The notes under the pieces: model-generated
What the model was told of the DNA's origin: nothing
The model's input: the letters and a program-made list of their open reading frames with translations, nothing else
Database searches by the model: none
Made by a program: the position numbers and the translations under genes
In this document: piece by piece, positions 1 to 64,000 of the stretch
How positions within the stretch are numbered: the first letter of the stretch is position 1
Layout of the letters: the number at the start of each line of letters is the position of its first letter
Assembly: GCA_036782995.1 (NCBI GenBank)
Contig: DAIPXZ010000001.1
Location: forward strand, 1-64,000
Reading direction: 5' to 3'
Length of the DNA stretch: 64,000 bases
Source of the DNA: Bacillota bacterium
Lineage (GTDB): Bacteria; Bacillota; Clostridia; Saccharofermentanales; Saccharofermentanaceae

Positions 1-899
1 TCGAGATCAACATAGATATGCTCGTTGACATTGAGTTTGGACAATAAGCATACTGTTTCGACATGTGTCTCTAAAGGTAGGGAATTTTTATCAACGCTAT
101 CTTTAGGGTTAATATCAACTGTATCATAGCGTTTACCCTCAATATTAAGTGGTATCTTGAACTGGATTCTACGAACCCAGCGACCATCTTTTTGCTTCTC
201 TGGGAACAAATCAACTCTTTCTATTATGCTATTCATAATCTCTTTTTCGACTTCATCCGACATATCATCAGCACCAATACTATCAAGGATACAATCCAAA
301 ATATCACTATAACTAGCAATAGATGCTTGCTTATTTTTCGCATTGTCAATCAGTATGGAGTTTTGTACAAGATTCTCATTTACAGCTTTAATATCAGCAT
401 ACTGTGTTTTCAAAACACTCTGCAAATCATCGTACAAATCGTCATATGCTTCATCATCAGCGTCCAATGCATTAATTTTTGATAATAATTTTTTCTTCTT
501 TGTTTCTAATTTTCGTAAATCATTTGTTAATCTGTCTTCTGTTTCCAGCAAGCCCGATAAATCAACACCTGAACCAACGCTCTTTAATACGTTTGCTCTA
601 AAGTCCGAATCCTTTAGAACCCACTTCACAATGGCTTCTACTTCTCTATCGACAATATCCTGTCTAATATGCTTTGAAAAGTTACACTCTGTACCTGTCT
701 GATTCTTACTATTCTTGCATAAATAATACCACATATCTGTGTAAAACTCACCACTACCATCTTTCTTCTCTTTGCGATTGACTACACCATACATACTACC
801 GCCACACCGCGGGCATTTCGTCAATCCAGATAAGATAGGGGGCACTAAATGCTCCTTGTGCTTTTTTCTTACATAAATTGTATTGGCATTAGGCTTCAT
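1..899 (-). pseudogene. Large serine recombinase remnant. Only the C-terminal zinc-ribbon/coiled-coil part is present, the catalytic N-terminal domains are missing, and the 3' end runs off the left edge
   Basis: I translated the minus frame myself and it is open from ATG 899 to position 1: MKPNANTIYVRKKHKEHLVPPILSGLTKCPRCGGSMYGVVNRKEKKDGSGEFYTDMWYYLCKNSKNQTGTECNFSKHIRQDIVDREVEAIVKW...RKLETKKKKLLSKINALDADDEAYDDLYDDLQSVLK... A LSGLxKCxxCG zinc ribbon followed by a coiled coil is the C-terminal architecture of large serine recombinases. Here the ribbon starts at about aa 27, so roughly 250 aa of resolvase/recombinase domain are absent. There is no SD before the ATG and an in-frame TAG lies 15 codons upstream. 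The segment is visibly AT-richer (about 35% GC in the lines I counted) than the rest of the window. Confidence 0.6.
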
Positions 900-936
900 A
901 CATACGTTTGGAATCGCGGCAGTAGCAAATCTTTTC

Positions 937-1719
937 TTATTCGCCTACCAGCCAAGCTTTCACAATCTCGCCATCGCCGTCACCCATGAATGGGTGCTCG
1001 CTTGCCTCCGAAATCGTAAGCTGGCAACCGAATCGATTCGCAAATTCTGTAATCACCTCGCGAGACTGGAACGTATCTTTTCCACCATAAAGGATGGTAG
1101 TCGGGTGCGGCCATTTCGTGATGGGATGGGCAAGAACATACTGAAAATAGTCCCAGCGAAGCGCATCAATCGGCGTGTCAATTTCTTTTTCTTGACGGAG
1201 ACGCTCCTCGGTAACATCATTCCACATAAACATTTGCCGAATCATATACTCCATATCCACAATCGGCGACTGGAAAAAGCATTGCTCAAAAGCTCTGTCC
1301 GCATATGTATTCAGGCTGAAATAGGCACCAAGGCTACAAGCGTATAAGGACACATGCGTCCAACGCGCGAAGGCGAAATTGGCAATCACATCGAGATCTG
1401 TAATGCCATTCCACACGTCACAACGCCGCTCGTGGTCATCAGCGCGTTCGCCATGCTCCGGCAGGTCAAAGCTCAGCGTTTGATAACCCTTCTCTTCCAT
1501 TATCTCTGCGAAAAAAGCAGCATATTCTTTGCGTGACATTTTGCCATGCACATGGATAAATACCTTGTCGGACGGTGCGCCCCAGATTATGGCTGGAATT
1601 CCGGCAATCGCAATTTTTTCTTGTTTCATAAAAACACCATCTCTATTTTGATTGTTCAGCTGACACTCTGTCCCGGGGCTGTGATTCTTGATTTCAGCGT
1701 AGGGCAATGCTTTTTTCAT
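937..1719 (-). CDS. alpha/beta-fold hydrolase
   Basis: 260-aa ORF with VFIHVHGKMSRKE and a nucleophile-elbow-like YACSLGAYF. Size and pattern fit alpha/beta hydrolases. The internal Met (MKQEKIAIAG, start 1629) may be the real start. Confidence 0.65.
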   Translation of the reverse strand: MKKALPYAEIKNHSPGTECQLNNQNRDGVFMKQEKIAIAGIPAIIWGAPSDKVFIHVHGKMSRKEYAAFFAEIMEEKGYQTLSFDLPEHGERADDHERRCDVWNGITDLDVIANFAFARWTHVSLYACSLGAYFSLNTYADRAFEQCFFQSPIVDMEYMIRQMFMWNDVTEERLRQEKEIDTPIDALRWDYFQYVLAHPITKWPHPTTILYGGKDTFQSREVITEFANRFGCQLTISEASEHPFMGDGDGEIVKAWLVGE

Positions 1720-1889
1720 TATAGCACCATGCCGCCTCGACGCGATTATTCACACGAATCACAGTATAACAGCCGCACTTCTTCCCTGTTCTTTATTGCT
1801 TTTTCTTTGCAAAGCACCGCTTCGACTGATGCTATCTCTCAATTTCTGGGGTAAAATAGTAGCGTATTGATTTTGGGAGGTACTTAACT

Positions 1890-2327
1890 ATGAAAATGGA
1901 AGCATTAAAAAGTGAAATGATTACCGCAATGAAGGCTCATGATAAAGAACGAAAAGAATCGATTTCTTGCTTGATTGCTGCGATTAAGAAGGTCGCCATC
2001 GACGAAGGTCTTCGCGACGATATTCCGGAAGAAATGGTAGATACTGTCCTTCTTAAGGAAGTAAAACGCATGAAGGAGCAAGTAGATAGCTGCCCGGATG
2101 CGAGAACAGATTTGAAAGCGGAATATGAGGCGCGATACAAGATTTTCCTCGAGTTCGTTCCAAAGATGATGTCGCAAGATGAAATCGAGGCCTATTTAAA
2201 GGAAAACTTTGCCGAGGTAGTTGCTTCTAAAAACAAGGGTAACATCATGAAAAGTGTCATGGGCGCTTTGAAGGGCAAGGCGGACGGTAAGGACATTAAT
2301 GCTGTCGTTGCGAAGCTTTGCCAATAA
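1890..2327 (+). CDS. GatB/YqeY domain-containing protein
   Basis: 145 aa. MKMEALKSEMITAMKAHDKERKESISCLIAAIKK...GKADGKDINAVVAKL matches the YqeY-type small protein pattern. A GGGAGG SD lies upstream. Confidence 0.8.
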   Translation: MKMEALKSEMITAMKAHDKERKESISCLIAAIKKVAIDEGLRDDIPEEMVDTVLLKEVKRMKEQVDSCPDARTDLKAEYEARYKIFLEFVPKMMSQDEIEAYLKENFAEVVASKNKGNIMKSVMGALKGKADGKDINAVVAKLCQ

Positions 2328-2422
2328 AAACAGTCTTTTTAAGGCGGTAAAATAGTCGAGCTCTCGCATATTTTGCCAATAAGGTCGGATACTTCGATTT
2401 CGATGGAGAGAAAGTAAATGAT

Positions 2423-3241
2423 ATGAAAAACATCATTGCCATGAATTGCATTTGCGCCGATATCTTTGTCGCGAGCGGAGAAATCCGTCCAGGCGGCGAA
2501 GCCTTGAATTTCGCGGCAAATGCCTGCCATTACCCGCATCTACATGTCGGTGTCATCAGCGCCATCGGCGACGATGACTGTGGCAAGACCATTCTCGAAT
2601 CGATGGAACACCTGCCCATTGACCGCGCAGGATTACATGTTTTCGAAGGCAAAACCACTGCGAGCAACCGCACCTATCTTACAAAAACCGGCGACCGCTA
2701 TTATCTTCCCGACTCTTGGAATGGCGGTGTTTATCAGTCCTACGCACTCTCTGACGAGGATTACGCACTTATGGCAAATGCCCATATTGTCCACGTCAAC
2801 CACCGTTCTCCGGTGCTTGAGGATATTCTTCGCGAAAAATCCCGTAGTCACTTTGGCTTATCTATCGATTGCAATACGGATCGTAATGTAACCAAGCTCT
2901 CTCGACTCGCCTCGATGGCAGATTATTTCTTCATCAGTGCCGATGACGAGTTTTTGCAAACCTTACGTAGCTGGTCTCTTCAGTATTCGGGTATTTTTGT
3001 CGGAACGCTTGCCGAGCGCGGCAGTATTGCATATAAAAATGGGCTCGTATACCGAGCCGCGGCGATTCCGGCAGAAACGATAGTGGATACAACCGGTTGC
3101 GGTGACTCCTATCAAGCAGGCTTCATCGGCGCCTACACTCGCCCGTCGTCAGAAGGCGGCGGAGATATCCTTGAGGCGATGAAAGAAGGTTCGCGAGTTG
3201 CATCGCAAACCCTGACACACTTTGGTGGTTTCAGCTGGTAA
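2423..3241 (+). CDS. PfkB-family sugar kinase (fructoselysine/ketohexose kinase-like)
   Basis: 272 aa. The C-terminal DTTGCGDSYQAGFIGAY is the PfkB signature (DTxGxGD). An N-terminal GGEALN motif is also present. Confidence 0.75.
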   Translation: MKNIIAMNCICADIFVASGEIRPGGEALNFAANACHYPHLHVGVISAIGDDDCGKTILESMEHLPIDRAGLHVFEGKTTASNRTYLTKTGDRYYLPDSWNGGVYQSYALSDEDYALMANAHIVHVNHRSPVLEDILREKSRSHFGLSIDCNTDRNVTKLSRLASMADYFFISADDEFLQTLRSWSLQYSGIFVGTLAERGSIAYKNGLVYRAAAIPAETIVDTTGCGDSYQAGFIGAYTRPSSEGGGDILEAMKEGSRVASQTLTHFGGFSW

Positions 3242-3284
3242 TGTTTGGCAGATCAAGAACTGCAATCTGCAATCCATATGTATA

Positions 3285-3479
3285 TTAGATTTCCTGTGCC
3301 TCAAACCCTATATCTGCGAGTTCTTCAATGGCGGCCGACGCTTGTGCGGCACTTCCATTAATCGTGACCGTCGATTGCTCCAATGAGACAACATAATCCA
3401 GCCCCATGTCTGACAGACAATTCGACACTCTTTCCACGCATTTTTCACAAGTCATATTGGCTATCTTTAAATGTTTCAT
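3285..3479 (-). CDS. heavy-metal-associated (HMA) domain protein, CopZ-like metallochaperone
   Basis: 64 aa. MKHLKIANMTCEKCVERV carries the MxCxxC metal-binding motif, and the size fits a ferredoxin-like fold. Confidence 0.7.
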   Translation of the reverse strand: MKHLKIANMTCEKCVERVSNCLSDMGLDYVVSLEQSTVTINGSAAQASAAIEELADIGFEAQEI

Positions 3480-3496
3480 ATTGCCACCCCTTTAAC

Positions 3497-3525
3497 AAAA
3501 TACCGCGAATTCGCAAATTATTCAA
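3497..3525 (-). promoter_or_regulatory. candidate promoter TTGAAT-17-TATTTT with the 10-bp palindrome GCGAATTCGC (3505-3514) in the spacer
   Basis: Read on the minus strand directly upstream of the HMA gene. Hexamer spacing counted as 17 nt. The palindrome is perfect. Confidence 0.25.
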
Positions 3526-3597
3526 TGCGATTGCGTTACTTATCAAACAGCAAACGGCGAGTAAGGTCTTCTCACCCGCCGTTTCTGCTGTTCTTCG

Positions 3598-4182
3598 TTA
3601 ATTGTTTGTATACTTACTTTTTCTGCTCACTACAAGCAAAACAGCAGCACAGGTCAGCACCGAAATTGCAAGCCATGGGATGATGTTACTACTATCGCCC
3701 GTGGCAGGAATGTCCGCAGCAGCTGCTGTAACTTCAGCTGCCGTTATTGTAAATGGTGTATCAACGAAACCATCCGTGTAAAGAATGCGCAAAGTATGCG
3801 TCCCTACTGCGAGTGTATTAAGATAATCTGCATGAAGTGTAATGCTCGTGCTTCCCTCTACCTCTGTTTTGTCGAATTTATCTGCAGCAACAGCGACACC
3901 ATCAAGCATTATGCCCGTGAACTTGCTAAGCTCACCATTTACTTTAATAACCCAAGTGGTGTCTGTGTTCATCTGATGTTTGCCGTATGCACCTGCGAGA
4001 AGTAAGTAGCAATAATCCGAAAGTGTAACATCAGCATCTGTAATGTTGCTAGATGCCAAAGTGACTAAGCCGATTCCCGTATTATAGGACTCAGAGGAAA
4101 CATAGATGGTGTATTCGCCGGATTCTGTATCAAATGATGCAGGGAAGGAATAAACACCATTTGCATTCGTTTTTGTAGTCAT
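3598..4182 (-). pseudogene. C-terminal fragment of a cell-wall-anchored surface protein (IPATG sorting signal), with no signal peptide
   Basis: The ORF ends ...AADIPATGDSSNIIPWLAISVLTCAAVLLVVSRKSKYTNN, which is an LPxTG-like motif followed by a hydrophobic helix and a basic tail. The body looks like beta-rich adhesin repeats (TNANGVYSFPA...). The in-frame extension upstream (to a TAA near 4320) has no signal peptide or good start, and a terminator hairpin sits just upstream. Confidence 0.45.
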
Positions 4183-4343
4183 CGCATCAATATCGATTAC
4201 ATCCAGGGCTTCCTTTACGCACGACCCATGCCGATTGAAGCTTTTGTGCTTTTCTTGAAGGAGAAGATGTAGTCCCTGGCATGAACGGCATCGCGTAAAG
4301 TGCAGTAACAGATACTCATATTGTTAATGCTATTATGACCATG

Positions 4344-4383
4344 AAAAACCCTATTCGACGCCAAATCGAATAGGGCTTTTGTT
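4344..4383. terminator. bidirectional rho-independent terminator
   Basis: AAAAA-CCCTATTCGA-cgccaaa-TCGAATAGGG-CTTTTGTT. The stem is a perfect 10 bp (4349-4375) flanked by an A-run and a T-run. It lies downstream of eutH and the small ORF on the minus strand. Confidence 0.65.
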
Positions 4384-4440
4384 ACTATGTGATGTAATAA
4401 AATTGCACTTCGCGATAGTTTTGCTGTCCACTGATGGTTA

Positions 4441-4608
4441 TCAAGATTTCTCCGGTTTCTGTTCCGCACTCTTGGCTTTCGTTTCAGATTCATCCGACTT
4501 TTTTTGAATGGCTTTGATTTTAGGTAAGATTTTCGGCGCGATAATCATCGCAGCAGCCACAGCAAAGATTCCAGCGACCAATTTTGCCACGATTACCGGA
4601 AAGACCAT
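4441..4608 (-). CDS. hypothetical small membrane protein (55 aa)
   Basis: Not in the ORF track because it is under 60 aa. MVFPVIVAKLVAGIFAVAAAMIIAPKILPKIKAIQKKSDESETKAKSAEQKPEKS is one hydrophobic helix plus a charged tail. It starts 3 nt after the eutH stop. The SD is weak or too close. Confidence 0.3.
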   Translation of the reverse strand: MVFPVIVAKLVAGIFAVAAAMIIAPKILPKIKAIQKKSDESETKAKSAEQKPEKS

Positions 4609-4611
4609 TTC

Positions 4612-5721
4612 CTAACTGGTTCTGGCGACAAAGCCAAGGTGGTCTCCGAAAACAAAAGCTGCGGATACACCAAATGCGATACTGAGCAATTTACCTTTGT
4701 CAGACATTGATTTCACCATACTGAACATCGGAACGGAATTGGCTAAATTGGCTATCATTCCCGAGCAAGCGACATCGTCTACGCCAAGCTTTTTACCGGC
4801 TTTATTCAGAGGCTTCTTGAATGCCTTTGTTATCCATTTTGCCATTGGATAAGCACCCATCAAGATAATACCGATTTGACCACAAACCAATAAAGCCTCA
4901 TCCAAATTCGTCATTCCTGTACTCTCGTTGACGGTAGACATAACACCAAAAACAGGCAAGAATATTCCGGTTATCTGCTGAACCACCGCAATTGCGGTCA
5001 ACATTGTGCCGACAATGCAGACGCCGGTACCAAAAATGTTGAAGCCTTTTATCATTGCTGTTGGTATGAACCATAACCCAAGACAGAGCAAGGCAGCAAA
5101 GATTATTACCGGGATAAGATTAATCAATATTGTGACAAAACTAATCGTATACAAAGTGATATTCATGAGTAAGCCGCCTGCGATACAGCCGAAAGGAACA
5201 CCTACCAGGCCTGCCAAAACACCGGCTGCCAGATATGGCCTGTCCTTTTTCTCGAGAATGCCCAATGCGACAGGAATTGTAAAAGTGATTGTTTGCCCCA
5301 TAACCGTTCCGAGAATCAAGCCCGAAAACATGGTCATCGTTTCATTTTTCGCCATACTTTGCGCCAAAGCATATCCACCCATATCACTGGATAAAAGAGT
5401 CGTCGCAAACATGGAGGGATCGGCACCAACAAGTGTGAAAATCGGAGTAATTATTGGCCCTAACAGCATGGAAAAAATAGGTGCGGCGGCGTATATACCA
5501 ATAAGTGCAAGACCAATCGGCCCAATGGCATTAAATCCATTATCAAATTCTTGACCGTAGCCTCTCTTGTTTCCTCGTATTTTATCGATTGCACCGATAA
5601 GCAAGAAAACCATCATTATCAGCATAATAATGGAGTTGATTGAGATGTTTTCACCAAACAGCTTCAGAGAATCAATAAAATTGTTGTTTTTTATCGTGCC
5701 AACCAGTTCACTAAAATCCAT
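4612..5721 (-). CDS. eutH: ethanolamine utilization protein EutH-family permease
   Basis: Resembles Salmonella EutH by eye along its length (GADPSMFATTLLSSDMGGYALA, IPVALGILEKKDRPYLAAGVLAGLVGVPFGCIAGG, AFGVSAAFVFGDHLGF). I moved the start to ATG 5721 (MDFSELV), which is preceded by AGGAG. Confidence 0.9.
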   Translation of the reverse strand: MDFSELVGTIKNNNFIDSLKLFGENISINSIIMLIMMVFLLIGAIDKIRGNKRGYGQEFDNGFNAIGPIGLALIGIYAAAPIFSMLLGPIITPIFTLVGADPSMFATTLLSSDMGGYALAQSMAKNETMTMFSGLILGTVMGQTITFTIPVALGILEKKDRPYLAAGVLAGLVGVPFGCIAGGLLMNITLYTISFVTILINLIPVIIFAALLCLGLWFIPTAMIKGFNIFGTGVCIVGTMLTAIAVVQQITGIFLPVFGVMSTVNESTGMTNLDEALLVCGQIGIILMGAYPMAKWITKAFKKPLNKAGKKLGVDDVACSGMIANLANSVPMFSMVKSMSDKGKLLSIAFGVSAAFVFGDHLGFVARTS

Positions 5722-6051
5722 CTTGTCACTCCTATAATGCATATATTGTGCTGTAAATCTGTTATACAGATATTTATTCATTGAATAGTGAGTTTATGTA
5801 ATGAATGATTCTGATTGTTGCAGGAGTTGCACCGAGTTTGCACACAGACAGCTTTCGTCTGTTGATGCATGTAGAAAAATACGACCTTCAATGGTTAATG
5901 AATACGGAAAATATCGCGAGCTACTTTTCGTGCTCGGCATTGAATTTGTTAAGTACTTTTAATATATCATAATATAAATTATTCTACAAGGAATTTACTT
6001 TTGCGTTCTTCGCATTACTTCTCATTTGCTAAAAGAATTCTTCAACGCAAA

Positions 6052-8217
6052 TTAACTGTGCGACACATAGCCACCATACACATCATCCATGCTCACGGGC
6101 TCTCCCGTTTTGAGCAAATCCAGTAGCCATTGGCCGTCATCGCCTTCACTTAGAAGGAATCCGTAATAGGCAATATAGGGTGCGCGATAAATCAGATATT
6201 GTCCACAAGTGCCGACAAGCTCAAATGGCTCGGCAATGTAGGTCGGAATCGTTGCGTATGCGTCTTCGGTCGTAATCATTACGACTTCGCCTTGATAATC
6301 TGATGCATTGTAGTATCGTAAGGTGTCGCCCCATAGGGGAGCACCGGCAAAGCCATCATTTACCGTCCGATATGTACGAGTTTCGTCAATCACGCGCAAG
6401 TTGCGAGCAAGCACGAGGTTTTCATCACCGACCACATAGACCATCGGGGTATCATATTGGTCAACGATGTCAGCAAGAATCTCCAGCTCCTCTACGTTGG
6501 TGTGATTGCGGCAGAGAGAATAATAGGAAATGCCGTTCGAACAAATGATACCGAGTATGACGCACAATATGATGGTTTTAGAGAAGAGGCGGTCTTTCGG
6601 CAAGTCTTCGATGTATTGTCCGACAAGCAGGAGCATGCCCATGAAGATAAAAATCACGTAACGCGTCTCGAACACTTCCGACCCATATGTTGTATACGAA
6701 AAAAGTAAGATCGCTATATTGGAGAGAATGAGAATAATCATGGAAAAGAGTGGCGTATCGACATCTTCTGCTTTAAGGTGTTTCTTTGTCGCGATGATGC
6801 TTGCAACGAGAATGAATAGACCGACGGCAAAGAAAACACAATATGCGATTCCTTTCAGTGAAATAATCGATATGTCCGTAGTACTTGGGAACATGGATGT
6901 GATGTCAAAGTATCCGAATAGCAGACCTTTAGCATTGCTTACGACTTCGGTTTTGGCTATCCATGCGATACTGGTATCGCGACTTTCGACGTGAAAAAAG
7001 CGAGCGGCTATGACTTTGCCTACTACTATCATGATACCCGTAATGGCAATGAACCATGTTTCGCGACAGAATACGGATTTGATATCATTTTTAACGAATG
7101 CACGTATTACGATATAGAGTGCAAATGGCGCGACAGTCATGATGAGCATAAATAATCCCGTGGAAAGGCCTGTCAGAAACGAAAGAACAAGACAAATAGC
7201 TGCCCATGGGAGTATTTCACGCATTTTTGCTTTGCGCGCCAGACGGGTCACGACTAAGGCGAATGCCAAAAGGAGTATGACACGATAGCTGTACGAGGCC
7301 ATGAATCCATATACCATGGCAAAATAATTCAATGCATTGTTGGTGTCGAAGGTCGTAAAATAAGGCGTTATGATGAGCGCGATTGTAAGAAGACGTGAAG
7401 ATAGCTGCCACTTCATTTCGCGTGTGAGTCCGGCAACGGCGGCAACAATAATTCCGGTCGTTAAAATGTTGCATAGACCATATGCCGTGAATACGTCACC
7501 AATCGCTCCATAGACGAGCCATGCCATAACGACAGAAGAATCCATTCCGAGGCCGGTCTGATAGGACCAATCATTCGGGAAAAGAGTCTTTTGGTTCCAT
7601 AATTCCTTAACAAAGAGATAGCATGACGATGCATCGAAGCCCAAATGGTTTCGAAGCATGGTGAGATTTACGAATACAATGAGAGCGAGTTCGATTCCGA
7701 CGACGCATAGGAGTACGATGTCGATTGGTTTTAGCTTTTGACGCAGGGTTTGTTCTGCGGCTGTCGTCGCGTTTTCTTTGCGCTTAAATGCCCAGAATTT
7801 ATTGAGCAAGAAGTTCATCGGGATGGTAATCACGAGGTTAATCAACGGCGCAATAAGGTCGGAGATATGGAGACATTCGACCCACACGAACAAAAGCACT
7901 GTGCTGAGAATGAATGTGAAGCCATAGGACGTAAATGATTTGGCATACGCCGTGATGTGTTCTTTGAAGGTTTTCTTTTGGCCGTCTGAAAAGATGAATC
8001 GGCTGTTCCAAATATAGGCATTGGTGACGCTAATCACAAAGCCTAAGATATTGCCGATTTGGTAATGCCAGCCGAATGCGAGGACGCATAAATAGTAGAT
8101 GCCTTGTGAAATCAACGTATTCGAAACACCAACCAAACCGAACTTGATGAATTGCATCAAGGGCTTGATCTTTGGGTGGTTCATAATTTGCGATAACCAG
8201 TTTGTCATTTTACTCAT
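6052..8217 (-). CDS. GtrA-like domain fused to a large polytopic membrane protein (putative GT-C-type terminal glycosyltransferase)
   Basis: 721 aa. The N-terminal ~150 aa are GtrA-like (FIKFGLVGVSNTLISQGIYY...NFLLNKFWAFKRK). They are followed by many hydrophobic helices and a ~130-aa soluble C-terminus. The start overlaps the rfbH stop (ATGA at 8214-8217). Confidence 0.65.
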   Translation of the reverse strand: MSKMTNWLSQIMNHPKIKPLMQFIKFGLVGVSNTLISQGIYYLCVLAFGWHYQIGNILGFVISVTNAYIWNSRFIFSDGQKKTFKEHITAYAKSFTSYGFTFILSTVLLFVWVECLHISDLIAPLINLVITIPMNFLLNKFWAFKRKENATTAAEQTLRQKLKPIDIVLLCVVGIELALIVFVNLTMLRNHLGFDASSCYLFVKELWNQKTLFPNDWSYQTGLGMDSSVVMAWLVYGAIGDVFTAYGLCNILTTGIIVAAVAGLTREMKWQLSSRLLTIALIITPYFTTFDTNNALNYFAMVYGFMASYSYRVILLLAFALVVTRLARKAKMREILPWAAICLVLSFLTGLSTGLFMLIMTVAPFALYIVIRAFVKNDIKSVFCRETWFIAITGIMIVVGKVIAARFFHVESRDTSIAWIAKTEVVSNAKGLLFGYFDITSMFPSTTDISIISLKGIAYCVFFAVGLFILVASIIATKKHLKAEDVDTPLFSMIILILSNIAILLFSYTTYGSEVFETRYVIFIFMGMLLLVGQYIEDLPKDRLFSKTIILCVILGIICSNGISYYSLCRNHTNVEELEILADIVDQYDTPMVYVVGDENLVLARNLRVIDETRTYRTVNDGFAGAPLWGDTLRYYNASDYQGEVVMITTEDAYATIPTYIAEPFELVGTCGQYLIYRAPYIAYYGFLLSEGDDGQWLLDLLKTGEPVSMDDVYGGYVSHS

Positions 8218-9551
8218 GAAATGGCCTCAATAATGGTTTGCGCCATGTAATCAATCATGGCGTCCGTCATGCCCGGATAGACTCCGACCCAGAAGGTGTC
8301 ATTCATGATTTGGTCAGTGACAGAAAGGTCGCCGACGACGCGATAGCCTTCGCCGCTCTTTCTCATCTCGTCAAAGCAAGGGTGACGGGTGAGGTTGCCG
8401 GCAAACAGCATTCTTGTCTGTACGCCCTTCTTTTCTACGTATTGGACGACTTCATTTCTCGAAACGCCCGGTTTGCAAGTAATCAGGAATCCGAACCAGC
8501 TCGGGTCGGCGTTTTCAGCAGCAACCGGCAGAATGAGCTTATCTTCGTAAGGAAGGAGCGCCGCCTTTAGGCGTTTGAAGTTCTCTTTTCTCTTCTCGAC
8601 AAAGGTCGGGAATTTCTGAAGCTGTGCGCATCCGATTGCCGCCTGCATATCAGTGGCTTTGAGGTTATATCCAAAATGAGAATAGACATACTTGTGGTCG
8701 TAACCAAGCGGCAGCTCACCGTATTGCTTGTCAAAGCGATGGCCGCAAAGATTATCCATACCAGACGGGCATACGCAATCACGGCCCCAGTCACGCATGG
8801 AGCGGGCAATCTTATTGAGAAGCGGATCATTAGTGTATACGGCACCGCCCTCACCCATAGTCATGTGATGCGGCGGGTAGAAGCTCGATGTGCCGATATC
8901 ACCGATGGTTCCTGTGAAATATTCTTTTCCGTCGAGCGTGTACTTAGAGCCTAAGGCGTCGCAGTTGTCTTCGACGAGGAAGAGGTTATGCTTTACACAG
9001 AAAGCCTTGACGGAAGCAAGGTCAAACGGATTGCCGAGTGTGTGAGCAATCATGACGGCCTTTGTTTTCGGAGAAAGGGCCTTCTCGAGCATTTCAACAT
9101 CGATATTATATTGCGGAATGGTAAGGTCAACGAATACCGGAATTGCACCATATTGAATCATTGGTGTAACGGTTGTCGGGAAGCCGGCAGCCACTGTGAT
9201 TACTTCGTCACCGCGCTTTACAGCACGTTCGCCGAGAAGCGGCGAGGTCAAGGTCATGAATGCAATAAGGTTCGCAGAGGAACCGGAATTTACCAGCGAG
9301 CAGTACTTGATGCCAAGATAGTTGGCGAGTTTCTTTTCAAATTCATCGGTATAGCGACCGGATGTGAGCCAGAATTCGAGCGAAGAATCGACAAGATTGA
9401 GCATTTCGTCGCTGTTATATACTCGGGAAGCATACGGAATGCGGTTCCCCGGAGTAAAGGGCGGTTTTTGATTGTGATAAGTATCACAGTACTCCTTCAC
9501 CATCTCGAGAATGGATTCTTTTGCTTGTTGTTCTGACATGTTTTCAAACAT
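8214..9551 (-). CDS. rfbH: CDP-4-keto-6-deoxy-D-glucose 3-dehydrase (E1), RfbH/DdhC, DegT/DnrJ/EryC1 family
   Basis: 445 aa. IPYASRVYNSDEMLNLVDSSLEFWLTSGRYTDEFEKKLANYLG...SLVNSGSSANL...VEDNCDALGSKY is the RfbH pattern. Confidence 0.9.
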   Translation of the reverse strand: MFENMSEQQAKESILEMVKEYCDTYHNQKPPFTPGNRIPYASRVYNSDEMLNLVDSSLEFWLTSGRYTDEFEKKLANYLGIKYCSLVNSGSSANLIAFMTLTSPLLGERAVKRGDEVITVAAGFPTTVTPMIQYGAIPVFVDLTIPQYNIDVEMLEKALSPKTKAVMIAHTLGNPFDLASVKAFCVKHNLFLVEDNCDALGSKYTLDGKEYFTGTIGDIGTSSFYPPHHMTMGEGGAVYTNDPLLNKIARSMRDWGRDCVCPSGMDNLCGHRFDKQYGELPLGYDHKYVYSHFGYNLKATDMQAAIGCAQLQKFPTFVEKRKENFKRLKAALLPYEDKLILPVAAENADPSWFGFLITCKPGVSRNEVVQYVEKKGVQTRMLFAGNLTRHPCFDEMRKSGEGYRVVGDLSVTDQIMNDTFWVGVYPGMTDAMIDYMAQTIIEAIS

Positions 9552-10626
9552 GGTTATTCTCCTCCCAATCGGCGGTAAATGCCGAAATTTGTTGATTCAT
9601 TATTTCATTGACGGATTGACCGTCACGATAGACCTTTGCCCATTCGACAGAAGCCGATACAGCCTCGTTAATATGCCATGTTGGCTTCCAGCCGAAAGTC
9701 TTCTTAATCTTTGAGCAATCGAGCTTCAGGAAGTTCGCCTCATGCGGGCCGCCCACAAATTGGTTCTCCCATGTCATGCCCTCGCCCCACGCGTCGCAGA
9801 ACAGATTGACCAAATCGCCGGTTGTGACACAATCGCAATCGTCTGGTCCTACATTATAGTAGTCGGCAAAAGACTTATCTTCATACTGTTTCTTTGCAAT
9901 GAGCAAATAGGTAAAAAGCGGCTCGAGGACATGCTGATATGGCCTTGTCGAATGTGGATTACGCACGACGATGGCATGCTTTGCCAAGGCAGCGCGGATA
10001 GAGTCCGGGATGATGCGGTCGACGGCAAAATCACCGCCGCCAATGACATTACCTGCACGTGCCGTCGAAATCGCAACGTCACGATCGGCAAAAAAAGACA
10101 ATTTGTAGCTATGTGTGACGAGCTCCGAACAGGATTTACTGTTCGAATACGGATCAAATCCGTCGAGCGGGTCAATTTCACGATAGCCCCATTCCCATTC
10201 GTTGTTATGGTAGACCTTATCCGTCGTAACATTCAAAAAGGACTGCACCGTATCGCTCATACGAACACATTCCAAAATATTGACCGTGCCCATGACGTTC
10301 ACTTCGTATGTATATGCGGGGCGAACGTAAGAGTCACGAACAATCGGCTGTGCCGCCATGTGAATGACGATTTCCGGTTTTGCCGCCTGAAAAGCCTTTG
10401 AAAGAGCATCTGTATCGCGGATATCTCCGATGACAGAAGTCATTTTTTCATCAAGCTCGAGCATGCTAAATAAAGACGGCTCCGTCGGCGGATTCAGTGA
10501 ATATCCGGTCAATTCGGCGCCTGCGTCGACCAATATCTTCGAGAGCCACGCGCCCTTAAATCCGGTGTGTCCAGTCAGGAACACTCTTTTCCCTCTGTAA
10601 AAATCCAGCATTACCATGTTTTCCAT
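9544..10626 (-). CDS. rfbG: CDP-glucose 4,6-dehydratase
   Basis: FYRGKRVFLTGHTGFKGAWLSKIL...NVTTDKVY... The start is ambiguous (ATG 10626 or 10617) and either choice overlaps the rfbF 3' end. Confidence 0.9.
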   Translation of the reverse strand: MENMVMLDFYRGKRVFLTGHTGFKGAWLSKILVDAGAELTGYSLNPPTEPSLFSMLELDEKMTSVIGDIRDTDALSKAFQAAKPEIVIHMAAQPIVRDSYVRPAYTYEVNVMGTVNILECVRMSDTVQSFLNVTTDKVYHNNEWEWGYREIDPLDGFDPYSNSKSCSELVTHSYKLSFFADRDVAISTARAGNVIGGGDFAVDRIIPDSIRAALAKHAIVVRNPHSTRPYQHVLEPLFTYLLIAKKQYEDKSFADYYNVGPDDCDCVTTGDLVNLFCDAWGEGMTWENQFVGGPHEANFLKLDCSKIKKTFGWKPTWHINEAVSASVEWAKVYRDGQSVNEIMNQQISAFTADWEENNHV

Positions 10627-11384
10627 GGGGCATTTCCGGATGCCCACATTTCCTCCAGTTCCATTTTATCGCGCTGTGTATCCATGCACTTCCAGAAGCC
10701 TTTATGCTTAAAGGCGTCCAATTGACCTTCCTTGGCCAGCTTTTCGAGCGGAGCTTTCTCGAAAACCGTCTTGTCGCCTTCGATATAATCGAAAACCTTC
10801 GGCTCGAGAATCATGTAGCCGCCGTTGATTAAGCTGCCATCCGCTTCGGATTTCTCACGGAATGATTGAATACATGCATTGCTCGCGATATCCAAAACAC
10901 CAAAACGCTGGCCGACGCTAACCGCCGTCAACGTAGCAATATGATTGTTTTTCTTATGAAATGCGATTAATTTTTCGATATTTACATCGGAAACACCGTC
11001 ACCATATGTCAAAAGAAACGGCTCTTCGCCGATATAGCGAGAGATTCTCTTGATTCGACCGCCGGTCATAGTATTGAGGCCGGTGTCCACGACGGTTACG
11101 CGCCACGGTTCGGCAAAGTTCGAATGGATTTCCATTTTATTCTCTGCGGTAAAATCGAAAGTGATATCCGAACGGTGGAGATAATAGTCAGCGAAAAACT
11201 CCTTAATCACGTGCTGTTTGTATCCACAGCAAATGATAAATTCATTAATGCCGTAATTCGATATGGTCTTCATGACATGCCATAACATCGGCATGCCTCC
11301 GATTTCGATCATAGGCTTCGGCTTCAAGTGGCTTTCTTCGGAGATACGTGTTCCGAACCCGCCTGCTAATATGACTGCCTTCAT
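10611..11384 (-). CDS. rfbF: glucose-1-phosphate cytidylyltransferase
   Basis: MKAVILAGGFGTRISEESHLKPKPMIEIGGMPMLWHVMK... gives 257 aa from ATG 11384, which is preceded by GAGGTGAAGG. The upstream 27 codons of the track ORF are not homologous. Confidence 0.9.
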   Translation of the reverse strand: MKAVILAGGFGTRISEESHLKPKPMIEIGGMPMLWHVMKTISNYGINEFIICCGYKQHVIKEFFADYYLHRSDITFDFTAENKMEIHSNFAEPWRVTVVDTGLNTMTGGRIKRISRYIGEEPFLLTYGDGVSDVNIEKLIAFHKKNNHIATLTAVSVGQRFGVLDIASNACIQSFREKSEADGSLINGGYMILEPKVFDYIEGDKTVFEKAPLEKLAKEGQLDAFKHKGFWKCMDTQRDKMELEEMWASGNAPWKTW

Positions 11385-11492
11385 GTCCTTCACCTCGTTC
11401 TTTTCGCACTTCACAGCTATGAAAATGCAAGTGCTTCTATTCGTAAAATCCCGAAAATCGGGCATTTACCACCAGTGTGAACCATCTCACGT

Positions 11493-11522
11493 ATTATACG
11501 AGCATATGGTTTCGATTGTCAA
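11493..11522 (-). promoter_or_regulatory. near-consensus sigma-A-type promoter TTGACA-18-TATAAT overlapping the GT2 stop codon
   Basis: Minus strand reads ...GAAAATTGACAatcgaaaccatatgctcgTATAATacg. The -35 is at 11517-11522 and the -10 at 11493-11498. A small hairpin CCCGA-ttt-TCGGG plus ATTTT follows in the 134-nt gap before rfbF. Confidence 0.45.
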
Positions 11523-12691
11523 TTTTCCCCGACAGAATCTTTACTTTCCTTGCTGTCCTTGTCTTTCTTGTCGGCAGATTTTTTCGTTGTTTTCTTTGTG
11601 CTCTTTGGCTTCTCGGGTTTGGATTGCTCCTCTTCTTTATCCGTCTTCACGGCCTTGGTTTTTCTGACCTTGGTCGGTTCTTTTGCCAAAAGGTTGGTTT
11701 TCAATGGTGCCACGATTGCTTCTGCTTTCGCTTCAATCTCCGCAGACACGGTTTGCTTATCAAAGTTGATTCGTTCTTCTTCGATGACAAGCGGACGTTT
11801 CATCATACGGTTATTAATGGCAAGAATGTACTCGCCGAGGAAGCCGATGAAAAAGATTTGAACAGAGCCTAAGATAATAACGGCCAATAGAATCGGCAGG
11901 TTACCCGCCGGGAATGAATTCCACATACAAAGCTTCAAAATGAAGTATACAAGACCGGCTACGAGGCTCAAGGCGGCACATAGTGCACCGGCGATGGTCG
12001 CGATGCGAAGACCGACCTTGGTATACGATGTTATCGAGAGCATAGCCGCATCATAGAGTCGATAGAAGTTATTAGAGCTCTTTCCGCGTTCGCGTTTCGG
12101 CTGATCATAAGGAATGTCCTTGCGTTTCCAGCCCATCTCGGCAACAATACCGCGCAAGAACGGGGTTGGGTCATCGAGGCGACGCAGCACATCAATAAAC
12201 TCCTTATCGTAAAGGCCGGAGCCTGTGAAATGTTCAATTTGTTCGACGTCAGAAAGCTTCTTGATTAGCTTATAGTAGCAGGTGCGAAGGAAACGGAGAA
12301 TTTTGTTTTCGTGACTCGTCGTCTTAATTCCGATGACGATTTTATAGCCATTTTCCCACTCGCGCACGTATTTAACGATATTTTCAATCGGGTCTTGGAA
12401 ATCGCAAACCATAGTAACCGTGCAATCACCTGTCGTTTGCAAAAGGCCGTAGTATGGCGAATTGAATTGTCCGAAGTTGCGGACGTTAAAGATTGTCTTG
12501 ATATGTGGATTTTTATGGCAGATTTCACGAAGTAAAGTGCGTGAGCTATCTTTCGAATCGTTATCAATAAAGATGAGCTCCCAATCGTAGTTTGCCAGCT
12601 CGTTGGAAAAAAGATTCGTTATCGCTTCACTCATCGGAATGATATTTAATTCCTCGTTATAACACGGAATTAAAATGCTGATTTTCTTCAT
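11519..12691 (-). CDS. family-2 glycosyltransferase, polyprenyl-phosphate glycosyltransferase type (GtrB/CsbB/ArnC-like)
   Basis: MKKISILIPCYNEELNI...IFIDNDSKDSS...DFQDP. There are two C-terminal TM helices (LRIATIAGALCAALSLVAGLVYFI, LPILLAVIILGSVQIFFIGFLGEYI), then a ~85-aa Lys/Glu-rich tail. Confidence 0.85.
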   Translation of the reverse strand: MKKISILIPCYNEELNIIPMSEAITNLFSNELANYDWELIFIDNDSKDSSRTLLREICHKNPHIKTIFNVRNFGQFNSPYYGLLQTTGDCTVTMVCDFQDPIENIVKYVREWENGYKIVIGIKTTSHENKILRFLRTCYYKLIKKLSDVEQIEHFTGSGLYDKEFIDVLRRLDDPTPFLRGIVAEMGWKRKDIPYDQPKRERGKSSNNFYRLYDAAMLSITSYTKVGLRIATIAGALCAALSLVAGLVYFILKLCMWNSFPAGNLPILLAVIILGSVQIFFIGFLGEYILAINNRMMKRPLVIEEERINFDKQTVSAEIEAKAEAIVAPLKTNLLAKEPTKVRKTKAVKTDKEEEQSKPEKPKSTKKTTKKSADKKDKDSKESKDSVGEN

Positions 12692-12701
12692 AACTGTATC
12701 C

Positions 12702-13619
12702 TCACTTCTCTGTCTTAATCCACTCTAGCGTTTGTTTGATACCTTCTTCAAAGGATGTTTGCGGTGTGAAACCAGTATCGGCAGTCAGCGTATCAATATC
12801 GGCACACAGGTACATGACTTGTTTGTCATAATAGGGCACTTCGCCAAAACCAATGTCCGCTTGTGGTGCGGTCAAATCCCGTATTGTCGTGATATAGTCT
12901 CGAAGCGGCTGCACTCGCCCTCCACCCAATGCATAAACGGCGCCGTCCGGAGCCTTTTCGCAAGCAAGCATAAAGGCACGTGCCGCGTCATCGCAGTATA
13001 AATAGTCCCACATCTGCTCGCCCTTGGTGTATGTCGGGCGTTCCCCTGCGAGAAGCTGACGGATACCAGACATCACCATCGTATGCTCACCGTCATGTGG
13101 CCCGTATACGCTCAATATACGCATCCAGATATGACGAATATGCAAAGCATTACATTCCACTCGTGTCATCTGTCCTGCGCACAGTTTCGCAATACCATAT
13201 CCCGTCTCCGGAAAAGTCGGCGTGTCAGGGGCAAGCTTCGTGCCATCCGGTACTCGACCGTACTCCGCCTGACTTCCCGCGCCAATAAAAACTTCACATC
13301 CGATACGTGAAGCCAATCGAACCGCTTCGACTGCCGCACGCGCATTATCGAGCTGCAGGGGCATATCATTGCGTGCGTCACCATGTGTGCCGCCCCATGC
13401 CAAATGGAAGAAAGCATCGTATTTTTTGTCCGTATGAAAAGACGAAAATGCGCTCATTTCCACCGCCTCGGTGGTCACCAAGGGATGTTTCGGAATGCCG
13501 GCATTGCGGGTAGAAGATGGGTTCGTTAAAACCAATACCTCAACCTCATTTCGAATCAGTTCGCGAATAATCGCGAGCCCAATCATGCCTGTCGCTCCGG
13601 TAATAACCGCTCTTTTCAT
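12702..13619 (-). CDS. NAD-dependent epimerase/dehydratase-family SDR (candidate sugar 4-ketoreductase)
   Basis: MKRAVITGATGMIGLAIIREL has the Rossmann GxxGxxG. A YxxxK-type motif sits in GYGIAKLCAG. 305 aa. Confidence 0.8.
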   Translation of the reverse strand: MKRAVITGATGMIGLAIIRELIRNEVEVLVLTNPSSTRNAGIPKHPLVTTEAVEMSAFSSFHTDKKYDAFFHLAWGGTHGDARNDMPLQLDNARAAVEAVRLASRIGCEVFIGAGSQAEYGRVPDGTKLAPDTPTFPETGYGIAKLCAGQMTRVECNALHIRHIWMRILSVYGPHDGEHTMVMSGIRQLLAGERPTYTKGEQMWDYLYCDDAARAFMLACEKAPDGAVYALGGGRVQPLRDYITTIRDLTAPQADIGFGEVPYYDKQVMYLCADIDTLTADTGFTPQTSFEEGIKQTLEWIKTEK

Positions 13620-13622
13620 GAA

Positions 13623-15455
13623 TCAGTTTGTCTCCAATCGTTTTGCTGCTTCATATTCTTCTCGCTCGAGGAACGGGAACATGTCATCGAGTGATGGTGA
13701 TACGATTTTGCCGTCCGGAAGCACCTTCGAAGAGAGCTTCGGCGAGAAATTCTGCTTCGGGTCAACAACGACTTCACAGAAGATTGGGCCTTCTGTTGAC
13801 AAGAGCTTCTCGGTAATCTCCTTTACGTCGTCCAAATTGTCGAGACGGACAAACGGAATATCATAGGCCGCGGCGAGCTTTTCGGGTGACGGGAACGTAA
13901 GCCCCGAGCCCACACCAATGCCCAAAAGCGGCGGTTGGAAGAAGTTCGTCTGTGTTTGACGGATGGAATGATATCCCTCGTTATTTAAGTAGACGATTTT
14001 TATGTTCATTTTGTTGCATCCAACGGTCGCCAATTCCTGCAAATTCATTTGGAAGCTGCCGTCTCCATCGATGCAAATGACGCGCTTGCCTTTATTCGCC
14101 ACAGCGGCGCCAATGGCGGCCGGAAAACCGTAACCCATGGCGGCGCAGCCAGAGTTCGTGTAAAGGCGTTGATGTTCTTTTACTACGGCGGATTGGAAGG
14201 TCATGACGCAGGCGCTGCCATTACCGCAAATCACGGTCTCATCGTCGGACCAGAGCTTACTGAATTCCGTGACAAAAGCGTATGGATTCATCGGTTGTTT
14301 AACCGCATAGTATTCCGGCATGGTGGCAGGATATTGAAGGAAAACTTTTCTTGCGTGGTCGAGCCAAGCCTTATGATCAGCGTTCTTCGCCGCGCCGATT
14401 GCATAGGTATTCGTCGATTTTTCAAGCGCACGAAGCAGTGAAGGAATCACATCGCCGCAATTTGCATGAATCGGCATATCTGGTGTGACGGTCGGTTTCT
14501 TGAGCTCGTTCTCGTCGATATCAACGACAATTTTGAAGGCATCCTTCGCAAAATCACGATAGTTATAGCTGATGATTCGGATGTTCATACGGCATCCAAG
14601 AACAAGTAACAAATCGCAGCCCTGAACGACAAAGTTTCCACCACGAACACCAATGGTACCCGGACGGCCGCAAAAGCAAGGATTTGCATCTGCTATCAAA
14701 TCGTTGGAGTTCCATGCAGTGACAACCGGAATGCTAAGCTGCGAAACCAGTTTGCTTAATTCCTCGCGCATCCCGGAGAGGTGAACTCCCGTGCCAACGA
14801 GGATACACGGCTTCTTGGCCATAGCAATTTTGGAAAGAATCTCAGGTGTGAGGTTCTCATCATATGTTGGATTGAGTGGTGTATCCAGTTCGTCAGGAGA
14901 GAACCCTGCGAGCTCATCGGTTTCAACAATCGCCGCTTGGATATCGAGTGGGATATCCAGCCATACCGGACCCGGGCGGCCGTTTGTAGCAAGATAGAAT
15001 GCTTTTTCCAAATGATAACGAATGGACGTCGGTTCGGTAATCATAACCGCGTATTTCGTCATATTCTTTACGGAGTCGACAATATTGAATTCTTGGTCGC
15101 CGAGCTGACGAAGCGGAACCGGAGTCGACCATATTGTCGTTTCCCTTTTCACTTGGCCGGAAAGGACAAACATCGGGATAGAATCAAGCCATCCGCCCAT
15201 GACGCCCGTGATGGCGTTCGTCCCGCCGGGGCCGCTCGTTACGCAAAGCGAAGCCATTTTTCCAGTCATACGTGCATAGCTTTCCGCCGCAATGGCCGAT
15301 GCCTGCTCATGGTGGTTATAGATGGTATGAAGTCCGGGATGATGGCCAAGCGCATCGTTCAGGTGCATGGCACCGCCGCCTGTGACGGTGAAGTTGTCTT
15401 CGATTCCTTGCGCAACAAGAAAATCCGCAATGAGATGGGCAATTTTTTGTTTCAT
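13623..15455 (-). CDS. thiamine-diphosphate-dependent enzyme, acetolactate-synthase-like (YerE-like candidate)
   Basis: 610 aa. HHEQASAIAAESYARMTGKMASLCVTSGPGGTNAITGV and GDGSFQMNLQELATV...NNEGY (ThDP-binding GDG...NN motif). Confidence 0.85.
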   Translation of the reverse strand: MKQKIAHLIADFLVAQGIEDNFTVTGGGAMHLNDALGHHPGLHTIYNHHEQASAIAAESYARMTGKMASLCVTSGPGGTNAITGVMGGWLDSIPMFVLSGQVKRETTIWSTPVPLRQLGDQEFNIVDSVKNMTKYAVMITEPTSIRYHLEKAFYLATNGRPGPVWLDIPLDIQAAIVETDELAGFSPDELDTPLNPTYDENLTPEILSKIAMAKKPCILVGTGVHLSGMREELSKLVSQLSIPVVTAWNSNDLIADANPCFCGRPGTIGVRGGNFVVQGCDLLLVLGCRMNIRIISYNYRDFAKDAFKIVVDIDENELKKPTVTPDMPIHANCGDVIPSLLRALEKSTNTYAIGAAKNADHKAWLDHARKVFLQYPATMPEYYAVKQPMNPYAFVTEFSKLWSDDETVICGNGSACVMTFQSAVVKEHQRLYTNSGCAAMGYGFPAAIGAAVANKGKRVICIDGDGSFQMNLQELATVGCNKMNIKIVYLNNEGYHSIRQTQTNFFQPPLLGIGVGSGLTFPSPEKLAAAYDIPFVRLDNLDDVKEITEKLLSTEGPIFCEVVVDPKQNFSPKLSSKVLPDGKIVSPSLDDMFPFLEREEYEAAKRLETN

Positions 15456-15492
15456 AAGTCTTCTCTCCAGTGTATGAAATGCGTATTGACGC

Positions 15493-17103
15493 TTATTCGA
15501 CGAGGTCTTTCTCGTAATATGATTCGGTCACAAAAGTAATGTCCAGACCGTTTCTTACTCGAGCGAGACTCTTCTTCGTATCTTCATTAATCTCGATGGC
15601 CTTCGTCTTACTGAAGCTGTGTGCCATGTTGGGATTGACATAATCTGGTGTTTCCGCCGTCGTATATCCATCAAAGCCCGCAAGTGCGATGCTGTTTACA
15701 CCGATTTTTGACGAAAGCTTCAAAAGCATAATCAGCGGATTATCTACAATCATGGCATCTTCGTCAAGAAGACTGCTGTAATTTAAGGTGTAATCGAAAT
15801 CACCAAGTGCACGTGTGACATTACTCGTCGCAATCGTGCGAATCGAATCCGGAATCATGGAGAGCTGTGATGACAATTGAACATAGCGTTTCGCATTGCT
15901 CATGACGATATAGTCGACACAATAGCTCTTCGGGAGAAAGTTCACGGCAATTACTACCGGGTGATTGGCCTCGATATAGGCATTAACCCGATCTTTATCA
16001 TCAATGACACGATTGCCCGGCCCCAAGAGCAGGATATTCTTTCCGGAAAGCTTGCGTGTCAGGCGTTCGATGGCCTTGCCGTCGTCGCATTCATTTTTTT
16101 GGTAATTAACATAAAGCTCCTCGGCGTATTTCTGATCGTAAAGAAGCTTCTTGTCAGGCGTAATGGAGTCCAGGATTGCATTGATGTCCTTCACGGATAG
16201 CTTCTTTTTGTTTGTTAAATAGGAAACGTAATTCGGGTGGCAGTCATTCGATGCCGAGAGGAAAAACTTAAAGCTGTATCCCCACGGTGTCTTCTTATAG
16301 AAATCAAGCATCGTTACGTCGATGGCCTCGAGTAACTGACTCTTCACGTATTTCTTGCCGCAATAATCATTCATGTAGGTAGCAAGGAGCTCAATTGGCG
16401 CATTGCCGGCGCTCTTGCCCATGCCATAGAGAGTGCCGTCAATTAACAGAGTACGGTCGACTTCATTTTGAAGAAGCTCAATGCAATTTGCAAAAGCGAG
16501 CTGAAAATTGTTGTGGGAGTGATATCCGATGGCTACCGACGGCTTCAATTTCGCATCTGCCATCTGGAAATAATGTTGGAGCTTCTCTTTATGGAGAAGG
16601 CCGTATGTGTCTACCAATGAAAAAGCAAATGGTTCGAGGTCATTTACGAGCCCCATCAGTTCATCAAAATCTTCATCACTATATGCCGTGATGGACACCG
16701 CTTGCGAAAAAACTTGGTATCCCAACGCCTTAAGCTGCTTACAGTATGCAATCGCATCGTGCATGATTTCTTTCTTAAAAATCACGCGAATACCATCAAG
16801 GAAGCAGTCTTTGCAAGGCATAATATTCGAAATATCACATGTGCCGTAGTCAATCATACCGACAACCATCGTGTTGCCCTTATTCAAATGACCATAGATT
16901 TTATTCACCGACAAGGTGTCCGGCATAATGCTACGGTTAATATCGAATTCACGACGGTCATCAAGGAAACCGACTTCGATGACCTCAAGATTGGCTCCAA
17001 TGATACGCTCGAAAATATTGACCATATTGTTGTTGCCAAATGCCCAATCGTTGACGTAACCGCCATCACGCAACGTGCAATCAAGAAGTATTTTATTGCC
17101 CAT
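15493..17103 (-). CDS. DRE-TIM (HMGL-like) aldolase domain fused to a C-terminal DUF115/MAF-like domain
   Basis: 536 aa. The N-terminal LDCTLRDGGYVNDWAFG...GYHSHNNFQLAF is the HMGL-like metallolyase pattern. The C-terminal ~230 aa (ILLLGPGNRV...VMSNAKRY...IALAGFDGY) resemble DUF115-type domains. That second call is from memory and needs an HMM check. Confidence 0.6.
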   Translation of the reverse strand: MGNKILLDCTLRDGGYVNDWAFGNNNMVNIFERIIGANLEVIEVGFLDDRREFDINRSIMPDTLSVNKIYGHLNKGNTMVVGMIDYGTCDISNIMPCKDCFLDGIRVIFKKEIMHDAIAYCKQLKALGYQVFSQAVSITAYSDEDFDELMGLVNDLEPFAFSLVDTYGLLHKEKLQHYFQMADAKLKPSVAIGYHSHNNFQLAFANCIELLQNEVDRTLLIDGTLYGMGKSAGNAPIELLATYMNDYCGKKYVKSQLLEAIDVTMLDFYKKTPWGYSFKFFLSASNDCHPNYVSYLTNKKKLSVKDINAILDSITPDKKLLYDQKYAEELYVNYQKNECDDGKAIERLTRKLSGKNILLLGPGNRVIDDKDRVNAYIEANHPVVIAVNFLPKSYCVDYIVMSNAKRYVQLSSQLSMIPDSIRTIATSNVTRALGDFDYTLNYSSLLDEDAMIVDNPLIMLLKLSSKIGVNSIALAGFDGYTTAETPDYVNPNMAHSFSKTKAIEINEDTKKSLARVRNGLDITFVTESYYEKDLVE

Positions 17104-17149
17104 ATCTACACCCCGTTATTCGGTAATTCATTCGTTACATACTGCTAAA

Positions 17150-17178
17150 ATTGTACAACAGATTTGTATATTATCCAA
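17150..17178 (-). promoter_or_regulatory. candidate promoter TTGGAT-17-TACAAT for the glycan operon
   Basis: Minus strand reads gtgTTGGATaatatacaaatctgttgTACAATttt, about 45 nt upstream of ATG 17103. Confidence 0.4.
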
Positions 17179-17289
17179 CACAAAAAACGAGGTGATACGT
17201 CGCATTTTGCCGTTGTATCTTTCAATAAATTTGGCACATTTCACATAGAGACACGGACAGGAAATGCTTTTCTCGCGCGGAGAATAATA

Positions 17290-18270
17290 TCACTTCTTCG
17301 TTTTCTCCTGCTTGGCTTCAGGGTTTCGTTCTCCTTGTAGGAGTTTTGTCGTTGAAAATACTCGAACCGCGTCCCAAAGCTCTCTTCGCCTTGTCGATTG
17401 TAAATGTGGGAATGCACGCAGGAAACGCTTCTGTTCTTTTCCGAGTGCGGCGTATAGTGTGCGCAACCGGCCCTCAAGGGATGCTCTCTGTTCTTCGTCG
17501 TCTGATTTATTCCGGATTTCATCAAGATACTCCTTGGCTTCTTCAATTCGAAGCTTCGCCCCATCGATTCGTTGCCTTGTTCCTTCGGAAAGAGCGTCTT
17601 TCTGATCCTTCATCGCCGCCACAAGAACATCTTGCTTCTCCTTCACGGTTTCCTTCGTCTTTTCCGCCTTGGCAAGTACGGTCAATGTGCGATCAGCAAC
17701 ACCCGCTCCGATTTTGTCGGAAACGTTGTGTAGTGCCGTCGCCACTTCCTGAATTTGCGCAATACGACGATTCATCTTGACGACTGCCAATACTGTCGCG
17801 ATGAGGTCTGCGAGGAAAACGGCACCAAAACCGCTGTTAATAATCCATAGCACGTATTCCGGAAGCGGGTTCACAGCTGCATTGATAATCGGATGTACGA
17901 CGTCGACAACGAGGACACATGCGAGACCCCAAAGAATGGAAAACGAAAGGCAAATATATCCGCCAAGATTGAACTTTTTATCGGAGTAATCCCACCATGT
18001 TTGGTGAAACAGCTTCTTCATTAGGAACCCCCCAACGAGCTCGACCGACGTGGTTAATAAACAAGATACGAGGAAAAGTAATGCCAGATTATCCTTGAAA
18101 GGATTAATTACAAGAAGAACAAGATTGACACCAAATCCGTAAATCGGGCAAACCGGTCCGAACAAGAATCCACGGTTCACGAATTTGCCTTCTTCCAAAG
18201 CCGCATAAGCAACCTCGGTGCACCAGCCGATAAAAGCGTAAACAAAAAAGAATAGTACAAACTTCGCCAT
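17290..18270 (-). CDS. membrane protein (CmpB-like / putative ABC-transporter type IV family) with a charged coiled-coil C-terminus
   Basis: The N-terminus MAKFVLFFFVYAFIGWCTEVAY...GPVCPIYGFG has 4-5 TM helices. The C-terminal ~150 aa are rich in E/K/R heptad-like sequence. The family assignment is from memory. Confidence 0.5.
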   Translation of the reverse strand: MAKFVLFFFVYAFIGWCTEVAYAALEEGKFVNRGFLFGPVCPIYGFGVNLVLLVINPFKDNLALLFLVSCLLTTSVELVGGFLMKKLFHQTWWDYSDKKFNLGGYICLSFSILWGLACVLVVDVVHPIINAAVNPLPEYVLWIINSGFGAVFLADLIATVLAVVKMNRRIAQIQEVATALHNVSDKIGAGVADRTLTVLAKAEKTKETVKEKQDVLVAAMKDQKDALSEGTRQRIDGAKLRIEEAKEYLDEIRNKSDDEEQRASLEGRLRTLYAALGKEQKRFLRAFPHLQSTRRRELWDAVRVFSTTKLLQGERNPEAKQEKTKK

Positions 18271-18353
18271 CGTTTCTCTCCCTAATCATTATTTATTCAT
18301 TATATCGCATGATTCATGGTAAAATACACGCATGAATCAAGGAGGGGAAATTC

Positions 18354-19025
18354 ATGTATCGTATTTTTGTTGTAGAGGATGATGAAATCATCGCAAAATC
18401 ATTGGCATCTCATTTGGAGAAATGGAATTACGAAGTCATTTTAGTAAATGATTTTTCTAAAGTAGCTGAGGAATTCGTTGCCGCAGAGCCACATTTGGTG
18501 CTCCTTGATATCGTCCTTCCCTTTTTTAATGGTTTTCATTGGTGCACTCAGATACGCCAAATCTCAGATTTACCCATTCTTTTTCTCTCGTCGGCATCGG
18601 ACAACATGAACATGGTTATGTCGATGAATATGGGCGCTGACGATTTTGTTGCGAAGCCCTTTGATTTGAACGTCCTAACGGCAAAGATTCAGGCACTTTT
18701 ACGCCGCTCCTATTCGGTTACACAAACGATGAATGTCATCTCTCATGGTGGCCTTCTCCTGAATCTCTTAGACAATACGCTTGAGTCTAACGGGCAGAAA
18801 ACTGACCTTACCAAGAACGAATTTAAGATTTTGCAAACGCTTCTCGAACAAGCCGGTCGGATTGTATCTCGCGAAGTATTGATGGAGCGCCTCTGGGAAA
18901 GTGACAGCTTCGTCGACGACAATACGTTGACCGTCAATATGACACGCCTTCGCAAAAAACTACGTGAAATCGGGCTTCCCGATTTCGTCAGCACAAAGAA
19001 AGGACTCGGATATATCATTGACTGA
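18354..19025 (+). CDS. OmpR-family response regulator (BceR-like)
   Basis: MYRIFVVEDDEIIA...LVLLDIVLP (receiver domain) and a C-terminal winged helix ...LTVNMTRLRKKL...GLGYIID. Confidence 0.9.
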   Translation: MYRIFVVEDDEIIAKSLASHLEKWNYEVILVNDFSKVAEEFVAAEPHLVLLDIVLPFFNGFHWCTQIRQISDLPILFLSSASDNMNMVMSMNMGADDFVAKPFDLNVLTAKIQALLRRSYSVTQTMNVISHGGLLLNLLDNTLESNGQKTDLTKNEFKILQTLLEQAGRIVSREVLMERLWESDSFVDDNTLTVNMTRLRKKLREIGLPDFVSTKKGLGYIID

Positions 19026-20058
19026 ACACGACACGAAAAAAGCAAAGAAAAGGACGATTCTCTCGTACCTTCTACGTCTGATATGGGCCGACAAGTATTC
19101 GTTGACCTGTGCTTTAATTTGTAGTGTCATCTGCATTTTCGTAATGCTCCTTTATGGTGTCTATTGGGAAGTCATCGCTTATACAATGCTCCTTTGCTTC
19201 ACTTCTGTCCTTGCATTCCTCATTCTTCGCTTTATTCGTCTATGGAATAAACATAATGATTTGCAAAGACTTCTTCTAAACATCGACGCCTTGCTCGGCG
19301 AATTACCGCGTTCTTTTTCTCCACTGGAAGATGATTATCAAGAACTACTTGTTGCGCTCAATCAAGCAAGAAGCCGTTCCGCGACTGATTTTCACACTGC
19401 ACAACAAGAGATGAGCGATTACTACTCCATGTGGGCGCATCAAATAAAGACCCCCATTGCCGCAATGTCATTGATGCTACAAGACATGGAAGACGGCACC
19501 GCCAACAAAAATGAGTTGGTAGCACAGCTCTTTTCCATCGAGCAATATGTAGATATGGTCATGCATTATGTGCGAATGGATTCGATTCATTCCGATTTAG
19601 CCTTTGCTTATTTCCCCATCGATAAAGTAATTAAAGCAGTGGTAAAGAAACATGCGAGGTCCTTTATCTATCGGAAAATCGCTCTTGATTACGAAAAGCC
19701 TGACGACCGCGTGTTATCCGACGAGAAATGGCTGGGATTCGTGATTGACCAGGTGCTTTCAAACGCGCTGAAATACACAAAAACGGGTAAAATCCGCATC
19801 TATATGAATGATTCAATGACTTTGGTGATTGAAGACACCGGCATCGGTATTCGCCCCGAAGATTTACCCCGCGTATTCGAACGTGGATATACTGGGTTTA
19901 ACGGTCGAGCGAATAGTAAATCCAGTGGCATCGGACTCTTCCTCTGCAAAGAAATCATGAAACGCTTGGGACACTCCATCACTATTGAATCAACGTTGAA
20001 CCAAGGAACAAAGGTTTTCTTGCACCTTTCCCGTAAAGAGCTAAATGTCAGTGACTAA
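19018..20058 (+). CDS. intramembrane-sensing histidine kinase (BceS-like)
   Basis: Two TM helices are separated by only about 3 residues (…LLYGVYWEVIAYTML…). H-box SMWAHQIKTPI. ATPase motifs DTGIGI and GIGLFL. The probable TTG start at 19018 overlaps the RR stop. The track ORF begins at an upstream in-frame ATG (18964) inside the RR gene. Confidence 0.8.
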   Translation: MTEHDTKKAKKRTILSYLLRLIWADKYSLTCALICSVICIFVMLLYGVYWEVIAYTMLLCFTSVLAFLILRFIRLWNKHNDLQRLLLNIDALLGELPRSFSPLEDDYQELLVALNQARSRSATDFHTAQQEMSDYYSMWAHQIKTPIAAMSLMLQDMEDGTANKNELVAQLFSIEQYVDMVMHYVRMDSIHSDLAFAYFPIDKVIKAVVKKHARSFIYRKIALDYEKPDDRVLSDEKWLGFVIDQVLSNALKYTKTGKIRIYMNDSMTLVIEDTGIGIRPEDLPRVFERGYTGFNGRANSKSSGIGLFLCKEIMKRLGHSITIESTLNQGTKVFLHLSRKELNVSD

Positions 20059-20093
20059 ATAAAAAACACATTTGAAAAATAAGGATTGTTTTT

Positions 20094-21488
20094 ATGAAGA
20101 ACAAAGAACTATACAAAATTGCTTTGGCCCTCGCCGTGCCGATGATGATTCAAAATGCTATCACTAATATGGTTGGTATGGTCGACAGCATCATGGTCGG
20201 AAGCCTTGGCACCGAAGCCATCACCGCTGTCTCCATTATCGGACAGCTTATTTTCGTCTTTAATCTCGGCATCTTCGGTTGCCTCTCCGGCCCCGGTATT
20301 TTCGGCGCACAATACTTTGGCAAGGGCGACCTCGAAAATGTCCGCAACACTTTCCGATTGAAGCTTTGGCTCTCCACACTCGTGGTTTTACTCGGCACGC
20401 TCGTTTTTATTTTCGGTGGAGACTTTCTCATTGCCCGGTATTTGCGAGGAGAGGCCGCCGACGTCGATTTGTCACTAACCGTTTCCATGGCCAAGGATTA
20501 CCTCGCGATTATGCTCTTCTCATTTCTGCCCTTTGCGTACACACAAGTATACGCAGGTACTCTACGCGAAACAGGAAGCTCCATTCCCGCCATGGCAGCA
20601 GGAATCGTCTCTGTCGTGACAGATATTGTTCTCAATTATTTGTTCATCTTCGGAAAATTCGGATGCCCACAGCTTGGTGTCCGTGGTGCCGCACTCGCGA
20701 CGGTCATTGCTCGTGTCGTCGAGTTTGTCGTGCTCGTCTCTTGGGTGCATTGGAACAAACATCGCTATGAGGTCATTCGCGGTATCTATCGTACCGTCCT
20801 TTTGCCCATTAAGCTCGCTCTCACTATCGTAAAAAATGGCTTGCCAATATTTCTAAACGAATTTATGTGGGCGGCAGGAATCGCAGTCATGACGCAATGC
20901 TATTCCATCCGTGGCATGGATATCGTTCCGGGGCTCAATATTGCCAATGTTTTAATGAATTTGTTTAATGTCGTTTTTATCGCCATGGGAAATGCCGTCG
21001 GTATTCTTTCGGGGCAACGTCTCGGTGCCTCAGAATTCGATCGTGCGAAAAAAGATGCCTTTGCACTCGCCCGATTCACCGGCCTGCTTTGCCTCGGATT
21101 AACAGTCATCTTATTGGGTTTATCCCAGTTCTTCCCGAACCTATACCACACATCAGATCAGGTGCGTCATCACGCGACACTTTTTATCATGATTCAAGCT
21201 GCTTTTTTACCCGTTCAGGGCATACTCAACGCCCTCTATTTCACCATTCGTTCTGGCGGTAAAACCATGATTACATTCTTGTTCGACAGTGTTTATTCCT
21301 GGGTAATTACTGTGCCGATTGCATTTCTTCTTTCCAATTTTACCGGGATATCCATCTTCATCATCTTCACCATCATCCAATGCTGTGATGTGATAAAGCT
21401 CTTGGTCGGCTGGTACCTCGTAAAAAAAGGCGTTTGGATTGTAAACATCGCTAATGCAAAAGGAAGCTCGGAGTCTGCTTCTACTTAA
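20094..21488 (+). CDS. MATE-family efflux transporter
   Basis: 464 aa, 12-TM pattern. The N-terminus LALAVPMMIQNAITNMVGMVDSIMVGSLG is typical of MATE. Confidence 0.9.
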   Translation: MKNKELYKIALALAVPMMIQNAITNMVGMVDSIMVGSLGTEAITAVSIIGQLIFVFNLGIFGCLSGPGIFGAQYFGKGDLENVRNTFRLKLWLSTLVVLLGTLVFIFGGDFLIARYLRGEAADVDLSLTVSMAKDYLAIMLFSFLPFAYTQVYAGTLRETGSSIPAMAAGIVSVVTDIVLNYLFIFGKFGCPQLGVRGAALATVIARVVEFVVLVSWVHWNKHRYEVIRGIYRTVLLPIKLALTIVKNGLPIFLNEFMWAAGIAVMTQCYSIRGMDIVPGLNIANVLMNLFNVVFIAMGNAVGILSGQRLGASEFDRAKKDAFALARFTGLLCLGLTVILLGLSQFFPNLYHTSDQVRHHATLFIMIQAAFLPVQGILNALYFTIRSGGKTMITFLFDSVYSWVITVPIAFLLSNFTGISIFIIFTIIQCCDVIKLLVGWYLVKKGVWIVNIANAKGSSESAST

Positions 21489-22635
21489 CCTTCGGAGGCA
21501 ATTTCAAAGAGGGAATCTTTGGCAATGCCAGACCCTTTTTTCTGTGTTCCTTTAAATTCAGATAGACCAAAATACGAATCGTGTCGATGATGTTTTCCTT
21601 CGTTTTGGCGTCAATTGATTTTGTCGCTTCGAGGATAGAATTCGCCTTATCACGCCACGTATCAGAGATTTCAAACACATTCTCCGTTCTGCTCGCTTGG
21701 ACAATATGGTAAATCGTATCGGCCACCGCGCGGCGTTTTTCGTCAGAAAGCGTCGCCACCCATGCATTCACCGTATTTACACGAATCTCCGCCTGCGGCG
21801 ATACCTCAGACGCATAGATGAAATCCGTCGCACCAACATACCAGGTAAACGGATCGTGTTGCGAAAGCCACATCGAAGTGCTCTCTACGATTTTGTGATT
21901 CGTCGGTATCTCCAAAAGCTGGCCAACCAATGAGGCCTTCGGAATATAATGCTCCACCTTATCACGAATTGGCTCGTATTCGGGAAGCTCGTGTATCGGA
22001 ATCTTGTACCCCGGACCATCAAAAGAATAGACCTTTTCAATTCGTTTCTGCACATCAAGTGGTGCATATGTTGCTGCGTACATCGCGCAATTTCCGCCCT
22101 TTGAATGTCCACCAACGAGAAGCTTTATTTTTTTCGGAAGATGTTTTGCCGCGTCCAAAAGATATGACAGTGCGTCTGCCTGGCAACCGACAGGAAACAT
22201 CGCCGCCATGTTAAAGTCTTCCTTCCATCCAACGAAGGTTCCGTTCGTTCCGCGATACGAAATATATGCCATCTCGTCGTCGATATTGCATGTCACGGCC
22301 GCAAATTGCTCTTCTTTCCCCAGGTCTTCAATCTCATGAAACCGCGTTAATTCAATCAATGAAAACCGTTGGCTTACTCGAATCGCTTCATAAAGCAGAA
22401 AACACTCGTCCGGAGAGGCAATTCTTTCAATTAGCGGAATCGCCGCCTCTTTCGCGGGCAACTCCCTGATGAGAATCTTTGAAGGACAAGGAGACCCTTT
22501 CCTGAGATAGTCCCCAATCACGAGCTCCCAATGGAAATAGCTGATATGAGATAGAATTACAGCATCCACCGAATTAAACGGTAACTCTTCAAAGGTACGT
22601 TGTTCTTCTTCGGCATATTGGATAATACTTCGCAT
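21481..22635 (-). CDS. DUF2974/Mbeg1-like alpha/beta (lipase-fold) protein
   Basis: LLVGGHSKGGNCAMYAA nucleophile elbow. I moved the start to ATG 22635, behind GGAGGG. Confidence 0.6.
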   Translation of the reverse strand: MRSIIQYAEEEQRTFEELPFNSVDAVILSHISYFHWELVIGDYLRKGSPCPSKILIRELPAKEAAIPLIERIASPDECFLLYEAIRVSQRFSLIELTRFHEIEDLGKEEQFAAVTCNIDDEMAYISYRGTNGTFVGWKEDFNMAAMFPVGCQADALSYLLDAAKHLPKKIKLLVGGHSKGGNCAMYAATYAPLDVQKRIEKVYSFDGPGYKIPIHELPEYEPIRDKVEHYIPKASLVGQLLEIPTNHKIVESTSMWLSQHDPFTWYVGATDFIYASEVSPQAEIRVNTVNAWVATLSDEKRRAVADTIYHIVQASRTENVFEISDTWRDKANSILEATKSIDAKTKENIIDTIRILVYLNLKEHRKKGLALPKIPSLKLPPKVK

Positions 22636-22750
22636 CGTGAATCCCTCCACACATCATAAACACTAGAAGTGGTATTAATTTGCAAAATAATTTTACCATA
22701 TTCTCGCCATCATTTTTACGCATTCAATCATTTATCTTATGAATGGTATC

Positions 22751-22795
22751 TCAAACAACAAATAAACAGACCCTGCCATTTCTGGCAAGGTCTGT
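22751..22795 (-). terminator. rho-independent terminator after the bceB-like gene
   Basis: ACAGACC-CTGCCA-tttc-TGGCA-a-GGTCTGT (22766-22795), followed on the minus strand by TTATTTGTTGTTTGA. Confidence 0.6.
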
Positions 22796-22831
22796 TCAGT
22801 AAAGAGAGAATCATTACGTAAATTGGTTTAG

Positions 22832-24814
22832 TTATTTTTCAACGATGCGATAGTATGTTCTCGATGTAATGGCATAAACCAAAGCATAGAGCATAGCAAA
22901 AACCACAATCGTTCCCAAAAGACAGCGAATAAATAGCGCAGTATCAGTCAGGTTTAATAAAGCCAAAAGCTTCACAATGACAGGGTAAGCAAAGGTGATA
23001 TGAACACATGCAGTTGCCAGCGGCAAGAAGAAAACAATCAAAACCTGATTAAGAATCGTCTTTTTGACTTCTCCCTTATCCATACCGACACTTTGTAAGA
23101 TGTGAAATCTTTCTTTATCTTCATAACCTTCTGACAATTGTTTATAGTAAATGATCATAACGGTTGCCATGAGGAATAAGAGTCCGAGGAAGATGCCGAT
23201 AAAGAAGAGGCTACCATATATGGCGAAAAATTCTGAACGGCTTCCCTCTCTTGAGTTAACCCAAGCTCCGGATTCTGTGACCAATAAAGCATCATCTAGC
23301 TCTTCACTGAATGCAAGCTGCTCTTCCTCTGTCAAATCCACATAATCAAAGCTAATCTCATACTGAAAAGGAGCTGTTTCTGTGGTATATGGTCCTCCCT
23401 CAAGGTCATCTAATTCGAGCATTTTGAGCAATTGCTCATCGTCTTTCACGACGCAAACATACGTATCCACCACTGTACGGTCGTCACGGAAAATGGTCAT
23501 ATAATCAACATCCCCAACAATATCGTACAGATAATCGGCGATATGTACATCGTCTTCCTTAAACGAGCCGGCAACCTGGGAAAAAAGCACTTCATCATCT
23601 GCCAATGACACATCATTGCCCGTGCAATGGTTATAGTCATCCTGCGTAAAAATGCATATGCTGCAGTAATTTGTGCTACTGTCGCCTACGGAATCCGTTG
23701 TGAATTGATTGCCGCCCATATAGCCGGTCAAAGAAACGGAAGCCAATTCGATTCTATTTTCAACAGCAACTTCCTTTTCCTCAATGAAGGAATCTACACA
23801 CTCTAGTATTCTATCTCTGGCCTCATGATCTGCCTGAAAAGTATATATCTCCATTTCATATGGATAGATTTGTTTGAGCATGCCATCCATACCGATAAAC
23901 ATAGAGACCGTCGTGGAAAGCGTAACAAGAACGGCAGTAGACAGAATGCAAATGTTGGCAAGTCCGACAGCATTTTGCTTCATACGATAAAGCATGCCGG
24001 AAACATTAGTAAAATGATTTGACTTATAGTAGAACGATTTCCAATTGCGAAGCATTTTGATAAAAGCGATTGACCCAGCGGTAAATGTCGCATAGGTACC
24101 GACCATAACAAAGAGTACAGCAACGAAGAACATCGGTAACGAATTGAGCGGCGTCTTTACGTTTAGTGAAATAAAGTAACCAATACCTAGCGAGACGACA
24201 CCGATAATGGCGAGAAGCCATTTGGTTTTCGGTTCTTTTTCACCCACATTTCCACCACGCAAAAGCTCGACCGGTGATGAGATGGAGACCGTGCGAACGG
24301 TAGTGAGGAAGCTTGCAAAGAAGATTGCTGCAAACATTGCCACGGTAATCAAAATTGATTTGAAATCGAGGGAGAAGCCAAAGTTGATTTTATACCTTAT
24401 CACTCGAAAAAGAATCAAATAAAGAAGCTTCGATAAAAGCACGCCCGCCAGAATACCGGCGCCAATATTAATTCCCGACACAATCAAAGACTCTTGGAAT
24501 ACAAGACGCAACAAATGGCGTTTCCCCATGCCCAAAATATTCAAAAGTCCGAATTCTTTCTTTCTGCGTTTCACAAGAAAACTATTTGTGTAAAACAGAA
24601 ATATGCTGCAAAATAATCCGATTACGATGGTTCCAAACATCAACATAAGCTTAACACTGCTGCCTGCTGGTGCATCCATTACATCCGGGTTCTGTGCGAG
24701 CGAAATCATGTTAAAGAACATGGCAATTGACCCAATAGATGTCAACATATAAGGAAGGTAGGTCTGACGATTGTTCTTGATATTCGTCAGTGCTAAACGC
24801 GTGTACAAGCTCAT
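22832..24814 (-). CDS. BceB-type ABC transporter permease (FtsX-like, 10 TM with a large extracellular domain)
   Basis: 660 aa. MSLYTRLALTNIKNNRQTYLPYMLT. A central ~200-aa soluble domain sits between TM blocks. The start overlaps the ATPase gene stop. Confidence 0.85.
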   Translation of the reverse strand: MSLYTRLALTNIKNNRQTYLPYMLTSIGSIAMFFNMISLAQNPDVMDAPAGSSVKLMLMFGTIVIGLFCSIFLFYTNSFLVKRRKKEFGLLNILGMGKRHLLRLVFQESLIVSGINIGAGILAGVLLSKLLYLILFRVIRYKINFGFSLDFKSILITVAMFAAIFFASFLTTVRTVSISSPVELLRGGNVGEKEPKTKWLLAIIGVVSLGIGYFISLNVKTPLNSLPMFFVAVLFVMVGTYATFTAGSIAFIKMLRNWKSFYYKSNHFTNVSGMLYRMKQNAVGLANICILSTAVLVTLSTTVSMFIGMDGMLKQIYPYEMEIYTFQADHEARDRILECVDSFIEEKEVAVENRIELASVSLTGYMGGNQFTTDSVGDSSTNYCSICIFTQDDYNHCTGNDVSLADDEVLFSQVAGSFKEDDVHIADYLYDIVGDVDYMTIFRDDRTVVDTYVCVVKDDEQLLKMLELDDLEGGPYTTETAPFQYEISFDYVDLTEEEQLAFSEELDDALLVTESGAWVNSREGSRSEFFAIYGSLFFIGIFLGLLFLMATVMIIYYKQLSEGYEDKERFHILQSVGMDKGEVKKTILNQVLIVFFLPLATACVHITFAYPVIVKLLALLNLTDTALFIRCLLGTIVVFAMLYALVYAITSRTYYRIVEK

Positions 24815-25575
24815 GCTGTTTCACCCCCAGACATCATTGCCGTAAGTGTTTCAGAAATCTTAGCATAAAGCTCCGAATTGCTCATGTTACCGCGATACAA
24901 CTGATGGAAAACAGACCCGTCTTTGATGAAAAGCACGCGCTTTGCATGGCTGGCCGCCTTCGTTGAGTGTGTAACCATAAGAATGGTTTGTCCCTTGTCA
25001 TTGATTTCAGAAAATTGAGAAAGCAAGCTATCCGTCGACTTCGAGTCCAATGCACCCGTCGGCTCATCCGCCAAAATAATCCTCGGATTCGTAATCAAGG
25101 CTCTTGCCACAGCTGTTCTTTGCTTTTGACCGCCAGAAATTTCATATGGATATTTCTTTAACAGATTTTGTATTCCAAGAAGCTCCGCAATCGGCTCCAT
25201 CTTTTTCTTCATTTCAGTATGTTTTTCGCCCGAAAGTACTAAAGGCAAATAAATGTTATCGGCAATATTGAGCGTATCTAAAAGATTGAAATCCTGGAAC
25301 ACGAAGCCCAAGTTATTTCGACGGAAAGCGGCAAGTTCTTTTTCCTTAATGGAAGCAAAGCTCTTTCCCATCAACTTCACCTCACCGGTGGTCGGCTTAT
25401 CAAGAGAAGCCAGGATATTCAATAGAGTCGTTTTACCCGATCCGGATTCACCCATTATCGCTACGTATTCGCCTTCTTCTACAGAAAAAGTTACATCGCG
25501 AAGTGCCTGCACCTGGTTTGCACCAAAGCGCGTCGTATAAATTTTTGATAGTTGATTAACCTCTAAAAGTGCCAT
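24811..25575 (-). CDS. BceA-type ABC transporter ATP-binding protein
   Basis: MALLEVNQLSKIY...GESGSGKTT (Walker A), LSGGQKQR (signature), ILADEPTGALD (Walker B). Start at 25575, behind AGGAGGAA. Confidence 0.9.
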   Translation of the reverse strand: MALLEVNQLSKIYTTRFGANQVQALRDVTFSVEEGEYVAIMGESGSGKTTLLNILASLDKPTTGEVKLMGKSFASIKEKELAAFRRNNLGFVFQDFNLLDTLNIADNIYLPLVLSGEKHTEMKKKMEPIAELLGIQNLLKKYPYEISGGQKQRTAVARALITNPRIILADEPTGALDSKSTDSLLSQFSEINDKGQTILMVTHSTKAASHAKRVLFIKDGSVFHQLYRGNMSNSELYAKISETLTAMMSGGETA

Positions 25576-25682
25576 GTAATGATTCCTCCTTTGGAATGTC
25601 GTATTTCTTTTCTTTACGCTACAAGAATACGATATGAGGGAGGTGGTAACCATCGCTTTACCTTACAAATCGCGCGACTAAT

Positions 25683-25698
25683 CTTACAATATTGTAAG
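25683..25698. promoter_or_regulatory. perfect 16-bp palindrome CTTACAATATTGTAAG, a candidate BceR-type response-regulator box
   Basis: Located 108-123 nt upstream of the bceA-like ATG. The half-sites TTACA-N4-TGTAA fit the TNACA-N4-TGTAA architecture I recall for BceR-like regulators. Confidence 0.5.
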
Positions 25699-25777
25699 GT
25701 TTCTCCTCTTACGTTTATCTACAATACGTTCGCGCGAGTTGTCTTCCTACGCATACATGGCATTCATCTAAACACGC

Positions 25778-25807
25778 AAAAAAGCCGCACATTTCCCCTA
25801 ATGCGGC
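25778..25807 (-). terminator. rho-independent terminator after the lipoprotein gene
   Basis: GCCGCA-12 nt-TGCGGC (25784-25807), followed on the minus strand by TTTTTT. Confidence 0.55.
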
Positions 25808-25851
25808 CTCTGCTCCATAAACACAAACTCTCCGGAGGAAGAGCGGATGGA

Positions 25852-26502
25852 CTATATTGTTCCAATGATATCTTGCATTCCCCCAACATCAATGGAAAAA
25901 GCAATAATCAAGATGTTTGTTTCGTAATCACACTCGAGAACCATGGGAAAAAGGGAATCATTCACAATTAGCTCCATGCCATTCTCATCACTATTATCCT
26001 CGATATCGCTTGCATCATAGCAGTCGAAGATAAATGACTGTGCGTGATATTCAGCGCCCACCTTGCGGTCCTCATCTGTCGGGAATCGGACAACGTAGTA
26101 GTACTGAGAAGAATCCGAGACACTGGTTGCAACAAAGCCTTCACTCATATCAAAACCTAATGTGTCAGCGGTAGTAGAATTTCCTAAATCTTCAACGATA
26201 AAGTCCTCACTTTCGAGTAAATCTTTTATCGATTCCATCTCCAATGAGTAAACCTTCTCATTCGGATCATTGGTCGGCTCTGTCTCGCTAGGATCAATCG
26301 TTTCTATCGTGAAACTCGGCTCCTCTGTTTCAGTAGCCCGTTGGCGTTTCGTCGTCTCCTCGACAGTAGTCTCTATCGTGGTTTCTCTTCTTTCTCTTCT
26401 ACTACTTGAACCTTCGTCTTCATCGTCGCGCCTTACATTACAGCCTGACAAAATCACTGACGTAATCAGTATTCCGGAAAGTAGTAGCATTTCTTTTTTC
26501 AT
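25852..26502 (-). CDS. lipoprotein of unknown function
   Basis: MKKEMLLLSGILITSVILSGC has a signal peptide and lipobox, followed by an acidic Ser/Thr/Glu-rich linker and a ~130-aa domain. Confidence 0.6.
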   Translation of the reverse strand: MKKEMLLLSGILITSVILSGCNVRRDDEDEGSSSRRERRETTIETTVEETTKRQRATETEEPSFTIETIDPSETEPTNDPNEKVYSLEMESIKDLLESEDFIVEDLGNSTTADTLGFDMSEGFVATSVSDSSQYYYVVRFPTDEDRKVGAEYHAQSFIFDCYDASDIEDNSDENGMELIVNDSLFPMVLECDYETNILIIAFSIDVGGMQDIIGTI

Positions 26503-26667
26503 TTCGTTTGTCCCCCCTGTTTCTGGATTCATGATACAAGATAGTAAATGTCAATTCTGTAAATACGAAAATAATTTCACCCGTGTCCGTTGCATTTTGT
26601 TCACAAATTCATTTCGAACATGCAAGGCCCGCTTTGACAGCTTCAATGAATCGTATCTACACACTGC

Positions 26668-26701
26668 AAAAAGAGGCCGCCACGATACTCGTGACAGCCC
26701 C
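26668..26701 (-). terminator. rho-independent terminator after the flotillin gene
   Basis: On the minus strand, GGGGCTGTCACG-agtat-CGTGGCGGCCTC (12 bp including 3 G-U pairs) followed by TTTTT. Confidence 0.5.
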
Positions 26702-26764
26702 TTAATGTTATTTATAGAAGAGTAAGGTAATGATGGTATTTGTAAGTTACATAGATGCGACGAT

Positions 26765-28240
26765 TTATGCTTTCGTAACGGTAGCTGCAGATGATGTTTC
26801 CGCAATCGCTTCGCCAGCTCCCGCCAAATCAGCGGCATCGGCAACATTTTTCGCATTTACAGCAGAAGTATCCATCTTCTTTCCTAAGTAATCAGGAAGC
26901 TGCATACCTGCCATCTCAAAGATTTCATTCATCGGAGGCACGCTCTTCATAAGTCCGGATACAAAGTTCGCTGTGGAGCTTTTGCCGTCGCCATTGCTTC
27001 CTGCGCCGCTGTCCCAAACAGTAACCTTGTCGATCTTCAAGTCGCGGATTGCTTCGACCTGAATCTTCATCAAGGCCTCCATCTTATCGGCGAGCATGAG
27101 CATCATAGCATCTTTCGCATTGCCACCAGCAGCATCGACAATTTTCTCGAAACCAGCAGCTTGCTTGGTCAAAATCTCTTGCATACCACGAGCTTCTGCT
27201 TCCATCTTTGCATAGATAGCACTTGCTTCACCAACGGCTTGACGGCGAATTCTTTCACCTTCTGCTTCAGCAGCAAGCTCGATTTCACGTTTCTGAATCT
27301 CTGCCTTTACGATAACATCAGCTTCGAGTGTTGCTTTCTCACGAGCAGAACGAGAAAGCTCAGCTTCTTTTTCTGCAAGATATGCTTCTTCGAGGGCTTT
27401 AGCGGCTTGTACCTTTTCTGCAGCGATTGCGATACGCATCGACTCAGCAGCCTTCTCACGACGAAGCGCTTCGGATTGTGCAACTTCAATCTTCGCAGTG
27501 TTTTCACCTTGGATTGCGAGAGAGTTCGCAGATGCAACCTCGATACGCTGATCCTTCTGAGCAATCGCTTCACCAATAGAACCGTCGCGCTCTTTTTCAG
27601 CAACGTTCTTCTTCGCATCGTTGATTGCTTTTGCGGCAGCTTCTTTACCAAGAGCGGAGATATATCCGGATTCATCACTGATATCAGTAACGTTAACGTT
27701 AATCAAGCGAAGACCGATTTTCTTCAATTCTGTTTCCACGTTGCGGGAAACTGCTTCGAGGAACTTATCACGGTCGGTGTTGATTTCTTCGATGTCCATC
27801 GTTGCAATAACCAAACGAAGCTGACCGAAAATAATATCCTTCGCAAGGTCCTGAATGTCAACTAAATGAAGTCCGAGAAGACGCTCAGCTGCGTTTTGCA
27901 TAACGCCTTGTTCTGTCGAAATACCGACGGTAAAAATCGAAGGTACGTCAATACGAATGTTCTGACGAGAAAGAGCGCTCTTTAAGTCAACCGAGATAGA
28001 AATTGGTGTCAAATCGAGATAAGCATAAGATTGTATAATCGGCCATACAAAAGATGCACCACCATGAATACAACGAGAAGATCTTGTCGATCCATCCGTA
28101 TTTTTACCGACTTTACCATAGATGACCATGATGCGGTCAGAAGGGCACTTTCTAAAACGAGAAAGGAAAATCAGTAAGCAGGTAAATGCCAACACAGCAA
28201 CAATGATAAGAACAACGAGTACTTCAAAATCAAATGGCAT
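26765..28240 (-). CDS. flotillin-family (SPFH/band-7) protein, FloT/YuaG-like
   Basis: 491 aa. It has an N-terminal TM, an SPFH domain, then a long Ala/Glu-rich coiled-coil region (EAAAKAINDAKKNVAEKE...AEKEAELSRSAREKATLEADV...). Confidence 0.9.
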   Translation of the reverse strand: MPFDFEVLVVLIIVAVLAFTCLLIFLSRFRKCPSDRIMVIYGKVGKNTDGSTRSSRCIHGGASFVWPIIQSYAYLDLTPISISVDLKSALSRQNIRIDVPSIFTVGISTEQGVMQNAAERLLGLHLVDIQDLAKDIIFGQLRLVIATMDIEEINTDRDKFLEAVSRNVETELKKIGLRLINVNVTDISDESGYISALGKEAAAKAINDAKKNVAEKERDGSIGEAIAQKDQRIEVASANSLAIQGENTAKIEVAQSEALRREKAAESMRIAIAAEKVQAAKALEEAYLAEKEAELSRSAREKATLEADVIVKAEIQKREIELAAEAEGERIRRQAVGEASAIYAKMEAEARGMQEILTKQAAGFEKIVDAAGGNAKDAMMLMLADKMEALMKIQVEAIRDLKIDKVTVWDSGAGSNGDGKSSTANFVSGLMKSVPPMNEIFEMAGMQLPDYLGKKMDTSAVNAKNVADAADLAGAGEAIAETSSAATVTKA

Positions 28241-28256
28241 AGTATAATCCTCCTAT

Positions 28257-29252
28257 TTATTGTTTGGTTACGATCAGAGTATTACCACGTGTAATTCCAA
28301 TTACAGTGACAGATGCTCCGGTCGGAATCAACTGTTTATCATCAGTAACCGCATCAAATTCAGTTATTTGTTCTTGAACGGTTACCATGATTTTTCCAGA
28401 ACGCTCACGTGAAGCGGGAATCGGCAGATATGTTTCTCCGCTCTTTCTGAGCGCATACCGTATGTCCATCGTTCCGTCGTCCTGAAGCTTCAGCATCCCC
28501 CACATTGCCAAAGCCATTAAAAACATTGCAGCAAATCCACATATGAAAGCGAGGAAGGATGCCACAATAATGGGCAGACCCGCATGAATAAATATTAACC
28601 CTGTCCATCCGAAGATGCAAGCAAAGGCGATAATCCCCTGCATGGTAAAAAGGCGAAGCCCTGTACCATGTGTCTTGTCTGCAAGGTCGTGATAGACATT
28701 GTCTTGCGGCAGATGCGAGTCATCGATTCCAGCATCCTGTGGAAGTGAATGTGTCATATGAATCGTATCTATATAGATATCGCCAGGTAATGCGCCGGGG
28801 TGTAAAACCTCGACTGGGATATGCCCCCCGAGATCCCCATGCAGGTCCCCTTGAATATCTCCGAAATGTCCGTCAATATTCCCTGCATGAGAATCACCGA
28901 AGTATGCGTCACCCAATTGGGTATTCCCCAAATGAGCGTCTCCCATGGGAGTGTCTCCCATGTGACTTCCGAAGTCCCCCAAATGGCCATCACTAAGGTT
29001 CGTATCCCCTAAGTGAGTCCCCCCCATATGACTCCCGAAATCACCGGAATGACCCCCACCAAAATGAGCATCACCGGCGTGACCGCCTAGGTCAACATCG
29101 TGTCCGCCAAAATCCGGACCCGAATGTGCCGCACCTAAAATGAGTAGAATAGTTTCAAAAAACAGTAGCACTGCACCGACTATACCGATGCACGCATAGA
29201 TTTGTTCTACCAGCTCCATGCTTTCGAACCAATTAATGAACCATGCAAACAT
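28257..29252 (-). CDS. NfeD-like membrane protein with a ~155-aa His/Gly/Asp-rich insert
   Basis: The C-terminal OB-like segment GKIMVTVQEQITEFDAVTDDKQLIPTGASVTVIGITRGNTLIV and its position directly upstream of flotillin match NfeD/YuaF logic. The low-complexity insert spans aa 42-196. Confidence 0.7.
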   Translation of the reverse strand: MFAWFINWFESMELVEQIYACIGIVGAVLLFFETILLILGAAHSGPDFGGHDVDLGGHAGDAHFGGGHSGDFGSHMGGTHLGDTNLSDGHLGDFGSHMGDTPMGDAHLGNTQLGDAYFGDSHAGNIDGHFGDIQGDLHGDLGGHIPVEVLHPGALPGDIYIDTIHMTHSLPQDAGIDDSHLPQDNVYHDLADKTHGTGLRLFTMQGIIAFACIFGWTGLIFIHAGLPIIVASFLAFICGFAAMFLMALAMWGMLKLQDDGTMDIRYALRKSGETYLPIPASRERSGKIMVTVQEQITEFDAVTDDKQLIPTGASVTVIGITRGNTLIVTKQ

Positions 29253-29275
29253 AACTTTATCCTCCCCTTGCGAGA

Positions 29276-29797
29276 TCAGCTTAATAATAGCTTCTCAGCT
29301 TCATGCTTTAAAACAATAGATAAGTGAGCGACATAAAGAATGGTGAGAAGCTTTTCTGCCTGCACTTTGCTGGTTCTTGTGTAATCCAACGGTACAAAAT
29401 CGATGGACTCTTCTACGAACTCCGCAAGCTTTGTCTCACTTCGAATTGGATCCGATGGTGTAAGAGAAAGCAAATGGCAAAAGGCTTTGTATACGAGATC
29501 ATCTTGTCCCACATACCTCAAAAGCTCGAGGATTTGTTCCAATGCAAACACATCCTTGAAGTAATTGAGGAGGGCGAGTCGCACAAACCGACTTCGGTCA
29601 TATAGCTTCTTGACCGGAGAAGGAATGAATCCGCGTTTTACCCAATTCTGTACGGTGTGTGGTTCAACACCGATGAGCTGTGTAATCTGTCTTAACTGCA
29701 TCCCCTCTGATAAAAACATCGGCCCATAGATTAAATCAACATCAGCTAAGTGCGACTGATTGACTTCTATCGTGGTACCGGGTAATCGAAAGGTCAT
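29276..29797 (-). CDS. HTH DNA-binding protein (MerR-like/DUF1836-like)
   Basis: 173 aa. MQLRQITQLIGVEPHTVQNWVKRGFIPSPVKKLY is HTH-like. It is the first gene of the flotillin operon. Confidence 0.5.
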   Translation of the reverse strand: MTFRLPGTTIEVNQSHLADVDLIYGPMFLSEGMQLRQITQLIGVEPHTVQNWVKRGFIPSPVKKLYDRSRFVRLALLNYFKDVFALEQILELLRYVGQDDLVYKAFCHLLSLTPSDPIRSETKLAEFVEESIDFVPLDYTRTSKVQAEKLLTILYVAHLSIVLKHEAEKLLLS

Positions 29798-29997
29798 ATT
29801 GTGCGCCTCCTTTCCGTTCGATGGTTGAATTATATCAGACGGTCACTTGACTGTCAACAACGTTCGCGCGATTTTTTGGCATTGTTTTCTGTTCGGAATT
29901 GTGAATGCCTTTTCATCTATTTCCTGCCGCAAAAGAAAACAAATATGTATTAATGCATGGTAAAATGAATTCAACCTATGAATCGGAGGACACGATA

Positions 29998-30948
29998 ATG
30001 ACATGTACTTCATATTCATTTACTAGCGCTGATGGCGCTACTTCTATTCAATACTTTGTTTGGCCGCCAAAGTCTGCTGCGCGCGGTGTAATGCAAATCT
30101 CGCACGGTATGTGTGAATACATGGGACGATATGACGAGATGGCGGAATTTTTAAAACGAAAAGGTTTTGTTGTTTGCGGACTCGATCATTTGGGACATGG
30201 CGAATCGGTTGGTGAAAAGGATACATTCGGCTATTTTGGAAAGAAATATGGGCCGGATTTTCTCGTAGAGGATCAGGAAAAGCTACATCGTATTATGACT
30301 GACCTATACCCTGATGCGCCCTATATTATGTACGGACATTCGATGGGTTCATTTATCGCGCGACTTTGGTATGAAAAGTACGGTAACGATATTTCAGCCG
30401 TGATTTTCTCAGGCACAGCGACAGCTAATCCACTGGCAACGCCGCTTAAAGGCTTGGCACATCTTTCGATTCTTTTGCGTGGTGACAGAAAGCCAGCCGA
30501 CTTCATCGGGCGCACGATGTCGAAGGTATATACATCAAAGATTGAAAAGGTGCAAACCAACTCAGACTGGATTTCGCATGATTCGGACATAGTAAAGAAG
30601 TATGTGAATGATCCGTTTTGTAACTATACGTTTACGGATCGCGGGTATATTGACCTTTTCACAATGTTAGCGCGATGTAATCGCAAGAAGTGGTTTGCGA
30701 AGATTCCGAAGGATAAGCCGATGCTATTATTGTCGGGCACAGAAGATCCGGTCGGTGACTATGGCAAGGGCGTGATGATAGTAACGAAGAAGCTGCAAGA
30801 ATCAGGACAGAACCGCCTCATCATCGATCTTCGCTCGGGTATGCGTCACGAGCCACATAACGAGATAAATCGCAAGGTGATTTATCAACGACTTGAGGCT
30901 TTTCTGGTTGAAGTCGTGGAAAAGAACGGAAAAAAATCTGAAGTCTAA
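29998..30948 (+). CDS. alpha/beta hydrolase (lysophospholipase/monoacylglycerol-lipase-like)
   Basis: HGMCEY...GLDHLGHGES...MYGHSMGSFIA (GHSMG nucleophile elbow). Start at ATG 29998, behind GGAGG. Confidence 0.75.
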   Translation: MTCTSYSFTSADGATSIQYFVWPPKSAARGVMQISHGMCEYMGRYDEMAEFLKRKGFVVCGLDHLGHGESVGEKDTFGYFGKKYGPDFLVEDQEKLHRIMTDLYPDAPYIMYGHSMGSFIARLWYEKYGNDISAVIFSGTATANPLATPLKGLAHLSILLRGDRKPADFIGRTMSKVYTSKIEKVQTNSDWISHDSDIVKKYVNDPFCNYTFTDRGYIDLFTMLARCNRKKWFAKIPKDKPMLLLSGTEDPVGDYGKGVMIVTKKLQESGQNRLIIDLRSGMRHEPHNEINRKVIYQRLEAFLVEVVEKNGKKSEV

Positions 30949-30980
30949 GTATAACGAAAAGCACCGCAGCGTCGGTGCTT

Positions 30981-32531
30981 TTACAGTATCGGAGCAAACA
31001 GGCGGAGAATTTGGCGTGCGACACTCCACGTTGGGTTATAACGTAATTCTTCAGGAAGAAGCTCATCAGAGACATCAAGGATTTGCATGAAATCTTCTTT
31101 GACGGACGCAATAGAGGGCGTATCGAGAAGCCAGACACCACATTCAAAATGAAGATAGAGGCTGCGATAATCGAGGTTGACTGTACCTACTGTTGCGCAA
31201 CGATCATCAACGATGAAGGCTTTGCTGTGGATGAAGCCAGGTGTGTAGGTGTATATTTTGACCCCTGCGGTAACGAGATCACGGAAAGAGGAGCGCGAGG
31301 CCTGGTATATTATCCATTTGTCCCATTTTCCCGGTGTAACAATACGCACGTCTATCCCGCTTTTGGCGGCGAGACAAAGGGCTGAAATCATGGAGTCGTC
31401 GATAATGAGATATGGCGTACTAATGTAGATGTATTTTTGAGCGGTTGTAATCATATGCATGTAGACGTGTTCAGATACATGCTCTGAATCAATCGGGGAA
31501 TCACAATAGGGTTGCACGTAGCCTTGAGTAGCTGAAAGTGTCGGCGGAGCTTCGTTCTTCCACGGATAAAAATCATAATAGTTATCTGGCGCTTTCTGCG
31601 CGATTTGCCATATTTCAAGGAAAAAGAGTGTGAGCGACCAAGCCGCCTCACCACGAACCATAATGGCAGAATCCTTCCAGTAGCCATGCTTTTGTATGAC
31701 GTTGATATATTCGTCAGAGAGATTGATACCGCCCGTGAACGCGCATTTCCCGTCGATTGCCGTGATTTTTCGGTGGTCACGGTTGTTTTGAATGGTCGTC
31801 ACAAAGGGCGAAAACGGGTTGAAGATGATACACTTTATTCCTTTGTCCTGCATATTCTGACGAAAGTGTTTTGGCAAGGTTAAAAAACAGCCAACATCGT
31901 CATATATGATACGAACTTCGATGCCCTGCGCGGCTTTGCGTTCGAGAATATCAATAATCGCATCCCACATAACGCCATTTTCGATGATAAAGTATTCCAT
32001 GAAAATGTATTTCTCCGCTTTTTCGAGTTCCTCCAAGAGGCGCGGAAAGAAGACTTCTCCCGGAGTAAGAAATTCGGTCTCTGTATTGGAATATACGGGA
32101 AAGCCCTCCTGCATGTCGAGATAGCGCATGTTGACCGTATAGGAAGGAGCATCATGTCGTGCACGAAGATGAGCGGTTTTTACCGATGGTGGCAATCGAA
32201 AGAGAGGGCGTACCTCTGCTTCGACACGTGCCGATGCGCGCACATATGATTTTGTCGTTCGTTGGTTGTTAAAGAAGATGTACATGACACCGCCGATTGT
32301 CGGCATAAGCAAAACAAGAAAAACCCAAATGAGCTTATACCCGCCCTTGTCTTTTTTACTGACAACATAGAGCGCGACGAGCAAGCTTAAGAGACGAAAC
32401 AGCAATGAGATGATACCGGAATAGCTGCCACCAATTAAAATGAGAACCACAAGAACCCCGATTTCCAATAGAATCAGAAAGCAGAAAAATATGCGACGTA
32501 AGATAAATGAAGGAAACAAGTGATTTCTCAT
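30981..32531 (-). CDS. cls: cardiolipin synthase
   Basis: Two N-terminal TM helices and two PLD HKD motifs (HRKITAIDG and HSKAFIVDD). 516 aa. Confidence 0.9.
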   Translation of the reverse strand: MRNHLFPSFILRRIFFCFLILLEIGVLVVLILIGGSYSGIISLLFRLLSLLVALYVVSKKDKGGYKLIWVFLVLLMPTIGGVMYIFFNNQRTTKSYVRASARVEAEVRPLFRLPPSVKTAHLRARHDAPSYTVNMRYLDMQEGFPVYSNTETEFLTPGEVFFPRLLEELEKAEKYIFMEYFIIENGVMWDAIIDILERKAAQGIEVRIIYDDVGCFLTLPKHFRQNMQDKGIKCIIFNPFSPFVTTIQNNRDHRKITAIDGKCAFTGGINLSDEYINVIQKHGYWKDSAIMVRGEAAWSLTLFFLEIWQIAQKAPDNYYDFYPWKNEAPPTLSATQGYVQPYCDSPIDSEHVSEHVYMHMITTAQKYIYISTPYLIIDDSMISALCLAAKSGIDVRIVTPGKWDKWIIYQASRSSFRDLVTAGVKIYTYTPGFIHSKAFIVDDRCATVGTVNLDYRSLYLHFECGVWLLDTPSIASVKEDFMQILDVSDELLPEELRYNPTWSVARQILRLFAPIL

Positions 32532-32539
32532 TTTAAATG

Positions 32540-34159
32540 CTATTCATTATCCTCCGAATCGTCGCCTTCATCCTCAAAGGTATCACAAAGGAGCGACGGC
32601 GTGCTGAAGTAGTATCCTTGGAGATAGTCCGCACCTAAGCTGGTGCAAATCTCGGCAAGCTTGCGATTCTCGATGCCTTCCGCAACGACTTCAATCGCGG
32701 AGCTCTTCGCAAAATCGATGATGCTCTTCACGAGAGCGAGACCGCTTTCTGTTGTGACTTTACTAATCAGCGAGCGATCAATCTTGATTATATCAATTGG
32801 GAGATCCGTTACTAATCCATAGTTTGCCATGCCAGCTCCGAAACCGTCGATAACAATGGAAACACCGTGGTTACGAAGAAATTGTAGGTTTTCACGGGTT
32901 TGGTGTAAATCCGAAGCGAAGTTGCCGCGCAATTCGACCAAGACCTTCGCCGGGTCAACATTAGCTTCTTTGAGCGTCCGAATAAACTCCATGATGTTTT
33001 TTTCGTTAATGTCTTCTGCCGTCAGATTGATTGAAATCGGAAGGTCTTTGTATTGTGGTAGCTTCGAATACTCGATAAGACGCTTGGTCATGAAAATAGT
33101 AAGGTCGTGAATAACGGCAGTTTGTTCGATGACAGGAACGAATTCATCTGCCATCATACGAGTACCGTCTTTTCGTACCCATTTCGCTAACAATTCGATG
33201 CCGCCAACTTCATATGTGCCGCCGCGATGAACGGTCTGGTAAGCAGCTTGAATCGAGTTATTGCTCAATGCGTTCGGAAATTCGGATGCGATGCTGACGA
33301 TACCGCGATAGTAATCTTCCATACCAGGAGAGAAGCGGCAAATTCTTAATTCCTTCATAAAGGAATATCGCATAGCGACGTTGGAACGACTCATCAGTCT
33401 TTCCATGGTCTCCCCTTTTTCATGTGTTGCGAAGCCGCCGCGGAATGCGATGAACACCGGTACATTTTCGACATTAAGTGTCGTTTCATTTAGCTTTGAA
33501 AGTGTCACAATCAGGTCTTCGAGATTGTCTTTCTCGTTCGGATGACGTACAAGAACAGAAAATTCGAGTCCCGAATCATGGAAAATTTGCGCATGTGGAT
33601 ATGCTGTTAATGCCTTTTGTATTTCATTTGAAAAAGAAGCGATGATCTTATTATAGAATGTATATCCGAAAAATCCCTGTAGATCATTACCATCAACAAC
33701 GGACAATGTCACAAGAGAGACGGAACGGTCATCAAAGAGGATTTCTTGTTGTAATGCCTCATAATTTTTCAATCCAGTGAAACGATCAGTAGTTGCAAGA
33801 TTCATCATTTCGGCACTTCTTTTCCGGTTGTCGGTCGAGAAGGCAGATACGAGTAATGCAATAGCAATATAGATAAATACTCGAACACCCCACGCAAGAG
33901 AAAAGCTCCAAGAGGTCTGTTCGAGAACAATGGCCTCAATCGGTCCGACACCAACGCCGCAAATCAATGCAAATATGATACTGTTCGGTACAGAATACAG
34001 GCAGGACACAATCGCGATTAGAAGATACATAATATTGGCATATGCATTCGGTGTTCCGCCCGTCCGATATACGAGATAAACGACGGCCGCAGCCCCGATA
34101 TATGAAATCAGTATTGGAATGACCTTCATTAAACCATTTGTTGACTCATTCTTGCTCAT
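32540..34159 (-). CDS. membrane-anchored degenerate-GGDEF plus EAL domain protein (c-di-GMP phosphodiesterase candidate)
   Basis: N-terminal TM block. A GGDEF-like domain has SGLEF in place of GGDEF. The EAL domain has GIELLAKW, DGFG and ...EGIE motifs. Confidence 0.85.
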   Translation of the reverse strand: MSKNESTNGLMKVIPILISYIGAAAVVYLVYRTGGTPNAYANIMYLLIAIVSCLYSVPNSIIFALICGVGVGPIEAIVLEQTSWSFSLAWGVRVFIYIAIALLVSAFSTDNRKRSAEMMNLATTDRFTGLKNYEALQQEILFDDRSVSLVTLSVVDGNDLQGFFGYTFYNKIIASFSNEIQKALTAYPHAQIFHDSGLEFSVLVRHPNEKDNLEDLIVTLSKLNETTLNVENVPVFIAFRGGFATHEKGETMERLMSRSNVAMRYSFMKELRICRFSPGMEDYYRGIVSIASEFPNALSNNSIQAAYQTVHRGGTYEVGGIELLAKWVRKDGTRMMADEFVPVIEQTAVIHDLTIFMTKRLIEYSKLPQYKDLPISINLTAEDINEKNIMEFIRTLKEANVDPAKVLVELRGNFASDLHQTRENLQFLRNHGVSIVIDGFGAGMANYGLVTDLPIDIIKIDRSLISKVTTESGLALVKSIIDFAKSSAIEVVAEGIENRKLAEICTSLGADYLQGYYFSTPSLLCDTFEDEGDDSEDNE

Positions 34160-34313
34160 GTCCGCCTCTTTTCTGAATCAATTATCGATTCGTGAAATAA
34201 AGAACTGGTTTAATATGTGTAACCTTTTTGAAAAAAGAAAACTTACTTTAATGACCTCTCCATCTTATCAAAAATAATTTGTAAAGTCATCACGGTTTTG
34301 TGAACTGTCCATA

Positions 34314-34493
34314 CTATTTTTGTTTCCTTGCCATGCGAATCAAGAGAATCATTACAACAAGTAGTCCGATTGCCGCCAAACAAACACCGACGATCATGGG
34401 TAGATTTGAACCACGATCGCCGGTTATTGGTAGAAAATGTAGATTTATCATAATATCACCTGCTTTGCATTCTGTGAATAATACTATCCTCAT
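34314..34493 (-). CDS. mini-ORF (59 aa, or 45 aa from ATG 34451) that is essentially an isolated sortase sorting signal
   Basis: Not in the ORF track because it is under 60 aa. MRIVLFTECKAGDIMINLHFLPITGDRGSNLPMIVGVCLAAIGLLVVMILLIRMARKQK contains LPITG, a hydrophobic helix and a basic tail. AGGTGA lies 4-5 nt before the internal ATG. Confidence 0.3.
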   Translation of the reverse strand: MRIVLFTECKAGDIMINLHFLPITGDRGSNLPMIVGVCLAAIGLLVVMILLIRMARKQK

Positions 34494-34537
34494 TTCTATT
34501 ATGCACTGAATTGCAGGTTTGTCACAGACACAATAGC

Positions 34538-35722
34538 TTATGCGTTAATGCGTTTCTGCTTTGTGATAACCAGAGATAATGTGAAGAGGACTACAGCGAA
34601 TCCAAGCTGAATGCCGATGCATAGGATAATTTTTGATAGAGCATCACCGGAGAGGCTCGTAGCTTCTTTTACTAGGTTAATGGCACGTACATACCAATAC
34701 ACAGGCATGAAACTCGCTATGGTTTTGACCGAAGTTGCTAAGTATGTCTGATCAACGAAAACACCACTTATAAAGCAGAGGCCGAGGGAAGCAGCGTTTG
34801 ACACAAAGGTCATAAGGTTCTCATTACGAATTAATGCACTGATAAGCAAACCGAGTGAGAGGCAAACAATATAGAATACCAATGCATTGATGATCAACAT
34901 CCAAATACGAGGATTACTCATGTCGTCAAACATTGAGCTGGCACATATCGCGATTAATCCGAGGAAGATAAGGCCCAAGAAGGTCAGGCTGCCGACGAAA
35001 ATAAGGAAAGTCATCTTCGCGTTCTTGATGGGAGCGCAACGGATACGAGCTGCAGTCATTTGCGAGCGGAAAGCTTTGAAGATGGTATAGGTTCCGAGGA
35101 TGCAAATGCCGAGTGCAGCATAGGCAAAGAACGTAAAATGTCGAGATGCGTTTTCAAACGAAACACTTACATCAGATCCCTTCCAACTCGTTTCTACCGA
35201 TGATGAGATATCATTCTTTACATTTTCGGCGATGGCGCGGATTTGTTCATCACTTTGTACGCCATCTTCGCCCGTCGTTCCAATATAGATTCGGCTGATT
35301 TCGAAATACTTGTTGAGCTGCATTTCGATTTGCTGTTCGATGGAAGCCTGTTTGCTGCAGACACGTTTGATGGTTAATTCATGAGTATTACTTACAAAGT
35401 CGTCACCGAAGCCTTCCGGAATCACCAAAAGTAGATACTGTTCCCCCGAGCTTACAGCGTCCTCGGCAATTTCTTCGTCAGCATAATCCGTATTCACATT
35501 ATGAATCGTTTTCAAGTAGTCCAGAAAAGAGTCAGAGAATGCGTTACCCTCATCTTGATTGATGACTATAATGTCTTGTCTAATACTCATGAACTCTTTC
35601 GTCATGGTTTGTGATTCCTTTTGCGCCATAGAAAAGAAGAAAAACATAAACACTCCGATATATATGGCAAGAACCGGCCAATTACGAGCAATGACTTTGC
35701 AGACGTTTTTTATGATATGCAT
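34538..35722 (-). CDS. ABC-2-type transporter permease
   Basis: 394 aa. One N-terminal TM, a ~150-aa extracytoplasmic domain and 5 C-terminal TM helices, which is the typical ABC-2 (YhaP/NatB-like) topology. Confidence 0.75.
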   Translation of the reverse strand: MHIIKNVCKVIARNWPVLAIYIGVFMFFFFSMAQKESQTMTKEFMSIRQDIIVINQDEGNAFSDSFLDYLKTIHNVNTDYADEEIAEDAVSSGEQYLLLVIPEGFGDDFVSNTHELTIKRVCSKQASIEQQIEMQLNKYFEISRIYIGTTGEDGVQSDEQIRAIAENVKNDISSSVETSWKGSDVSVSFENASRHFTFFAYAALGICILGTYTIFKAFRSQMTAARIRCAPIKNAKMTFLIFVGSLTFLGLIFLGLIAICASSMFDDMSNPRIWMLIINALVFYIVCLSLGLLISALIRNENLMTFVSNAASLGLCFISGVFVDQTYLATSVKTIASFMPVYWYVRAINLVKEATSLSGDALSKIILCIGIQLGFAVVLFTLSLVITKQKRINA

Positions 35723-35733
35723 AATTATCCTCC

Positions 35734-36885
35734 TTAAATCGCAAGCGAGCGGTAGCTTTGCTTACGAAGAATCAATGTGACAACGAGAAGCATGGCAATA
35801 ATACCGGCACTGAGAATCCCTATGTTCATCCAGTAACGAGTCATATCCCTCACGTAGTAGAGTGAATAGAAAGCATCTGCAATCAAATTGCCTGGGTTAA
35901 TGTATTGCATAATCGGGGCCTTTTGAATGACTTTGGTTTTCACTGCAGAATCCATAAGACCCGCCAAATAACTGCAAATCATAGAGAAGGCGAGAACCAC
36001 TGCAATTTTTCCGCTTAGATTTGTTTTCAAAATCACTCCGATAAAGGCGCCGAGCAGGACACCGAAAACAACCGACAAAAACGAGGCCAGAATTAATAGT
36101 GCGATGTTGCTTCCAAAGCTCACACCAAGCCCAAATTTTAAATATGCAATCAAGAGAAGAATCGTGATGAATTGTACAAGAACCGTAGAGGAAAGTGTCA
36201 CAACGACGAGCTTCCATTTGTTTACAGGAGCCATGGATTGGCGCGCTGCCAAAGTCGATTGATTTGCCTGCAATATGGCTATATCGCGCAAGCCGGCAAA
36301 GGAAGCATAGAGGCAGGACATCGCAAGAAGTGCATAATAGAAAACCACCACAATATCGGCAATAGGGCCATCAGGAGCCTTCGAATAAGTATACTCCTGC
36401 GAAGTTAATTCGCTGATTTTGGCCAAGCTTGCAGGATTTGTTGTTGCGATGTTTGTAATCGTCTTGTTCATTTGGTTATACCAATCAAAGAATTCACGAA
36501 TCATCGTTTGCGATACTCCGGCTTTGGTAAACTGCAATGTGATTTCACCCTTTTCATTGAGCATCATCAAACCTTCAATTTCTTCGTTGGCGAGTGCTTT
36601 TTCTGCATCTTCTTGCGCGTCAAAATATGTGGTTTCAAACATCGCGTCTTCGTTGTCCTCTTTCGATTGTTCTTCGATTTGCGATTTGAGGGTCGTGTTC
36701 TGTTCGTACTGCGCATTGTTCACCACACCGAGCTTCGCGCGCTCAAATCCATTCGAAACATTCGAAAGCGCAAGCGAAAAGAATGTCGCGAGCAAAAACG
36801 GGAAAGCTATAGTCCAGAAAATGACACCCTTGTCGCGTAATTGCCCTTTGAGTCGGTAACCAAAAATACGGATTGCGGTATTCAT
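35734..36885 (-). CDS. ABC-2-type transporter permease
   Basis: 383 aa with the same topology as its neighbour. The two look like paralogs. Confidence 0.75.
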   Translation of the reverse strand: MNTAIRIFGYRLKGQLRDKGVIFWTIAFPFLLATFFSLALSNVSNGFERAKLGVVNNAQYEQNTTLKSQIEEQSKEDNEDAMFETTYFDAQEDAEKALANEEIEGLMMLNEKGEITLQFTKAGVSQTMIREFFDWYNQMNKTITNIATTNPASLAKISELTSQEYTYSKAPDGPIADIVVVFYYALLAMSCLYASFAGLRDIAILQANQSTLAARQSMAPVNKWKLVVVTLSSTVLVQFITILLLIAYLKFGLGVSFGSNIALLILASFLSVVFGVLLGAFIGVILKTNLSGKIAVVLAFSMICSYLAGLMDSAVKTKVIQKAPIMQYINPGNLIADAFYSLYYVRDMTRYWMNIGILSAGIIAMLLVVTLILRKQSYRSLAI

Positions 36886-36900
36886 ATTATTGTCCTCCTC

Positions 36901-37839
36901 TTATGCGTCACGAAGTTCTTTTCCGGTTATCTCTAGGAACACGTCATTTAACGAAGGGCGCTCACCGAAAATGCGGCCCGTCTTTATATCCCGTTTGCCC
37001 AGCTCATCCAAAAGTTTCGACATCGCATTGGTTTCTTGCTTCGCTTTTACTACGAGCATGCCCTCTTTGATTTTTGCCGAAGAAACAAATTCCATCTCCT
37101 TGACCCACGGAAGAACATCCTCCGGATTCGAGAGAAGAAGCTCTATCGATATTTTTTCTCCGATTCTTACCATATCGATTAGCTCTTGCTTGGTGCCCTG
37201 CGCGATGATCTGACCGTTATCCATGATGGCAATTCGATTACAAAGGTGTTCTACTTCTTCCATGTAATGCGAAGTATAGATAATCGTCGCTCCACTCTTA
37301 TTTAAATTCTTAATTCCTTCTAGAATGTTATTTCGACTCTGCGGGTCAACGGCCACAGTTGGCTCATCAAAGAAGATAAGCTTCGGCTTATGGGCAATGC
37401 CGCATGCGATATTCAATCTGCGAAGAAGTCCACCGGAGAGCTTCTTCGGATAGAATTTGCGAAAATCATTGAGACCAACCATCTCAATTGCCTCGTCAAC
37501 CAGTGCTTTGCGTTCCTTATTGTCTTTGATATACAGTCCGCAGAAGAAATCGACATTTTCAAGCACGGTCAATTCATCAATAACGGCAACATTTTGCATC
37601 ACGACACCGATATCTCGTTTCGATGCATAGCTCGATGGAGTCATCGGTTTCCCAAAAATCTCAATTTCACCTTTATCGTACGCAAGAAGAGAAAGCATAC
37701 AATTAATCGCTGTCGTTTTTCCGGAGCCGTTCGGTCCTAATAGTCCGAATACTTCGCCTTCCTGAATGTCGAGGCTTAAGTGGTCCAATGCGATTAAGTC
37801 GCCATATCTTTTTACTAAATCTTTTACATGAATAATCAT
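36901..37839 (-). CDS. ABC transporter ATP-binding protein
   Basis: GPNGSGKTT (Walker A), LSGGLLRRL (signature), LIFFDEPT (Walker B), plus a C-terminal accessory domain. Confidence 0.9.
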   Translation of the reverse strand: MIIHVKDLVKRYGDLIALDHLSLDIQEGEVFGLLGPNGSGKTTAINCMLSLLAYDKGEIEIFGKPMTPSSYASKRDIGVVMQNVAVIDELTVLENVDFFCGLYIKDNKERKALVDEAIEMVGLNDFRKFYPKKLSGGLLRRLNIACGIAHKPKLIFFDEPTVAVDPQSRNNILEGIKNLNKSGATIIYTSHYMEEVEHLCNRIAIMDNGQIIAQGTKQELIDMVRIGEKISIELLLSNPEDVLPWVKEMEFVSSAKIKEGMLVVKAKQETNAMSKLLDELGKRDIKTGRIFGERPSLNDVFLEITGKELRDA

Positions 37840-38093
37840 AATGTTGCCCTGCCCTTCCTTTTTCTATGGTGTCATTCTACCGAATGACCGAATACGACAA
37901 TAGTGATATTCTTCCTCTTCGATTGTGAGAAATGTCATGGTTTTCATTTTTTCCGTTGCATGACACTTTCCACATAACGTGGCTCTAAACGCATAAAACA
38001 AGTTAGGTGCGAAGGATGGGCTTTGCTTTTTGGGAGAAAGGCCAGTAAACTATGGCGTGGAAAGAAAATGCTCGTTGGTAAGGAGTTTCGGAA

Positions 38094-38828
38094 ATGAAAC
38101 ATGGGAAATCCAGTCTTATACGATTAGTAAGCATCGTGGTCGCCACGTTGGTGCTGGTTACCACTATTCTTGCTATTGGGAGACATTGCATTGAATCATA
38201 TGCAAATCGTGTACCCGCCCTCACCGATGAAGCATTAGCAACAATTGATTTTTTAAAAGCCAAGAACCTCATGATTGTCGCACATCCGGATGACGAAACG
38301 CTCTGGGGTGGCGCACATCTCTATTCTCATGATTATTTGGTCGTTTGCCTGACTGGCGGACGAAACTCCGAGCGCGCAAAAGAATTTGCTTCAGTGATGG
38401 AGGCCGCAGATTGCCAATTCTTGCAATTGTCTTACCCCGATAAAGTATGCGGCTTACGAAGTAATTGGAAAGCCGTTAGGGAGCAAATGGAAGCGGATAT
38501 CCAGAAAATCGTTGAAGCCAATGATTGGGCACTCATCGTGACGCATAATGCGAAGGGTGAATATGGCCACCAGCACCACATCATGACCCACGATTCTGTA
38601 TGCAAAGTGTATTACGCGTCCGATTCGATGGCAGATCTTTATGTTTTCGGTGATTATTATTCGGCAAAAAAACTGGAAACGGCCGATAATCTGCCACAAG
38701 AAATCGATGATAGTCGTCTGTGTTTTAAGGAAGACCTTCTTTCCCATTACAGCTCGCAGGACAATACCGTGAAAAAGCTTTCGCATATGAATGTGTATGA
38801 GGATTGGACACTCATCGAGGACAGATAG
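38094..38828 (+). CDS. PIG-L/LmbE-family deacetylase with an N-terminal signal-anchor helix
   Basis: MKHGKSSLIRLVSIVVATLVLVTTILAI (positive N-terminus plus a TM helix), then MIVAHPDDETLWGG and HNAKGEYGHQHH, the PIG-L motifs. Confidence 0.85.
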   Translation: MKHGKSSLIRLVSIVVATLVLVTTILAIGRHCIESYANRVPALTDEALATIDFLKAKNLMIVAHPDDETLWGGAHLYSHDYLVVCLTGGRNSERAKEFASVMEAADCQFLQLSYPDKVCGLRSNWKAVREQMEADIQKIVEANDWALIVTHNAKGEYGHQHHIMTHDSVCKVYYASDSMADLYVFGDYYSAKKLETADNLPQEIDDSRLCFKEDLLSHYSSQDNTVKKLSHMNVYEDWTLIEDR

Positions 38829-38831
38829 TTT

Positions 38832-41426
38832 ATGATAAATAACCGTGTTTTACACAAGAAAGACTACTTCTATATACTCATCATCGAATTGATTTTATGT
38901 ATGTTCCTTTTGACGTTGGCATGTCTGGGATACAAATTTGGCTCAACCATAGATTGGAATAACCAGCATTGGGCTATCCCCGATTATTTCCGAATGCTTT
39001 TTTACGATACACACGACCTTTTTCCGGATTTCGCCGCAAATCTCGGCGCCGGGCAAAATATATACTATCTATCCTATTATGGACTTTTTAGTCCGATCAT
39101 TCTGGTATCGTTTCTGTTCCCCAATGTGCCGATGGTCTTGTATATAATCGTTGTTAGCATTCTCTCTCTTTACGTCGATGTTGCTTTATTCTACTATTGG
39201 GTCAAGCCAAAATTTGGAGCGGATAATGCGTTTCTAGTAACATTTCTCTTCATCTTTTCGACGTCCCTGATTTTTCACAGCCACCGACATATCATGTTCG
39301 TCAATTACATGCCGTTTTTGCTTCTCGCCCTCATCGGTGTAGAACGCTTTCGAGCAACAAAGAGTCGGGTGCTCCTGATTATTTCTTCCCTATGTATCAT
39401 TCTCTCGAGCTACTTTTTCTCTGTCGGCGCGCTTATCGCTATAGTGCTCTATTTTTGGTATCTCGAAATCCGGGAATCGGATCGTTTCATGACGAAAGAA
39501 ATGATAAAGAAGCTTCTTTCATTCCTGATTGCGCCGATTATTGCGATATTTATGGCTGGCATCCTATTGTTACCGACAGCGTTCGTCTTACTGAACGGTC
39601 GCGATCCGAGTGCCGGCGGCAGCACGACCGCATGGCTCCCCCTTCTTTTCAAACCAATTCTGGGAAATATCGTATATAACCCTTATTCAATCGGAACAAT
39701 GGGATTTGGCGTCATCGCTGTCATCATCGGTCTCCTTTCAAGGAAAAAGCACGTCTTTATGTTATCCGTATGCTTTTCACTCTTCTTCTGCTGTCCGATA
39801 TTCATTTACCTGTTGAACGGTACACTCTATCTCGATGCAAAAGTGTTGATTCCGTTTCTACCGATATTTATGTTGATTGTTGGTAACGCAATCGATAGCA
39901 TATTCCAAAAGAAAGTGTCACGTCTTTCTTTATTAATTGCCAGTCTCGCTTGCACTTGCTTATTCGGAACGTCCTGTCTTTTCGGCCAAGACATGAATTA
40001 TTACACCATCATCATGGTTTCTTTTCCAATCGATGTAATCATGATTCTCGCAGGTATTGCATTATATAACCGTATTGGAAAACGTCGGACACTCGTCATT
40101 CCATTGATTTCCTTTTGCTTGATTGCTTGTATATCCATCAATGCAAAAGAAAAATACGTACCAATGGTCTCGGAATATACTGATTATGATTCAACCATCA
40201 ATGATTATATCAATCAAACACTGAAAGACGATTCTTCTTTCTATCGCTTCGGCTCTATTATTAAGACACACGACACCGTAAATTTCGCCTATAACACCGA
40301 GATGTATCGTACGACCATCTATTCGTCGCTTCACAACCGTTATTTAAGCGACTTCTATTTCGATGAGCTCTATAACGAAAACCAATATCGGAATGCCGCC
40401 CTGATGACTGAATCACGTAATTATCTTTATAACATGTATATGGGGCAAAAATACTTGGTCGGGGTCGCAGGAAAGAAGATACCCGGGTACTCCGCCGTGA
40501 CAACTATTGGTTCGACAAGCCTTTTCATGACCAACTACGCCTTTCCTGTCGGATATGCCAGCGATAAAATCATGAGTGAAGCCGAGTTCAACACTCTAGA
40601 ATACCCTTATGACATCGAGGCATTGATGGAATACACCATTGTCGACACGCCCTATTTTGACAGCGGATTCTCATCGGAAATCACTGCAATGACACTGTCT
40701 TCGGTCCCGGAATTAGTCGAACAATTACCTGTTAAGAAGCTGTCAGAAGATGATTATGTTGTCTCATCTGAAACAAGTATCCGCTTTAATTATGACTTGC
40801 CGGAGCCGTTGACTCAAAGCGTCGTGCTCCTTCGTTTCAACGTAAACAACGTCATCAACGAAGGAAAATCACCGACCGTCAAGATTTCCATCAATGGCAC
40901 CACCAACAAATTAACAAACGCCGACGGAAAATATTTCAACGGAAACAACAGCTTCGAGTACGTCTTTATTGCCGGTAAAACACCTATGAAGAACTTCCGA
41001 ATTCGCGTATCCGAAGGTGCCTACCAAATTTCCGATATTCAAGTTTATGTCATGCCACTTGCAAATATTCGGGAAATATCAAACGACCTGGATGCCTATA
41101 ACATCGACCGCGAGACCACACAAGGCAACATTTATTCCGGCACGATTGATGTTACGAAGGATGGATATTTCGTCATGTCTGTCCCCTATGACGAGGGATT
41201 CGATATCATCATTGACGGTCAATCCGTCCCTGTCGAAAGAGTCGATAAAGATTTCATCGGCGCAAAAATCGAGGCAGGACACCACACCATACGTATCGAA
41301 TTCCATGCGCCTCTCAAACGGGAAGGCACCATCCTTTCCGCCATCGGGACGTCCATGTTTCTCGTAGTGATTGGATGTGAAATTGCTCGCTCCCTACGTC
41401 GGGAACGAGCAATCAAAAAGAAATAA
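38832..41426 (+). CDS. YfhO-family polytopic membrane protein (putative glycosyltransferase)
   Basis: 864 aa with about 13 TM helices followed by a ~420-aa extracytoplasmic domain and a final TM, which is YfhO-like architecture. It starts 3 nt after the PIG-L stop. Confidence 0.75.
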   Translation: MINNRVLHKKDYFYILIIELILCMFLLTLACLGYKFGSTIDWNNQHWAIPDYFRMLFYDTHDLFPDFAANLGAGQNIYYLSYYGLFSPIILVSFLFPNVPMVLYIIVVSILSLYVDVALFYYWVKPKFGADNAFLVTFLFIFSTSLIFHSHRHIMFVNYMPFLLLALIGVERFRATKSRVLLIISSLCIILSSYFFSVGALIAIVLYFWYLEIRESDRFMTKEMIKKLLSFLIAPIIAIFMAGILLLPTAFVLLNGRDPSAGGSTTAWLPLLFKPILGNIVYNPYSIGTMGFGVIAVIIGLLSRKKHVFMLSVCFSLFFCCPIFIYLLNGTLYLDAKVLIPFLPIFMLIVGNAIDSIFQKKVSRLSLLIASLACTCLFGTSCLFGQDMNYYTIIMVSFPIDVIMILAGIALYNRIGKRRTLVIPLISFCLIACISINAKEKYVPMVSEYTDYDSTINDYINQTLKDDSSFYRFGSIIKTHDTVNFAYNTEMYRTTIYSSLHNRYLSDFYFDELYNENQYRNAALMTESRNYLYNMYMGQKYLVGVAGKKIPGYSAVTTIGSTSLFMTNYAFPVGYASDKIMSEAEFNTLEYPYDIEALMEYTIVDTPYFDSGFSSEITAMTLSSVPELVEQLPVKKLSEDDYVVSSETSIRFNYDLPEPLTQSVVLLRFNVNNVINEGKSPTVKISINGTTNKLTNADGKYFNGNNSFEYVFIAGKTPMKNFRIRVSEGAYQISDIQVYVMPLANIREISNDLDAYNIDRETTQGNIYSGTIDVTKDGYFVMSVPYDEGFDIIIDGQSVPVERVDKDFIGAKIEAGHHTIRIEFHAPLKREGTILSAIGTSMFLVVIGCEIARSLRRERAIKKK

Positions 41427-41450
41427 AACCAAATTTTTGTTTTTTCAGAA

Positions 41451-42509
41451 TCAGGCAACCTGATGTACATATTCCTCACTGGTTGCGATGACCTCACAAT
41501 TGTTCACGTAATCCAATATCTCAATGCTAAAAGATATGGTTTCCAGATCTTCCTGTTCAATCCCGAGAGCTTCCAGACTGTCCGCCATGACAAACAAGTA
41601 CGTGTAGCCATTTGTACCACCCAAAATCGTTTGCGCGTAGACGCTAAAATCATCATTTCCGTTTATTTTGACACTGTCACAATATGTCATGAAAATATCA
41701 TCACTATCGTTCATGCAGTAAATTTCGATACAATATAGATCCTGACTCCATTCGCCTTCACCAACAATTACTGAGAATCCATTTTCATCGTAGATTGTAG
41801 TTCCAATGGCCGAAAAACTATAATCCTTATCATCATAACCATCTGTAATAACGGAAGCTGTCTCATTCCCAATCAAGCCGTATGAATACGCATCTAAGAC
41901 TTCGATATACAACAATACTTCTCCGACTGTATTAATACTTGTGATGTCATTATCCTCTATTGATAAGTAAACATAATCCTGTACGGTTTCACCCGCAGGA
42001 ACCGTAACGTTGGATTCGTTCGTCGTCATTATGCCGTTTGCTGCGACGCCTGCTATATCGAAGACGATATCAGTATCACTTTGATTCGTTACTTCATAAT
42101 CAAGAACATCCATCCCATATGCCGATTCTGCTGTTGTATAGGAAAGAGCCGTGGCTGTCACTCCATCTGCGTCATAAATCACTTGTTCTTCGATATTCAC
42201 AGGTGTGCGTGGTTCACGCATTACAAATTCATCATCTTCACGCGGAATCGATGTCGTCGGGTCATCCGTCTCTTCCGGTACTATTGATTTTTCCGGTGTT
42301 TCTGGTTCTGTTGGTTCTTGATTTCTGTTCTCTTCGGACTCTTCGTCCTCGTCGTCTTCGTCATCTTCCTCAGCGTTGTCACGATCACTGGTTTTCTCGT
42401 CAGAATCCTCATCCTTGGAATAACTATTCGATTTACAGGCAACACTCATTGCTGCAATCATGGATATGCAAATTACTACACATAATCCCTTTAAAAGATA
42501 CTTTTTCAT
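41451..42509 (-). CDS. lipoprotein of unknown function with an acidic linker
   Basis: MKKYLLKGLCVVICISMIAAMSVAC (lipobox), an Asp/Glu-rich ~70-aa linker, then beta-rich domains. Confidence 0.6.
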   Translation of the reverse strand: MKKYLLKGLCVVICISMIAAMSVACKSNSYSKDEDSDEKTSDRDNAEEDDEDDEDEESEENRNQEPTEPETPEKSIVPEETDDPTTSIPREDDEFVMREPRTPVNIEEQVIYDADGVTATALSYTTAESAYGMDVLDYEVTNQSDTDIVFDIAGVAANGIMTTNESNVTVPAGETVQDYVYLSIEDNDITSINTVGEVLLYIEVLDAYSYGLIGNETASVITDGYDDKDYSFSAIGTTIYDENGFSVIVGEGEWSQDLYCIEIYCMNDSDDIFMTYCDSVKINGNDDFSVYAQTILGGTNGYTYLFVMADSLEALGIEQEDLETISFSIEILDYVNNCEVIATSEEYVHQVA

Positions 42510-42620
42510 TTTTGTTTCCTCCGTTCAGGTATACATTTATTTCGTAACCCCATACGCATCATAGCAAAAGATTTATGAATGCTCTGTAAACGCCACATAT
42601 GCGAGGTATTTCATTTGTGA

Positions 42621-42659
42621 ACAAATAATAAAGGCATCGGTACACTTCGTACCGATGCC
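42621..42659 (-). terminator. rho-independent terminator
   Basis: GGCATCGGTAC-acttc-GTACCGATGCC is a perfect 11-bp stem (42633-42659), followed on the minus strand by TTTATTATTTGT. Confidence 0.7.
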
Positions 42660-42684
42660 CTTCACAACCAAGGAAAAAATATCA

Positions 42685-43665
42685 TTAATTTTTCACGGTC
42701 ATATATTCTGCGCAAAAATTAGCGATTTCAATAACCACAGATTCCATGTAGGTGCGGTTGAGAGGATAATCCTCAGGCAAATTACTCGCATAAGACAAAA
42801 TCACCAATGTCACTGTATAGATTCCGACTGAAGAAAAATGCGTTCCACCACGCCTAAAGTACGGGCTGGCCGAGAGAAGAGCTTCCGTCTCTGCGCACTT
42901 ATCGATAATCGCTTCCGGCGTATCTGGCAGTAATGTCATGAACGCAAGTAAGTAATTCATATAGCTAAAGGATTTCACGCAATTCTTCTTTTGCATTTCT
43001 GAAATGAGTGCGAGGTAGAAATCACAAGCCTCCTGCGGTGTGCGATTTGGTAAAAGCGACAGCATGCAGCATGTCTCCTTCAATGAAATAGAAGGCATGA
43101 ATCGCGTTTTCAAAATCTCATAGCACATATCCATACGGTCCGCACATTGATTTGTTATAGACATATCAGAAAAGTAAAGCATTGCTGCTAAAAACGGATC
43201 TTCAAGATAGGCTAGGAAGCGGTGGTTCTTATTTATGGTGGAAATCATCTTAATAATCTCTTTCGCCGTCGCTTCATATTGGTTCTGCTCAGTAAAAATT
43301 GTCATCAAACGTGCTGCTCTTGCATTACGCATTTTCTTTCCCAGTGCATCAGAAAGATATGTTTCCGCTAAAAACATCAACGCCAGCTGCTCAACTGGTT
43401 CCGACGATTGTGCCGCCAAAGCTATCGTCGACAGACCTGAATACTGTCTGAAAGGTGAGCCCCACGTAGAGCGACGCTTTAATTCCTTCTTTAACATCTT
43501 CAGACGTTCTGTATCGATATGACCACGTCCACCTAAAAACTGCAGAGCACACACTGGAATAGCGTAATCTTTCTTTTTAGCAATACCGTATAATTCCGGA
43601 ATGCGAGTGATGAATTCTTCGACCTTATTCTCAATTTCTGTTCTCATTTGAATGCCCTTTTTCAC
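42685..43665 (-). CDS. hypothetical all-helical soluble protein (possibly DUF4003-like)
   Basis: A 326-aa ORF with coding-like composition and its own terminator. I recognise no catalytic motif. The family guess is from weak memory only. Confidence 0.45.
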   Translation of the reverse strand: MKKGIQMRTEIENKVEEFITRIPELYGIAKKKDYAIPVCALQFLGGRGHIDTERLKMLKKELKRRSTWGSPFRQYSGLSTIALAAQSSEPVEQLALMFLAETYLSDALGKKMRNARAARLMTIFTEQNQYEATAKEIIKMISTINKNHRFLAYLEDPFLAAMLYFSDMSITNQCADRMDMCYEILKTRFMPSISLKETCCMLSLLPNRTPQEACDFYLALISEMQKKNCVKSFSYMNYLLAFMTLLPDTPEAIIDKCAETEALLSASPYFRRGGTHFSSVGIYTVTLVILSYASNLPEDYPLNRTYMESVVIEIANFCAEYMTVKN

Positions 43666-43912
43666 CTATATTCTGTATTACTATTCTTAATTCCGTGGTT
43701 TCTTTCGCCTTGGGTTTTGCGCAGGCTGTAAAAGCACAGTCAGCAATTATCACACCAAAAGCAAAGTTACTATTCTTTTCAAGATTGCACCTTCATAATT
43801 CGAAATGACTATACATGTTGTAAAAGATTTTTGCAAGATGATAGCCATATCCTATTTTGTGAATTTAGTTTACAATCTAACTTAAGCTATACCAAAGGAG
43901 GATTACGTCGTC

Positions 43913-45094
43913 ATGTCTGTTTTGATTGATAAGGGCATGCTCGTCATATGTTGCGTCGCGGTTCTTTTCTCCAGCGACATAAATCCTTACTGCGTGATTT
44001 ATTTATTGATCGCATTTGCGCTTTCTTTAGCAGTTACATATATATCCTCGCGGACATTCACAGTTGCCGTATCTATTGCTTACGGCATTCTCTCTCTCTT
44101 CTTTCCGCCGCTTTGCTGTTTTTTCCCTCTATTCCTATATGATTTGATTGTCGTGAAATCGCCGTGGCCGAGTTTGCTTTTTCTTTTTTCGCTGGTCAAT
44201 GCAACTTGGTTAATAGACGACTTGTCTTTACTTCATTTATTCCTCGTGTGCGGATTATGTGGTGTGGCTGGTCTTTTGTCCGTTCGCACTACGGAGGCTC
44301 GCCGAAAAACCACAGAATTGAATTCTTTGCGTGATGGCCTCACATCCGAGCAACGAACGCTAAAAAAAGCGAATCACGAACTTATGGATAAGCAAGATTA
44401 CGAAGTGCATGTCGCCATATTAGGCGAGCGCAATCGTATTTCCCGTGAGTTACATGACAGTATCGGTCACGTGCTTACTCGTTCAATTCTCCAAGCCGGA
44501 GCACTCTCTGCTGTGGCAAACCGTCTTTCTCACGAAGAGAGTTCAGAAAAAGAGACCGCAAACAATACCGAAGAGCTTTCCGAGAAAGCCCAGAATGTGC
44601 AAGCCTTGCAGGATGGCATCACCGCCTTACAAGCATCTCTTTCAGACGGTATGACACAGATTCGAGAGAGCATACACAATTTACATGAGGACTCCATGGA
44701 TATGAAAACCGAGCTTGAAGCCGTCCTTCGTGGATTTACGCAATGTCCGGTCGAGCTCACTGTCGCCACAACGACTTTGCCGCCGAAAAATATTCGTTTC
44801 GCCATGATATCCATTGTTAAAGAATGCATGTCCAATGTAACCAAACATGCCCCCGACGCGACACAGGTCACAGTCACTTTACGTGAGCATCCGGTTATGT
44901 GGCAATTGATTATTGAAGATAATGGAGAAGCCGTACGCGGTAAAGATCTCCAATCGTTACTAATTTCGCAATCTGCCGGTATCGGAATCACGAGTATTCG
45001 TGCGCGTGTGGAAGAATTACATGGTCGTTCTGCCATCTCGACAGAAGACGGCTTCTGTCTTCACATCACTTTCCCCAAGGAGGACAACAAATGA
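43913..45094 (+). CDS. HisKA_3-type sensor histidine kinase (DesK/LiaS-like)
   Basis: Polytopic N-terminus, H-box ERNRISRELHDSIGHVL and a C-terminal HATPase domain (DNGEA...GIGITSI). Confidence 0.85.
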   Translation: MSVLIDKGMLVICCVAVLFSSDINPYCVIYLLIAFALSLAVTYISSRTFTVAVSIAYGILSLFFPPLCCFFPLFLYDLIVVKSPWPSLLFLFSLVNATWLIDDLSLLHLFLVCGLCGVAGLLSVRTTEARRKTTELNSLRDGLTSEQRTLKKANHELMDKQDYEVHVAILGERNRISRELHDSIGHVLTRSILQAGALSAVANRLSHEESSEKETANNTEELSEKAQNVQALQDGITALQASLSDGMTQIRESIHNLHEDSMDMKTELEAVLRGFTQCPVELTVATTTLPPKNIRFAMISIVKECMSNVTKHAPDATQVTVTLREHPVMWQLIIEDNGEAVRGKDLQSLLISQSAGIGITSIRARVEELHGRSAISTEDGFCLHITFPKEDNK

Positions 45095-45774
45095 AAACAC
45101 GCTTAATCATTATCGATGATGATCGTTTTATCGTATCCGCACTTACGACCATACTCTCCGCCGACACGGCCATCGAGGTCGTTGCAACCGGCAATGATGG
45201 AAGCGAGGCGTTAACGCTCTGGCGGGCTCATCAACCAGACGTATTACTCATGGATATCCGTATGCCGGGAACAGATGGATTACAAGGCGCAGCCGAGGTG
45301 ATTACAGCATTTCCGGAAGCGAAAATTCTTTTCCTCACGACCTTCTCAGACGATGAATATATCGTTAAAGCATTACGCATCGGTGCACGTGGCTATTTAC
45401 TCAAAGAGAAGTTCGAATCCATTGCCCCCGCGATTTCCGCGGTGCGTGCGGGACAAAGCGTTTTCGGCGAAGAGATTATCTCCCGTATCACCTTCCCTGT
45501 CACCTCACTTTACGATGATCAGCCGGAAAAAGGCGGTGACGTCGCCACAGTTGGATCAAAATCCATTCCGACTGATGACCCTCTTTATGCATGTCTCACG
45601 CCGAGAGAAGTGAACATTTTGGAAGCAATCAGCGCCGGATTAAGCAATAAAGAGATTGCCGAGCAACTGTTCTTAAGTGAAGGAACCGTACGTAACAGTA
45701 TCACATCCATGCTCGACAAACTCGAGCTCAAAAGCCGAACGCAGCTTGCCATTTACTATCTGAAACGACAATAA
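45091..45774 (+). CDS. LuxR/NarL-family response regulator
   Basis: Receiver domain (LIIIDDDRF...VLLMDIRMPG) plus a C-terminal LuxR HTH (LTPREVNILEAISAGLSNKEIAEQLFLSEGTVRN). ATGA overlap with the kinase gene. Confidence 0.9.
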   Translation: MKTRLIIIDDDRFIVSALTTILSADTAIEVVATGNDGSEALTLWRAHQPDVLLMDIRMPGTDGLQGAAEVITAFPEAKILFLTTFSDDEYIVKALRIGARGYLLKEKFESIAPAISAVRAGQSVFGEEIISRITFPVTSLYDDQPEKGGDVATVGSKSIPTDDPLYACLTPREVNILEAISAGLSNKEIAEQLFLSEGTVRNSITSMLDKLELKSRTQLAIYYLKRQ

Positions 45775-45825
45775 GGCTTTCCAGATTAGTTGTGTTACGG
45801 CACACTGAACAAGCGAAAATATTCG

Positions 45826-47289
45826 TTAATCCATTACGGAATCAATGGCTTTTTTTATCTTCTTTATCTGTCTGCGGCCGAAAAACTTCATGTAATTGTA
45901 CGCTTTTCGTGTCCTGCCCTTCACATCGTTACGGAGCTCCGCCCCTTTAGAACGTAAATTAAGAACGTCGATGGCATCGAAAATATCTTCCGTCTCCGGT
46001 GAAATAAAGGCGTTATCCGATTCCGGACGACGCATGACCAATTTCGTGTAGCGTAATTTTCGTGGCTTAGGAATCTGACGCAAAGTGACTTTTCTCGATT
46101 CTTTTTCCAGAATATACCGGTCAATTGCACTCTTGTATGCATCTTCAACGCGCGATGCAAAGGTTTCCGACGAGAATGTTGCAACCGATTCCTTAGCATG
46201 TTCGCGATATCGCTTCAATGCATCTTCGTCGCTGAATAATTCTTCCATAATGGATGGAATGTCAGCTTCGTCGTCGAATAATCGCGAATTCTCTCCGTCA
46301 TGGAAAAGGACGTTTCCTGCGTCGTCGCGGCGAGCAACTACAGGTAGTCCCGCTGCCATTGCTTCATAATATGTGAGCCCCTGAGTCTCTGATGTGGAGC
46401 AAGAGATAAAAACATCTCCGAGCTGATAGTACTTACCTATCTCGGAATAAGGCGCCGAGCCCGCGAAAATGACATACGGAGTCGCATGCACGCTTGCAGC
46501 CAATTCTTTCAGTTCTTGAAGAGCCGGGCCATCACCAATGATGAGGAGGCGAGCTTCCGGAATCTTCTCCACAACAAACGGCATCTCTTCGACGATCATG
46601 TCTATGCTTTTCTCTTTCGCTATACGACCTAGGCTCAAGATGACCTTGTGCGAAGGTAACAGTCCATACTTACTTCGAAGAGTCGTAATCTCCGCATCTG
46701 CATACTTTTCACGTCGGAATGGCGAAAGATCTATTCCTGAAGGAATGACAAAAATCGGCTTCTGAACGCCATACGATTCGAGTGAATTCTTGACCTTTTC
46801 AGTCGGTACAATCAGCGCCGTAGGCAAATTACAGAATCGGCGGCTATACCACTCCGCCATTTCCGGTGTAATAATCTTCGTTACCTTGCCATTAAGAATG
46901 TAATGCGTATAATCAGCAAGCATCGTGTGATAGGTGTGAATAATCGGGAGATGCAATGTCGTCGCCGAAGAAAGTCCGACGAAGCCCATGGAAAACTCCG
47001 TCTGCGTGTGAATAATATCAATTCTCAATCGCTTTAATATCTGCATTAAACGTACCGAATATGGCATTGTCGTTCGATAAGGGCGAACCAATACCATCGG
47101 AATTGACGGAATGCGATAGACTGCCGGATTCTTGTTAACTTTCCGAATCGCGGTAGAAGATTTTTCCGATGTTGCAAAAATATAGACGCGGTGACCGCGT
47201 TTTTGCAAGGCCATCGCCAAAGTGTAAATCGATGATGTGACACCATTAATATCGGGGAAATAAGTATCTGTGATGATTGCGATATTCAT
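45826..47289 (-). CDS. family-4 glycosyltransferase (diacylglycerol glycosyltransferase-like) with a basic C-terminal extension
   Basis: MNIAIITDTYFPDINGVTSS... and the GT4 E-x7-E region (STSETQGLTYYEAMAAGLPVV). Confidence 0.8.
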   Translation of the reverse strand: MNIAIITDTYFPDINGVTSSIYTLAMALQKRGHRVYIFATSEKSSTAIRKVNKNPAVYRIPSIPMVLVRPYRTTMPYSVRLMQILKRLRIDIIHTQTEFSMGFVGLSSATTLHLPIIHTYHTMLADYTHYILNGKVTKIITPEMAEWYSRRFCNLPTALIVPTEKVKNSLESYGVQKPIFVIPSGIDLSPFRREKYADAEITTLRSKYGLLPSHKVILSLGRIAKEKSIDMIVEEMPFVVEKIPEARLLIIGDGPALQELKELAASVHATPYVIFAGSAPYSEIGKYYQLGDVFISCSTSETQGLTYYEAMAAGLPVVARRDDAGNVLFHDGENSRLFDDEADIPSIMEELFSDEDALKRYREHAKESVATFSSETFASRVEDAYKSAIDRYILEKESRKVTLRQIPKPRKLRYTKLVMRRPESDNAFISPETEDIFDAIDVLNLRSKGAELRNDVKGRTRKAYNYMKFFGRRQIKKIKKAIDSVMD

Positions 47290-47524
47290 TCGCTAAACCT
47301 CCTTCAATTCATCCCCTTTCCAAGCTTCCTGTATTATACCATGATGCTCCAATAAAAAGTGATTATCCTGTCACTTTGTTATTCTTGCCTATGATTGTAT
47401 GGCAAATAAAAGAACGACTTAAATCTGATAGAAAAGACAGTTTTCTGCTATTCGCTATTTTTATCATTTGTTATACTGCTTGTATAAGATACAATCTATT
47501 TCTCATTGTTAGGAGGATAAGCGA

Positions 47525-48889
47525 ATGCCTTTTTCAAAGAATTTTATGTGGGGCGTTGCCTCTGCCGCATTTCAGCTCGAGGGAGCCTGGAATGAAGATG
47601 GTAAGGGGGCTTCGATCTGGGACACCTATCCACATGGCTATGACAACGTCGTAAAGTATAACGAGACAGCCGATGTCGCATGTGACCACTATCATCACAT
47701 GAAAGAAGATGTCGCCTTGTTGAAAGAAATGGGCGTGAAGAATTATCGATTCTCCATTTCCTGGCCGAGAATTTTGCCAAACGGCACAGGCGAGGTGAAT
47801 CCGAAGGGAATCGCATTCTACTCCGACTTAATTGACGAATTACTGAAAAACGACATTCAGCCGCTTGTTACGATTTTTCATTGGGATTTTCCACAAGCAC
47901 TTTACGATCGCGGTGGCTGGCTGAATCCCGATGTCGCAGAATGGTTTTCCGAATACACACGTGTTCTGGTTGATGCATTTTCCGATCGAGTCACTTATTG
48001 GATGACGATTAACGAACCGCAAATATTTGTCGGATCGGGTTACAAGATGGGGATGCATGCCCCATTCCTAAAGCTTCACGATCGAGATGTCGGAATCATT
48101 TCCAAAAACGTTTTGTTGGCACACGGTCGAGCTGTCCAAACGATTCGCGCATTTGCAAAGAAGAAACCGATGGTTTCTTTCGCGATAACCGGTCCGACAT
48201 TCGAACCGCTTTCCAATTCTCCCGAAGATATCGAGAGTGCACGCGAAATGTCTTTTGCGCTTCGTAAAGAGAATTACACTTTATCGAATTCATGGTGGGC
48301 CGATCCGATGATCCTCGGACATTTCCCACAGCAAGCATATGATGAGCTCGGCGATGCTATGCCGGTCATCTCCGCCGACGAATGGAAGATAATTACGGCT
48401 CCATTGGATTTTTACGGCACAAATATCTATAACCGCATCCCCCGTTTCGATAATGCCGGTTTTCATAACAAAGGCTTCGAGGGATTTGCGCGCACGGCAA
48501 ACCGTTGGGAAGTCACCCCGGATGTTCTCTATTGGTCGCCGAAGTTCCTTTATGAGCGCTATCACCTACCGATAATGATTACTGAGAACGGAATGGCAAA
48601 TTGCGATTGGGTACACTTGGACGGTACGGTCCCGGATGATGCAAGAATCGATTATACCACTCGTTATCTTCGTTCCTTTCATCGTGCTGAAGAAGAGGGA
48701 ATTCCACTTGTCGGATATATGCACTGGTCCTTTATGGATAATTTTGAATGGGCAGAGGGATACGATATGCGTTTCGGTCTTGTCCATGTTGATTATCAAA
48801 CACAAAAGCGCACGCTGAAAAAATCTGCCTATTGGTATAAGGATGTCATGGCGACGAACGGCGATCGTGCATTACTACATGATAACTAA
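47525..48889 (+). CDS. GH1 beta-glucosidase / 6-phospho-beta-glucosidase
   Basis: FMWGVASAAFQLEGAWNEDGKG, the acid/base region TINEPQ, and the nucleophile in ITENGMA. Confidence 0.9.
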   Translation: MPFSKNFMWGVASAAFQLEGAWNEDGKGASIWDTYPHGYDNVVKYNETADVACDHYHHMKEDVALLKEMGVKNYRFSISWPRILPNGTGEVNPKGIAFYSDLIDELLKNDIQPLVTIFHWDFPQALYDRGGWLNPDVAEWFSEYTRVLVDAFSDRVTYWMTINEPQIFVGSGYKMGMHAPFLKLHDRDVGIISKNVLLAHGRAVQTIRAFAKKKPMVSFAITGPTFEPLSNSPEDIESAREMSFALRKENYTLSNSWWADPMILGHFPQQAYDELGDAMPVISADEWKIITAPLDFYGTNIYNRIPRFDNAGFHNKGFEGFARTANRWEVTPDVLYWSPKFLYERYHLPIMITENGMANCDWVHLDGTVPDDARIDYTTRYLRSFHRAEEEGIPLVGYMHWSFMDNFEWAEGYDMRFGLVHVDYQTQKRTLKKSAYWYKDVMATNGDRALLHDN

Positions 48890-48965
48890 GTTCTTCCATT
48901 CATACTGGCTATCGTTTACGTGACATTCTAGGACGATTATGTTGCCTATAATGCAGTAAATAAAG

Positions 48966-49041
48966 AGCAAAAGCATGAGAACCTTAGGTTAGCTTCTCCT
49001 CCAAGAGAATCGCCTGCTTCCTGGGTTCACGTGCTTTTGCT
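48966..49041. terminator. long imperfect inverted repeat between convergent genes (probable bidirectional terminator)
   Basis: The arms AGCAAAAGCATGAGAACC and GGTTCACGTGCTTTTGCT pair over 18 positions (1 mismatch, 1 G-U) around a 40-nt interior. T-rich tracts follow on both strands. Confidence 0.4.
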
Positions 49042-49067
49042 TTATTCTTTGCTTTTTTATGTAAATG

Positions 49068-50534
49068 TTACAACACCGGCTTTTCGAGTGCATTCTCCAA
49101 TGCATCGATGATGATCTCGATGGTTTTTACGCGGGCATAAAGCTTATCATTGCCTTCAATAATATGCCAGGGCGCATATTCCGTCGATGTTTTCTGTAGC
49201 ATATCATTGACGGCCTCTTCGTATGCATCCCATTTCTCGCGGTTACGCCAATCTTCGTCTGTGATCTTCCATTGCTTTTCAGGTGTTTCTTGGCGTTCGT
49301 TGAAACGAGCAAGCTGGACGTCTTTATCAATTTGAAGCCAAAATTTTATCACGATTGTGCCTTCCGATGCCAACTGATATTCAAATTCATTCATTTCACG
49401 GTAGGCGCGTTTCCATTCCTTTTGATCGCAAAAGCCTTCTATGCGTTCTACCATAACACGCCCGTACCACGTACGGTCAAAAAGTGCTATATGCCCGGTT
49501 TTCGGCATTTTCTCCCAGAAACGCCATAAATAATGGCGATTCTTTTCTGGTGGGGTCGGCGATGCAACAGGATTTACTTCATATCCGCGTGCATCGAGTG
49601 CTTGCGTCACGCGTTTTATGGCACCACCCTTCCCTGCTGCGTCCCATCCTTCAAAAAGCAAGACGACGGGGATGTGGCGGGCGTAGATGTGATTATGAAG
49701 CTCACGCAGACGTTTCTGATCCTTTTTCAGACGCTCCTCGTAGTCTTCGCGGGGTAGCGCAAGAGATAGGTCAACCTCGTGTAGAAGCGGCATAGATATC
49801 GGCTTCGGGAGTTTCGGTACATATTTTGCAACCGCTTTCTTGTCGATTCCGTTGTGCAAACGATCGGAGATGGCGTCGATTAAATAGCGAAGTGCGTAGA
49901 ATTCACTGATAAGTGGTTTTTTCGCTTCGATAACATGCCATGGAGCAAAAGGCGAATCCGTCTTTTCCATTATTTCTTGGTAAGCCGCCTTAACTTCGCA
50001 ATAGTTCTTCGCTTCCCATGCATCATGCTCTGAAACCCGCCATGCGGTTGCTTGGTCAGCGAGCAGGCGATTGAGTCTGCATTTCTGTTCATCTTCATCG
50101 ATATTCAGGAAGATTTTCACTAAAAGATATCCGTTTTCAGTCAATGACCGCTCAAATTGCTTAACAAATTCGATACGACGCTTATATGTATCTGACGTGA
50201 TGCTTCGTTCCAAATTTGAAGTAGCTAGAATTGACGGCCATCCGCTATCTAGGAACGTGAACTTTCCTTGTTCAGGAATGGTTCGAAAATAGCGATAAAG
50301 AAAGTGTCTTCTCGTTTCTTCCGGACTCGGACGATCCATAGAACAGACGCGATAAAAGCGCGGATCGATACAAGTAATTAAGCGATTAATCAATGAACCC
50401 TTGCCCGATGCGGCAAAGCCTTCCACGAGAACAAATACTGAAATCCCCGCCTTTTTGATTTCCTGTTGTAGAGTAAGGAGTTCTCCTTGCATTTCTGAAA
50501 TTTCTGCCTTCATCTGCTTTTTTTCTTCACGCAT
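49068..50534 (-). CDS. tandem-domain PPK2-family polyphosphate:nucleotide phosphotransferase
   Basis: Two PPK2 repeats, each with a P-loop-like motif (VLVEGFAASGKGS and LLFEGWDAAGKGG). Start at ATG 50534, behind AAGGAGG. It overlaps the upstream gene stop (ATGCGTGA). Confidence 0.85.
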   Translation of the reverse strand: MREEKKQMKAEISEMQGELLTLQQEIKKAGISVFVLVEGFAASGKGSLINRLITCIDPRFYRVCSMDRPSPEETRRHFLYRYFRTIPEQGKFTFLDSGWPSILATSNLERSITSDTYKRRIEFVKQFERSLTENGYLLVKIFLNIDEDEQKCRLNRLLADQATAWRVSEHDAWEAKNYCEVKAAYQEIMEKTDSPFAPWHVIEAKKPLISEFYALRYLIDAISDRLHNGIDKKAVAKYVPKLPKPISMPLLHEVDLSLALPREDYEERLKKDQKRLRELHNHIYARHIPVVLLFEGWDAAGKGGAIKRVTQALDARGYEVNPVASPTPPEKNRHYLWRFWEKMPKTGHIALFDRTWYGRVMVERIEGFCDQKEWKRAYREMNEFEYQLASEGTIVIKFWLQIDKDVQLARFNERQETPEKQWKITDEDWRNREKWDAYEEAVNDMLQKTSTEYAPWHIIEGNDKLYARVKTIEIIIDALENALEKPVL

Positions 50535-51678
50535 ACGATTGTACCTCCTTGTACTTCTCATCGACTCGATTCATTAATTCGAGTTCATCAAGGATTTCCC
50601 CTTGATATGGGTACGTATTCCTCATGCTCTCGAATTGTTCACGTATGTTTTGGGCGTCATTCGTATTATTGTCCTCGAGTAACGCCTTCGCATATTGATA
50701 GCGCAAAACGGTAGGATTTTCCTTCATCTTCTGAATGAAGTCCATTGTTGTTTTTGATAAAAAAGAGTTCCGTTCATCTTTGGGCTGTTCGGTAAGCAAT
50801 GAAAGGTAGGTTAACTCCATATCGATAAAGGCACCTATTATTCCGCTTCTTGGTATCTCCGTATGATTATGAAGCCACTTTAGTTTTTCATAAGCTTCAT
50901 CTAATCGACCATTGATGATGTAATAGCAACAACTGTTTACGTATTGCGTGGTAATTATTGCTGTCGTCATCTCTTTTTCCGTAGGAAAAAAGTAATTGGC
51001 TTCGTCTATATCTTTCATGCGAGCATCTTCAGCGTATTCCGCAAGTGTAATCATCTGTGTGTAGAATACACGAATCATCAATGGGTTACGTTTACAGGCC
51101 AAGATATTCGCTCCGTCGTTATTCAACATTTTGCCGGAAAACGGAATGCCATTTATTACGGCAGGAATCAACGCCATTGCCGCAGCAGTGATAAAAAACG
51201 CACGGCTAATCGGTGCAATCGGCAAGAGACAGAGTCCGCCAAATATACCGGCACACAACATGTTCATGAGCACTCCGCCGAGTTGATAAAGATTAATCGG
51301 ATTTTTTCCGTTCTCTTGATATAGCGGTGGTTTCATTAAGCATTGACCCGCCGTTCCGGTAAGCTTATATTTCTTGATCGCGAGCTTTCCATTCTTCTTT
51401 ATCCAAACAGTATTGTATACTCGGAAGCTTATAAAAGAATATCCGGAAATCAAGCCCGCAAACAAGTGTCCTAGTTCATGGAGAACAAGTTGAATATTAT
51501 ACAAAACAATGCTGACCATACAAAAGACAAGCGTAACCAAGAAACCATGTGTTCCAATAGAATTCGGATATGCCCCCTTTATGATCGCATTGATTATCAT
51601 CATCGAGCCAAAGTAGATGATTACCAATATTGTGCATATAAGAAAACAATTCACTGCATTGATTTTCTTTGATTCCAT
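50527..51678 (-). CDS. M50/site-2-protease-like polytopic membrane protein with a helical soluble C-terminal domain
   Basis: HELGH at aa 67-71 sits at the end of a TM helix, and a later NNDGANIL resembles the second M50 motif. It has 4-5 TM helices and then ~170 aa of helical, TPR-like sequence. Confidence 0.55.
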   Translation of the reverse strand: MESKKINAVNCFLICTILVIIYFGSMMIINAIIKGAYPNSIGTHGFLVTLVFCMVSIVLYNIQLVLHELGHLFAGLISGYSFISFRVYNTVWIKKNGKLAIKKYKLTGTAGQCLMKPPLYQENGKNPINLYQLGGVLMNMLCAGIFGGLCLLPIAPISRAFFITAAAMALIPAVINGIPFSGKMLNNDGANILACKRNPLMIRVFYTQMITLAEYAEDARMKDIDEANYFFPTEKEMTTAIITTQYVNSCCYYIINGRLDEAYEKLKWLHNHTEIPRSGIIGAFIDMELTYLSLLTEQPKDERNSFLSKTTMDFIQKMKENPTVLRYQYAKALLEDNNTNDAQNIREQFESMRNTYPYQGEILDELELMNRVDEKYKEVQSYA

Positions 51679-51714
51679 AAATACTCCTTATTGCACAAGT
51701 CTCGAACTTGTAGC

Positions 51715-53187
51715 TTATTCGGAAGACGCATCGGAGGTCGTTTTTTTGAACGGGGAGGGTCCTTCACTGTCAAATTCGGGAATATCCTCCAATCCGATTT
51801 CCAACGCAACGTCCATCGCCGATTTTGCCGGAGCTTTAGGGATATTGCTTCCAAGACTACGATCCGTTGCCGGGAAGAAGCCGGAGCCTCTTCCGAGCTG
51901 TTGACTACGTGCTTGATCAATGGATAGATAGATTTCCGAATGCTTTTCGGGGAGAGGTACAGGGGCACTCGGAATGTTGACTTGCCTTTCCAAGGCAAAT
52001 TTATCACTGTCAACACCATGATACGCTTCTTCAACATTTTTTTGATTTACAACAACCTTGGCTGGCGCAACACGTACATTTCTTTCCATGCGAATCAGAA
52101 CCTTGTCCACAGCATTTTCATTCATCGCTATATCGATTAATGCAGACGAGTTCGGAATGTCGAGGTATGCACGGCATTCCGAAGGACGATAGATGGGGCG
52201 TGAAGACGCAATCCTTCCGTTAACCGCATTCATCAGCCAATGGAATGGCTTTCCCTTCACAGTAGTTTTTATCTGCCAATAAGGGAAGTAGGTTAAGATG
52301 CCAAGGCTTTCCTCGTATTTCGACTGGTCGACATAGGACACAACCGCCGATTCTTTTTCTTCCTCACTAACCCAGATGCCGCGCACCCACAGCTTGATAT
52401 GGGCAATTAAATCATCCATGATTTCCTGACCCGACCGGTTAGGCATGACGAAAATAGCGTTATTCTTATCGACCGAATCAAAGTCTTTGCTCATCGAAAA
52501 GGAATATGGGCCAATATCATCAAACGAATCGTTACTGATATAGTCCGAAGCAGGGATTGGGATGTCGTTAAAGCGGAATTGTCCTCCGACATTTCGATCG
52601 ACATAATAACCATCTGTCGAAGACATCGGACGCATAATAGCCGTGTTCTCGACTCTCTTTTGGTTATCATTTTTGTACGTTGTAGGTACTTTTTCAGCCA
52701 AATTCTTGGTGACAATCGCACTGGTAAATGCTTCATAATCAAAGATATAAACAGGCAAGTACGTTTTCACCATCATTTCAGCGAGCTTGGTGTATTTTCC
52801 GGAAAGAAAGAACTTTTCCTTCATGGATTTTTCAAAAGCTTCCTTCGCTTCGTTCGCATCGACGTAAAATGGTACGATTTGTTGAGCCTTGGGAAAAGGG
52901 TGTTGTTTATTGTCGACCTTCGGCACTCTTTCTTTTCCGCAAACAATACAGGTCGAACGGGCGGAAGATAAATCCGTTTCCGAAAACATTATCGTCTTAC
53001 ATTGAGGACACTCATAAGAATAATAATCTCGCAACGCGCTGTATTCCGGGAAATAAAAACCACCGTCTACCTTTTCCACTTGATTCTCTGGCAAAAGCGG
53101 CGTATGACAAAACACGCATTCGTATTTATCGTGCGTGTTTGTAATAACATTAGCATGACATTTGGGGCATGCAAACGCAATATCCAT
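51715..53187 (-). CDS. double zinc-ribbon protein, uncharacterised family (short paralog, 490 aa)
   Basis: MDIAFACPKC...KYECVFCHT is the first 4-Cys ribbon and YECPQC...CIVCG the second. It shares blocks with the upstream gene. AGGAG SD. No TM or signal peptide. Confidence 0.7.
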   Translation of the reverse strand: MDIAFACPKCHANVITNTHDKYECVFCHTPLLPENQVEKVDGGFYFPEYSALRDYYSYECPQCKTIMFSETDLSSARSTCIVCGKERVPKVDNKQHPFPKAQQIVPFYVDANEAKEAFEKSMKEKFFLSGKYTKLAEMMVKTYLPVYIFDYEAFTSAIVTKNLAEKVPTTYKNDNQKRVENTAIMRPMSSTDGYYVDRNVGGQFRFNDIPIPASDYISNDSFDDIGPYSFSMSKDFDSVDKNNAIFVMPNRSGQEIMDDLIAHIKLWVRGIWVSEEEKESAVVSYVDQSKYEESLGILTYFPYWQIKTTVKGKPFHWLMNAVNGRIASSRPIYRPSECRAYLDIPNSSALIDIAMNENAVDKVLIRMERNVRVAPAKVVVNQKNVEEAYHGVDSDKFALERQVNIPSAPVPLPEKHSEIYLSIDQARSQQLGRGSGFFPATDRSLGSNIPKAPAKSAMDVALEIGLEDIPEFDSEGPSPFKKTTSDASSE

Positions 53188-53256
53188 AACAATTCACTCC
53201 TATCATTCAGACGGTAAGGATGAAAAGTCTTCGTTTGAGAATGCTCGAAAGAATGA

Positions 53257-56200
53257 TTATCTTTCCCGTCTTATCGGTTTCTTGGCAAATGGGCTTGGTC
53301 CATTCGGATCAAACTTCGGAATATCGCTTAACGAACGACGAGCCGCCGCTTCCTCTTCAACGATTCCTTTGCGAATTGGATCCATTCCGCCATATGCTAG
53401 CGATGGGATCGGTCGTTCGCCGCCGTATCTTGGTAATCCTTCATCCTCAGGCGGTCGTGTACCCGTGGCGACCGGTTGTGCTGTTTCTTGCAAAGTTGTT
53501 CCTGTCGGATGTTCTGTCAAATTGCTCTCTTCTACTGTTCTGCTACCAGGACGCAGCATCACCGCAGCCATGTTTGTATTCTCCACATTGATGGTCGATT
53601 CTTTTACCGAAAATGCCGGCAGAACTTCTTCGTCCTGTTCGCGATTGCTTTCTTCGACGTCAGCCGTATGAATGGTCATCGGTACCGAGCGTGTATACTC
53701 AACCGGTTCTTCAACGGGCTGTTCCGCCTTTGGAGCAAATACGGGCGCATCCTCACTTGATGCTTTGAAAGCCGCTTGGACATTGGCCTGACGTGCCGCT
53801 TCTTCTAATGCGCGTCTCTCGCGATATGTGCGTGGACGATCGCTCGAGAATGTAATTGGAGAAGATTCATCCTCGGTGCCACGAACAGAAGTATTTACTG
53901 TTTCATCGAGCGTCGTATTCGGACGTAATGCTGAACCCGGACGTGTTGCGGCCGGTTCATTTGCGGAGGACGAAGAAGTCGATGGCTGTTTATCTTCGTC
54001 AATCGTTAACTCTTCCTTCTGATGTAATGGCATTTCTCCACCGCGGCTTGTTGCTGAATGATCGGCAGCAGCAAGAACACTATTGTTTCTCGGTTTTTCA
54101 ACATTAATTACGATATCTTGTGGCTTTGCAAAACGAGGTTTCGTATCTTCTGGTTCAGGCAATCCCGTTGATGGTGATGCCCATGTCGGAATCGGTCGAT
54201 CACTACGAATTGAACGCTCCCAAATCGGTACGGACTTCGAAGAATTCTCTTCTTGGCTTCTATGTCCACGCATGGCAGGACCACTAGTTGCTTGTGCCGC
54301 CGTCGTTGACGCTTGCGTTTCTTCCTGTGATACGCTTCTGCGCGATGCAAAAGGAGAAATCGAATCTTCCGGTCTTCCCCATGTCGGAGGCGGCGTAATT
54401 GCAGATGAAAGAGGACTACGGCTTACGGAAGACGTATCCGTTTTTGGAGTCGAAGGTGCATTGGTTGCTACCGTCGGACGGCTCGTCGTGGAATCACTAC
54501 GCGTTGACGTTCCAGGACGAGAAGCTGCCCCCGGTCGCGTCGCAGCAACGGATTCACGTGATGTCGTCGGTTCTGATGCCGAAGTCGCTTGCACTGGAGC
54601 TTTATGTTGTAATGTCGAATCTTGTGATGCCGGCACAGACATATTCGGGCGTGGCGGACGCTTTATCTGTCCGTTTTGACCAACAGTTGTAGCGGACGCA
54701 CTTGTTTTTTTTGCCCAGTCGGGTGTCTCTCCCGCTGGCATTTCACCCCAAATTGGTTTGCGTGGCATATGAATTGAATCATCTTCTGATGGTGTTGAAA
54801 CAGAACGAGCCATTTGCGCAAGCGGAGATGGTTCACGCGGAGCAAGAGGCTTCGAAACAGGCTTCGGTGTTGGCAAGACATCTTCGTCTTTCTCAACCAT
54901 AGGAAGTGGCATGTGCTTTTCTTCTTCGATAATCGGAGCCTTCTTCTCCATGAAAGAAAGAGAAAGGTGTTGCTCTTCCTTTTCAAACGTATCAGCGCCG
55001 ACAGGTGTCACTTCTTCCTTCATCGGGAGTGGTTGTGATGTTGTTTTCGGTGTCGTGGCTTTCTTGGCCTGCAAAACGATATCATCCGCTTTCTCAACCG
55101 CCGATTTAGTCTTACGTGACTTATCGGGTACGATATCATCCGCAGATTCAACGATGCCCTTCTTGGTAGTCGACTTTAATGAATCATCGGTATCATTGTC
55201 TGCACGTGATACAGTAGTCGTCGCGTTTTTCTCTTCCGTACTCGGTTGTTCCATCGCGGCTTCACGACGCTTCAGCTCTCTAAGTGCGCTGAGTGGCAAG
55301 GAATTGATTGTCTCGGCATCCAAATCAGCAAGAGTCAAGCCATCCAGATTCATCAATGGAGATGCTATTTGCGTAGACTGTACATCCGACATATTCGAAA
55401 TATATGCGGACTCCCACGCTGGATGGTTTTGTTCCATAGTCTTCGACGAGGAAAGAGTCGATGCCGGAGCTTGAACGGCTTCGATTGGTTGCTCTTCTTC
55501 ACCATTCACCTTCGCCTTCATGCTGGATACTTTCTTTTCCGGAACATGTGCACCAAATGCGTTCACGCTTGCGTCTTGCGGGCGATCCCATACCGGTACC
55601 TGTGTTTCTTTTTTCTCGATGGCAGGCTTCTTTGTTCGAACGGTACGATTGCTGTTTGGAACAGCGACCTCCGTCGGCTTCGAGTTCTTCGCCCACGCCG
55701 GTGCTTCCACTGCAGCTTTCATCTCGCCCGGATTTTCCTTGGCTGCTGCTTTAATGGCAGCTGGTCGAGTAATCGGTTCCAGTTTCTTTTTCTGAGGCAT
55801 CTTCGTTAAATCGCTAATATTGGTCACAATCGGAATATCAAGAAGTGGCGCACCCTCTGGGCGATTTGCCGCTTCAGCACGACGTTTTTCCATTGCCTCA
55901 GCGCGTTTCTTCGCCTCTTCATCTGCCTTAATGTCTGCCTCCGTTGCGGTGTGAACCATCAACTGCGCATCAAAATCATCCGGCTTCTTTGGTTTTCTTG
56001 TTTTCGGCTTCTCAAAGAAGGAGTAATCAAGAATTTCGTGCGCTGGATTATATAGATCGAACTCAAAGTGTGTGTCCTTCAATGCCGTACAGCGGTCCAT
56101 ATTGGCATATTCGTGATATCCGGTCTTGTCATTTTGTGATGCGACCTTCGCCATCGGAATATTTGCCTCGACGACACCGTTTTGAGCATTCATGGCATAG

Positions 56201-57183
56201 TGGAACTCTCTTCCTAAGTATTCGCCTCGCATAGCCCAAATCGGTAAGAGGACAAGTTCTCCGATACCAAGTGGATAATCGGTCTTATCAGAATAGAAGG
56301 AAATATCGTATTGCACAGAATGTGCGTCATATATCATTTGACGGGTCCATTTCTTGATGCGCCCCATGAACTCTTGCATCATTGAAATCGCATCTTTATA
56401 TGTCGCTACGACCGGAACATCACCCAATGCCGTTGTCGTAACCGGGACCATCTTAGAAAAATCATATGGTTGAATGTTGCGAACCGTATTGTCAGGTAAA
56501 CATCCAGTCGCGTCAAAAGGTACGCCCATCCATGATAAAACACCACCTGTGATTCTTTCGGTCGGTAGTTCCTGCGTCTCTTTGACACCGCGAAGGCTAT
56601 TATTAATCTTTTTAAAAGAAGAACGAAGCGGCATCATCAGCTCTTTTAATTGTTCCGGAGCCGCCGTGTCCAAGATTGATTGCGTAGGAATATGCTTCAA
56701 CATTGCGGTGAGTCGCACGTTCGCTAATACTTCGTAGTTAAATATCCAACACGGAACATAGACCTTCTTTAGAAGGGCCTTGTTCTCATCAGTTACCAGT
56801 GCACGTCCGACAGCCGAGTTATTTCGACAGTATTCTTCAAAAACGCTTTCCGCTTTTTGTCGATTGTAGGAAAACAGAATCATTCGACGTGGCATCGCCC
56901 CTAGCGCCGGGCCCTTATCCGTAAGCTTCGAAACACCACAAAGTGGGCAATCCATCTTTTGACCATCTGCTACTCTTGCGAATACCTGACCACCGCATTC
57001 TTCACAGGTAAATGAATGATAAGCCTTTTCGTCCCATGCTTCACTAACGTAATATCCGCCTTCCAATTCAAGAACTTCATCTGCCGGTGTTAAATCGGTA
57101 TGGCAAAAACAGCAACGATATTTCTTCGACTCATCAAAAATCAAATCCGCCGAGCAATTCGGACAATGAAATGCTATATCCAT
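53257..57183 (-). CDS. double zinc-ribbon protein, uncharacterised family (long paralog, 1308 aa, with a ~915-aa disordered C-terminal region)
   Basis: The start is set at MDIAFHCPNC (ATG 57183) by homology with the paralog and an upstream AGGAGG. The two ribbons are CPNC...CCFC and CEEC...CPLC. From about aa 421 of the track ORF the sequence is low-complexity and rich in P/S/T/A/E/K. Confidence 0.7.
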   Translation of the reverse strand: MDIAFHCPNCSADLIFDESKKYRCCFCHTDLTPADEVLELEGGYYVSEAWDEKAYHSFTCEECGGQVFARVADGQKMDCPLCGVSKLTDKGPALGAMPRRMILFSYNRQKAESVFEEYCRNNSAVGRALVTDENKALLKKVYVPCWIFNYEVLANVRLTAMLKHIPTQSILDTAAPEQLKELMMPLRSSFKKINNSLRGVKETQELPTERITGGVLSWMGVPFDATGCLPDNTVRNIQPYDFSKMVPVTTTALGDVPVVATYKDAISMMQEFMGRIKKWTRQMIYDAHSVQYDISFYSDKTDYPLGIGELVLLPIWAMRGEYLGREFHYAMNAQNGVVEANIPMAKVASQNDKTGYHEYANMDRCTALKDTHFEFDLYNPAHEILDYSFFEKPKTRKPKKPDDFDAQLMVHTATEADIKADEEAKKRAEAMEKRRAEAANRPEGAPLLDIPIVTNISDLTKMPQKKKLEPITRPAAIKAAAKENPGEMKAAVEAPAWAKNSKPTEVAVPNSNRTVRTKKPAIEKKETQVPVWDRPQDASVNAFGAHVPEKKVSSMKAKVNGEEEQPIEAVQAPASTLSSSKTMEQNHPAWESAYISNMSDVQSTQIASPLMNLDGLTLADLDAETINSLPLSALRELKRREAAMEQPSTEEKNATTTVSRADNDTDDSLKSTTKKGIVESADDIVPDKSRKTKSAVEKADDIVLQAKKATTPKTTSQPLPMKEEVTPVGADTFEKEEQHLSLSFMEKKAPIIEEEKHMPLPMVEKDEDVLPTPKPVSKPLAPREPSPLAQMARSVSTPSEDDSIHMPRKPIWGEMPAGETPDWAKKTSASATTVGQNGQIKRPPRPNMSVPASQDSTLQHKAPVQATSASEPTTSRESVAATRPGAASRPGTSTRSDSTTSRPTVATNAPSTPKTDTSSVSRSPLSSAITPPPTWGRPEDSISPFASRRSVSQEETQASTTAAQATSGPAMRGHRSQEENSSKSVPIWERSIRSDRPIPTWASPSTGLPEPEDTKPRFAKPQDIVINVEKPRNNSVLAAADHSATSRGGEMPLHQKEELTIDEDKQPSTSSSSANEPAATRPGSALRPNTTLDETVNTSVRGTEDESSPITFSSDRPRTYRERRALEEAARQANVQAAFKASSEDAPVFAPKAEQPVEEPVEYTRSVPMTIHTADVEESNREQDEEVLPAFSVKESTINVENTNMAAVMLRPGSRTVEESNLTEHPTGTTLQETAQPVATGTRPPEDEGLPRYGGERPIPSLAYGGMDPIRKGIVEEEAAARRSLSDIPKFDPNGPSPFAKKPIRRER

Positions 57184-57275
57184 GTTGGGTTTATCCCTCC
57201 TGTCGCGAAAGCGTGATCGCCTTACTGAGGCCTTCGCTAACGATATCTCTACTAGAGCAATTATAGTCAAACTAT

Positions 57276-57304
57276 AATATAAAGGGTGAACGGATTATTG
57301 TCAA
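57276..57304 (-). promoter_or_regulatory. near-consensus promoter TTGACA-17-TATATT upstream of the zinc-ribbon operon
   Basis: Minus strand reads aataaTTGACAataatccgttcaccctTTATATTatag. The -35 is at 57299-57304 and the -10 at 57276-57281, about 90 nt before ATG 57183. Confidence 0.45.
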
Positions 57305-57340
57305 TTATTTTTTGTTATTTACGAGTGCTGTAAAGTGTCA

Positions 57341-58270
57341 TTAAACAAAAATAATCGAACAAAAGAATATCATTATTGGCAACGTTATCACCATCAAAAG
57401 CATGCTTTGCACGACCGAGCGCGCCGCGAATTTCGGTGCGCAATTGTATTTTTCGGAAAAGATAACGTTCATCGAGCCACATGGCAAAGCACACATCAAC
57501 ACAATGACAGCGGCTGTAGTTGGCATAATCGGAACAAGGCGATACAGAATAAACATGGCAAGAAGAGCTAGTCCCGGAATGATAACCAATCGCATTAACG
57601 AAGTCACGTATGCTTTCACGTCACTTATCACCTTGAGAAATGGCAAGGTCGCGATAGACGAGCCGATGATAATCATGGAAAGCGGAATTGTCATTGCCCC
57701 AATATCGGCAACTGGGTCGACAATGATTTCCGGCAAACGGAAAGGCGAGATGAATAGTGCAATCGCCGCGACCGATGCAATCGTCACCGGGTTTAGAATC
57801 AATTGACGAAGCTCGCCCTTCTTCCCACTGACAAGATGAATACCATAGGTGTACATAAATAAGTTATATACCATATTAAATATTACGGCGAGTAATAAGC
57901 CTCTTTCTCCGTAAAGTGCATACATCAAAGGAAATCCGACAAATCCTGTGTTCGCAAAAACCGTCATCGTCACAAAGATGCGCTTCTCGTCGTCTTCAAG
58001 CGGGAGCTTCTTGCTTAATTTCCGCATGAGTACCAATGTCACGGCGTAATAACACATTGCAGCCGCACCCGTCGCCAGCATAGCCTTGACGAGCTCAATA
58101 GAATAATCATAATTTGCAGAAGAAATAATGCTGAATGGCAAGATTGCCTTTAAAAGCAATTCGGAAAGACCTTTTTGAATTCTCTCGTCAATCACGCGAA
58201 ATTTGCGAAGACAAATACCAAGTGACACCATGATAGCAAGTTTAACAATCACATATAGCAAAGCGGTCAT
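57341..58270 (-). CDS. AEC (auxin efflux carrier) family transporter
   Basis: 309 aa, about 10 TM helices in a two-repeat organisation typical of AEC permeases. Confidence 0.8.
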   Translation of the reverse strand: MTALLYVIVKLAIMVSLGICLRKFRVIDERIQKGLSELLLKAILPFSIISSANYDYSIELVKAMLATGAAAMCYYAVTLVLMRKLSKKLPLEDDEKRIFVTMTVFANTGFVGFPLMYALYGERGLLLAVIFNMVYNLFMYTYGIHLVSGKKGELRQLILNPVTIASVAAIALFISPFRLPEIIVDPVADIGAMTIPLSMIIIGSSIATLPFLKVISDVKAYVTSLMRLVIIPGLALLAMFILYRLVPIMPTTAAVIVLMCALPCGSMNVIFSEKYNCAPKFAARSVVQSMLLMVITLPIMIFFCSIIFV

Positions 58271-58345
58271 GAAAAAACTCCTTTTTCGGCTTCATTCGTC
58301 TCGGCACATACAGTCGATTATTTCGGTCGTTCCTGCCAATCGTTC

Positions 58346-59857
58346 TTATTGATCGGCCCACTTACCAGAACGTGCCACCGCGCGATTCCAAAGGTCGATG
58401 AGACGATTTTTCTCGGTCGCCTTCATATTCGGCACGAAAAGCTTATCACATGTCCTCAAGTGCCGCAATTCATCTGTCCCTTGCCAATATCCACAAGAAA
58501 TTCCGGCCATATAGGCAGCTCCTTGAGCAGTTGTTTCACGCTCACGAGGACGATCTACGGGCACATCTAGAATATCCGCCTGAAATTGCATCAAAAACGC
58601 ACTGACACTCGCGCCACCATCCACACGAAGTGAAGTAACGGCGAAGCCGGAATCTTTTTTCATAAGCTCGATGAGATCATACACTTGGTACGCAATCGCT
58701 TCAAGGCATGCACGTGCAATATGCGCTTTTCCTGTACCGCGTGTTAATCCGACAATCGTTCCGCGTGCATACATATCCCAATAAGGTGCACCAAGGCCGG
58801 AAAAGGCCGGTACCAGATACACACCAGCATTATCTTCGACCGATTCGGCAAGCGTATCACATTCCGAAGCACGCGAAATCATCTGCATTTCGTCTCTTAG
58901 CCATTGAATTGTGGAGCCACCATTAAAAACACTGCCTTCAAGAGCGTAGGTGGTTTTCCCGTTTAGTGTCCAAGCGGCTGACGTAAGAAGGCCGTTTTCG
59001 GAGGAAACGATATTCTCACCTGTATTCATGAGGCAAAAGCAACCCGTTCCATACGTGTTTTTCAGATCGCCGGGGTCAAGTGCCATTTGCCCGAAAAGCG
59101 CGGCAGGCTGATCGCCAATAACCGCACAAATACCAACACCGGCAAGACTTTCAATGCCAATAATGCCTTCCGTTACTGTGCCAAAATCAGAAGCCGACGG
59201 CTGCGCCTCCGGAAGCAGGTTCATCGGGATACCAAAAAGCGCACATAGCTCCGCATCCCACGATAATGTATGTATATTAAAGAGCATTGTACGAGAAGCA
59301 TTGGAATAATCGGTTGCATGTGATTTGCCACCGGTTAATCGATATATGAGCCAGGCGTCCACGTTACCGAACATTAACTCCCCTGCATCGGCCATGAGCC
59401 GTGCCCCTGGCACTTCATCGAGAATCCATTTTATCTTTGAAGCAGAAAAATAAGCGTCCATAACCAGGCCGGTCTTGGCCTTAACCTCTGCCTCTCGCCC
59501 TTCTTTTTTGAGCGTTTCGCATAGCGATGCCGTACGACGGCACTGCCAAACAATCGCGGGATAAATTGGTTTCCCGGTTTTCGCAGACCACACAATAGTC
59601 GTTTCTCTTTGGTTTGTTATGCCAATGCCAGCCACGTCGTGTCCCGTAATTCCGGCGGCGCCAAGTGCGCGATCGATAGCGGTGATGGTCGTGACCCACA
59701 AATCGTCGGGATCATGCTCGACCCAGCCCGGCTTCGGATAATGCTGGGCAAATGACTCCTGCCCGACACCGACAGCCTCGCCTTGGTGATTGAAAATGAT
59801 GCATCGTGAGCTTGTTGTTCCCTGATCAATGGCCAAAATAAACTTTTCCATGGTCAC
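58346..59857 (-). CDS. glpK: glycerol kinase
   Basis: FILAIDQGTTSSRCIIF...GITNQRETTIVW...GALFGQ...EGSVF. Full-length FGGY kinase with the GlpK pattern. Confidence 0.95.
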   Translation of the reverse strand: MTMEKFILAIDQGTTSSRCIIFNHQGEAVGVGQESFAQHYPKPGWVEHDPDDLWVTTITAIDRALGAAGITGHDVAGIGITNQRETTIVWSAKTGKPIYPAIVWQCRRTASLCETLKKEGREAEVKAKTGLVMDAYFSASKIKWILDEVPGARLMADAGELMFGNVDAWLIYRLTGGKSHATDYSNASRTMLFNIHTLSWDAELCALFGIPMNLLPEAQPSASDFGTVTEGIIGIESLAGVGICAVIGDQPAALFGQMALDPGDLKNTYGTGCFCLMNTGENIVSSENGLLTSAAWTLNGKTTYALEGSVFNGGSTIQWLRDEMQMISRASECDTLAESVEDNAGVYLVPAFSGLGAPYWDMYARGTIVGLTRGTGKAHIARACLEAIAYQVYDLIELMKKDSGFAVTSLRVDGGASVSAFLMQFQADILDVPVDRPRERETTAQGAAYMAGISCGYWQGTDELRHLRTCDKLFVPNMKATEKNRLIDLWNRAVARSGKWADQ

Positions 59858-59895
59858 CTCGTCTCTGCTTCCGCGTCCGGATTCTTCGAGATTGT

Positions 59896-61404
59896 TTACT
59901 GCTGACAGCGCTTATAAATCGTATTCAATTCTTTTAACCATGCAATATTGATTTGTTTGAGTCCTTCCGTTCCAAAACGCACTCGCCAGTTACCTGTTGG
60001 TGTACCCGGTGTATTCATGCGCGTATCCGCACCGTACCCAAGTAAATCCTGCACCGGTACTACGGCAAGTGACGCGGCACTACTCCACACCGATGTAATC
60101 AACGCATGCAGGCTCAATCCTGAAGGTCCACCCTCGCCCCAATTTTTTCCGTCGAATCGGCAATATTTCAAAGCAAAGTTTCGGTCTGTTTCGGACGCTT
60201 CCCAAAGCCATCCCAGAATGGTGTTGTTATCGTGTGTCCCCGTGTAGGCCACGCAATTTTTCGGATAGTTATGTGGTAGATGTTTACTATCATCATATGG
60301 ATTGAATCCAAATTGCAAGACTCGCATGGTCGCAAATCCGGTCTCTTCGAGAAAGGCTTCCAGTTCCGGTGTCATTTCACCTAAGTCTTCGGCAAAAATC
60401 GGCGCGTCCTTGAAAACTTCACCAATTTTGTTGAAAAGCTTCATACCCGGGCCTTGCTTCCATTCGCCTTCTCGTGCTGTTTTTGCATCGGCAGGAATCG
60501 AATAGTAGGATGAAAATGCGCGGAAATGATCAATTCGGAGAAGGTCGTAATGTAGGAAGTTTTGTTTCAAACGTGCAATCCACCATGAATAGCCCGTTCT
60601 CTCATGTTCATCCCAGTCATAAATCGGATTGCCCCAGAGCTGACCATCTTTGGCAAAATAATCCGGCGGTACACCGGCAACTTGCGAGAAACGACCCTTT
60701 TCGTCCGTCAGGAAAAGGGAACGATTCGCCCATACATCGCTGCTGTCTGCCGACACATATATCGGGATGTCACCGATGATTTTGATACCTATATCGTTGA
60801 TTTCGCGTTTCAGCTCCGTCCATTGCGTATAAAAGACGTATTGAATGAAGCAATAGAACCAAAATAGGTCACGGTGGCGCTCTTCAAAAATTGCGAGAGC
60901 ATCTTCATCGTGTGCGGAAAGAAAAGAATCGGACCAATCCCACCATGCCTTGTCACCCTCTGTGGACTTTATGGCTTGATAGAGTGCGACATCCTTTAGC
61001 CATGGATTAGCTCCGGCAAATTCGTAAACACAGATGAATTTCTTTTCATCGAGTCGAGAGTATGCCTGACGTAGCATGGTCATTCGATTTTCGCGAACAA
61101 ATGCGTAATCGACCGCGTACGGCGAACCGGAATAGCGGCACGCATCCTTTTCCTCACAGGAAAGAAGACCCGCTTCGAAAAGCTGTCTCGGATCAATAAG
61201 TAAGGGGCTGCCTGCAAATGCCGAATCACTCTGATAAGGTGAATCTCCCGAGCCTGGGTTGGTGAAAGGCAATACCTGCCAGTATGTAAATCCCGCTTCT
61301 TTCAGTATTTTTGCAAATCCGACAGCTTCGTCTCCGAATCCGCCAATACCGTATTCACCAGGCAATGATGTAATGTGCATTAGGCATCCTGAACTTCTTT
61401 TCAT
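59896..61404 (-). CDS. malQ: 4-alpha-glucanotransferase (amylomaltase, GH77)
   Basis: MKRSSGCLMHITSLPGEYGIGGFG...RIDHFRAF...VAYTGTHDN. Start at ATG 61404, behind GGGAGGAA. Confidence 0.9.
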   Translation of the reverse strand: MKRSSGCLMHITSLPGEYGIGGFGDEAVGFAKILKEAGFTYWQVLPFTNPGSGDSPYQSDSAFAGSPLLIDPRQLFEAGLLSCEEKDACRYSGSPYAVDYAFVRENRMTMLRQAYSRLDEKKFICVYEFAGANPWLKDVALYQAIKSTEGDKAWWDWSDSFLSAHDEDALAIFEERHRDLFWFYCFIQYVFYTQWTELKREINDIGIKIIGDIPIYVSADSSDVWANRSLFLTDEKGRFSQVAGVPPDYFAKDGQLWGNPIYDWDEHERTGYSWWIARLKQNFLHYDLLRIDHFRAFSSYYSIPADAKTAREGEWKQGPGMKLFNKIGEVFKDAPIFAEDLGEMTPELEAFLEETGFATMRVLQFGFNPYDDSKHLPHNYPKNCVAYTGTHDNNTILGWLWEASETDRNFALKYCRFDGKNWGEGGPSGLSLHALITSVWSSAASLAVVPVQDLLGYGADTRMNTPGTPTGNWRVRFGTEGLKQINIAWLKELNTIYKRCQQ

Positions 61405-61411
61405 GAAATTA

Positions 61412-62383
61412 TTATTCCTCCCGATTTCGAACATAGACTAGTTTGATTTGTGGATTTTTATCATTTGTACGGTGCTCATATTCGACCCAGTCGAGAGATT
61501 GTACCATTTTGGACATTTTTGCGAACCCGTAGTTTCTGGAATCAAATGACGGGCTCTTCTTATTGATGAGGTTACCGACATCTCCCAAGAAGGCCCAGCC
61601 CTCTTCATCTGCCAGATCAGCGATTGAAGAAGCAATCAATTCAATCGTCGCTTCGTCAATTTTGAGAATGGAACGTTCCTCATCTTTGACGATAAAGCCT
61701 GTCGAGGATTCTCTTTCGGCGATATCGGATGTATTCTCTTTATCGTCTTTGTCCTTTTTCGTCTTGCGTGACGTCTTTAATGAGCGTTTGGTCGCTTTTA
61801 CGGCATTCTTTCCCACTGTAGCTTCTGATTTAGCAGAAACAGAATCGTTCGTGGATTGCTTCACTTCAGTTTTATCAACGTCTTTGCTCTTCACGGTCTT
61901 CATCAACAGACCGAGACGTCCCGGCACAGGGCTTTTGCGCGTGTGCGTTTCCAGAATCTCAAGGAAAATGAAGCGATCACAAGCGGCAACGAAAGCCGTC
62001 GGCGTTTTCTTTTCACCAATACCATATACTATTTTTCCTGCTTCACGAAGGCGTGTCGCGAGTCGCGTGAAGTCGCTGTCGCTCGAAACAAGGCAGAAGC
62101 CATCGACCTTTTCCGTATACAATATATCCATTGCATCAATGATGAGTGTCGAGTCCGTCGCATTCTTTCCCGTCGTATAACCAAATTGCTGTACAGGCGA
62201 AATAGCGTGATCCAAAAGGACCGTTTTCCATGGGCCAAGCTGGGGTTTTGTCCAGTCTCCGTATATTCTTTTGATTGTAGGATTGCCATATCGAGCGATT
62301 TCAAGCATCATGGGTTTGATGTAATTCGCGGAGATATTGTCCGCGTCAATCAAAACTGCCAGACGCACGTCTTTTCCGGCCAT
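61412..62383 (-). CDS. NYN (LabA-like) domain protein with a C-terminal OST-HTH/LOTUS domain
   Basis: VRLAVLIDADNISANYI...KNATDSTLIIDAMD...LVSSDSDFTRLATRLREAGK (NYN), a Lys-rich linker, then WAFLGDVGNLINKKSPSFDSRNYGFAKMSKMV (LOTUS-like). Start at ATG 62383, behind GAGGAAGG. Confidence 0.8.
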   Translation of the reverse strand: MAGKDVRLAVLIDADNISANYIKPMMLEIARYGNPTIKRIYGDWTKPQLGPWKTVLLDHAISPVQQFGYTTGKNATDSTLIIDAMDILYTEKVDGFCLVSSDSDFTRLATRLREAGKIVYGIGEKKTPTAFVAACDRFIFLEILETHTRKSPVPGRLGLLMKTVKSKDVDKTEVKQSTNDSVSAKSEATVGKNAVKATKRSLKTSRKTKKDKDDKENTSDIAERESSTGFIVKDEERSILKIDEATIELIASSIADLADEEGWAFLGDVGNLINKKSPSFDSRNYGFAKMSKMVQSLDWVEYEHRTNDKNPQIKLVYVRNREE

Positions 62384-62522
62384 AATTCCTTCCTCTCTTC
62401 TTGCCATAATCAATACTAGGCTGATATAATAGGCAAGTTGCGCGAGTATTGTTTTGCGCCACATTTAATTATAACGTAATTTAGTTTTCTTGCCCACACC
62501 GATAACGAAAGAGGCCTGACTC

Positions 62523-64000
62523 ATGAGTGAACAAATCCATTCCGAAATCAACCGTCGCCGCACCTTTGCCATTATTTCACACCCGGATGCCGGTAAAACA
62601 ACTATGACGGAGAAGCTTCTTCTCTACGGTGGTGCGATTCATATGGCCGGCTCAGTTAAGGCCCGTAAGGCCTCGAAACACGCCACATCAGACTGGATGG
62701 AGATTGAAAAGCAACGTGGTATTTCTGTGACCTCGTCGGTTATGCAATTTAACTATGACGGATATTGCATCAACATTTTGGATACACCCGGTCACCAAGA
62801 TTTCTCTGAGGATACGTATCGTACGCTTTGCGCCGCCGATGCGGCCGTCATGCTTCTCGATGGCGCGAAGGGTGTCGAAGCACAAACCATTAAGCTCTTT
62901 ACGGTATGCCGCAAGCGTGGCATCCCGATTTTCACCTTTATCAATAAGATGGACCGTGCTGCAAAGAATCCTTTCGATCTCATCGACGAACTCGAGAAGG
63001 TGTTAGGTATCCGTTCCACTCCGATTAACTGGCCGATTGGCACAGATGGTGATTTTCAAGGCGTCTACATGCGCGAGACTCAAGAAGTCGAACTTTTCGA
63101 CAGCGAGACAAAGGATCACGGCGCATCGATGGTTAAGGCAATCAACGCCGGTGTAAATGACGAGGCCGCACTCCGAAAGATTTTGAGTGCTTCTCATTAC
63201 GAAACACTGAAAAACGATATTGAATTGCTCGACATGGCAGGCGATCCTTTCGATCTGGAAAAGATTTTGCGAGGCGAATTAACCCCTGTGTTTTTTGGGT
63301 CCGCCATCACGAACTTCGGCGTGGAGCCTTTTCTCAAGAAATTCCTCGCCATTGCTCCTGCCCCACAGCCGCATAATACGACAATTGGAAATATTGAGCC
63401 GACGGAAAACTTTTTCTCCGGTTTTATCTTCAAGGTGCAAGCCAATATGGACCCGAATCATCGTGACCGTATGTCATTCCTTCGCATTTGCTCAGGCAAA
63501 TTCGAAAAAGGGATGACCGTGAAGCAGGTTCGTACCGGGAAAAAGGTCACTCTTGCTCAGCCACAGCAATTTATGGCACAGGATCGTACAATTGTCGACG
63601 ATGCATATGCCGGTGACATTATTGGTCTATTCGACCCAGGCATTTTCCGTCTTGGCGACACGCTTTCCGCTGGGCCGAAGGATTTCACCTTTGATCCAAT
63701 ACCAGTCTTCCCTCCGGAAAATTTTGCGCGTGTACAGCCGAAGGATTCCATGAAGCGCAAGCAGTTCCTGAAGGGCATTGAACAGCTCTCCGAAGAAGGT
63801 GCGGTACAGCTCTATAAGCAACCAGATATTGGTACAGAAACCTATATCATGGGTGTCGTCGGTGTTCTTCAATTTGAAGTATTGGAACACCGACTGAAAT
63901 CAGAATATGGTGTCGACATCATTCGCACCAATCTGAATTATCGTCATGCACGCTGGTGTAAGGCAGAAAGTCCCGACATTTCTATTGATTTTTCGAAGCT
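62523..64000 (+). CDS. prfC: peptide chain release factor 3 (3' end beyond the window)
   Basis: My translation from ATG 62523 reads MSEQIHSEINRRRTFAIISHPDAGKTTMTEKLLLYGGAI...DTPGHQDFSEDTYR. This is a translational GTPase with the RF3 N-terminus. The frame is open to the window edge. Confidence 0.9.
   Translation, partial: MSEQIHSEINRRRTFAIISHPDAGKTTMTEKLLLYGGAIHMAGSVKARKASKHATSDWMEIEKQRGISVTSSVMQFNYDGYCINILDTPGHQDFSEDTYRTLCAADAAVMLLDGAKGVEAQTIKLFTVCRKRGIPIFTFINKMDRAAKNPFDLIDELEKVLGIRSTPINWPIGTDGDFQGVYMRETQEVELFDSETKDHGASMVKAINAGVNDEAALRKILSASHYETLKNDIELLDMAGDPFDLEKILRGELTPVFFGSAITNFGVEPFLKKFLAIAPAPQPHNTTIGNIEPTENFFSGFIFKVQANMDPNHRDRMSFLRICSGKFEKGMTVKQVRTGKKVTLAQPQQFMAQDRTIVDDAYAGDIIGLFDPGIFRLGDTLSAGPKDFTFDPIPVFPPENFARVQPKDSMKRKQFLKGIEQLSEEGAVQLYKQPDIGTETYIMGVVGVLQFEVLEHRLKSEYGVDIIRTNLNYRHARWCKAESPDISIDFSK

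Follow-up and report, generated by a model that had tools for sequence, protein, structure and literature searches.

A sorting-signal mini-ORF behind an ABC-2 transporter operon: a possible surface-protein relic carrying a terminator-like hairpin

What is an ORF that consists of hardly anything except a sortase sorting signal: a gene, the remainder of one, or chance? The question is raised by a mini-ORF in the window, by which we mean the whole stretch of 64,000 nucleotides that was analysed. An earlier note on this DNA had suggested two explanations, namely that a surface-protein gene has decayed to this last remnant, or that a small peptide of the membrane has been retained beside a transporter. 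The locus is odd in three independent respects, namely the quality of the signal, the strength of the ribosome-binding site and a predicted internal terminator.

Position, start codon and genomic context of the mini-ORF

The 59-aa ORF described in the earlier note exists with the translation quoted there and occupies 34314..34493 on the minus strand, the strand having been left unstated. Its conserved form has 45 codons (34314..34451, minus strand, stop codon at 34314-34316) and encodes MINLHFLPITGDRGSNLPMIVGVCLAAIGLLVVMILLIRMARKQK; this form is already in GenBank, at 45 aa, under the name 'LPXTG cell wall anchor domain-containing protein' (HOO61165.1, HPE38051.1). The reported location 3' of an ABC-2 transporter operon was likewise confirmed. 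The cassette (34538..37839, minus strand), identified by Pfam ABC_tran and ABC2_membrane_3, consists of an ATPase (36901..37839) and two permeases (35734..36885 and 34538..35722), and the stop of the second permease, which is immediately upstream, is 44 nt from the 59-aa form and 86 nt from the 45-aa form. On the other side, 154 nt 3' of the mini-ORF, is a gene for a 539-aa EAL phosphodiesterase (32540..34159, minus strand) with four N-terminal transmembrane helices, a degenerate GGDEF domain and an EAL domain as assigned by Pfam, followed by a cardiolipin synthase gene (cls; 30981..32531, minus strand).

The internal ATG (34449-34451) has the Shine-Dalgarno (SD) sequence that had been ascribed to it: a perfect 7-nt AGGTGAT (34455..34461, minus strand) ends 3 nt before the start codon, and its duplex with the anti-SD at the 3' end of the 16S rRNA has an energy of -12.5 kcal/mol. 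Only 0.47% of the ATGs in the window (n = 2783) have an equally good SD, which also beats 87.5% of the starts of long ORFs in the window. It is unchanged in all strains, and the 61 nt upstream contain seven variable sites. The upstream ATG of the 59-aa form (34491..34493, minus strand) has an SD energy of -1.7 kcal/mol, equivalent to no SD, and is replaced by ACG in five of the 16 same-species sequences (L001, L003, L014, L015 and L016). The real unit is therefore the 45-aa form, not the 59-aa form. Start assignment also mattered elsewhere in the window, where the longest ORF of EutH starts wrongly and the SD-supported start was used instead.

Two sigma-70-like promoter matches, at the level of the consensus only, precede the start codon or overlap it on the minus strand, GTGACA-16-CATAAT (34525..34498) and TTCACA-17-TGaTATTAT (34478..34450), the latter extending across the SD and the ATG. 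Divergent haplotypes have one change in each -35 box of both matches.

Quality of the sorting signal

Translation bears out the LPxTG motif, hydrophobic helix and basic tail attributed to the ORF. The peptide consists of LPITG (residues 7-11; 34419..34433, minus strand), a linker of seven residues, a 20-residue hydrophobic stretch MIVGVCLAAIGLLVVMILLI (residues 19-38; 34338..34397, minus strand) and the tail RMARKQK with four K/R residues (34317..34337, minus strand), directly followed by the stop codon. Motif and tail are invariant in all strains, and sortase would be predicted to cut between T10 and G11. With six residues (MINLHF) before the motif, the ORF has, as had been claimed, neither a signal peptide nor a passenger domain. 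The 59-aa extension, not conserved and without an SD, has a hydrophobic core too short for a Sec (or Tat) signal peptide, and the permease stop and the ATG are just 86 nt apart, with a permease of full length relative to its homologues.

The NCBI model TIGR01167 (LPXTG_anchor) scores the mini-ORF at 22.4 bits against a cut-off of 15.9, which is above the 18.3 to 20.8 bits of the species' own intact signal. The match is lost when LPITG is swapped for AAIAA, falls to 15.0 bits when the order of the helix residues is shuffled, and depends on linker order and helix order for about 7-8 bits apiece; replacing the hydrophobic segment by the permease helix, or by a piece of helix from the small ORF that follows EutH, abolishes it. 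The strict pattern of LPxTG, hydrophobic stretch, basic tail and stop had a frequency of 3.3e-4 in block-shuffled windows, which served as the chance model, and among 91 chance look-alikes one matched TIGR01167 at E<=0.02 and none reached 22.4 bits. Because of this score, its dependence on motif, linker and helix, and the lack of any equal among the 91 chance peptides, the mini-ORF peptide is a real LPXTG-type sorting signal, beyond chance. Pfam Gram_pos_anchor matches neither the mini-ORF nor the intact 529-aa substrate of the same species and is thus uninformative here.

In its pentapeptide, its linker of the D-x-x-S-N-x-P type, its helix of about 20 residues with the G/A/L pattern of the family, its basic tail and its terminal stop, the peptide resembles other LPXTG sorting signals. 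It differs from them in that the signal is the whole protein, with no signal peptide and no passenger, and in that a terminator-class hairpin is contained in its coding DNA.

A second sorting signal as a deletion remnant

The 'TGD' that follows the motif is indeed shared with the IPATGD signal at 3598..4182 (minus strand), as had been pointed out. That 194-aa ORF is what a deletion has left of the 3' part of a gene for an LRR_5/CarboxypepD_reg surface protein of 529 aa. Strains L022 and L025 have the intact protein, which carries a signal peptide, and its residues 336-529 match the ORF at 98% identity. The deletion removed 4.16 kb; its ends meet at the microhomology TGCGATGA, at about 4179-4191, and by inspection the remnant has no obvious SD. 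Judged from these alleles, the species demonstrably makes sorting-signal remnants by deletion. Sequence comparison also implies that the species has a sortase, given the intact, signal-peptide-bearing IPATGD protein in other strains. There was no Pfam Sortase match in the window ORFs scanned and none in the gene tables of the compared loci, and a six-frame scan for the TLxTC sortase motif gave nothing credible.

Conservation and distribution

The 45-aa ORF is unbroken in all 16 same-species sequences, which represent four protein haplotypes (H5Q, L17I/M). The three amino-acid changes are conservative and confined to positions 5 and 17, outside motif, helix and tail; together with three synonymous changes they give a pN/pS of 0.33. 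pN at the mini-ORF (0.0295) is near the pS of the flanking genes (0.035). The six changes would be as likely with constraint as with neutral evolution, so that polymorphism does not separate the two. Codon usage is not decisive either: it ranks at the 2nd percentile among coding segments and at the 92nd among off-frame ones, with a likelihood ratio that we roughly estimate at about 1. We saw no sign of selection on the peptide itself.

Searching 5.8 billion proteins with the 59-aa query returned the species' own 45-aa cluster only, and an exhaustive phmmer search of 1.84 billion representatives gave no homologue outside the species; three cytoplasmic TPR proteins with LPTGDRGENL repeats appeared in the phmmer results and were rejected as spurious. 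Searches of genome and metagenome contigs anchored on the permease yielded only loci of 28% identity. The nearest non-self permease homologue is 30% identical, so that the data contain no intermediate relatives. An intact adhesin, for which the earlier note had proposed to look at this position, is not there: a full-length LPXTG gene is present in none of the 16 same-species sequences and at no distant locus. The distant ATPase-permease-permease cassettes (L017-L021) have no sorting-signal ORF, and no such mini-ORF is near the full-length, 41% identical EAL orthologue in L017. The link to the ABC-2 genes is thus not conserved. Rfam gave nothing meaningful for the whole window at gathering scores or for 34000-34700 at relaxed E-values, and no precedent for a small protein made of an LPXTG signal alone was encountered in the literature searched. 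On the basis of these searches, the mini-ORF is restricted to one uncultured Bacillota species.

A terminator-like hairpin inside the coding sequence

ORF codons 10-22 form a GC-rich RNA hairpin of 14 bp, ACCGGCGAUCGUGG[UUCAAAUCUAC]CCAUGAUCGUCGGU (34386..34424, minus strand), whose 5' arm encodes T G D R G, followed by S N L and then P M I V G. It is abutted by the U-rich tract GUUUGUUUGG (34376..34385, minus strand), which encodes V C L. The hairpin has an energy of -26.2 kcal/mol (z -4.3), and none of 200 shuffled sequences was as stable; in the L007 haplotype it reaches -28 kcal/mol (z -6.2). The opposite strand attains just -17.6 kcal/mol, two G-U pairs becoming A-C mismatches. The four variable sites within the hairpin span are all in the loop or the closing pair, and one pair is compensatory (34410/34401, U-A to C-G). 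For the window's haplotype, the minimum-energy fold has a loop of 11 nt; both the centroid fold and the L007 haplotype have an additional pair (U-A or C-G) and a loop of 8 nt. A consensus terminator scan, which requires a loop of 3-8 nt, made no call at this hairpin. The U-tract, with six U in 10 nt and interrupted by G, resembles UUUGCUGUUUG, the tail of the terminator that follows 3598..4182.

A window-wide scan found six other terminator hairpins of the same class, all of them just after minus-strand genes and with energies of -28 to -31 kcal/mol as compared with -26 for the mini-ORF hairpin. About 55 kb of coding sequence contain no sense-strand hairpin of this kind followed by a U-tract. 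The hairpin is 112 nt past the permease stop, and between this stop and the EAL start there is no other of -20 kcal/mol or stronger. Codons 10-22 together with the next three codons are therefore a Rho-independent terminator-like hairpin plus U-tract. As in known terminators, a GC-rich 14-bp stem and a U-rich tract follow the last gene of an operon, stability is limited to the transcribed strand and the energy is near that of the others in the window; unlike in these, the structure lies inside an ORF with a strong SD, has an 11-nt loop in the window's haplotype and has G in its U-tract. The hairpin, which the earlier note had missed, changes the likely role of this DNA.

Proposed origin and fate of the mini-ORF

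We tentatively read the mini-ORF, with a confidence slightly short of even, as a translatable relic of a gene for a sortase-anchored surface protein, the DNA of which now serves as the terminator of the ABC-2 operon. Descent from a sortase-substrate gene is well supported by the high fidelity of the signal. The remnant origin proposed in the earlier note stands in part: the high-fidelity sorting signal and the species' production of deletion remnants speak for it, and the presence of a full-length gene in none of the 16 sequences speaks against it. For the origin as a relic, the activity as a terminator, translation, orientation in the membrane and cleavage by sortase, we infer the following sequence of events. 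A surface-protein gene would have lost everything except its sorting signal, and the relic would have become fixed in this species. The hairpin (TGDRG...PMIVG) and the U-tract (VCL) would act as the Rho-independent stop of the ABC-2 operon. Ribosomes probably initiate on the mini-ORF because of its very strong ribosome-binding site; where the transcript ends at the terminator, they would reach its 3' end near codon 25 and run off, and on read-through transcripts the 45-aa peptide would be made. Without a signal peptide, the peptide should insert N-out/C-in by the positive-inside rule, as the Pf3 coat protein does, so that LPITG would be offered to sortase and a 35-aa C-peptide left in the membrane. 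The absent signal peptide would in itself be no bar to sortase access, as the charge distribution predicts the N-out/C-in orientation.

Two known systems help to place this scheme. Sortase-dependent proteins are often pseudogenes, as are six of ten in Lactobacillus salivarius UCC118 (PMC3619620). Like such remnants, the mini-ORF would be a 3' fragment that retains the sorting signal after 5' loss; unlike them, it has no strain with the ancestor, is cut almost exactly to the signal and has an SD among the top 0.5%, whereas the 194-aa remnant has no obvious one. The Pf3 coat protein is an N-out single-span protein that inserts independently of Sec with the assistance of YidC (PMC8548208). It shares with the mini-ORF peptide a length of about 45 residues, one helix and a short basic C-tail, and the 18-residue N-tail of the peptide, having no net positive charge, leads to the prediction that the N-terminus is translocated. 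The two have no sequence relationship, and the likeness is one of possible mechanism, not of family membership.

Several observations count against a relic. The top-0.5% SD and the conserved start are not what decay would leave, unless an in-frame deletion kept the native start region, and 'MINLHF' does not resemble the N-terminus of a signal peptide. Former coding sequence is in itself an improbable place for a 14-bp hairpin, which would have had to arise after the decay without spoiling a signal that still scores above the cut-off. The presumed full-length ancestor is in no strain or relative, and the ORF is intact in 16 of 16 sequences with conservative changes outside motif, helix and tail. 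Against terminator activity are the 11-nt loop, the G-broken U-tract and the missing call in the consensus scan.

Alternative explanations

The peptide could instead work as a sortase substrate of minimal size, with no leader, or as a regulator; it would insert N-out and be cleaved by sortase or compete for it, which we consider unlikely. A role would fall to the wall-linked decapeptide MINLHFLPIT or to the 35-aa C-peptide in the membrane, one possibility being a signal to the adjacent EAL phosphodiesterase, whose sensor helices are membrane-embedded only. The strong, conserved SD and ATG, the high fidelity of the signal, the intact ORF with changes at positions 5 and 17 only and the sortase implied by the intact LRR protein of other strains agree with such a function, as does the arrangement of EAL-cls on the same strand, with the embedded hairpin as the sole candidate terminator between permease stop and EAL start. 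In Streptococcus gordonii, C-peptides of the LPXTG adhesins SspA/B signal to an intramembrane histidine kinase (Hall 2019, as cited in PMC11502775), and in Clostridioides difficile sortase substrates are under c-di-GMP control (PMC4591827). As in S. gordonii, a membrane-retained fragment starting from the G of LPXTG is predicted here and the mini-ORF adjoins a sensor gene with membrane-embedded helices only; unlike there, the neighbour is an EAL phosphodiesterase instead of a kinase, and there is no anchored passenger. A terminator-class hairpin in the middle of the ORF counts against such a gene, as do the lack of homologues beyond the species in either protein collection, a pN close to the neutral rate of the neighbours, atypical codon usage, an EAL orthologue in L017 that has no such ORF nearby and the absence of stand-alone LPXTG peptides from the literature searched. 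The more specific version, a working gene whose N-out, sortase-cut product (through the C-peptide or sortase occupancy) reports surface assembly to the phosphodiesterase while the terminator gates the amounts of peptide and phosphodiesterase, has in our view a slim chance of being right.

Coincidence is a rather improbable explanation: an operon terminator and a T-rich spacer would have produced an ORF that is a young 'proto-gene' or no gene, and the GenBank name would be a false positive. Of the 39 residues of the signal, 12-13 are set by the hairpin and U-tract, codon usage is poor and polymorphism near-neutral in what is an orphan ORF, rare chance events are expected from a first stage that screened many windows, and the strongest promoter-like match, TGaTATTAT, lies across the SD and could be part of the reason for it. 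These points have to be set against the rarity of the strict pattern in shuffled windows, the single chance peptide of 91 that nears the TIGR01167 cut-off with none at 22.4 bits, the 7-8 bits that linker and helix order each contribute, and the 0.47% of ATGs with an SD of this strength.

We regard it as quite doubtful that the mini-ORF is the leader ORF of an attenuator, in which translation into the 5' arm of the hairpin would block the terminator and tune read-through into EAL-cls, the peptide sequence being irrelevant; the transcripts that read through would originate in the ABC-2 operon or at the promoter-like sites nearby. The order of promoter-like sites, strong SD, ORF with terminator, conserved 218-nt leader (two SNPs and one indel only between U-tract and EAL start) and EAL gene fits this scheme, as does a near-neutral peptide beside an invariant start region and stem. 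A precedent is the pyrBI leader of Escherichia coli, whose 44 codons read through its own attenuator. The folds, however, contain no antiterminator pairing: no alternative structure is visible in a 406-nt fold, and the weak hairpin upstream (-15.2 kcal/mol, z -2.0) shows no pairing with either arm of the terminator. Attenuation would also leave the high-fidelity sorting signal unexplained and is at odds with a weak promoter-like site 3' of the hairpin. In Firmicutes of the B. subtilis type, transcription and translation are reportedly uncoupled, and uncoupling would make the ribosome arrive too late. Very improbable, finally, is a small hydrophobic peptide that has nothing to do with sortase (derived from the last permease helix by partial tandem duplication, type I toxin-like, or part of a small-RNA locus) and in which LPITG is accidental. 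The mini-ORF resembles the permease C-terminus (LSGDALSK...ITKQK) with p=0.028 in segment-preserving shuffles, this C-terminus is the second-best tblastn match in the window, there is a weak holin_2 match (E=0.027), and a promoter-like site followed by the hairpin could yield an RNA of about 70 nt. Yet nucleotide similarity to the 3' end of the permease is nil (p=0.89), LPITG joined to the permease helix or to the helix segment of the post-EutH ORF does not match TIGR01167, an antisense terminator is absent, antisense promoter matches are weak and Rfam has no match. We accordingly rejected tandem duplication of the last permease helix as the main explanation, the protein similarity being marginal and the hybrid failing TIGR01167. 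A type I toxin-antitoxin system is not supported either, the plus strand offering 9-of-12 promoter matches only and no terminator, and Rfam no match.

Implications

A relic is most likely here rather than a new kind of protein, given that a third of the ORF doubles as the predicted stop hairpin of the transporter operon. If the relic reading is true, the locus would be a case of genome decay and reuse, in which a surface-protein gene was whittled down to its anchor signal and its DNA is now an operon stop, and it would call for caution in annotation, as a GenBank 'LPXTG cell wall anchor domain-containing protein' of 45 aa need not be a surface protein. If the peptide is functional instead, it would be the first sortase substrate that lacks both signal peptide and cargo, and would offer a direct way to study how the activity of sortase is sensed by cells and linked to c-di-GMP.

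A sorting-signal mini-ORF with a strong ribosome-binding site

We confirmed the mini-ORF proposed in the earlier note and placed it on the minus strand (45-codon form 34314..34451, 59-codon form 34314..34493). Upstream lie an ABC ATPase (36901..37839, -), a first ABC-2 permease (35734..36885, -) and, directly adjacent, a second (34538..35722, -); downstream, on the same strand, come a membrane-anchored GGDEF/EAL protein of 539 aa (32540..34159, -) and then a cardiolipin synthase. Translation from the internal ATG (34451) gives MINLHFLPITGDRGSNLPMIVGVCLAAIGLLVVMILLIRMARKQK. This start is preceded by the Shine-Dalgarno (SD) sequence AGGTGAT (34455..34461, -), whose 7 nt pair perfectly with the 16S rRNA 3' end at a duplex energy of -12.5 kcal/mol; this strength is matched by only 0.47% of 2783 ATGs in the window and exceeds that at 87.5% of its long-ORF starts. 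The 59-aa start is without an SD (-1.7 kcal/mol), and its codon is ACG in five of the 16 same-species sequences. GenBank annotates the 45-aa product of a Bacillota MAG as 'LPXTG cell wall anchor domain-containing protein' (HOO61165.1, HPE38051.1).

A six-frame pattern scan of the 64 kb recovered, in agreement with the earlier note, two sorting signals only, the mini-ORF and an IPATGD signal at 3598..3711. A strict LPxTG followed by a hydrophobic stretch, a basic tail and a stop occurred in 3.3e-4 of windows among 6000 shuffles that kept local composition. Against the LPXTG_anchor profile TIGR01167 (cut-off 15.9 bits), the mini-ORF scored 22.4 bits and the species' own intact sorting signal 20.8 bits; among 91 pattern-satisfying chance peptides with the motif forced to LPxTG, one reached E<=0.02 and none equalled the mini-ORF. 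The hit was lost when the motif was destroyed, the linker scrambled, or the helix swapped for a permease helix or the helix segment of the small ORF after EutH, and the score was 14.3 bits with the linker replaced by alanines, 15.0 with the helix shuffled and 15.1 with a poly-alanine helix. By the chance-peptide test and this dissection, the mini-ORF is a high-fidelity sorting signal rather than a trivial look-alike, and descent from a sortase-substrate gene is its best-supported origin.

A terminator-class hairpin within the ORF

Folding of the region showed a hairpin and U-tract inside the mini-ORF that the first, sequence-only reading had missed. The 14-bp hairpin ACCGGCGAUCGUGG[UUCAAAUCUAC]CCAUGAUCGUCGGU (34424..34386, -) is followed by the tract GUUUGUUUGG (34385..34376, -) and has a free energy of -26.2 kcal/mol (z -4.3; equally stable shuffles 0/200). 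Because two of its G-U pairs turn into A-C mismatches on the opposite strand, the free energy there is only -17.6 kcal/mol; the fold is therefore tuned to the strand that is transcribed. Read in the frame of the ORF, the two arms specify T-G-D-R-G (5') and P-M-I-V-G (3'), with S-N-L from the loop between them and V-C-L from the U-tract. Scanning the whole window yielded 11 clusters of structures at <= -20 kcal/mol, in which the simple long hairpins all lie just 3' of minus-strand genes (42627, 41379, 26667, 22761, 4341, 3546). The mini-ORF hairpin lies 112 nt beyond the permease stop, and the same scan gave no further candidate terminator between permease and EAL gene. A consensus terminator scan did not call it, because its loop is 11 nt long. 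All four variable sites in the hairpin span, which may reflect as few as two mutational events, fall within the loop or closing pair, and one haplotype carries a compensatory change (34410/34401, U-A to C-G). Transcription termination is probably the dominant function of the mini-ORF DNA.

An unlisted 55-aa single-helix ORF, MVFPVIVAKLVAGIFAVAAAMIIAPK... (4441..4608, -), lies between EutH and its terminator and is called as a gene in another locus, L027; unlike the mini-ORF, it stops before the terminator hairpin.

Related loci and polymorphism

No homologue outside the species was found among 5.8 billion proteins, nor in an exhaustive HMMER search of 1.84 billion representatives. Three extra HMMER matches (P0055-P0057) are large TPR-repeat proteins irrelevant to the mini-ORF; their repeated NLxxxYxxLPTGDRGENLxxAI motif aligns with its residues 8-29, a chance likeness, since these are cytoplasmic repeats without helix or tail. 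The host species is isolated: for the adjacent permease, matches drop straight from 100%-identical copies to <=30% identity. The 45-codon ORF is intact in all 15 further same-species contigs, recovered from different samples, as four protein haplotypes (H5Q; L17I; L17M). The ATPase-permease-permease cassette is kept at distant loci, often with a HisKA_3/GerE two-component system, and the sorting-signal ORF was absent from those examined. The closest, L017, has a full-length EAL orthologue (41% identity) with no sorting-signal ORF near it. None of the same-species strains or relatives examined has a full-length LPXTG gene where the mini-ORF lies.

Distant Clostridia (e.g. L019 988..6164) also have the cassette that joins a HisKA_3 kinase and a GerE-type regulator to an ABC ATPase and a pair of ABC2_membrane_3 permeases (~385 aa); its part in the window comprises 36901..37839, 35734..36885 and 34538..35722 (-) with 43913..45774 (+). 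It presumably resembles the B. subtilis antibiotic-sensing exporter LnrJK-LnrLMN (YfiJK-YfiLMN).

Variable sites per 100 nt number 8.1 in the 86 nt upstream of the mini-ORF, 4.35 within it and 0.56-1.6 in flanking genes. Its three synonymous and three nonsynonymous sites give a pN/pS of 0.33 versus 0.10 for its neighbours, with pN (0.0295) near the neighbours' pS (0.035); on six events, constraint and neutrality cannot be separated. Codon usage, at the 2nd percentile of real in-frame segments and the 92nd of off-frame segments, is equally uninformative. From U-tract to EAL start, 218 nt hold only two SNPs and one poly-T indel, against ~7.6 expected at the neutral rate (Poisson p ~0.02, our arithmetic), so this stretch is constrained, either as coding sequence or as EAL regulatory region.

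Five sequences (L001, L003, L014, L015, L016) share a divergent mosaic block (34549..34658 and 34477..34534, -) spanning the last ~120 nt of the permease, the upstream intergenic region and mini-ORF codon 5. Its differences, about 9-11% versus under 1.6% elsewhere, suggest DNA imported from a diverged lineage. L003 lacks a 4.39-kb segment (38204..42595) that holds a 352-aa ORF and the genes for a PIG-L deacetylase and an 864-aa membrane protein of the YfhO family; in this strain DUF4003 directly adjoins the ABC ATPase. This is another large indel polymorphism of the species, a second one. Three consecutive large ORFs at 50527..57270 (-; 383, 490 and 1337 aa) have essentially no Pfam match, the sole one being a marginal RNHCP match of the 1337-aa protein (24.1 bits, cut-off 24.0).

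A precedent for remnant formation

The second sorting-signal ORF (3598..4182, -) encodes 194 aa without a signal peptide that match, at 98% identity, residues 336-529 of a protein of 529 aa; the latter has a signal peptide, LRR_5 repeats and a CarboxypepD_reg domain, and strains L022 and L025 carry it intact. In the window strain, a 4.16-kb deletion over the microhomology TGCGATGA (junction at about 4179-4191) removed the genes for a 658-aa GGDEF-EAL protein and a 206-aa membrane protein together with the first 335 codons of the 529-aa LPXTG-type gene; all three genes are intact in L022 (7450..12292) and L025. L003 and L025 derive from one sample, in which the intact LRR protein and the same 45-codon ORF coexist. 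Given the intact protein and its deletion remnant, the species generates sorting-signal-bearing remnants through deletion and, we infer, has, or had recently, a working sortase pathway.

Just beyond window position 1, at the end of a 350-kb MAG contig, a Zn_ribbon_recom recombinase and a CI-like HTH repressor (L023 10877..12639) adjoin the variable EutH-PfkB region and may mark the edge of an integrated element.

Predicted behaviour of the peptide

If made, the peptide would be oriented N-out/C-in by the positive-inside rule, because its 18-residue N-tail (one D, one R) has no net positive charge and its C-tail has four K/R. Sec-translocated sorting signals share this topology, as does the Pf3 coat protein, whose 44 residues insert into the membrane without Sec (PMC8548208). 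Sortase cleavage between T10 and G11 would produce a decapeptide as acyl-intermediate and leave a C-peptide of 35 residues in the membrane; streptococcal adhesin C-peptides are sensed within the membrane (Hall 2019, cited in PMC11502775). On hairpin-ended transcripts, ribosomes would instead meet the RNA end near codon 25.

Both sorting-signal loci adjoin genes of c-di-GMP turnover whose products have multi-helix N-termini in the membrane, a 4-TM EAL protein (32540..34159, -) beside the mini-ORF and a 7TM-like GGDEF-EAL protein (L022 7450..9426) beside the LRR protein. Sortase substrates of C. difficile are under c-di-GMP control (PMC4591827); the proximity here may be coincidence.

Weighing of explanations

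A high-quality sorting signal, a ribosome-binding site in the top 0.5% and a terminator-class hairpin in the ORF are each improbable and occur together here; no single hypothesis predicts all three. We tentatively favour, at a little short of an even chance, a relic reused as terminator. This explains why a signal without cargo is present, why the ORF is an orphan that drifts near-neutrally, and how the hairpin's polymorphisms are distributed, and a mechanism for it is documented in this species. The ribosome-binding site is harder to explain in this way, as is the rise of a 14-bp stem with the signal unspoilt. A functional leaderless mini-substrate, which is unlikely, would explain signal and ribosome-binding site but leave the terminator and the lack of conservation elsewhere unexplained. 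Pure coincidence of the sorting-signal likeness is hard to reconcile with the 91 chance peptides and the score dissection, and we consider it rather improbable.

The ribosome-binding site and hairpin would also suit a leader-ORF attenuator, a doubtful reading that leaves the signal unexplained and for which folding of the region showed no antiterminator. A copy of the permease's last helix is opposed by nucleotide comparison with the permease and by the permease-helix swap, and a toxin or small RNA by the promoter/terminator scan and an Rfam search; together these three are very unlikely. Of the two ideas in the earlier note, the remnant of a decayed surface-protein gene thus fares better, still unproven, and the link to the transporter is not supported, as the distant ABC-2 cassettes examined are without the sorting-signal ORF. 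There is a modest chance that the mini-ORF encodes a functional sorting-signal peptide that stands alone; the locus belongs, as an unusual case, to known kinds (LPXTG remnants and intrinsic terminators) and is not a new system.

Follow-up and report, generated by a model that had tools for sequence, protein, structure and literature searches.

In Bacillus subtilis, YdjG is a double-zinc-ribbon, tail-anchored protein that, together with YdjH (TPM) and YdjI (SPFH), recruits PspA to the membrane (PMC8581546). YdjG binds YdjH, both proteins are required for the formation of YdjI and PspA foci, and, under alkaline shock, peptidoglycan synthesis is mislocalised in cells without ydjG (PMC8581546). 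The YdjG/SamG family to which it belongs has been the subject of experiments in B. subtilis (PMC8581546; bioRxiv 10.64898/2026.02.06.704340), and the architecture of the family has already been described (PMC11237479). YdjG is 341 aa long, ends in a C-terminal transmembrane (TM) tail anchor, is under sigma-W control, and is encoded with PspA, YdjH, and YdjI. The family is part of the Firmicutes PspA-SPFH membrane-stress machinery even though it lacks a Pfam or NCBIfam model, and those members whose names were looked up are called simply “hypothetical”, “zinc ribbon domain-containing”, or “TFIIB-type zinc ribbon-containing protein” (a literature search with the last name returned no papers). 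An exhaustive HMMER search for the family yielded 2361 cluster representatives, most of them about 350 aa long with a TM helix at the end; some 2400 sequence clusters can now be assigned to YdjG/SamG. Fusions to a TPM domain occur in 6 of the top 150 members, and a Lactococcus member is encoded between a Band_7_1 gene and a TPM gene, an order that mirrors ydjI/ydjG/ydjH.

The window (the whole stretch of 64,000 nucleotides that was analysed) contains a cluster of four genes, A to D, the first two of which form a new kind of pair: A and B are anchorless relatives of SamG/YdjG with long tails and a conserved terminal peptide. The earlier note had implied that the cluster is an undescribed four-gene system built on an unrecognised module. 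Its gene identifications stand, but the reading as a system fails because the module is YdjG/SamG-like and A and B are not syntenic with C or the PPK2 gene in the related species examined. The cluster is better explained, with somewhat more confidence than doubt, as an operon formed by accretion of three independent units (the A-B pair, C, and PPK2), combined with the mechanism outlined in the last section. Homology, architecture, loss of the anchor, motif conservation, promoter, synteny, and early duplication are together held with high confidence.

Layout and transcription of the cluster

The genes and flanking elements are as follows.

53257..57183, minus strand: gene A, an ORF of 1308 aa starting at the MDIAF ATG
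51715..53187, minus strand: gene B, an ORF of 490 aa
50527..51678, minus strand: gene C, an ORF of 383 aa with HELGH at aa 67-71
49068..50534, minus strand: gene D, an ORF of 488 aa, a two-domain PPK2
57276..57304, minus strand: sigma-70-type promoter of gene A (-35 TTGACA at 57304-57299, 17-nt spacer, -10 TATATT at 57281-57276)
57184..57275, minus strand: 5' leader of gene A, ending in AGGAGG
48962..49047, no strand assigned: long hairpin between the convergent PPK2 and GH1 genes, from an inverted repeat and folding

The ORF coordinates reproduce exactly the arrangement reported in the earlier note: four minus-strand genes with a gap of 69 nt between A and B, a gap of 36 nt between B and C, and an 8-nt overlap of C and D. 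The junction sequences contain good ribosome-binding sites. AGGAGG is found 13 nt upstream of the gene A ATG, and the start of gene D at 50534 is favoured over a longer ORF from 50561 because AAGGAGG precedes the 50534 ATG by 8 nt.

The promoter TTGACA-17-TATATT, which the same note had pointed out, scores 11/12 in a consensus scan and was also read directly. Taken overall, the scan does not exceed chance (16 sites vs 14.9 expected); the promoter upstream of gene A is nevertheless considered real because it is base-for-base identical in 8 other species, although their A proteins share only about 55-60% identity. In an alignment of the window with 8 orthologous upstream regions, the promoter block TAATTGACAAT...TTTATATTATAG is kept in all 9 species, and the 5' leader of gene A is about 55 nt longer in the window than in the relatives. 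No sigma-W-type promoter was found upstream of gene A. The leader has no special fold (RNA fold z-score 0.0), and an Rfam scan of 48000-58500 detected no RNA family.

A sequence scan revealed no convincing terminator inside the cluster, in agreement with what had been proposed, and the inverted repeat described at 48966-49041 is present (18-nt arms at 48966-48983 and 49024-49041, 89% complementary). The corresponding hairpin forms on either strand (minus-strand z -3.4, plus-strand z -4.9) and is followed by a U-rich tract in each direction, which fits a bidirectional terminator; it is probably the intrinsic terminator of both convergent genes, PPK2 and GH1. Judged from sequence, the four genes can reasonably be taken as one transcription unit in this genome. 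The tight spacing, the 8-nt C/D overlap, and the lack of an internal terminator speak against mere accretion in that they are compatible with a real, lineage-specific functional coupling.

Heads of A and B and their kinship with YdjG/SamG

The following parts of A and B are distinguished.

56146..57183, minus strand: head of A, aa 1-346, two C4 zinc ribbons and then two helix-plus-beta-sheet units
56005..56091, minus strand: A-type-specific conserved extension, aa 365-393, CTALKDTHFEF..LYNPAHEILDYSFFEKP, defined by column identity
53329..56001, minus strand: low-complexity tail of A, aa 395-1285, defined by composition
54715..54771, minus strand: island in the tail of A, aa 805-823, HMPRKPIWGEMPAGETPDW, with two P-x-W motifs
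53278..53325, minus strand: C-terminal peptide motif of A, aa 1287-1302, DIPKFDPNGPSPFAKK, from ortholog ends and the second A/B BLASTP match
51742..51786, minus strand: C-terminal peptide motif of B, aa 468-482, DIPEFDSEGPSPFKK, from A/B BLASTP and ortholog ends

A and B are paralogs (BLASTP E 3e-38, 25% identity), as had been claimed, but the module common to them is shorter than the roughly 420 aa first given; only about 340 aa can be aligned (aa 1-346 of A and aa 1-334 of B), and a second BLASTP match joins the two C-termini. The zinc-ribbon cysteines of A (C7/C10/C24/C27 and C60/C63/C79/C82) were followed through two family alignments, of 129 and 104 members, and each proved invariant or at least 90% conserved. 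The description of both proteins as double-zinc-ribbon paralogs holds. Predicted structures show both ribbons as beta-hairpins, and in both heads the ribbons are followed by two YpeB/PepSY-like alpha+beta units. The likewise correct statement that neither protein has a TM helix agrees with peak Kyte-Doolittle 19-residue means of 1.04 for A and 0.85 for B (vs 2.63 for C), no segment of A or B reaching 1.6.

No function had been recognised for the module, which proves to be a full-length homolog of B. subtilis YdjG/SamG. The head of A matches YdjG over 346 aa (BLASTP E 8e-23), and the A/B profile covers YdjG residues 1-311, that is, the whole of YdjG minus its TM helix (hhalign probability 100%, E 9e-40). 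B matches as well (phmmer E 1.2e-11), at an overall identity of the heads to YdjG of only about 21%. The YdjG query was taken from a metagenome contig with pspA-ydjGHI that was located by a published ydjG primer. YdjG/SamG and A/B have in common two N-terminal C4 zinc ribbons, an alpha+beta domain of about 250 aa that resembles YpeB/PepSY, and the family blocks YxPxW...Y and LLPxW...G..F.F.MNGQTG. By sequence comparison, A and B belong to this family. Other searches added little: scans of A and B with Pfam, NCBIfam, PADLOC, and PHROGs gave only sub-threshold zinc-ribbon matches, a word-indexed homolog search with B matched only B itself, a PDB sequence search with the A/B profile gave nothing below E 0.18, and Foldseek against the PDB gave no match. 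A BFVD structure search returned two giant-virus “DnaJ-like” proteins with a low TM-score.

In contrast to YdjG, A and B form a duplicated adjacent pair behind a sigma-A-type promoter, and their tails end in a conserved peptide; YdjG has no counterpart to either the tails or the peptide. A TM helix, present in most other members of the family, is missing from every A- and B-type ortholog. The pair shows that a SamG-type scaffold can exist without an anchor, carrying instead a terminal peptide and a very long low-complexity tail. YdjG-TPM fusions and the protein P0007 (Clostridiaceae MAG, NLT11968.1) have a head like that of A and B but retain at least one TM helix. P0007 (529 aa) is encoded by a single gene beside alaS and a HIT gene, rather than by a pair, and ends in DLPEFDPGGPNPFAKK, similar to the terminal motif of A and B. 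P0007, having both a TM helix and this motif, shows that membrane anchor and terminal peptide are not mutually exclusive.

The kinship raises the possibility, a doubtful one, that A and B work in a canonical PspA-SPFH-TPM (SamGHI-type) module whose other components are encoded elsewhere in the genome; soluble A and B would then join a membrane TPM protein and bring SPFH protein and PspA to the stressed membrane. The full-length homology of the head to YdjG, the ties of the family to TPM and SPFH by fusion and gene order, and the dependence of YdjI and PspA foci on the interacting YdjG and YdjH (PMC8581546) all argue for such a role. However, tblastn and phmmer searches with B. subtilis and Lactococcus queries found no PspA, TPM, or SPFH/Band_7 gene either in the window (64 kb) or in the relatives' loci (21 kb), which sets A and B apart from YdjG with its adjacent partner genes. 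The sigma-A-like promoter, the lack of a sigma-W-like site, the low identity of the heads to YdjG, and tails and a peptide foreign to YdjG also speak against it.

Tails and the terminal peptide

Gene A encodes the YdjG/SamG-like head, a long low-complexity tail, and the C-terminal peptide motif. In B, the C-terminal third behind the head (aa 1-334) is helical/low-complexity and carries the terminal motif as well; the tail is about 150 aa long in B and about 900 aa in A. The A-type extension at aa 365-393 reaches a column identity of 0.70-0.88 across 23 A orthologs, vs 0.15-0.3 in the remaining tail, and its structure model is of low confidence. Alanine, proline, serine, glutamate, and threonine together make up 51% of the tail of A, which from this composition looks disordered. 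All eight tryptophans of the tail are in a P-x-W context (8/8), and the A orthologs have 7-10 tryptophans each, with P-x-W in 131 of 171 cases. The island at aa 805-823 is the most conserved stretch within the tail (mean identity 0.69 across A orthologs).

The terminal peptide of A and B is nearly invariant, [LIM]P[DEK][FY]D[PS]xGP[SN]PF[KR]; every complete A or B ortholog with a readable end has it, 1-10 residues before the C-terminus. In the AF2 model of B (mean pLDDT 77.8), the motif is at about 64-70, vs about 44 just upstream. When the motif was sought in the other proteins of the window and of the relatives' loci, only A, B, and P0007-type proteins had it, and the peptide had no sequence match in the PDB. 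As bait, this 15-residue peptide is a concrete handle on what the SamG head and its partners bind.

FtsZ (linker plus peptide) and SSB (linker plus acidic tip) are hub proteins with a linker and a terminal peptide. By analogy, A and B resemble them in layout: the N-terminal domain is folded, the long low-complexity linker behind it evolves fast, and a short, strongly conserved peptide lies near the C-terminus. There is no homology, however, and the motif sequences differ. The consensus of the FtsZ C-terminal peptide is D-[IL]-P-x-F..., which the first five positions of the A/B motif, D-[LI]-P-x-[FY], fit. It is very unlikely, even so, that the terminal peptide mimics an FtsZ-like peptide with which A and B would dock on a division/cell-wall-synthesis hub and link it to envelope stress. 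The FtsZ-like layout (long linker, conserved peptide, short basic end) and the mislocalised peptidoglycan synthesis of alkaline-shocked ydjG mutants (PMC8581546) are in keeping with this idea, but the rest of the motif, D-P-x-G-P-[SN]-P-F, is unlike the hydrophobic/basic continuation in FtsZ, and the PDB search with the peptide was empty. No FtsZ is present in the window or in the relatives' loci.

Neighbourhoods, genes C and D, and a role for the pair

In rumen and gut Clostridia, at least 24 further species-level genomes carry A and B, always side by side and with the same conserved promoter in front. The adjacency holds wherever the contig allows (28 loci with both heads); in 6 further loci, B is beside a cut contig end. 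The A orthologs in 22 other loci have 1300-1443 aa, and the B orthologs, always adjoining A, have 513-528 aa. These comparison genomes are all fairly distant: identity is about 50-60% for the A head and for PPK2, and only about 27% for B. In a distance-based neighbour-joining tree, midpoint-rooted and without support values, A and B are sister clades with the window copies basal in each; by this tree, the A/B duplication is older than the split of the window lineage from the rumen clade.

In all species, the pair sits in a housekeeping backbone (malQ, glpK, an AEC transporter, GH1, and GT4). Because this synteny is conserved, the hardly credible reading of the cluster as a mobile, phage-derived, or anti-phage defence island was rejected. 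The weak matches that would suggest it, PADLOC PDC-S64 on the B zinc ribbons (E 0.0047) and PHROG 4875 (E 0.002-0.003), are confined to the zinc ribbons; no integrase or repeats were seen, and the G+C of the cluster is like that of its surroundings.

The order A-B-C-PPK2 is confined to the species of the window, where three assemblies have it (A 99-100% identical); among the other loci, those reaching beyond B never show the four families side by side. In the relatives, a convergent GH1 gene comes after B, its stop about 15-1000 nt past B. In every locus that is long enough, an ortholog of D (50-51% identity) lies about 6.5 kb from B, with opposite-strand GH1 and GGDEF-EAL genes in between, and follows a cardiolipin-synthase-like gene. 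A conserved four-gene system is contradicted by this lack of synteny of A and B with the M50-like gene or PPK2 in 24 or more related species. A false lead is removed: no conserved system joins the zinc-ribbon proteins, a site-2 protease, and polyphosphate.

The identifications of C and D, on the other hand, were sound. D is a tandem two-domain PPK2 (Pfam PF03976, E 2e-136, in two stretches) that scores 588.5 bits against TIGR03708, polyphosphate:AMP phosphotransferase, above the equivalog cutoff of 547.65. A Walker A-like motif, G..GKG, is readable in each of the two domains, and D is ordinary for its type save for its position. C is an M50-like polytopic protein with hydrophobic segments at aa 3-69 and 133-181 and HELGH (aa 67-71) at the end of the hydrophobic segment 40-69. 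Across 44 homologs, seven residues do not vary (H67, E68, H71, N176, P179, N187, and D188), and conservation of G189 is at least 90%; by analogy, the downstream NxxPxxxxDG-type motif would provide the third zinc ligand. C scores 15.9 bits against Pfam Peptidase_M50B (cutoff 26) and has no NCBIfam match; many of its homologs (25-35% identity) carry precomputed PF02163/PF13398 annotations, and one carries TPR_14. Like the M50 site-2 proteases RseP and SpoIVFB, C has HExxH in a membrane segment and a downstream NxxP....DG. In contrast to them, it has no PDZ or CBS domain, a helical soluble C-terminal domain of about 190 aa, and no conserved partner gene. In the accretion reading, C is probably an M50-type intramembrane metalloprotease that stands alone and whose C-terminal domain is helical and TPR-like. 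No C homolog was found in the DNA around A-B of other species, including downstream of B, and the homologs of C occur in five unrelated contexts, none with a PPK2 or YdjG-like gene.

TPR domains often bind short peptides, and both A and B end in a conserved peptide. It is quite unlikely that all four genes form one functional system in which A and B are substrates or adaptors of the M50/TPR-like protease C, whose helical domain would capture their terminal peptide or tryptophan-containing motifs, and the polyphosphate-driven kinase would be the source or sensor of nucleotides for this process. The single promoter, the closely spaced genes with good ribosome-binding sites and no internal terminator, and a C that retains all M50 catalytic residues and a soluble C-terminal domain (TPR-annotated in one homolog) would suit such a system. 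Yet the peptide and P-x-W motifs are equally kept in the 24 or more species without a C-family gene around A-B, the closest relatives of C are only 35% identical and scattered over those five neighbourhoods, and PPK2 is a separately transcribed neighbourhood gene in the relatives.

Under the accretion reading, C and PPK2 would merely be co-transcribed with A-B in this species, and the pair itself is likely to be a cytoplasmic multivalent scaffold. The heads of A and B may be protein-protein interaction platforms, as YdjG is towards YdjH, and the two proteins would act together, probably as a hetero-oligomer. Their common C-terminal peptide may tether both to one partner, substituting for the lost membrane anchor, and the multivalent P-x-W tail of A could recruit or cluster more copies of a ligand near the membrane. 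Taken together, these steps (head platform, joint work of A and B, peptide tether, and P-x-W clustering) are put forward tentatively. A bolder version, in which A-B would be a new type of scaffold with a docking peptide in place of the TM helix and with P-x-W clustering at the membrane, possibly condensate-like, and in which protease C would recognise the tails and thereby control the scaffold in the window's species, is unlikely. As a minor observation, the helix behind the head of B (aa 335-371), considered as a candidate membrane-binding amphipathic helix, has a hydrophobic moment of about 0.45-0.54 and a negative mean hydrophobicity.

Gene layout and expression signals

Four consecutive minus-strand genes are present, as the earlier note described: A and B encode paralogous double-zinc-ribbon proteins, C encodes an M50-like polytopic membrane protein, and D encodes a two-domain PPK2. 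The features of the locus are as follows.

57304..57276, minus strand: promoter TTGACA-17-TATATT, the best site in a consensus scan
53257..57183, minus strand: gene A, ORF of 1308 aa from the MDIAF ATG
51715..53187, minus strand: gene B, ORF of 490 aa
50527..51678, minus strand: gene C, ORF of 383 aa with HELGH at aa 67-71
49068..50534, minus strand: gene D, ORF of 488 aa
48966-48983/49024-49041, both strands: inverted repeat, hairpin fold z -3.4 and -4.9

The spacing is also as first read, with 69 nt between A and B, 36 nt between B and C, and an 8-nt overlap of C and D; a good Shine-Dalgarno sequence precedes all four start codons. D lies above the equivalog cutoff for polyphosphate:AMP phosphotransferase and is, as proposed, a bona fide two-domain PPK2.

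The promoter scan overall is not above chance. The near-consensus block before A is nonetheless its best-scoring site and occurs, identical base for base, before the A orthologs of eight other species (nine with the window's own), and the promoter is therefore real. Upstream regions compared with window positions 57184-57275 (minus strand) are those of the relatives' loci L001, L004, L008, L016, L018, L019, and L039. A sigma-W-like promoter was sought upstream of A and not found. The A leader of the window's species carries about 55 extra nt between the -10 box and the ribosome-binding site, and no unusual predicted fold is found in this leader (57184-57275; z 0.0).

Within the cluster there is no convincing terminator before the inverted repeat at 48966-49041, in agreement with the initial reading. 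The repeat forms part of a long hairpin (48962-49047) that separates the converging PPK2 and GH1 genes, is flanked on both sides by U-rich tracts, and has no match among Rfam families; it is most simply a bidirectional terminator for these two genes. The B-C spacer (51679-51714, minus strand, 36 nt) contains a perfect 6-bp hairpin (ACAAGT-TCGAG-ACTTGT) just before the ribosome-binding site of C. No U tract follows this small hairpin, and it is therefore not a terminator; it might modulate the translation of C.

The YdjG/SamG family

The N-terminal module shared by A and B (the head) exists as claimed, but its length is about 340 aa by BLASTP alignment rather than about 420 aa: A aa 1-346 align with B aa 1-334 (E 3e-38, identity 25%), confirming the paralogy. 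A second local BLASTP match joins the C-termini of the two proteins. Pfam, NCBIfam, PADLOC, and PHROG models give only sub-threshold zinc-ribbon matches on A and B. The view that the module is unrecognized does not survive comparison with the tail-anchored double-zinc-ribbon protein YdjG of Bacillus subtilis, whose operon sequence was taken from a metagenome contig probed with a published ydjG primer. The A head aligns with YdjG from end to end (BLASTP E 8e-23), B matches it by phmmer (E 1e-11), and hhalign pairs the A/B profile with YdjG residues 1-311 at a probability of 100% (E 9e-40). The module thus has a studied relative. In B. subtilis, recruitment of PspA and of the SPFH protein YdjI to the membrane depends on the membrane proteins YdjG and YdjH (a TPM protein), and cell-wall synthesis is mislocalized in ydjG mutants under alkaline shock (PMC8581546). 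YdjG, YdjH, and YdjI were recently renamed SamG, SamH, and SamI (bioRxiv 10.64898/2026.02.06.704340).

Used in an exhaustive search with HMMER, the A/B profile retrieves 2361 cluster representatives at E<=1e-3, 639 of them at E<=1e-10. The typical member is about 350 aa long and ends in a hydrophobic helix, so that it is tail-anchored. The members looked up are named only "hypothetical", "zinc ribbon domain-containing", or "TFIIB-type zinc ribbon-containing protein", and neither Pfam nor NCBIfam has a model for the YdjG-like family, despite about 2400 cluster representatives. Fusions to a TPM domain occur in 6 of the 150 best representatives (P0014, P0069, P0070, P0088, P0110, and P0135), and in Lactococcus a gene trio (L046 4743-7949) has the YdjG-like member in the middle, with Band_7_1 (SPFH) on one side and TPM on the other; the order Band_7_1, YdjG-like, TPM is characteristic of the pspA-ydjGHI operon of B. 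subtilis. The fusions and the Lactococcus trio both support the functional link known in B. subtilis. A and B might still feed a PspA/SPFH/TPM module encoded elsewhere in the genome, but none of the PspA, TPM, and SPFH genes is found in the 64-kb window, and this reading is judged unlikely.

Two BFVD entries from giant viruses, A0A5K0UBJ7 (Yasminevirus) and A0A3G4ZSZ8 (Edafosvirus), both annotated "DnaJ-like subfamily C member 3", match the structural model of B (Foldseek E 5e-7 and 2.5e-5, with low TM-scores of 0.28-0.42). These may be either YdjG-like heads in giant viruses or a similarity driven by the zinc ribbons.

Gene neighborhoods of A-B, C, and PPK2

A and B are conserved as a pair in the same orientation, and the sigma-A-type promoter before them is conserved as well. 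Among rumen and gut genomes ("Clostridiales bacterium", "Mageeibacillus sp.", "Ruminococcaceae bacterium", and Ca. Scatonaster), the backbone is kept in 24 other GTDB species-level genomes and several metagenome contigs, and in these A adjoins B wherever the contig permits. The order is malQ, glpK, AEC transporter, (GNAT), A, B, and then convergent GH1 and GT4 genes, with the GH1 stop codon about 15-1000 nt past B in every relatives' locus.

The order A-B-C-PPK2 is found only in the window's own species, an uncultured member of the Bacillota (GCA_036796675.1, GCA_964566825.1, and a JGI metagenome, with A 99-100% identical). No C homolog is found at the relatives' loci, where the DNA reaches 5-10 kb past B in most. 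Their PPK2 ortholog (50-51% identity) is found at a distance of about 6.5 kb, separated from the pair by GH1 and GGDEF-EAL genes on the opposite strand and by a cardiolipin-synthase-like gene. This confines the four-gene arrangement to one lineage, an outcome that the earlier note itself had named as refuting its reading, and the four genes do not make up a system. As family members, PPK2 and the M50-like gene are unremarkable, and they are most simply passengers of the A-B transcript in the window's species. A lineage-specific coupling of C and PPK2 with A-B (e.g., the helical domain of C reading the tails) is regarded as very unlikely.

The C family comprises proteins of about 380 aa that share at most 35% identity with C; many have precomputed Peptidase_M50 or M50B matches, and one has a TPR match. 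Their five neighborhoods all differ, and none holds a PPK2 or YdjG-like gene. The catalytic-motif residues H67, E68, H71, N176, P179, N187, and D188 are invariant, so the family is probably an active M50 protease. At L014 (4227-7134) one C homolog comes directly after a 541-aa protein that matches sigma-70 regions 2 and 4, which, for this member, would be consistent with control of a sigma factor by a classical site-2 protease. At L015 (6001-8321) 8 nt separate a C-family gene from a following 390-aa gene that has no Pfam match and may be a tandem paralog.

Several smaller differences distinguish the loci. A divergent 363-405-aa GNAT acetyltransferase gene lies between the AEC transporter gene and A in L001, L004, L006, and L008 (about 4650-5860), and is missing from the window's species (compare window 57305-57340). 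The GGDEF-EAL gene and the cardiolipin-synthase-like gene found between GT4 and PPK2 in relatives are absent there as well, and a HisKA_3/GerE two-component pair follows GT4 instead.

Anchor, tail, and terminal peptide of A and B

A and B keep the SamG head and are missing the anchor. As first noted, no segment of either protein is hydrophobic enough for a transmembrane helix, and such a helix is also absent from all A-type orthologs of readable full length (1300-1443 aa) and all B-type orthologs (513-528 aa). The two belong to a small sub-branch of the family, with only 10 representatives at E<=1e-30 (HMMER). In a crude neighbor-joining tree the A clade is sister to the B clade and each has the window's copy at its base, which places the duplication before the split of the window lineage from the rumen clade.

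Every complete copy of A or B with a readable end closes with the motif [LIM]P[DEK][FY]D[PS]xGP[SN]PF[KR], located 1-10 residues from the C-terminus, and this shared peptide is under strong constraint. The remainder of the A tail is fast-evolving, since column identity among A orthologs is 0.15-0.3 over most of its length, outside three conserved islands (aa 365-393, aa 805-823, and the terminal motif). Alanine, proline, serine, glutamate, and threonine make up 51% of the tail (aa 395-1308), a composition from which disorder is predicted. All eight tail tryptophans of A stand in a P-x-W context, as do 131 of 171 across 23 A orthologs, typically as [VK]P[IL]WE[RK] or P[SA]WAK.

A-B is thus a YdjG/SamG variant without an anchor, duplicated, and bearing a giant low-complexity tail and a conserved terminal peptide; no description of such anchorless, duplicated, long-tailed variants was found in the literature. 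The structural and evolutionary statements on the pair, taken together, are held with high confidence. As to mechanism, the heads would be protein-protein interaction modules, as YdjG is for YdjH, and A and B would act jointly; the common peptide would dock both on one partner as a substitute for the missing anchor, and the P-x-W repeats of A would allow multivalent binding. This mechanism as a whole is tentative, possible but doubtful. The start of the peptide, D-[LI]-P-x-[FY], could mimic the FtsZ C-terminal peptide. The pair, known from uncultured organisms, is useful for research on membrane-stress complexes of the PspA/SPFH type and on short linear motifs in bacteria.

The terminal motif also occurs in P0007 / NLT11968.1, a YdjG-like protein of Clostridiaceae MAGs (L040 10001-11590 and L041 5833-7417) that retains hydrophobic segments, probably two transmembrane helices as judged by eye, and has the C-terminus DLPEFDPGGPNPFAKK. 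Terminal peptide and membrane anchor can therefore coexist. P0007 is encoded by an unpaired gene, preceded by alaS and a HIT-family gene; at L041 the P0007-type gene apparently lies in two ORFs, which may reflect a frameshift or an assembly error.

Follow-up and report, generated by a model that had tools for sequence, protein, structure and literature searches.

Two adjacent paralogous genes, A and B, on the minus strand of a 64-kb stretch of bacterial DNA (the whole analyzed stretch, hereafter the window) encode proteins that both end in the peptide DIP(K/E)FD(P/S)xGPSPF. This tail, a C-terminal short linear motif under strong selection, is restricted to one lineage of Clostridia (Oscillospiraceae-like, gut/rumen) and occurs in three protein architectures. 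The proteins that carry it belong to, or are encoded next to, members of a zinc-ribbon family that appears to correspond to the YdjG/SamG family of Bacillus subtilis. We propose that the tail serves a YdjG/SamG-type envelope-stress module as a tethered docking hook and predict that it binds a folded cytoplasmic partner, a tentative reading to which we give a probability of roughly 0.4.

Organization of genes A and B

Gene A, taken from the listing of open reading frames (53257..57183, minus strand), encodes a protein of 1308 aa. Its start at MDIAF is backed by an upstream AGGAGG ribosome-binding site and by a putative sigma-70-like promoter read from the sequence (TTGACA, 17-nt spacer, TATATT; 57276..57304, minus strand). 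The head of A, delimited by alignments, comprises residues 1-350 (56134..57183, minus strand). It is followed by a disordered linker of about 930 aa, recognized by its composition and Trp contexts (53374..56133, minus strand), and then by the tail motif DIPKFDPNGPSPF (53287..53325, minus strand), after which the chain ends in AKKPIRRER and a stop codon. The linker is rich in A, S, P, E, and T and carries seven to eight conserved P-x-W-[AGEDS]-[KRE] motifs, which recur in the A orthologs. A is a soluble A-type YdjG-like protein, and its A-type orthologs are 1300-1450 aa long.

Gene B (51715..53187, minus strand; 490 aa) encodes a soluble and divergent B-type paralog, with 28-31% identity to other B-type orthologs. 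The B head (residues 1-335; 52183..53187, minus strand) leads into a C-terminal region (51787..52182, minus strand) in which the B-type alignment identifies family-conserved linear motifs, e.g., PSAPVPLPEKHSEIYL and LGRG. The B tail motif DIPEFDSEGPSPF (51748..51786, minus strand) is followed by KKTTSDASSE and the stop codon. A transmembrane (TM) segment follows the head in 141 of the 152 family proteins examined but is absent from both A and B, in which no 19-aa window is hydrophobic (maximum Kyte-Doolittle score 0.85-1.0). The A-type orthologs P0004-6 have a maximum score of about 1.0 and also lack a TM segment. Membrane segments have been lost in A and B.

The heads of A and B are 25% identical over 351 aa (BLASTP, E 3e-38). 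The only other significant BLASTP segment between the two proteins is the tail, where 13 of 24 residues are identical (E 2e-4). The first-pass annotation had described this common terminal peptide; the peptide is real, and its codons lie exactly where they had been placed. That annotation had also called the preceding sequence unrelated, which holds for A compared with B in the window but fails for the B-type C-terminal halves, which are well conserved among orthologs. Synonymous codons differ between A and B at six identical tail residues; the match is therefore not the product of recent gene conversion between the two genes, which these differences rule out.

Conservation and distribution of the tail

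The tail was sought with a back-translated pattern in 185,579 species genomes and in a metagenome set. The genome scan yielded 40 loci, 37 of which are in Clostridia and family-associated; 22 of the 29 metagenome loci are family-associated, and viral contigs contained no match to the pattern. About 60 related loci conserve the tail. Each family-associated copy sits within, or adjoins, a gene of the zinc-ribbon head family and, in every case but one, lies 1-10 aa before the stop codon, whereas the motif in the 10 non-family chance matches is 21-595 aa from the stop. Because the pattern demands an exact match at all 12 consensus residues, divergent carriers from other families may have been missed.

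The consensus of the tail is [LIM]-P-x-[YF]-D-P-x-G-P-[SN]-P-F followed by K or R, and the chain terminates with 1-10 mostly basic residues after PF (50 of 50 tails). The invariant core is DPxGPxPF. By contrast, the DIP seen in the tails of A and B is itself rare (six of 50 tails), and its first two residues vary: Ile is found in just six of 50 tails, and 14 of 50 have Gly instead of Asp. When homologs are aligned, the tail is kept in all seven complete nearest homologs recovered by a head-only profile search, and it is present, with conservative variants, in each of the 11 A-type and 16 B-type orthologs recovered complete from the loci, as well as in one fused P0011-type protein grouped with the B type. 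Conserved tails are type specific, with A-type proteins ending in AIR[GD]LP..DPDGPSPFKP and B-type proteins in GL[SA]DLPE.DPxGPNPFKK. Conservation at about 60 loci, presence in three protein architectures, strict C-terminal position, and synonymous divergence all indicate that the terminal peptide is under selection, and these sequence features support the earlier proposal that it may act as a docking motif.

The zinc-ribbon head family

A and B share a head of about 350 aa that contains two C4 zinc ribbons and an alpha/beta domain. A, B, and their relatives all keep the zinc-ribbon Cys ligands CPxC..CxFC and CxxC..CxxC without change, and the relatives match Pfam Zn_Ribbon_TF. The best fold match for the alpha/beta domain is YpeB, with an NTF2-like or PepSY-like alpha+beta fold, and this match is weak. 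Word-indexed homolog searches using B, the A head, or a 15-sequence profile produced almost no matches; an exhaustive HMM search with a profile of the two heads (cut-off E 1e-3 or better) recovered 3426 proteins. A typical family member is about 350 aa long and ends in NGQTGK..LP.S followed by a TM segment. In the canonical relatives P0153 and P0154 a TPM-domain gene lies directly downstream of the head gene, and other relatives carry TPM fusions. No TPM gene follows A or B, where the gene order is A, B, and an M50-like gene.

The envelope-stress operon pspA-ydjGHI (samGHI) of B. subtilis encodes two membrane anchors, YdjG/SamG and YdjH/SamH. A bacterial two-hybrid assay detects an interaction of YdjG with YdjH; PspA and the soluble SPFH protein YdjI/SamI are both interaction partners of YdjH; and peptidoglycan synthesis is mislocalized in ydjG and ydjH mutants under alkaline stress (PMC8581546). 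A bioRxiv report (10.64898/2026.02.06.704340) is consistent with these YdjG/YdjH/YdjI/PspA interactions. The primer-encoded N-terminus of B. subtilis YdjG, MIISYKCPNC (PMC8581546), agrees with the N-terminal motif of the head family. Protein architecture, operon context, and the weak fold match, rather than a direct alignment with YdjG, lead us to infer that the head family corresponds to YdjG/SamG.

The likeness to YdjG/SamG includes the two N-terminal zinc ribbons and, more tentatively, the alpha/beta domain of the A and B heads. Canonical relatives further resemble YdjG and YdjH in their single C-terminal TM segment and in the TPM-domain gene that overlaps the head gene on its downstream side. 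A and B differ from this pattern in lacking a TM segment, a TPM partner, and any nearby pspA or ydjI, and in bearing long disordered linkers. The tails also differ: DPxGPxPF stands in place of the Gly-rich basic ends of the TPM-domain partners examined and of the TPM fusions, the latter closing in ..RSF, and the reverse primer for B. subtilis ydjH decodes to ..SRGSF (PMC8581546).

Three tail-bearing architectures

In the first architecture, a gene for a membrane-anchored head protein is followed by a gene for a small tail protein, with the two reading frames overlapping or closely abutting. The small protein is about 170-190 aa long and has two TM segments and a basic-flanked, predicted cytoplasmic tail that ends in the motif. 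In the second architecture, the head gene and the small-protein gene are fused. The third comprises the A- and B-type proteins, which lack TM segments and in which the motif terminates a disordered linker. In TM-bearing carriers, the tail lies about 90-130 residues after the last TM segment. Tandem paralogs are the rule, as illustrated by A and B in the window and by two pairs of head and small-protein genes in the loci L003 and L056.

The small two-TM protein is found in basal relatives, at the site taken in canonical systems by the gene for the TPM protein YdjH/SamH; its gene position suggests that it takes the place of YdjH/SamH, which adds to the likeness between the two systems. When B-type C-terminal halves are compared with the small proteins, the tail alone aligns (hhalign, E about 1e-12). 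A weak hhalign match also links the B-type segment NYRTYM to the small-protein juxtamembrane segment V[ND]xxTY[LIV][ND] (E 1e-3, probability 19%), and homology of the small tail protein to the juxtamembrane region of YdjH is at best weakly hinted at by sequence.

Genomic neighborhood

A gene for an M50B-like HExxH membrane protein (50527..51678, minus strand; weak Pfam M50B match) is co-directional with B and starts 36 nt downstream of it. The window also contains a gene for a two-domain PPK2 (polyphosphate:AMP phosphotransferase; 49068..50561, minus strand), described here for context only. No homolog of the M50-like protein was found by phmmer in the 40 genome-scan loci. PPK2 is not adjacent to B in relatives and lies about 6 kb away in only three of the 40 loci. 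Both genes are therefore rejected as conserved partners. In relatives, homologs of the GH1 and GT4 genes of the window are located downstream of B, and that of its AEC permease gene is located upstream of A. Around the small-protein systems there are only housekeeping genes (e.g., AlaRS, HIT, and ABC ATPases). A Pfam scan of the main open reading frames of at least 150 aa in the window found no PspA, YdjI-type SPFH, TPM, FtsZ, FtsA, or SepF; the sole SPFH gene in the window, the flotillin gene at 26765-28240, belongs to an ordinary NfeD-flotillin pair 23 kb away. PspA or YdjI-type genes were likewise not found beside the related loci.

Candidate receptors of the tail

As a docking hook, the tail would be an extended peptide, rich in Pro and Gly, that binds a folded cytoplasmic protein of the envelope-stress module. 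This protein would thereby be linked to the YdjG-like head and, in the case of A, to the long linker with its P-x-W motifs as well. The likeliest receptor would be a separate soluble effector encoded elsewhere, and the main alternative would be self-binding to the head.

In that alternative, which is plausible but on balance doubtful, the tail binds the zinc-ribbon and alpha/beta head of its own chain, as in autoinhibition, or the head of the sister paralog. No component other than the head accompanies every tail, whether within one chain or as the product of a neighboring gene, and no unrelated carrier was found in two large collections. The tandem pairing of paralogs (A-B; L003 and L056) and the two-hybrid interaction of YdjG with YdjH are also consistent with binding between head and tail. 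The distinct A-type and B-type tails would fit paralogous receptor sites, although such type-specific flavors could merely tune affinity for one receptor. In the AF2 model of B, tail pLDDT is 61-65 compared with 40-51 around it (40-67 over the C-terminal region), and in the model of P0007 it is 64 compared with 33-39. The AF2 alignment covers the tail with just five sequences. Upstream motifs that are as conserved as the tail stay low in pLDDT. This rise at the tail in both models fits a docking motif in general as well as docking to the head, but values of about 60-65 are below the confident level. Known family-exclusive tails, such as the FtsZ C-terminal conserved peptide (CTC), the SSB tip, and the ESCRT-III MIM, mostly serve external partners, which argues against a receptor within the family. 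Binding of each tail to the head of the other paralog would give rise to A-B assemblies or to multivalent networks.

The first-pass annotation had speculated that the tail, by mimicking the FtsZ CTC or the SSB tip, competes for a division (FtsA, SepF, EzrA) or replication hub protein. This proposal proves unsupported, and we regard it as very unlikely. The tail does share a layout with the FtsZ "grappling hook" (CTC plus CTV), in which a globular domain is followed by a long disordered linker, a conserved peptide, and a basic end of 1-10 residues. The D-[LIM]-P-x-[FY] half of the motif fits the D, P, and F reported as the three fully conserved residues of the CTC (PMC9939409), and the mislocalized peptidoglycan synthesis of ydjG and ydjH mutants would suit a link to division. 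Yet this match is partial, and the Asp and Ile on which it depends are the least conserved residues of the tail. The CTC is an eight-residue, DIPxFLR-like peptide in which Leu and then Arg or Lys follow the aromatic residue in E. coli and B. subtilis FtsZ, whereas the tail has an invariant Asp-Pro after F/Y and an additional invariant GPxPF block. Tail carriers are zinc-ribbon or small TM proteins rather than tubulin-like GTPases. The SSB tip (..DDDIPF-COOH) resembles the tail in its acidic residue, its Ile/Leu-Pro-x-Phe pattern, and its place at the end of a disordered tail. In SSB, however, ..IPF forms the last residues of the protein, whereas PF of the tail is always followed by 1-10 residues and is never terminal; the first aromatic residue of the tail is internal, and both the DDD run and the OB fold are missing. 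The DPxGPxPF block has no counterpart in either FtsZ or SSB, pattern scans found no FtsZ or unrelated protein with the full motif in the scanned genomes, and division or replication genes were not found nearby.

It is similarly improbable that the tail is a C-terminal degron or protease signal, read by a Clp-type or Ctp-type protease or by the M50-like protein, that controls turnover of the scaffold. Such a role would suit the strict near-terminal position of the motif and the HExxH gene just downstream of B, but the M50-like gene is missing from the 40 genome-scan loci. Known bacterial C-terminal degrons have LAA or non-polar ends, unlike a Pro/Gly-rich acidic motif with Lys-Lys, and recognition of a free C-terminus is disfavored by the variable length of the extension after the motif. 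Direct binding of the tail to membrane or lipid, to make up for the missing TM anchor of A and B, is extremely unlikely, as the tail is also present on TM-bearing proteins at a distance from the last TM segment and the motif is acidic, Pro/Gly-rich, and not amphipathic.

Implications for the proposed envelope-stress module

A wider and improbable reading is that A and B are soluble, multivalent, disordered scaffolds derived from a membrane-anchored SamG/SamH-type stress sensor, in which the DPxGPxPF hook, the P-x-W motifs of A, and the internal motifs of B recruit several partners, or that they form a head-to-tail, condensate-like A-B assembly. Candidate partners in the scaffold reading would include proteins of membrane remodeling or division, such as PspA/ESCRT-III, SPFH proteins, SepF, or FtsA, and the A/B pair would be a bacterial counterpart of eukaryotic linear-motif adaptor proteins. 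Eukaryotic endocytic adaptors carry NPF, DPF/DPW, and FxDxF linear motifs on long disordered scaffolds. By analogy, the long disordered scaffold of A, with its P-x-W repeats and a [YF]DPxGP[NS]PF tail type that often contains NPF, may be compared with them, although the host is bacterial and EH or appendage domains are not expected.

The related loci document an evolutionary path in steps: first a two-gene membrane complex, then a gene fusion, and finally soluble proteins of 1300-1450 aa, about 70% disordered and with several linear motifs, an unusual form for bacteria. An invariant, predicted cytoplasmic peptide on a protein in the YdjH position has been kept along this route even after loss of the membrane anchor. 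YdjG/SamG and YdjH/SamH are widespread in Firmicutes, and under the preferred reading, a hook that docks a folded cytoplasmic protein, the tail would offer a tangible starting point from which to identify the module's partner in the cytoplasm.

Genes A and B and their terminal peptide

Genes A and B both lie on the minus strand and encode proteins lacking any hydrophobic segment. Gene A (53257-57183) encodes 1308 aa from the start MDIAF, and its ATG has both a ribosome-binding site (AGGAGG) and a promoter (TTGACA-17-TATATT) upstream; a mechanical ORF list opens A at a TTG farther upstream. Gene B (51715-53187) encodes 490 aa. The N-terminal heads align over about 350 aa at 25% identity (BLASTP, E 3e-38), and outside the heads the alignment is restricted to the C-terminal tail, where 13 of 24 residues are identical (BLASTP, E 2e-4). 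The tail motif is DIPKFDPNGPSPF in A (53287-53325, minus strand) and DIPEFDSEGPSPF in B (51748-51786, minus strand), exactly where the first-pass annotation had located it. At six conserved tail residues the two genes use synonymous but different codons; the similarity is thus maintained by selection on the peptide, and recent gene conversion is rejected as its source.

Both proteins contain further linear motifs. All eight tryptophans of the A linker (aa 351-1270; 53374-56133, minus strand) fall within P-x-W-[AGEDS]-[KRE] (aa 497, 532, 590, 812, 823, 935, 988, and 1001), and A-type orthologs have APSWAKAVTPP, KPIWER, RWGEMPEA.ETPxWAKPQ, and VPIWERVP...PxPxWG at matching positions; P-x-W is thus a second, repeated linear motif of A-type proteins. 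Ahead of the B tail (51787-52182, minus strand), the alignment of B-type orthologs contains the highly conserved motifs NYRTYMxD..AS.I..EM.LNEMSADKSLL.LE, PSAPVPLPxEHSxLYxMK, and RSLGRGxRLPEKPxDRxVGNE. The B of the window is a divergent B-type member missing about 40 aa of this region.

Conservation and distribution of the tail

A head-only profile, searched against 1.84 billion representative proteins, recovered 3426 relatives of the A and B heads. The seven closest complete relatives all end in the tail motif: three A-type proteins (1311-1440 aa), three B-type proteins (519-524 aa), and one protein of 529 aa with transmembrane (TM) segments. None of about 140 more distant head-family members has it. 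Back-translation of the motif also gave a degenerate DNA pattern (about 37 bits), which was run against 185,579 species, each represented by one genome; it matched 40 loci, 37 of them in rumen or gut Clostridia MAGs (Mageeibacillus, Oscillospiraceae, ‘Clostridiales’). A metagenome collection yielded 29 loci, of which 22 are likewise family-associated, and viral contigs gave none.

At family-associated loci the motif ends 1-10 residues ahead of the stop codon, and at ten chance matches in other phyla it lies 21-595 residues from the stop. The sole family exception is L073 (436-2643, minus strand), where a B-type ORF runs 216 aa beyond the motif owing to a lost stop codon or, probably, an assembly error. 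The consensus of 50 distinct tails is [GAP]-[LIM]-x-[DG]-[LIM]-P-[ED]-[YF]-D-P-x-G-P-[SN]-P-F-[KR]-[KP], in which some positions are fixed by the scan pattern itself; the core is independently backed by second copies found by adjacency only (GLSDYDPDGPSPF, GMPEFDP.., GLPDLDP..) and by head-found homologs. The A-type (AIR[GD]LP[DE][FY]DPDGPSPFKP) and B-type (GL[SA]D[LMI]PE[YF]DPxGPNPFKK) tails are distinct in flavor.

Proposed membership in the YdjG/SamG family

In canonical relatives (P0153, P0154) a TPM-domain gene lies directly downstream with an 8-nt overlap, and some family members are TPM-domain fusions with Gly-rich ends (...RSF or ...RGF). The primer-encoded N-terminus of Bacillus subtilis YdjG, MIISYKCPNC, agrees with the family motif. 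On these grounds A and B are placed in the YdjG/SamG family as derivatives without TM segments, the comparison with B. subtilis YdjG being through this N-terminus alone. YdjG and YdjH of B. subtilis serve as the membrane anchors that recruit PspA and the soluble SPFH protein YdjI/SamI; in two-hybrid assays YdjH binds YdjI and PspA, and YdjG binds YdjH (PMC8581546; bioRxiv 10.64898/2026.02.06.704340).

At two Clostridia loci (L041:5278-7921 and L044:118-3139), canonical YdjG-like genes have a SIR2-family gene upstream and, downstream with an 8-nt overlap, a TPM-domain gene whose product ends in a stretch rich in Gly, His, and Arg; neither locus has pspA or a band-7 gene close by. Seven longer family members, several TPM-fused (P0015, P0037, P0050, P0087, P0097, P0110, and P0139), have a Gly-rich end, ...[RK]x0-1F-COOH (GGGGRSF, GGGRGF, GGGKF, GGRKF), and the ydjH reverse primer decodes to ..SRGSF (PMC8581546). 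This ending may be a separate, more widespread C-terminal signature of canonical systems.

Architectures of tail-bearing systems

Tail-bearing systems have three architectures. In the first, the reading frame of a membrane-anchored head protein (about 340 aa) overlaps or closely abuts a downstream frame whose small product (about 170-190 aa) has a basic N-terminus and two TM segments, then a basic juxtamembrane stretch and a linker of about 90-130 aa leading to the tail; two loci (L003, L056) have two such gene pairs in tandem. In the second, head and small protein are fused in a single ORF (P0011, L040, L046). The third, found in about 20 species, is the A-B tandem without TM segments, preceded by an AEC-type permease gene. 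By hhalign, B-type C-terminal halves match the small proteins in the tail only (E about 1e-12), with a weak second match (E 1e-3) between B-type VNYRTYMxD and juxtamembrane V[ND]xxTY[LIV][ND], a link that is suggestive only. Each tail in the genome and metagenome scans has a family head in the same polypeptide or an adjoining gene, and no unrelated carrier occurs among these loci.

Two assemblies (L002:1-520, L063:1-570) have a head ORF that ends midway (..EPFNYDQLEPFAG*) and, in a different frame, a 45-aa ORF with the tail at its end (DPLADLPEYDPNGPNPFVG), consistent with a copy decayed by deletion or frameshift. Some small-protein systems (L005:667-6408, L010, L011) are followed by four to five tandem paralogs, all about 450 aa long and all possessing a signal peptide as well as a linker rich in Pro and Thr.

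Candidate receptors of the tail

The tail is a peptide under strong selection, strictly C-terminal on a flexible tether, and is predicted to be cytoplasmic. Conservation, near-stop position, and synonymous codon differences support the earlier proposal that it is a docking motif under selection; it would be a docking hook that derives from the YdjH-position protein. The favored receptor, at a probability of roughly 0.4, would be an external cytoplasmic effector, by analogy with YdjH, which binds YdjI and PspA, and with family-specific tails in general, which mostly engage external partners.

In the main rival reading, which is less probable, the tail binds the head of its own family, either to autoinhibit the protein or to join A and B head to tail. 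Its exclusive co-occurrence with the head, the tandem arrangement of paralog pairs, and the type-specific flavors speak for such binding. AF2 models show low-confidence local bumps in pLDDT at the tail, from which contacts are not readable (61-65 versus 40-51 in B; 64 versus 33-39 in the family protein P0007); equally conserved upstream motifs stay low in both.

Mimicry of the FtsZ tail or the SSB tip, also suggested by the first-pass annotation, is not supported. The FtsZ CTC reportedly conserves D, P, and F and, in Gram-positives, is followed by a basic end of 1-10 residues (PMC9939409), so there is a resemblance to FtsZ in the tail’s first half and in the general layout. However, an invariant Asp-Pro follows F/Y where FtsZ has Leu and then a basic residue, neither FtsZ nor SSB has a counterpart of the invariant DPxGPxPF block, and PF is C-terminal in SSB but never in the tail. 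The comparison was built on the part of the tail that varies: only 6 of 50 tails have Ile, and 14 of 50 have Gly in place of Asp. No FtsZ in the scanned genomes matches the tail pattern.

The proposed partnership with the M50B-like HExxH membrane protein and the two-domain PPK2 (polyphosphate:AMP phosphotransferase; 49068-51678, minus strand) is not supported: orthologous loci lack both at that position, which means that neither is a co-evolving partner. The pair forms a tight co-directional array behind B, between B and GH1, and is apparently an organism-specific insertion; in orthologous loci B is followed by homologs of the window’s GH1 and GT4 genes, and A is preceded by the AEC permease gene. 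A hairpin resembling an intrinsic terminator lies 3' of PPK2. Among the main ORFs (150 aa or longer) of the 64-kb window, none encodes a protein of division or replication, PspA, or a YdjI-type protein. The window’s only SPFH gene encodes a FloT-like flotillin (Band_7, 491 aa) in a classical NfeD-flotillin operon (26765-29252, minus strand); the NfeD-like membrane protein encoded upstream has a long His/Gly/Asp-rich repeat (GGHxGDxH...).

The tail-bearing system represents a known family in a new form that is specific to one lineage. The tail is a possible handle on SamGH-type signaling, and A and B provide an example of a bacterial scaffold with abundant disordered sequence and linear motifs.
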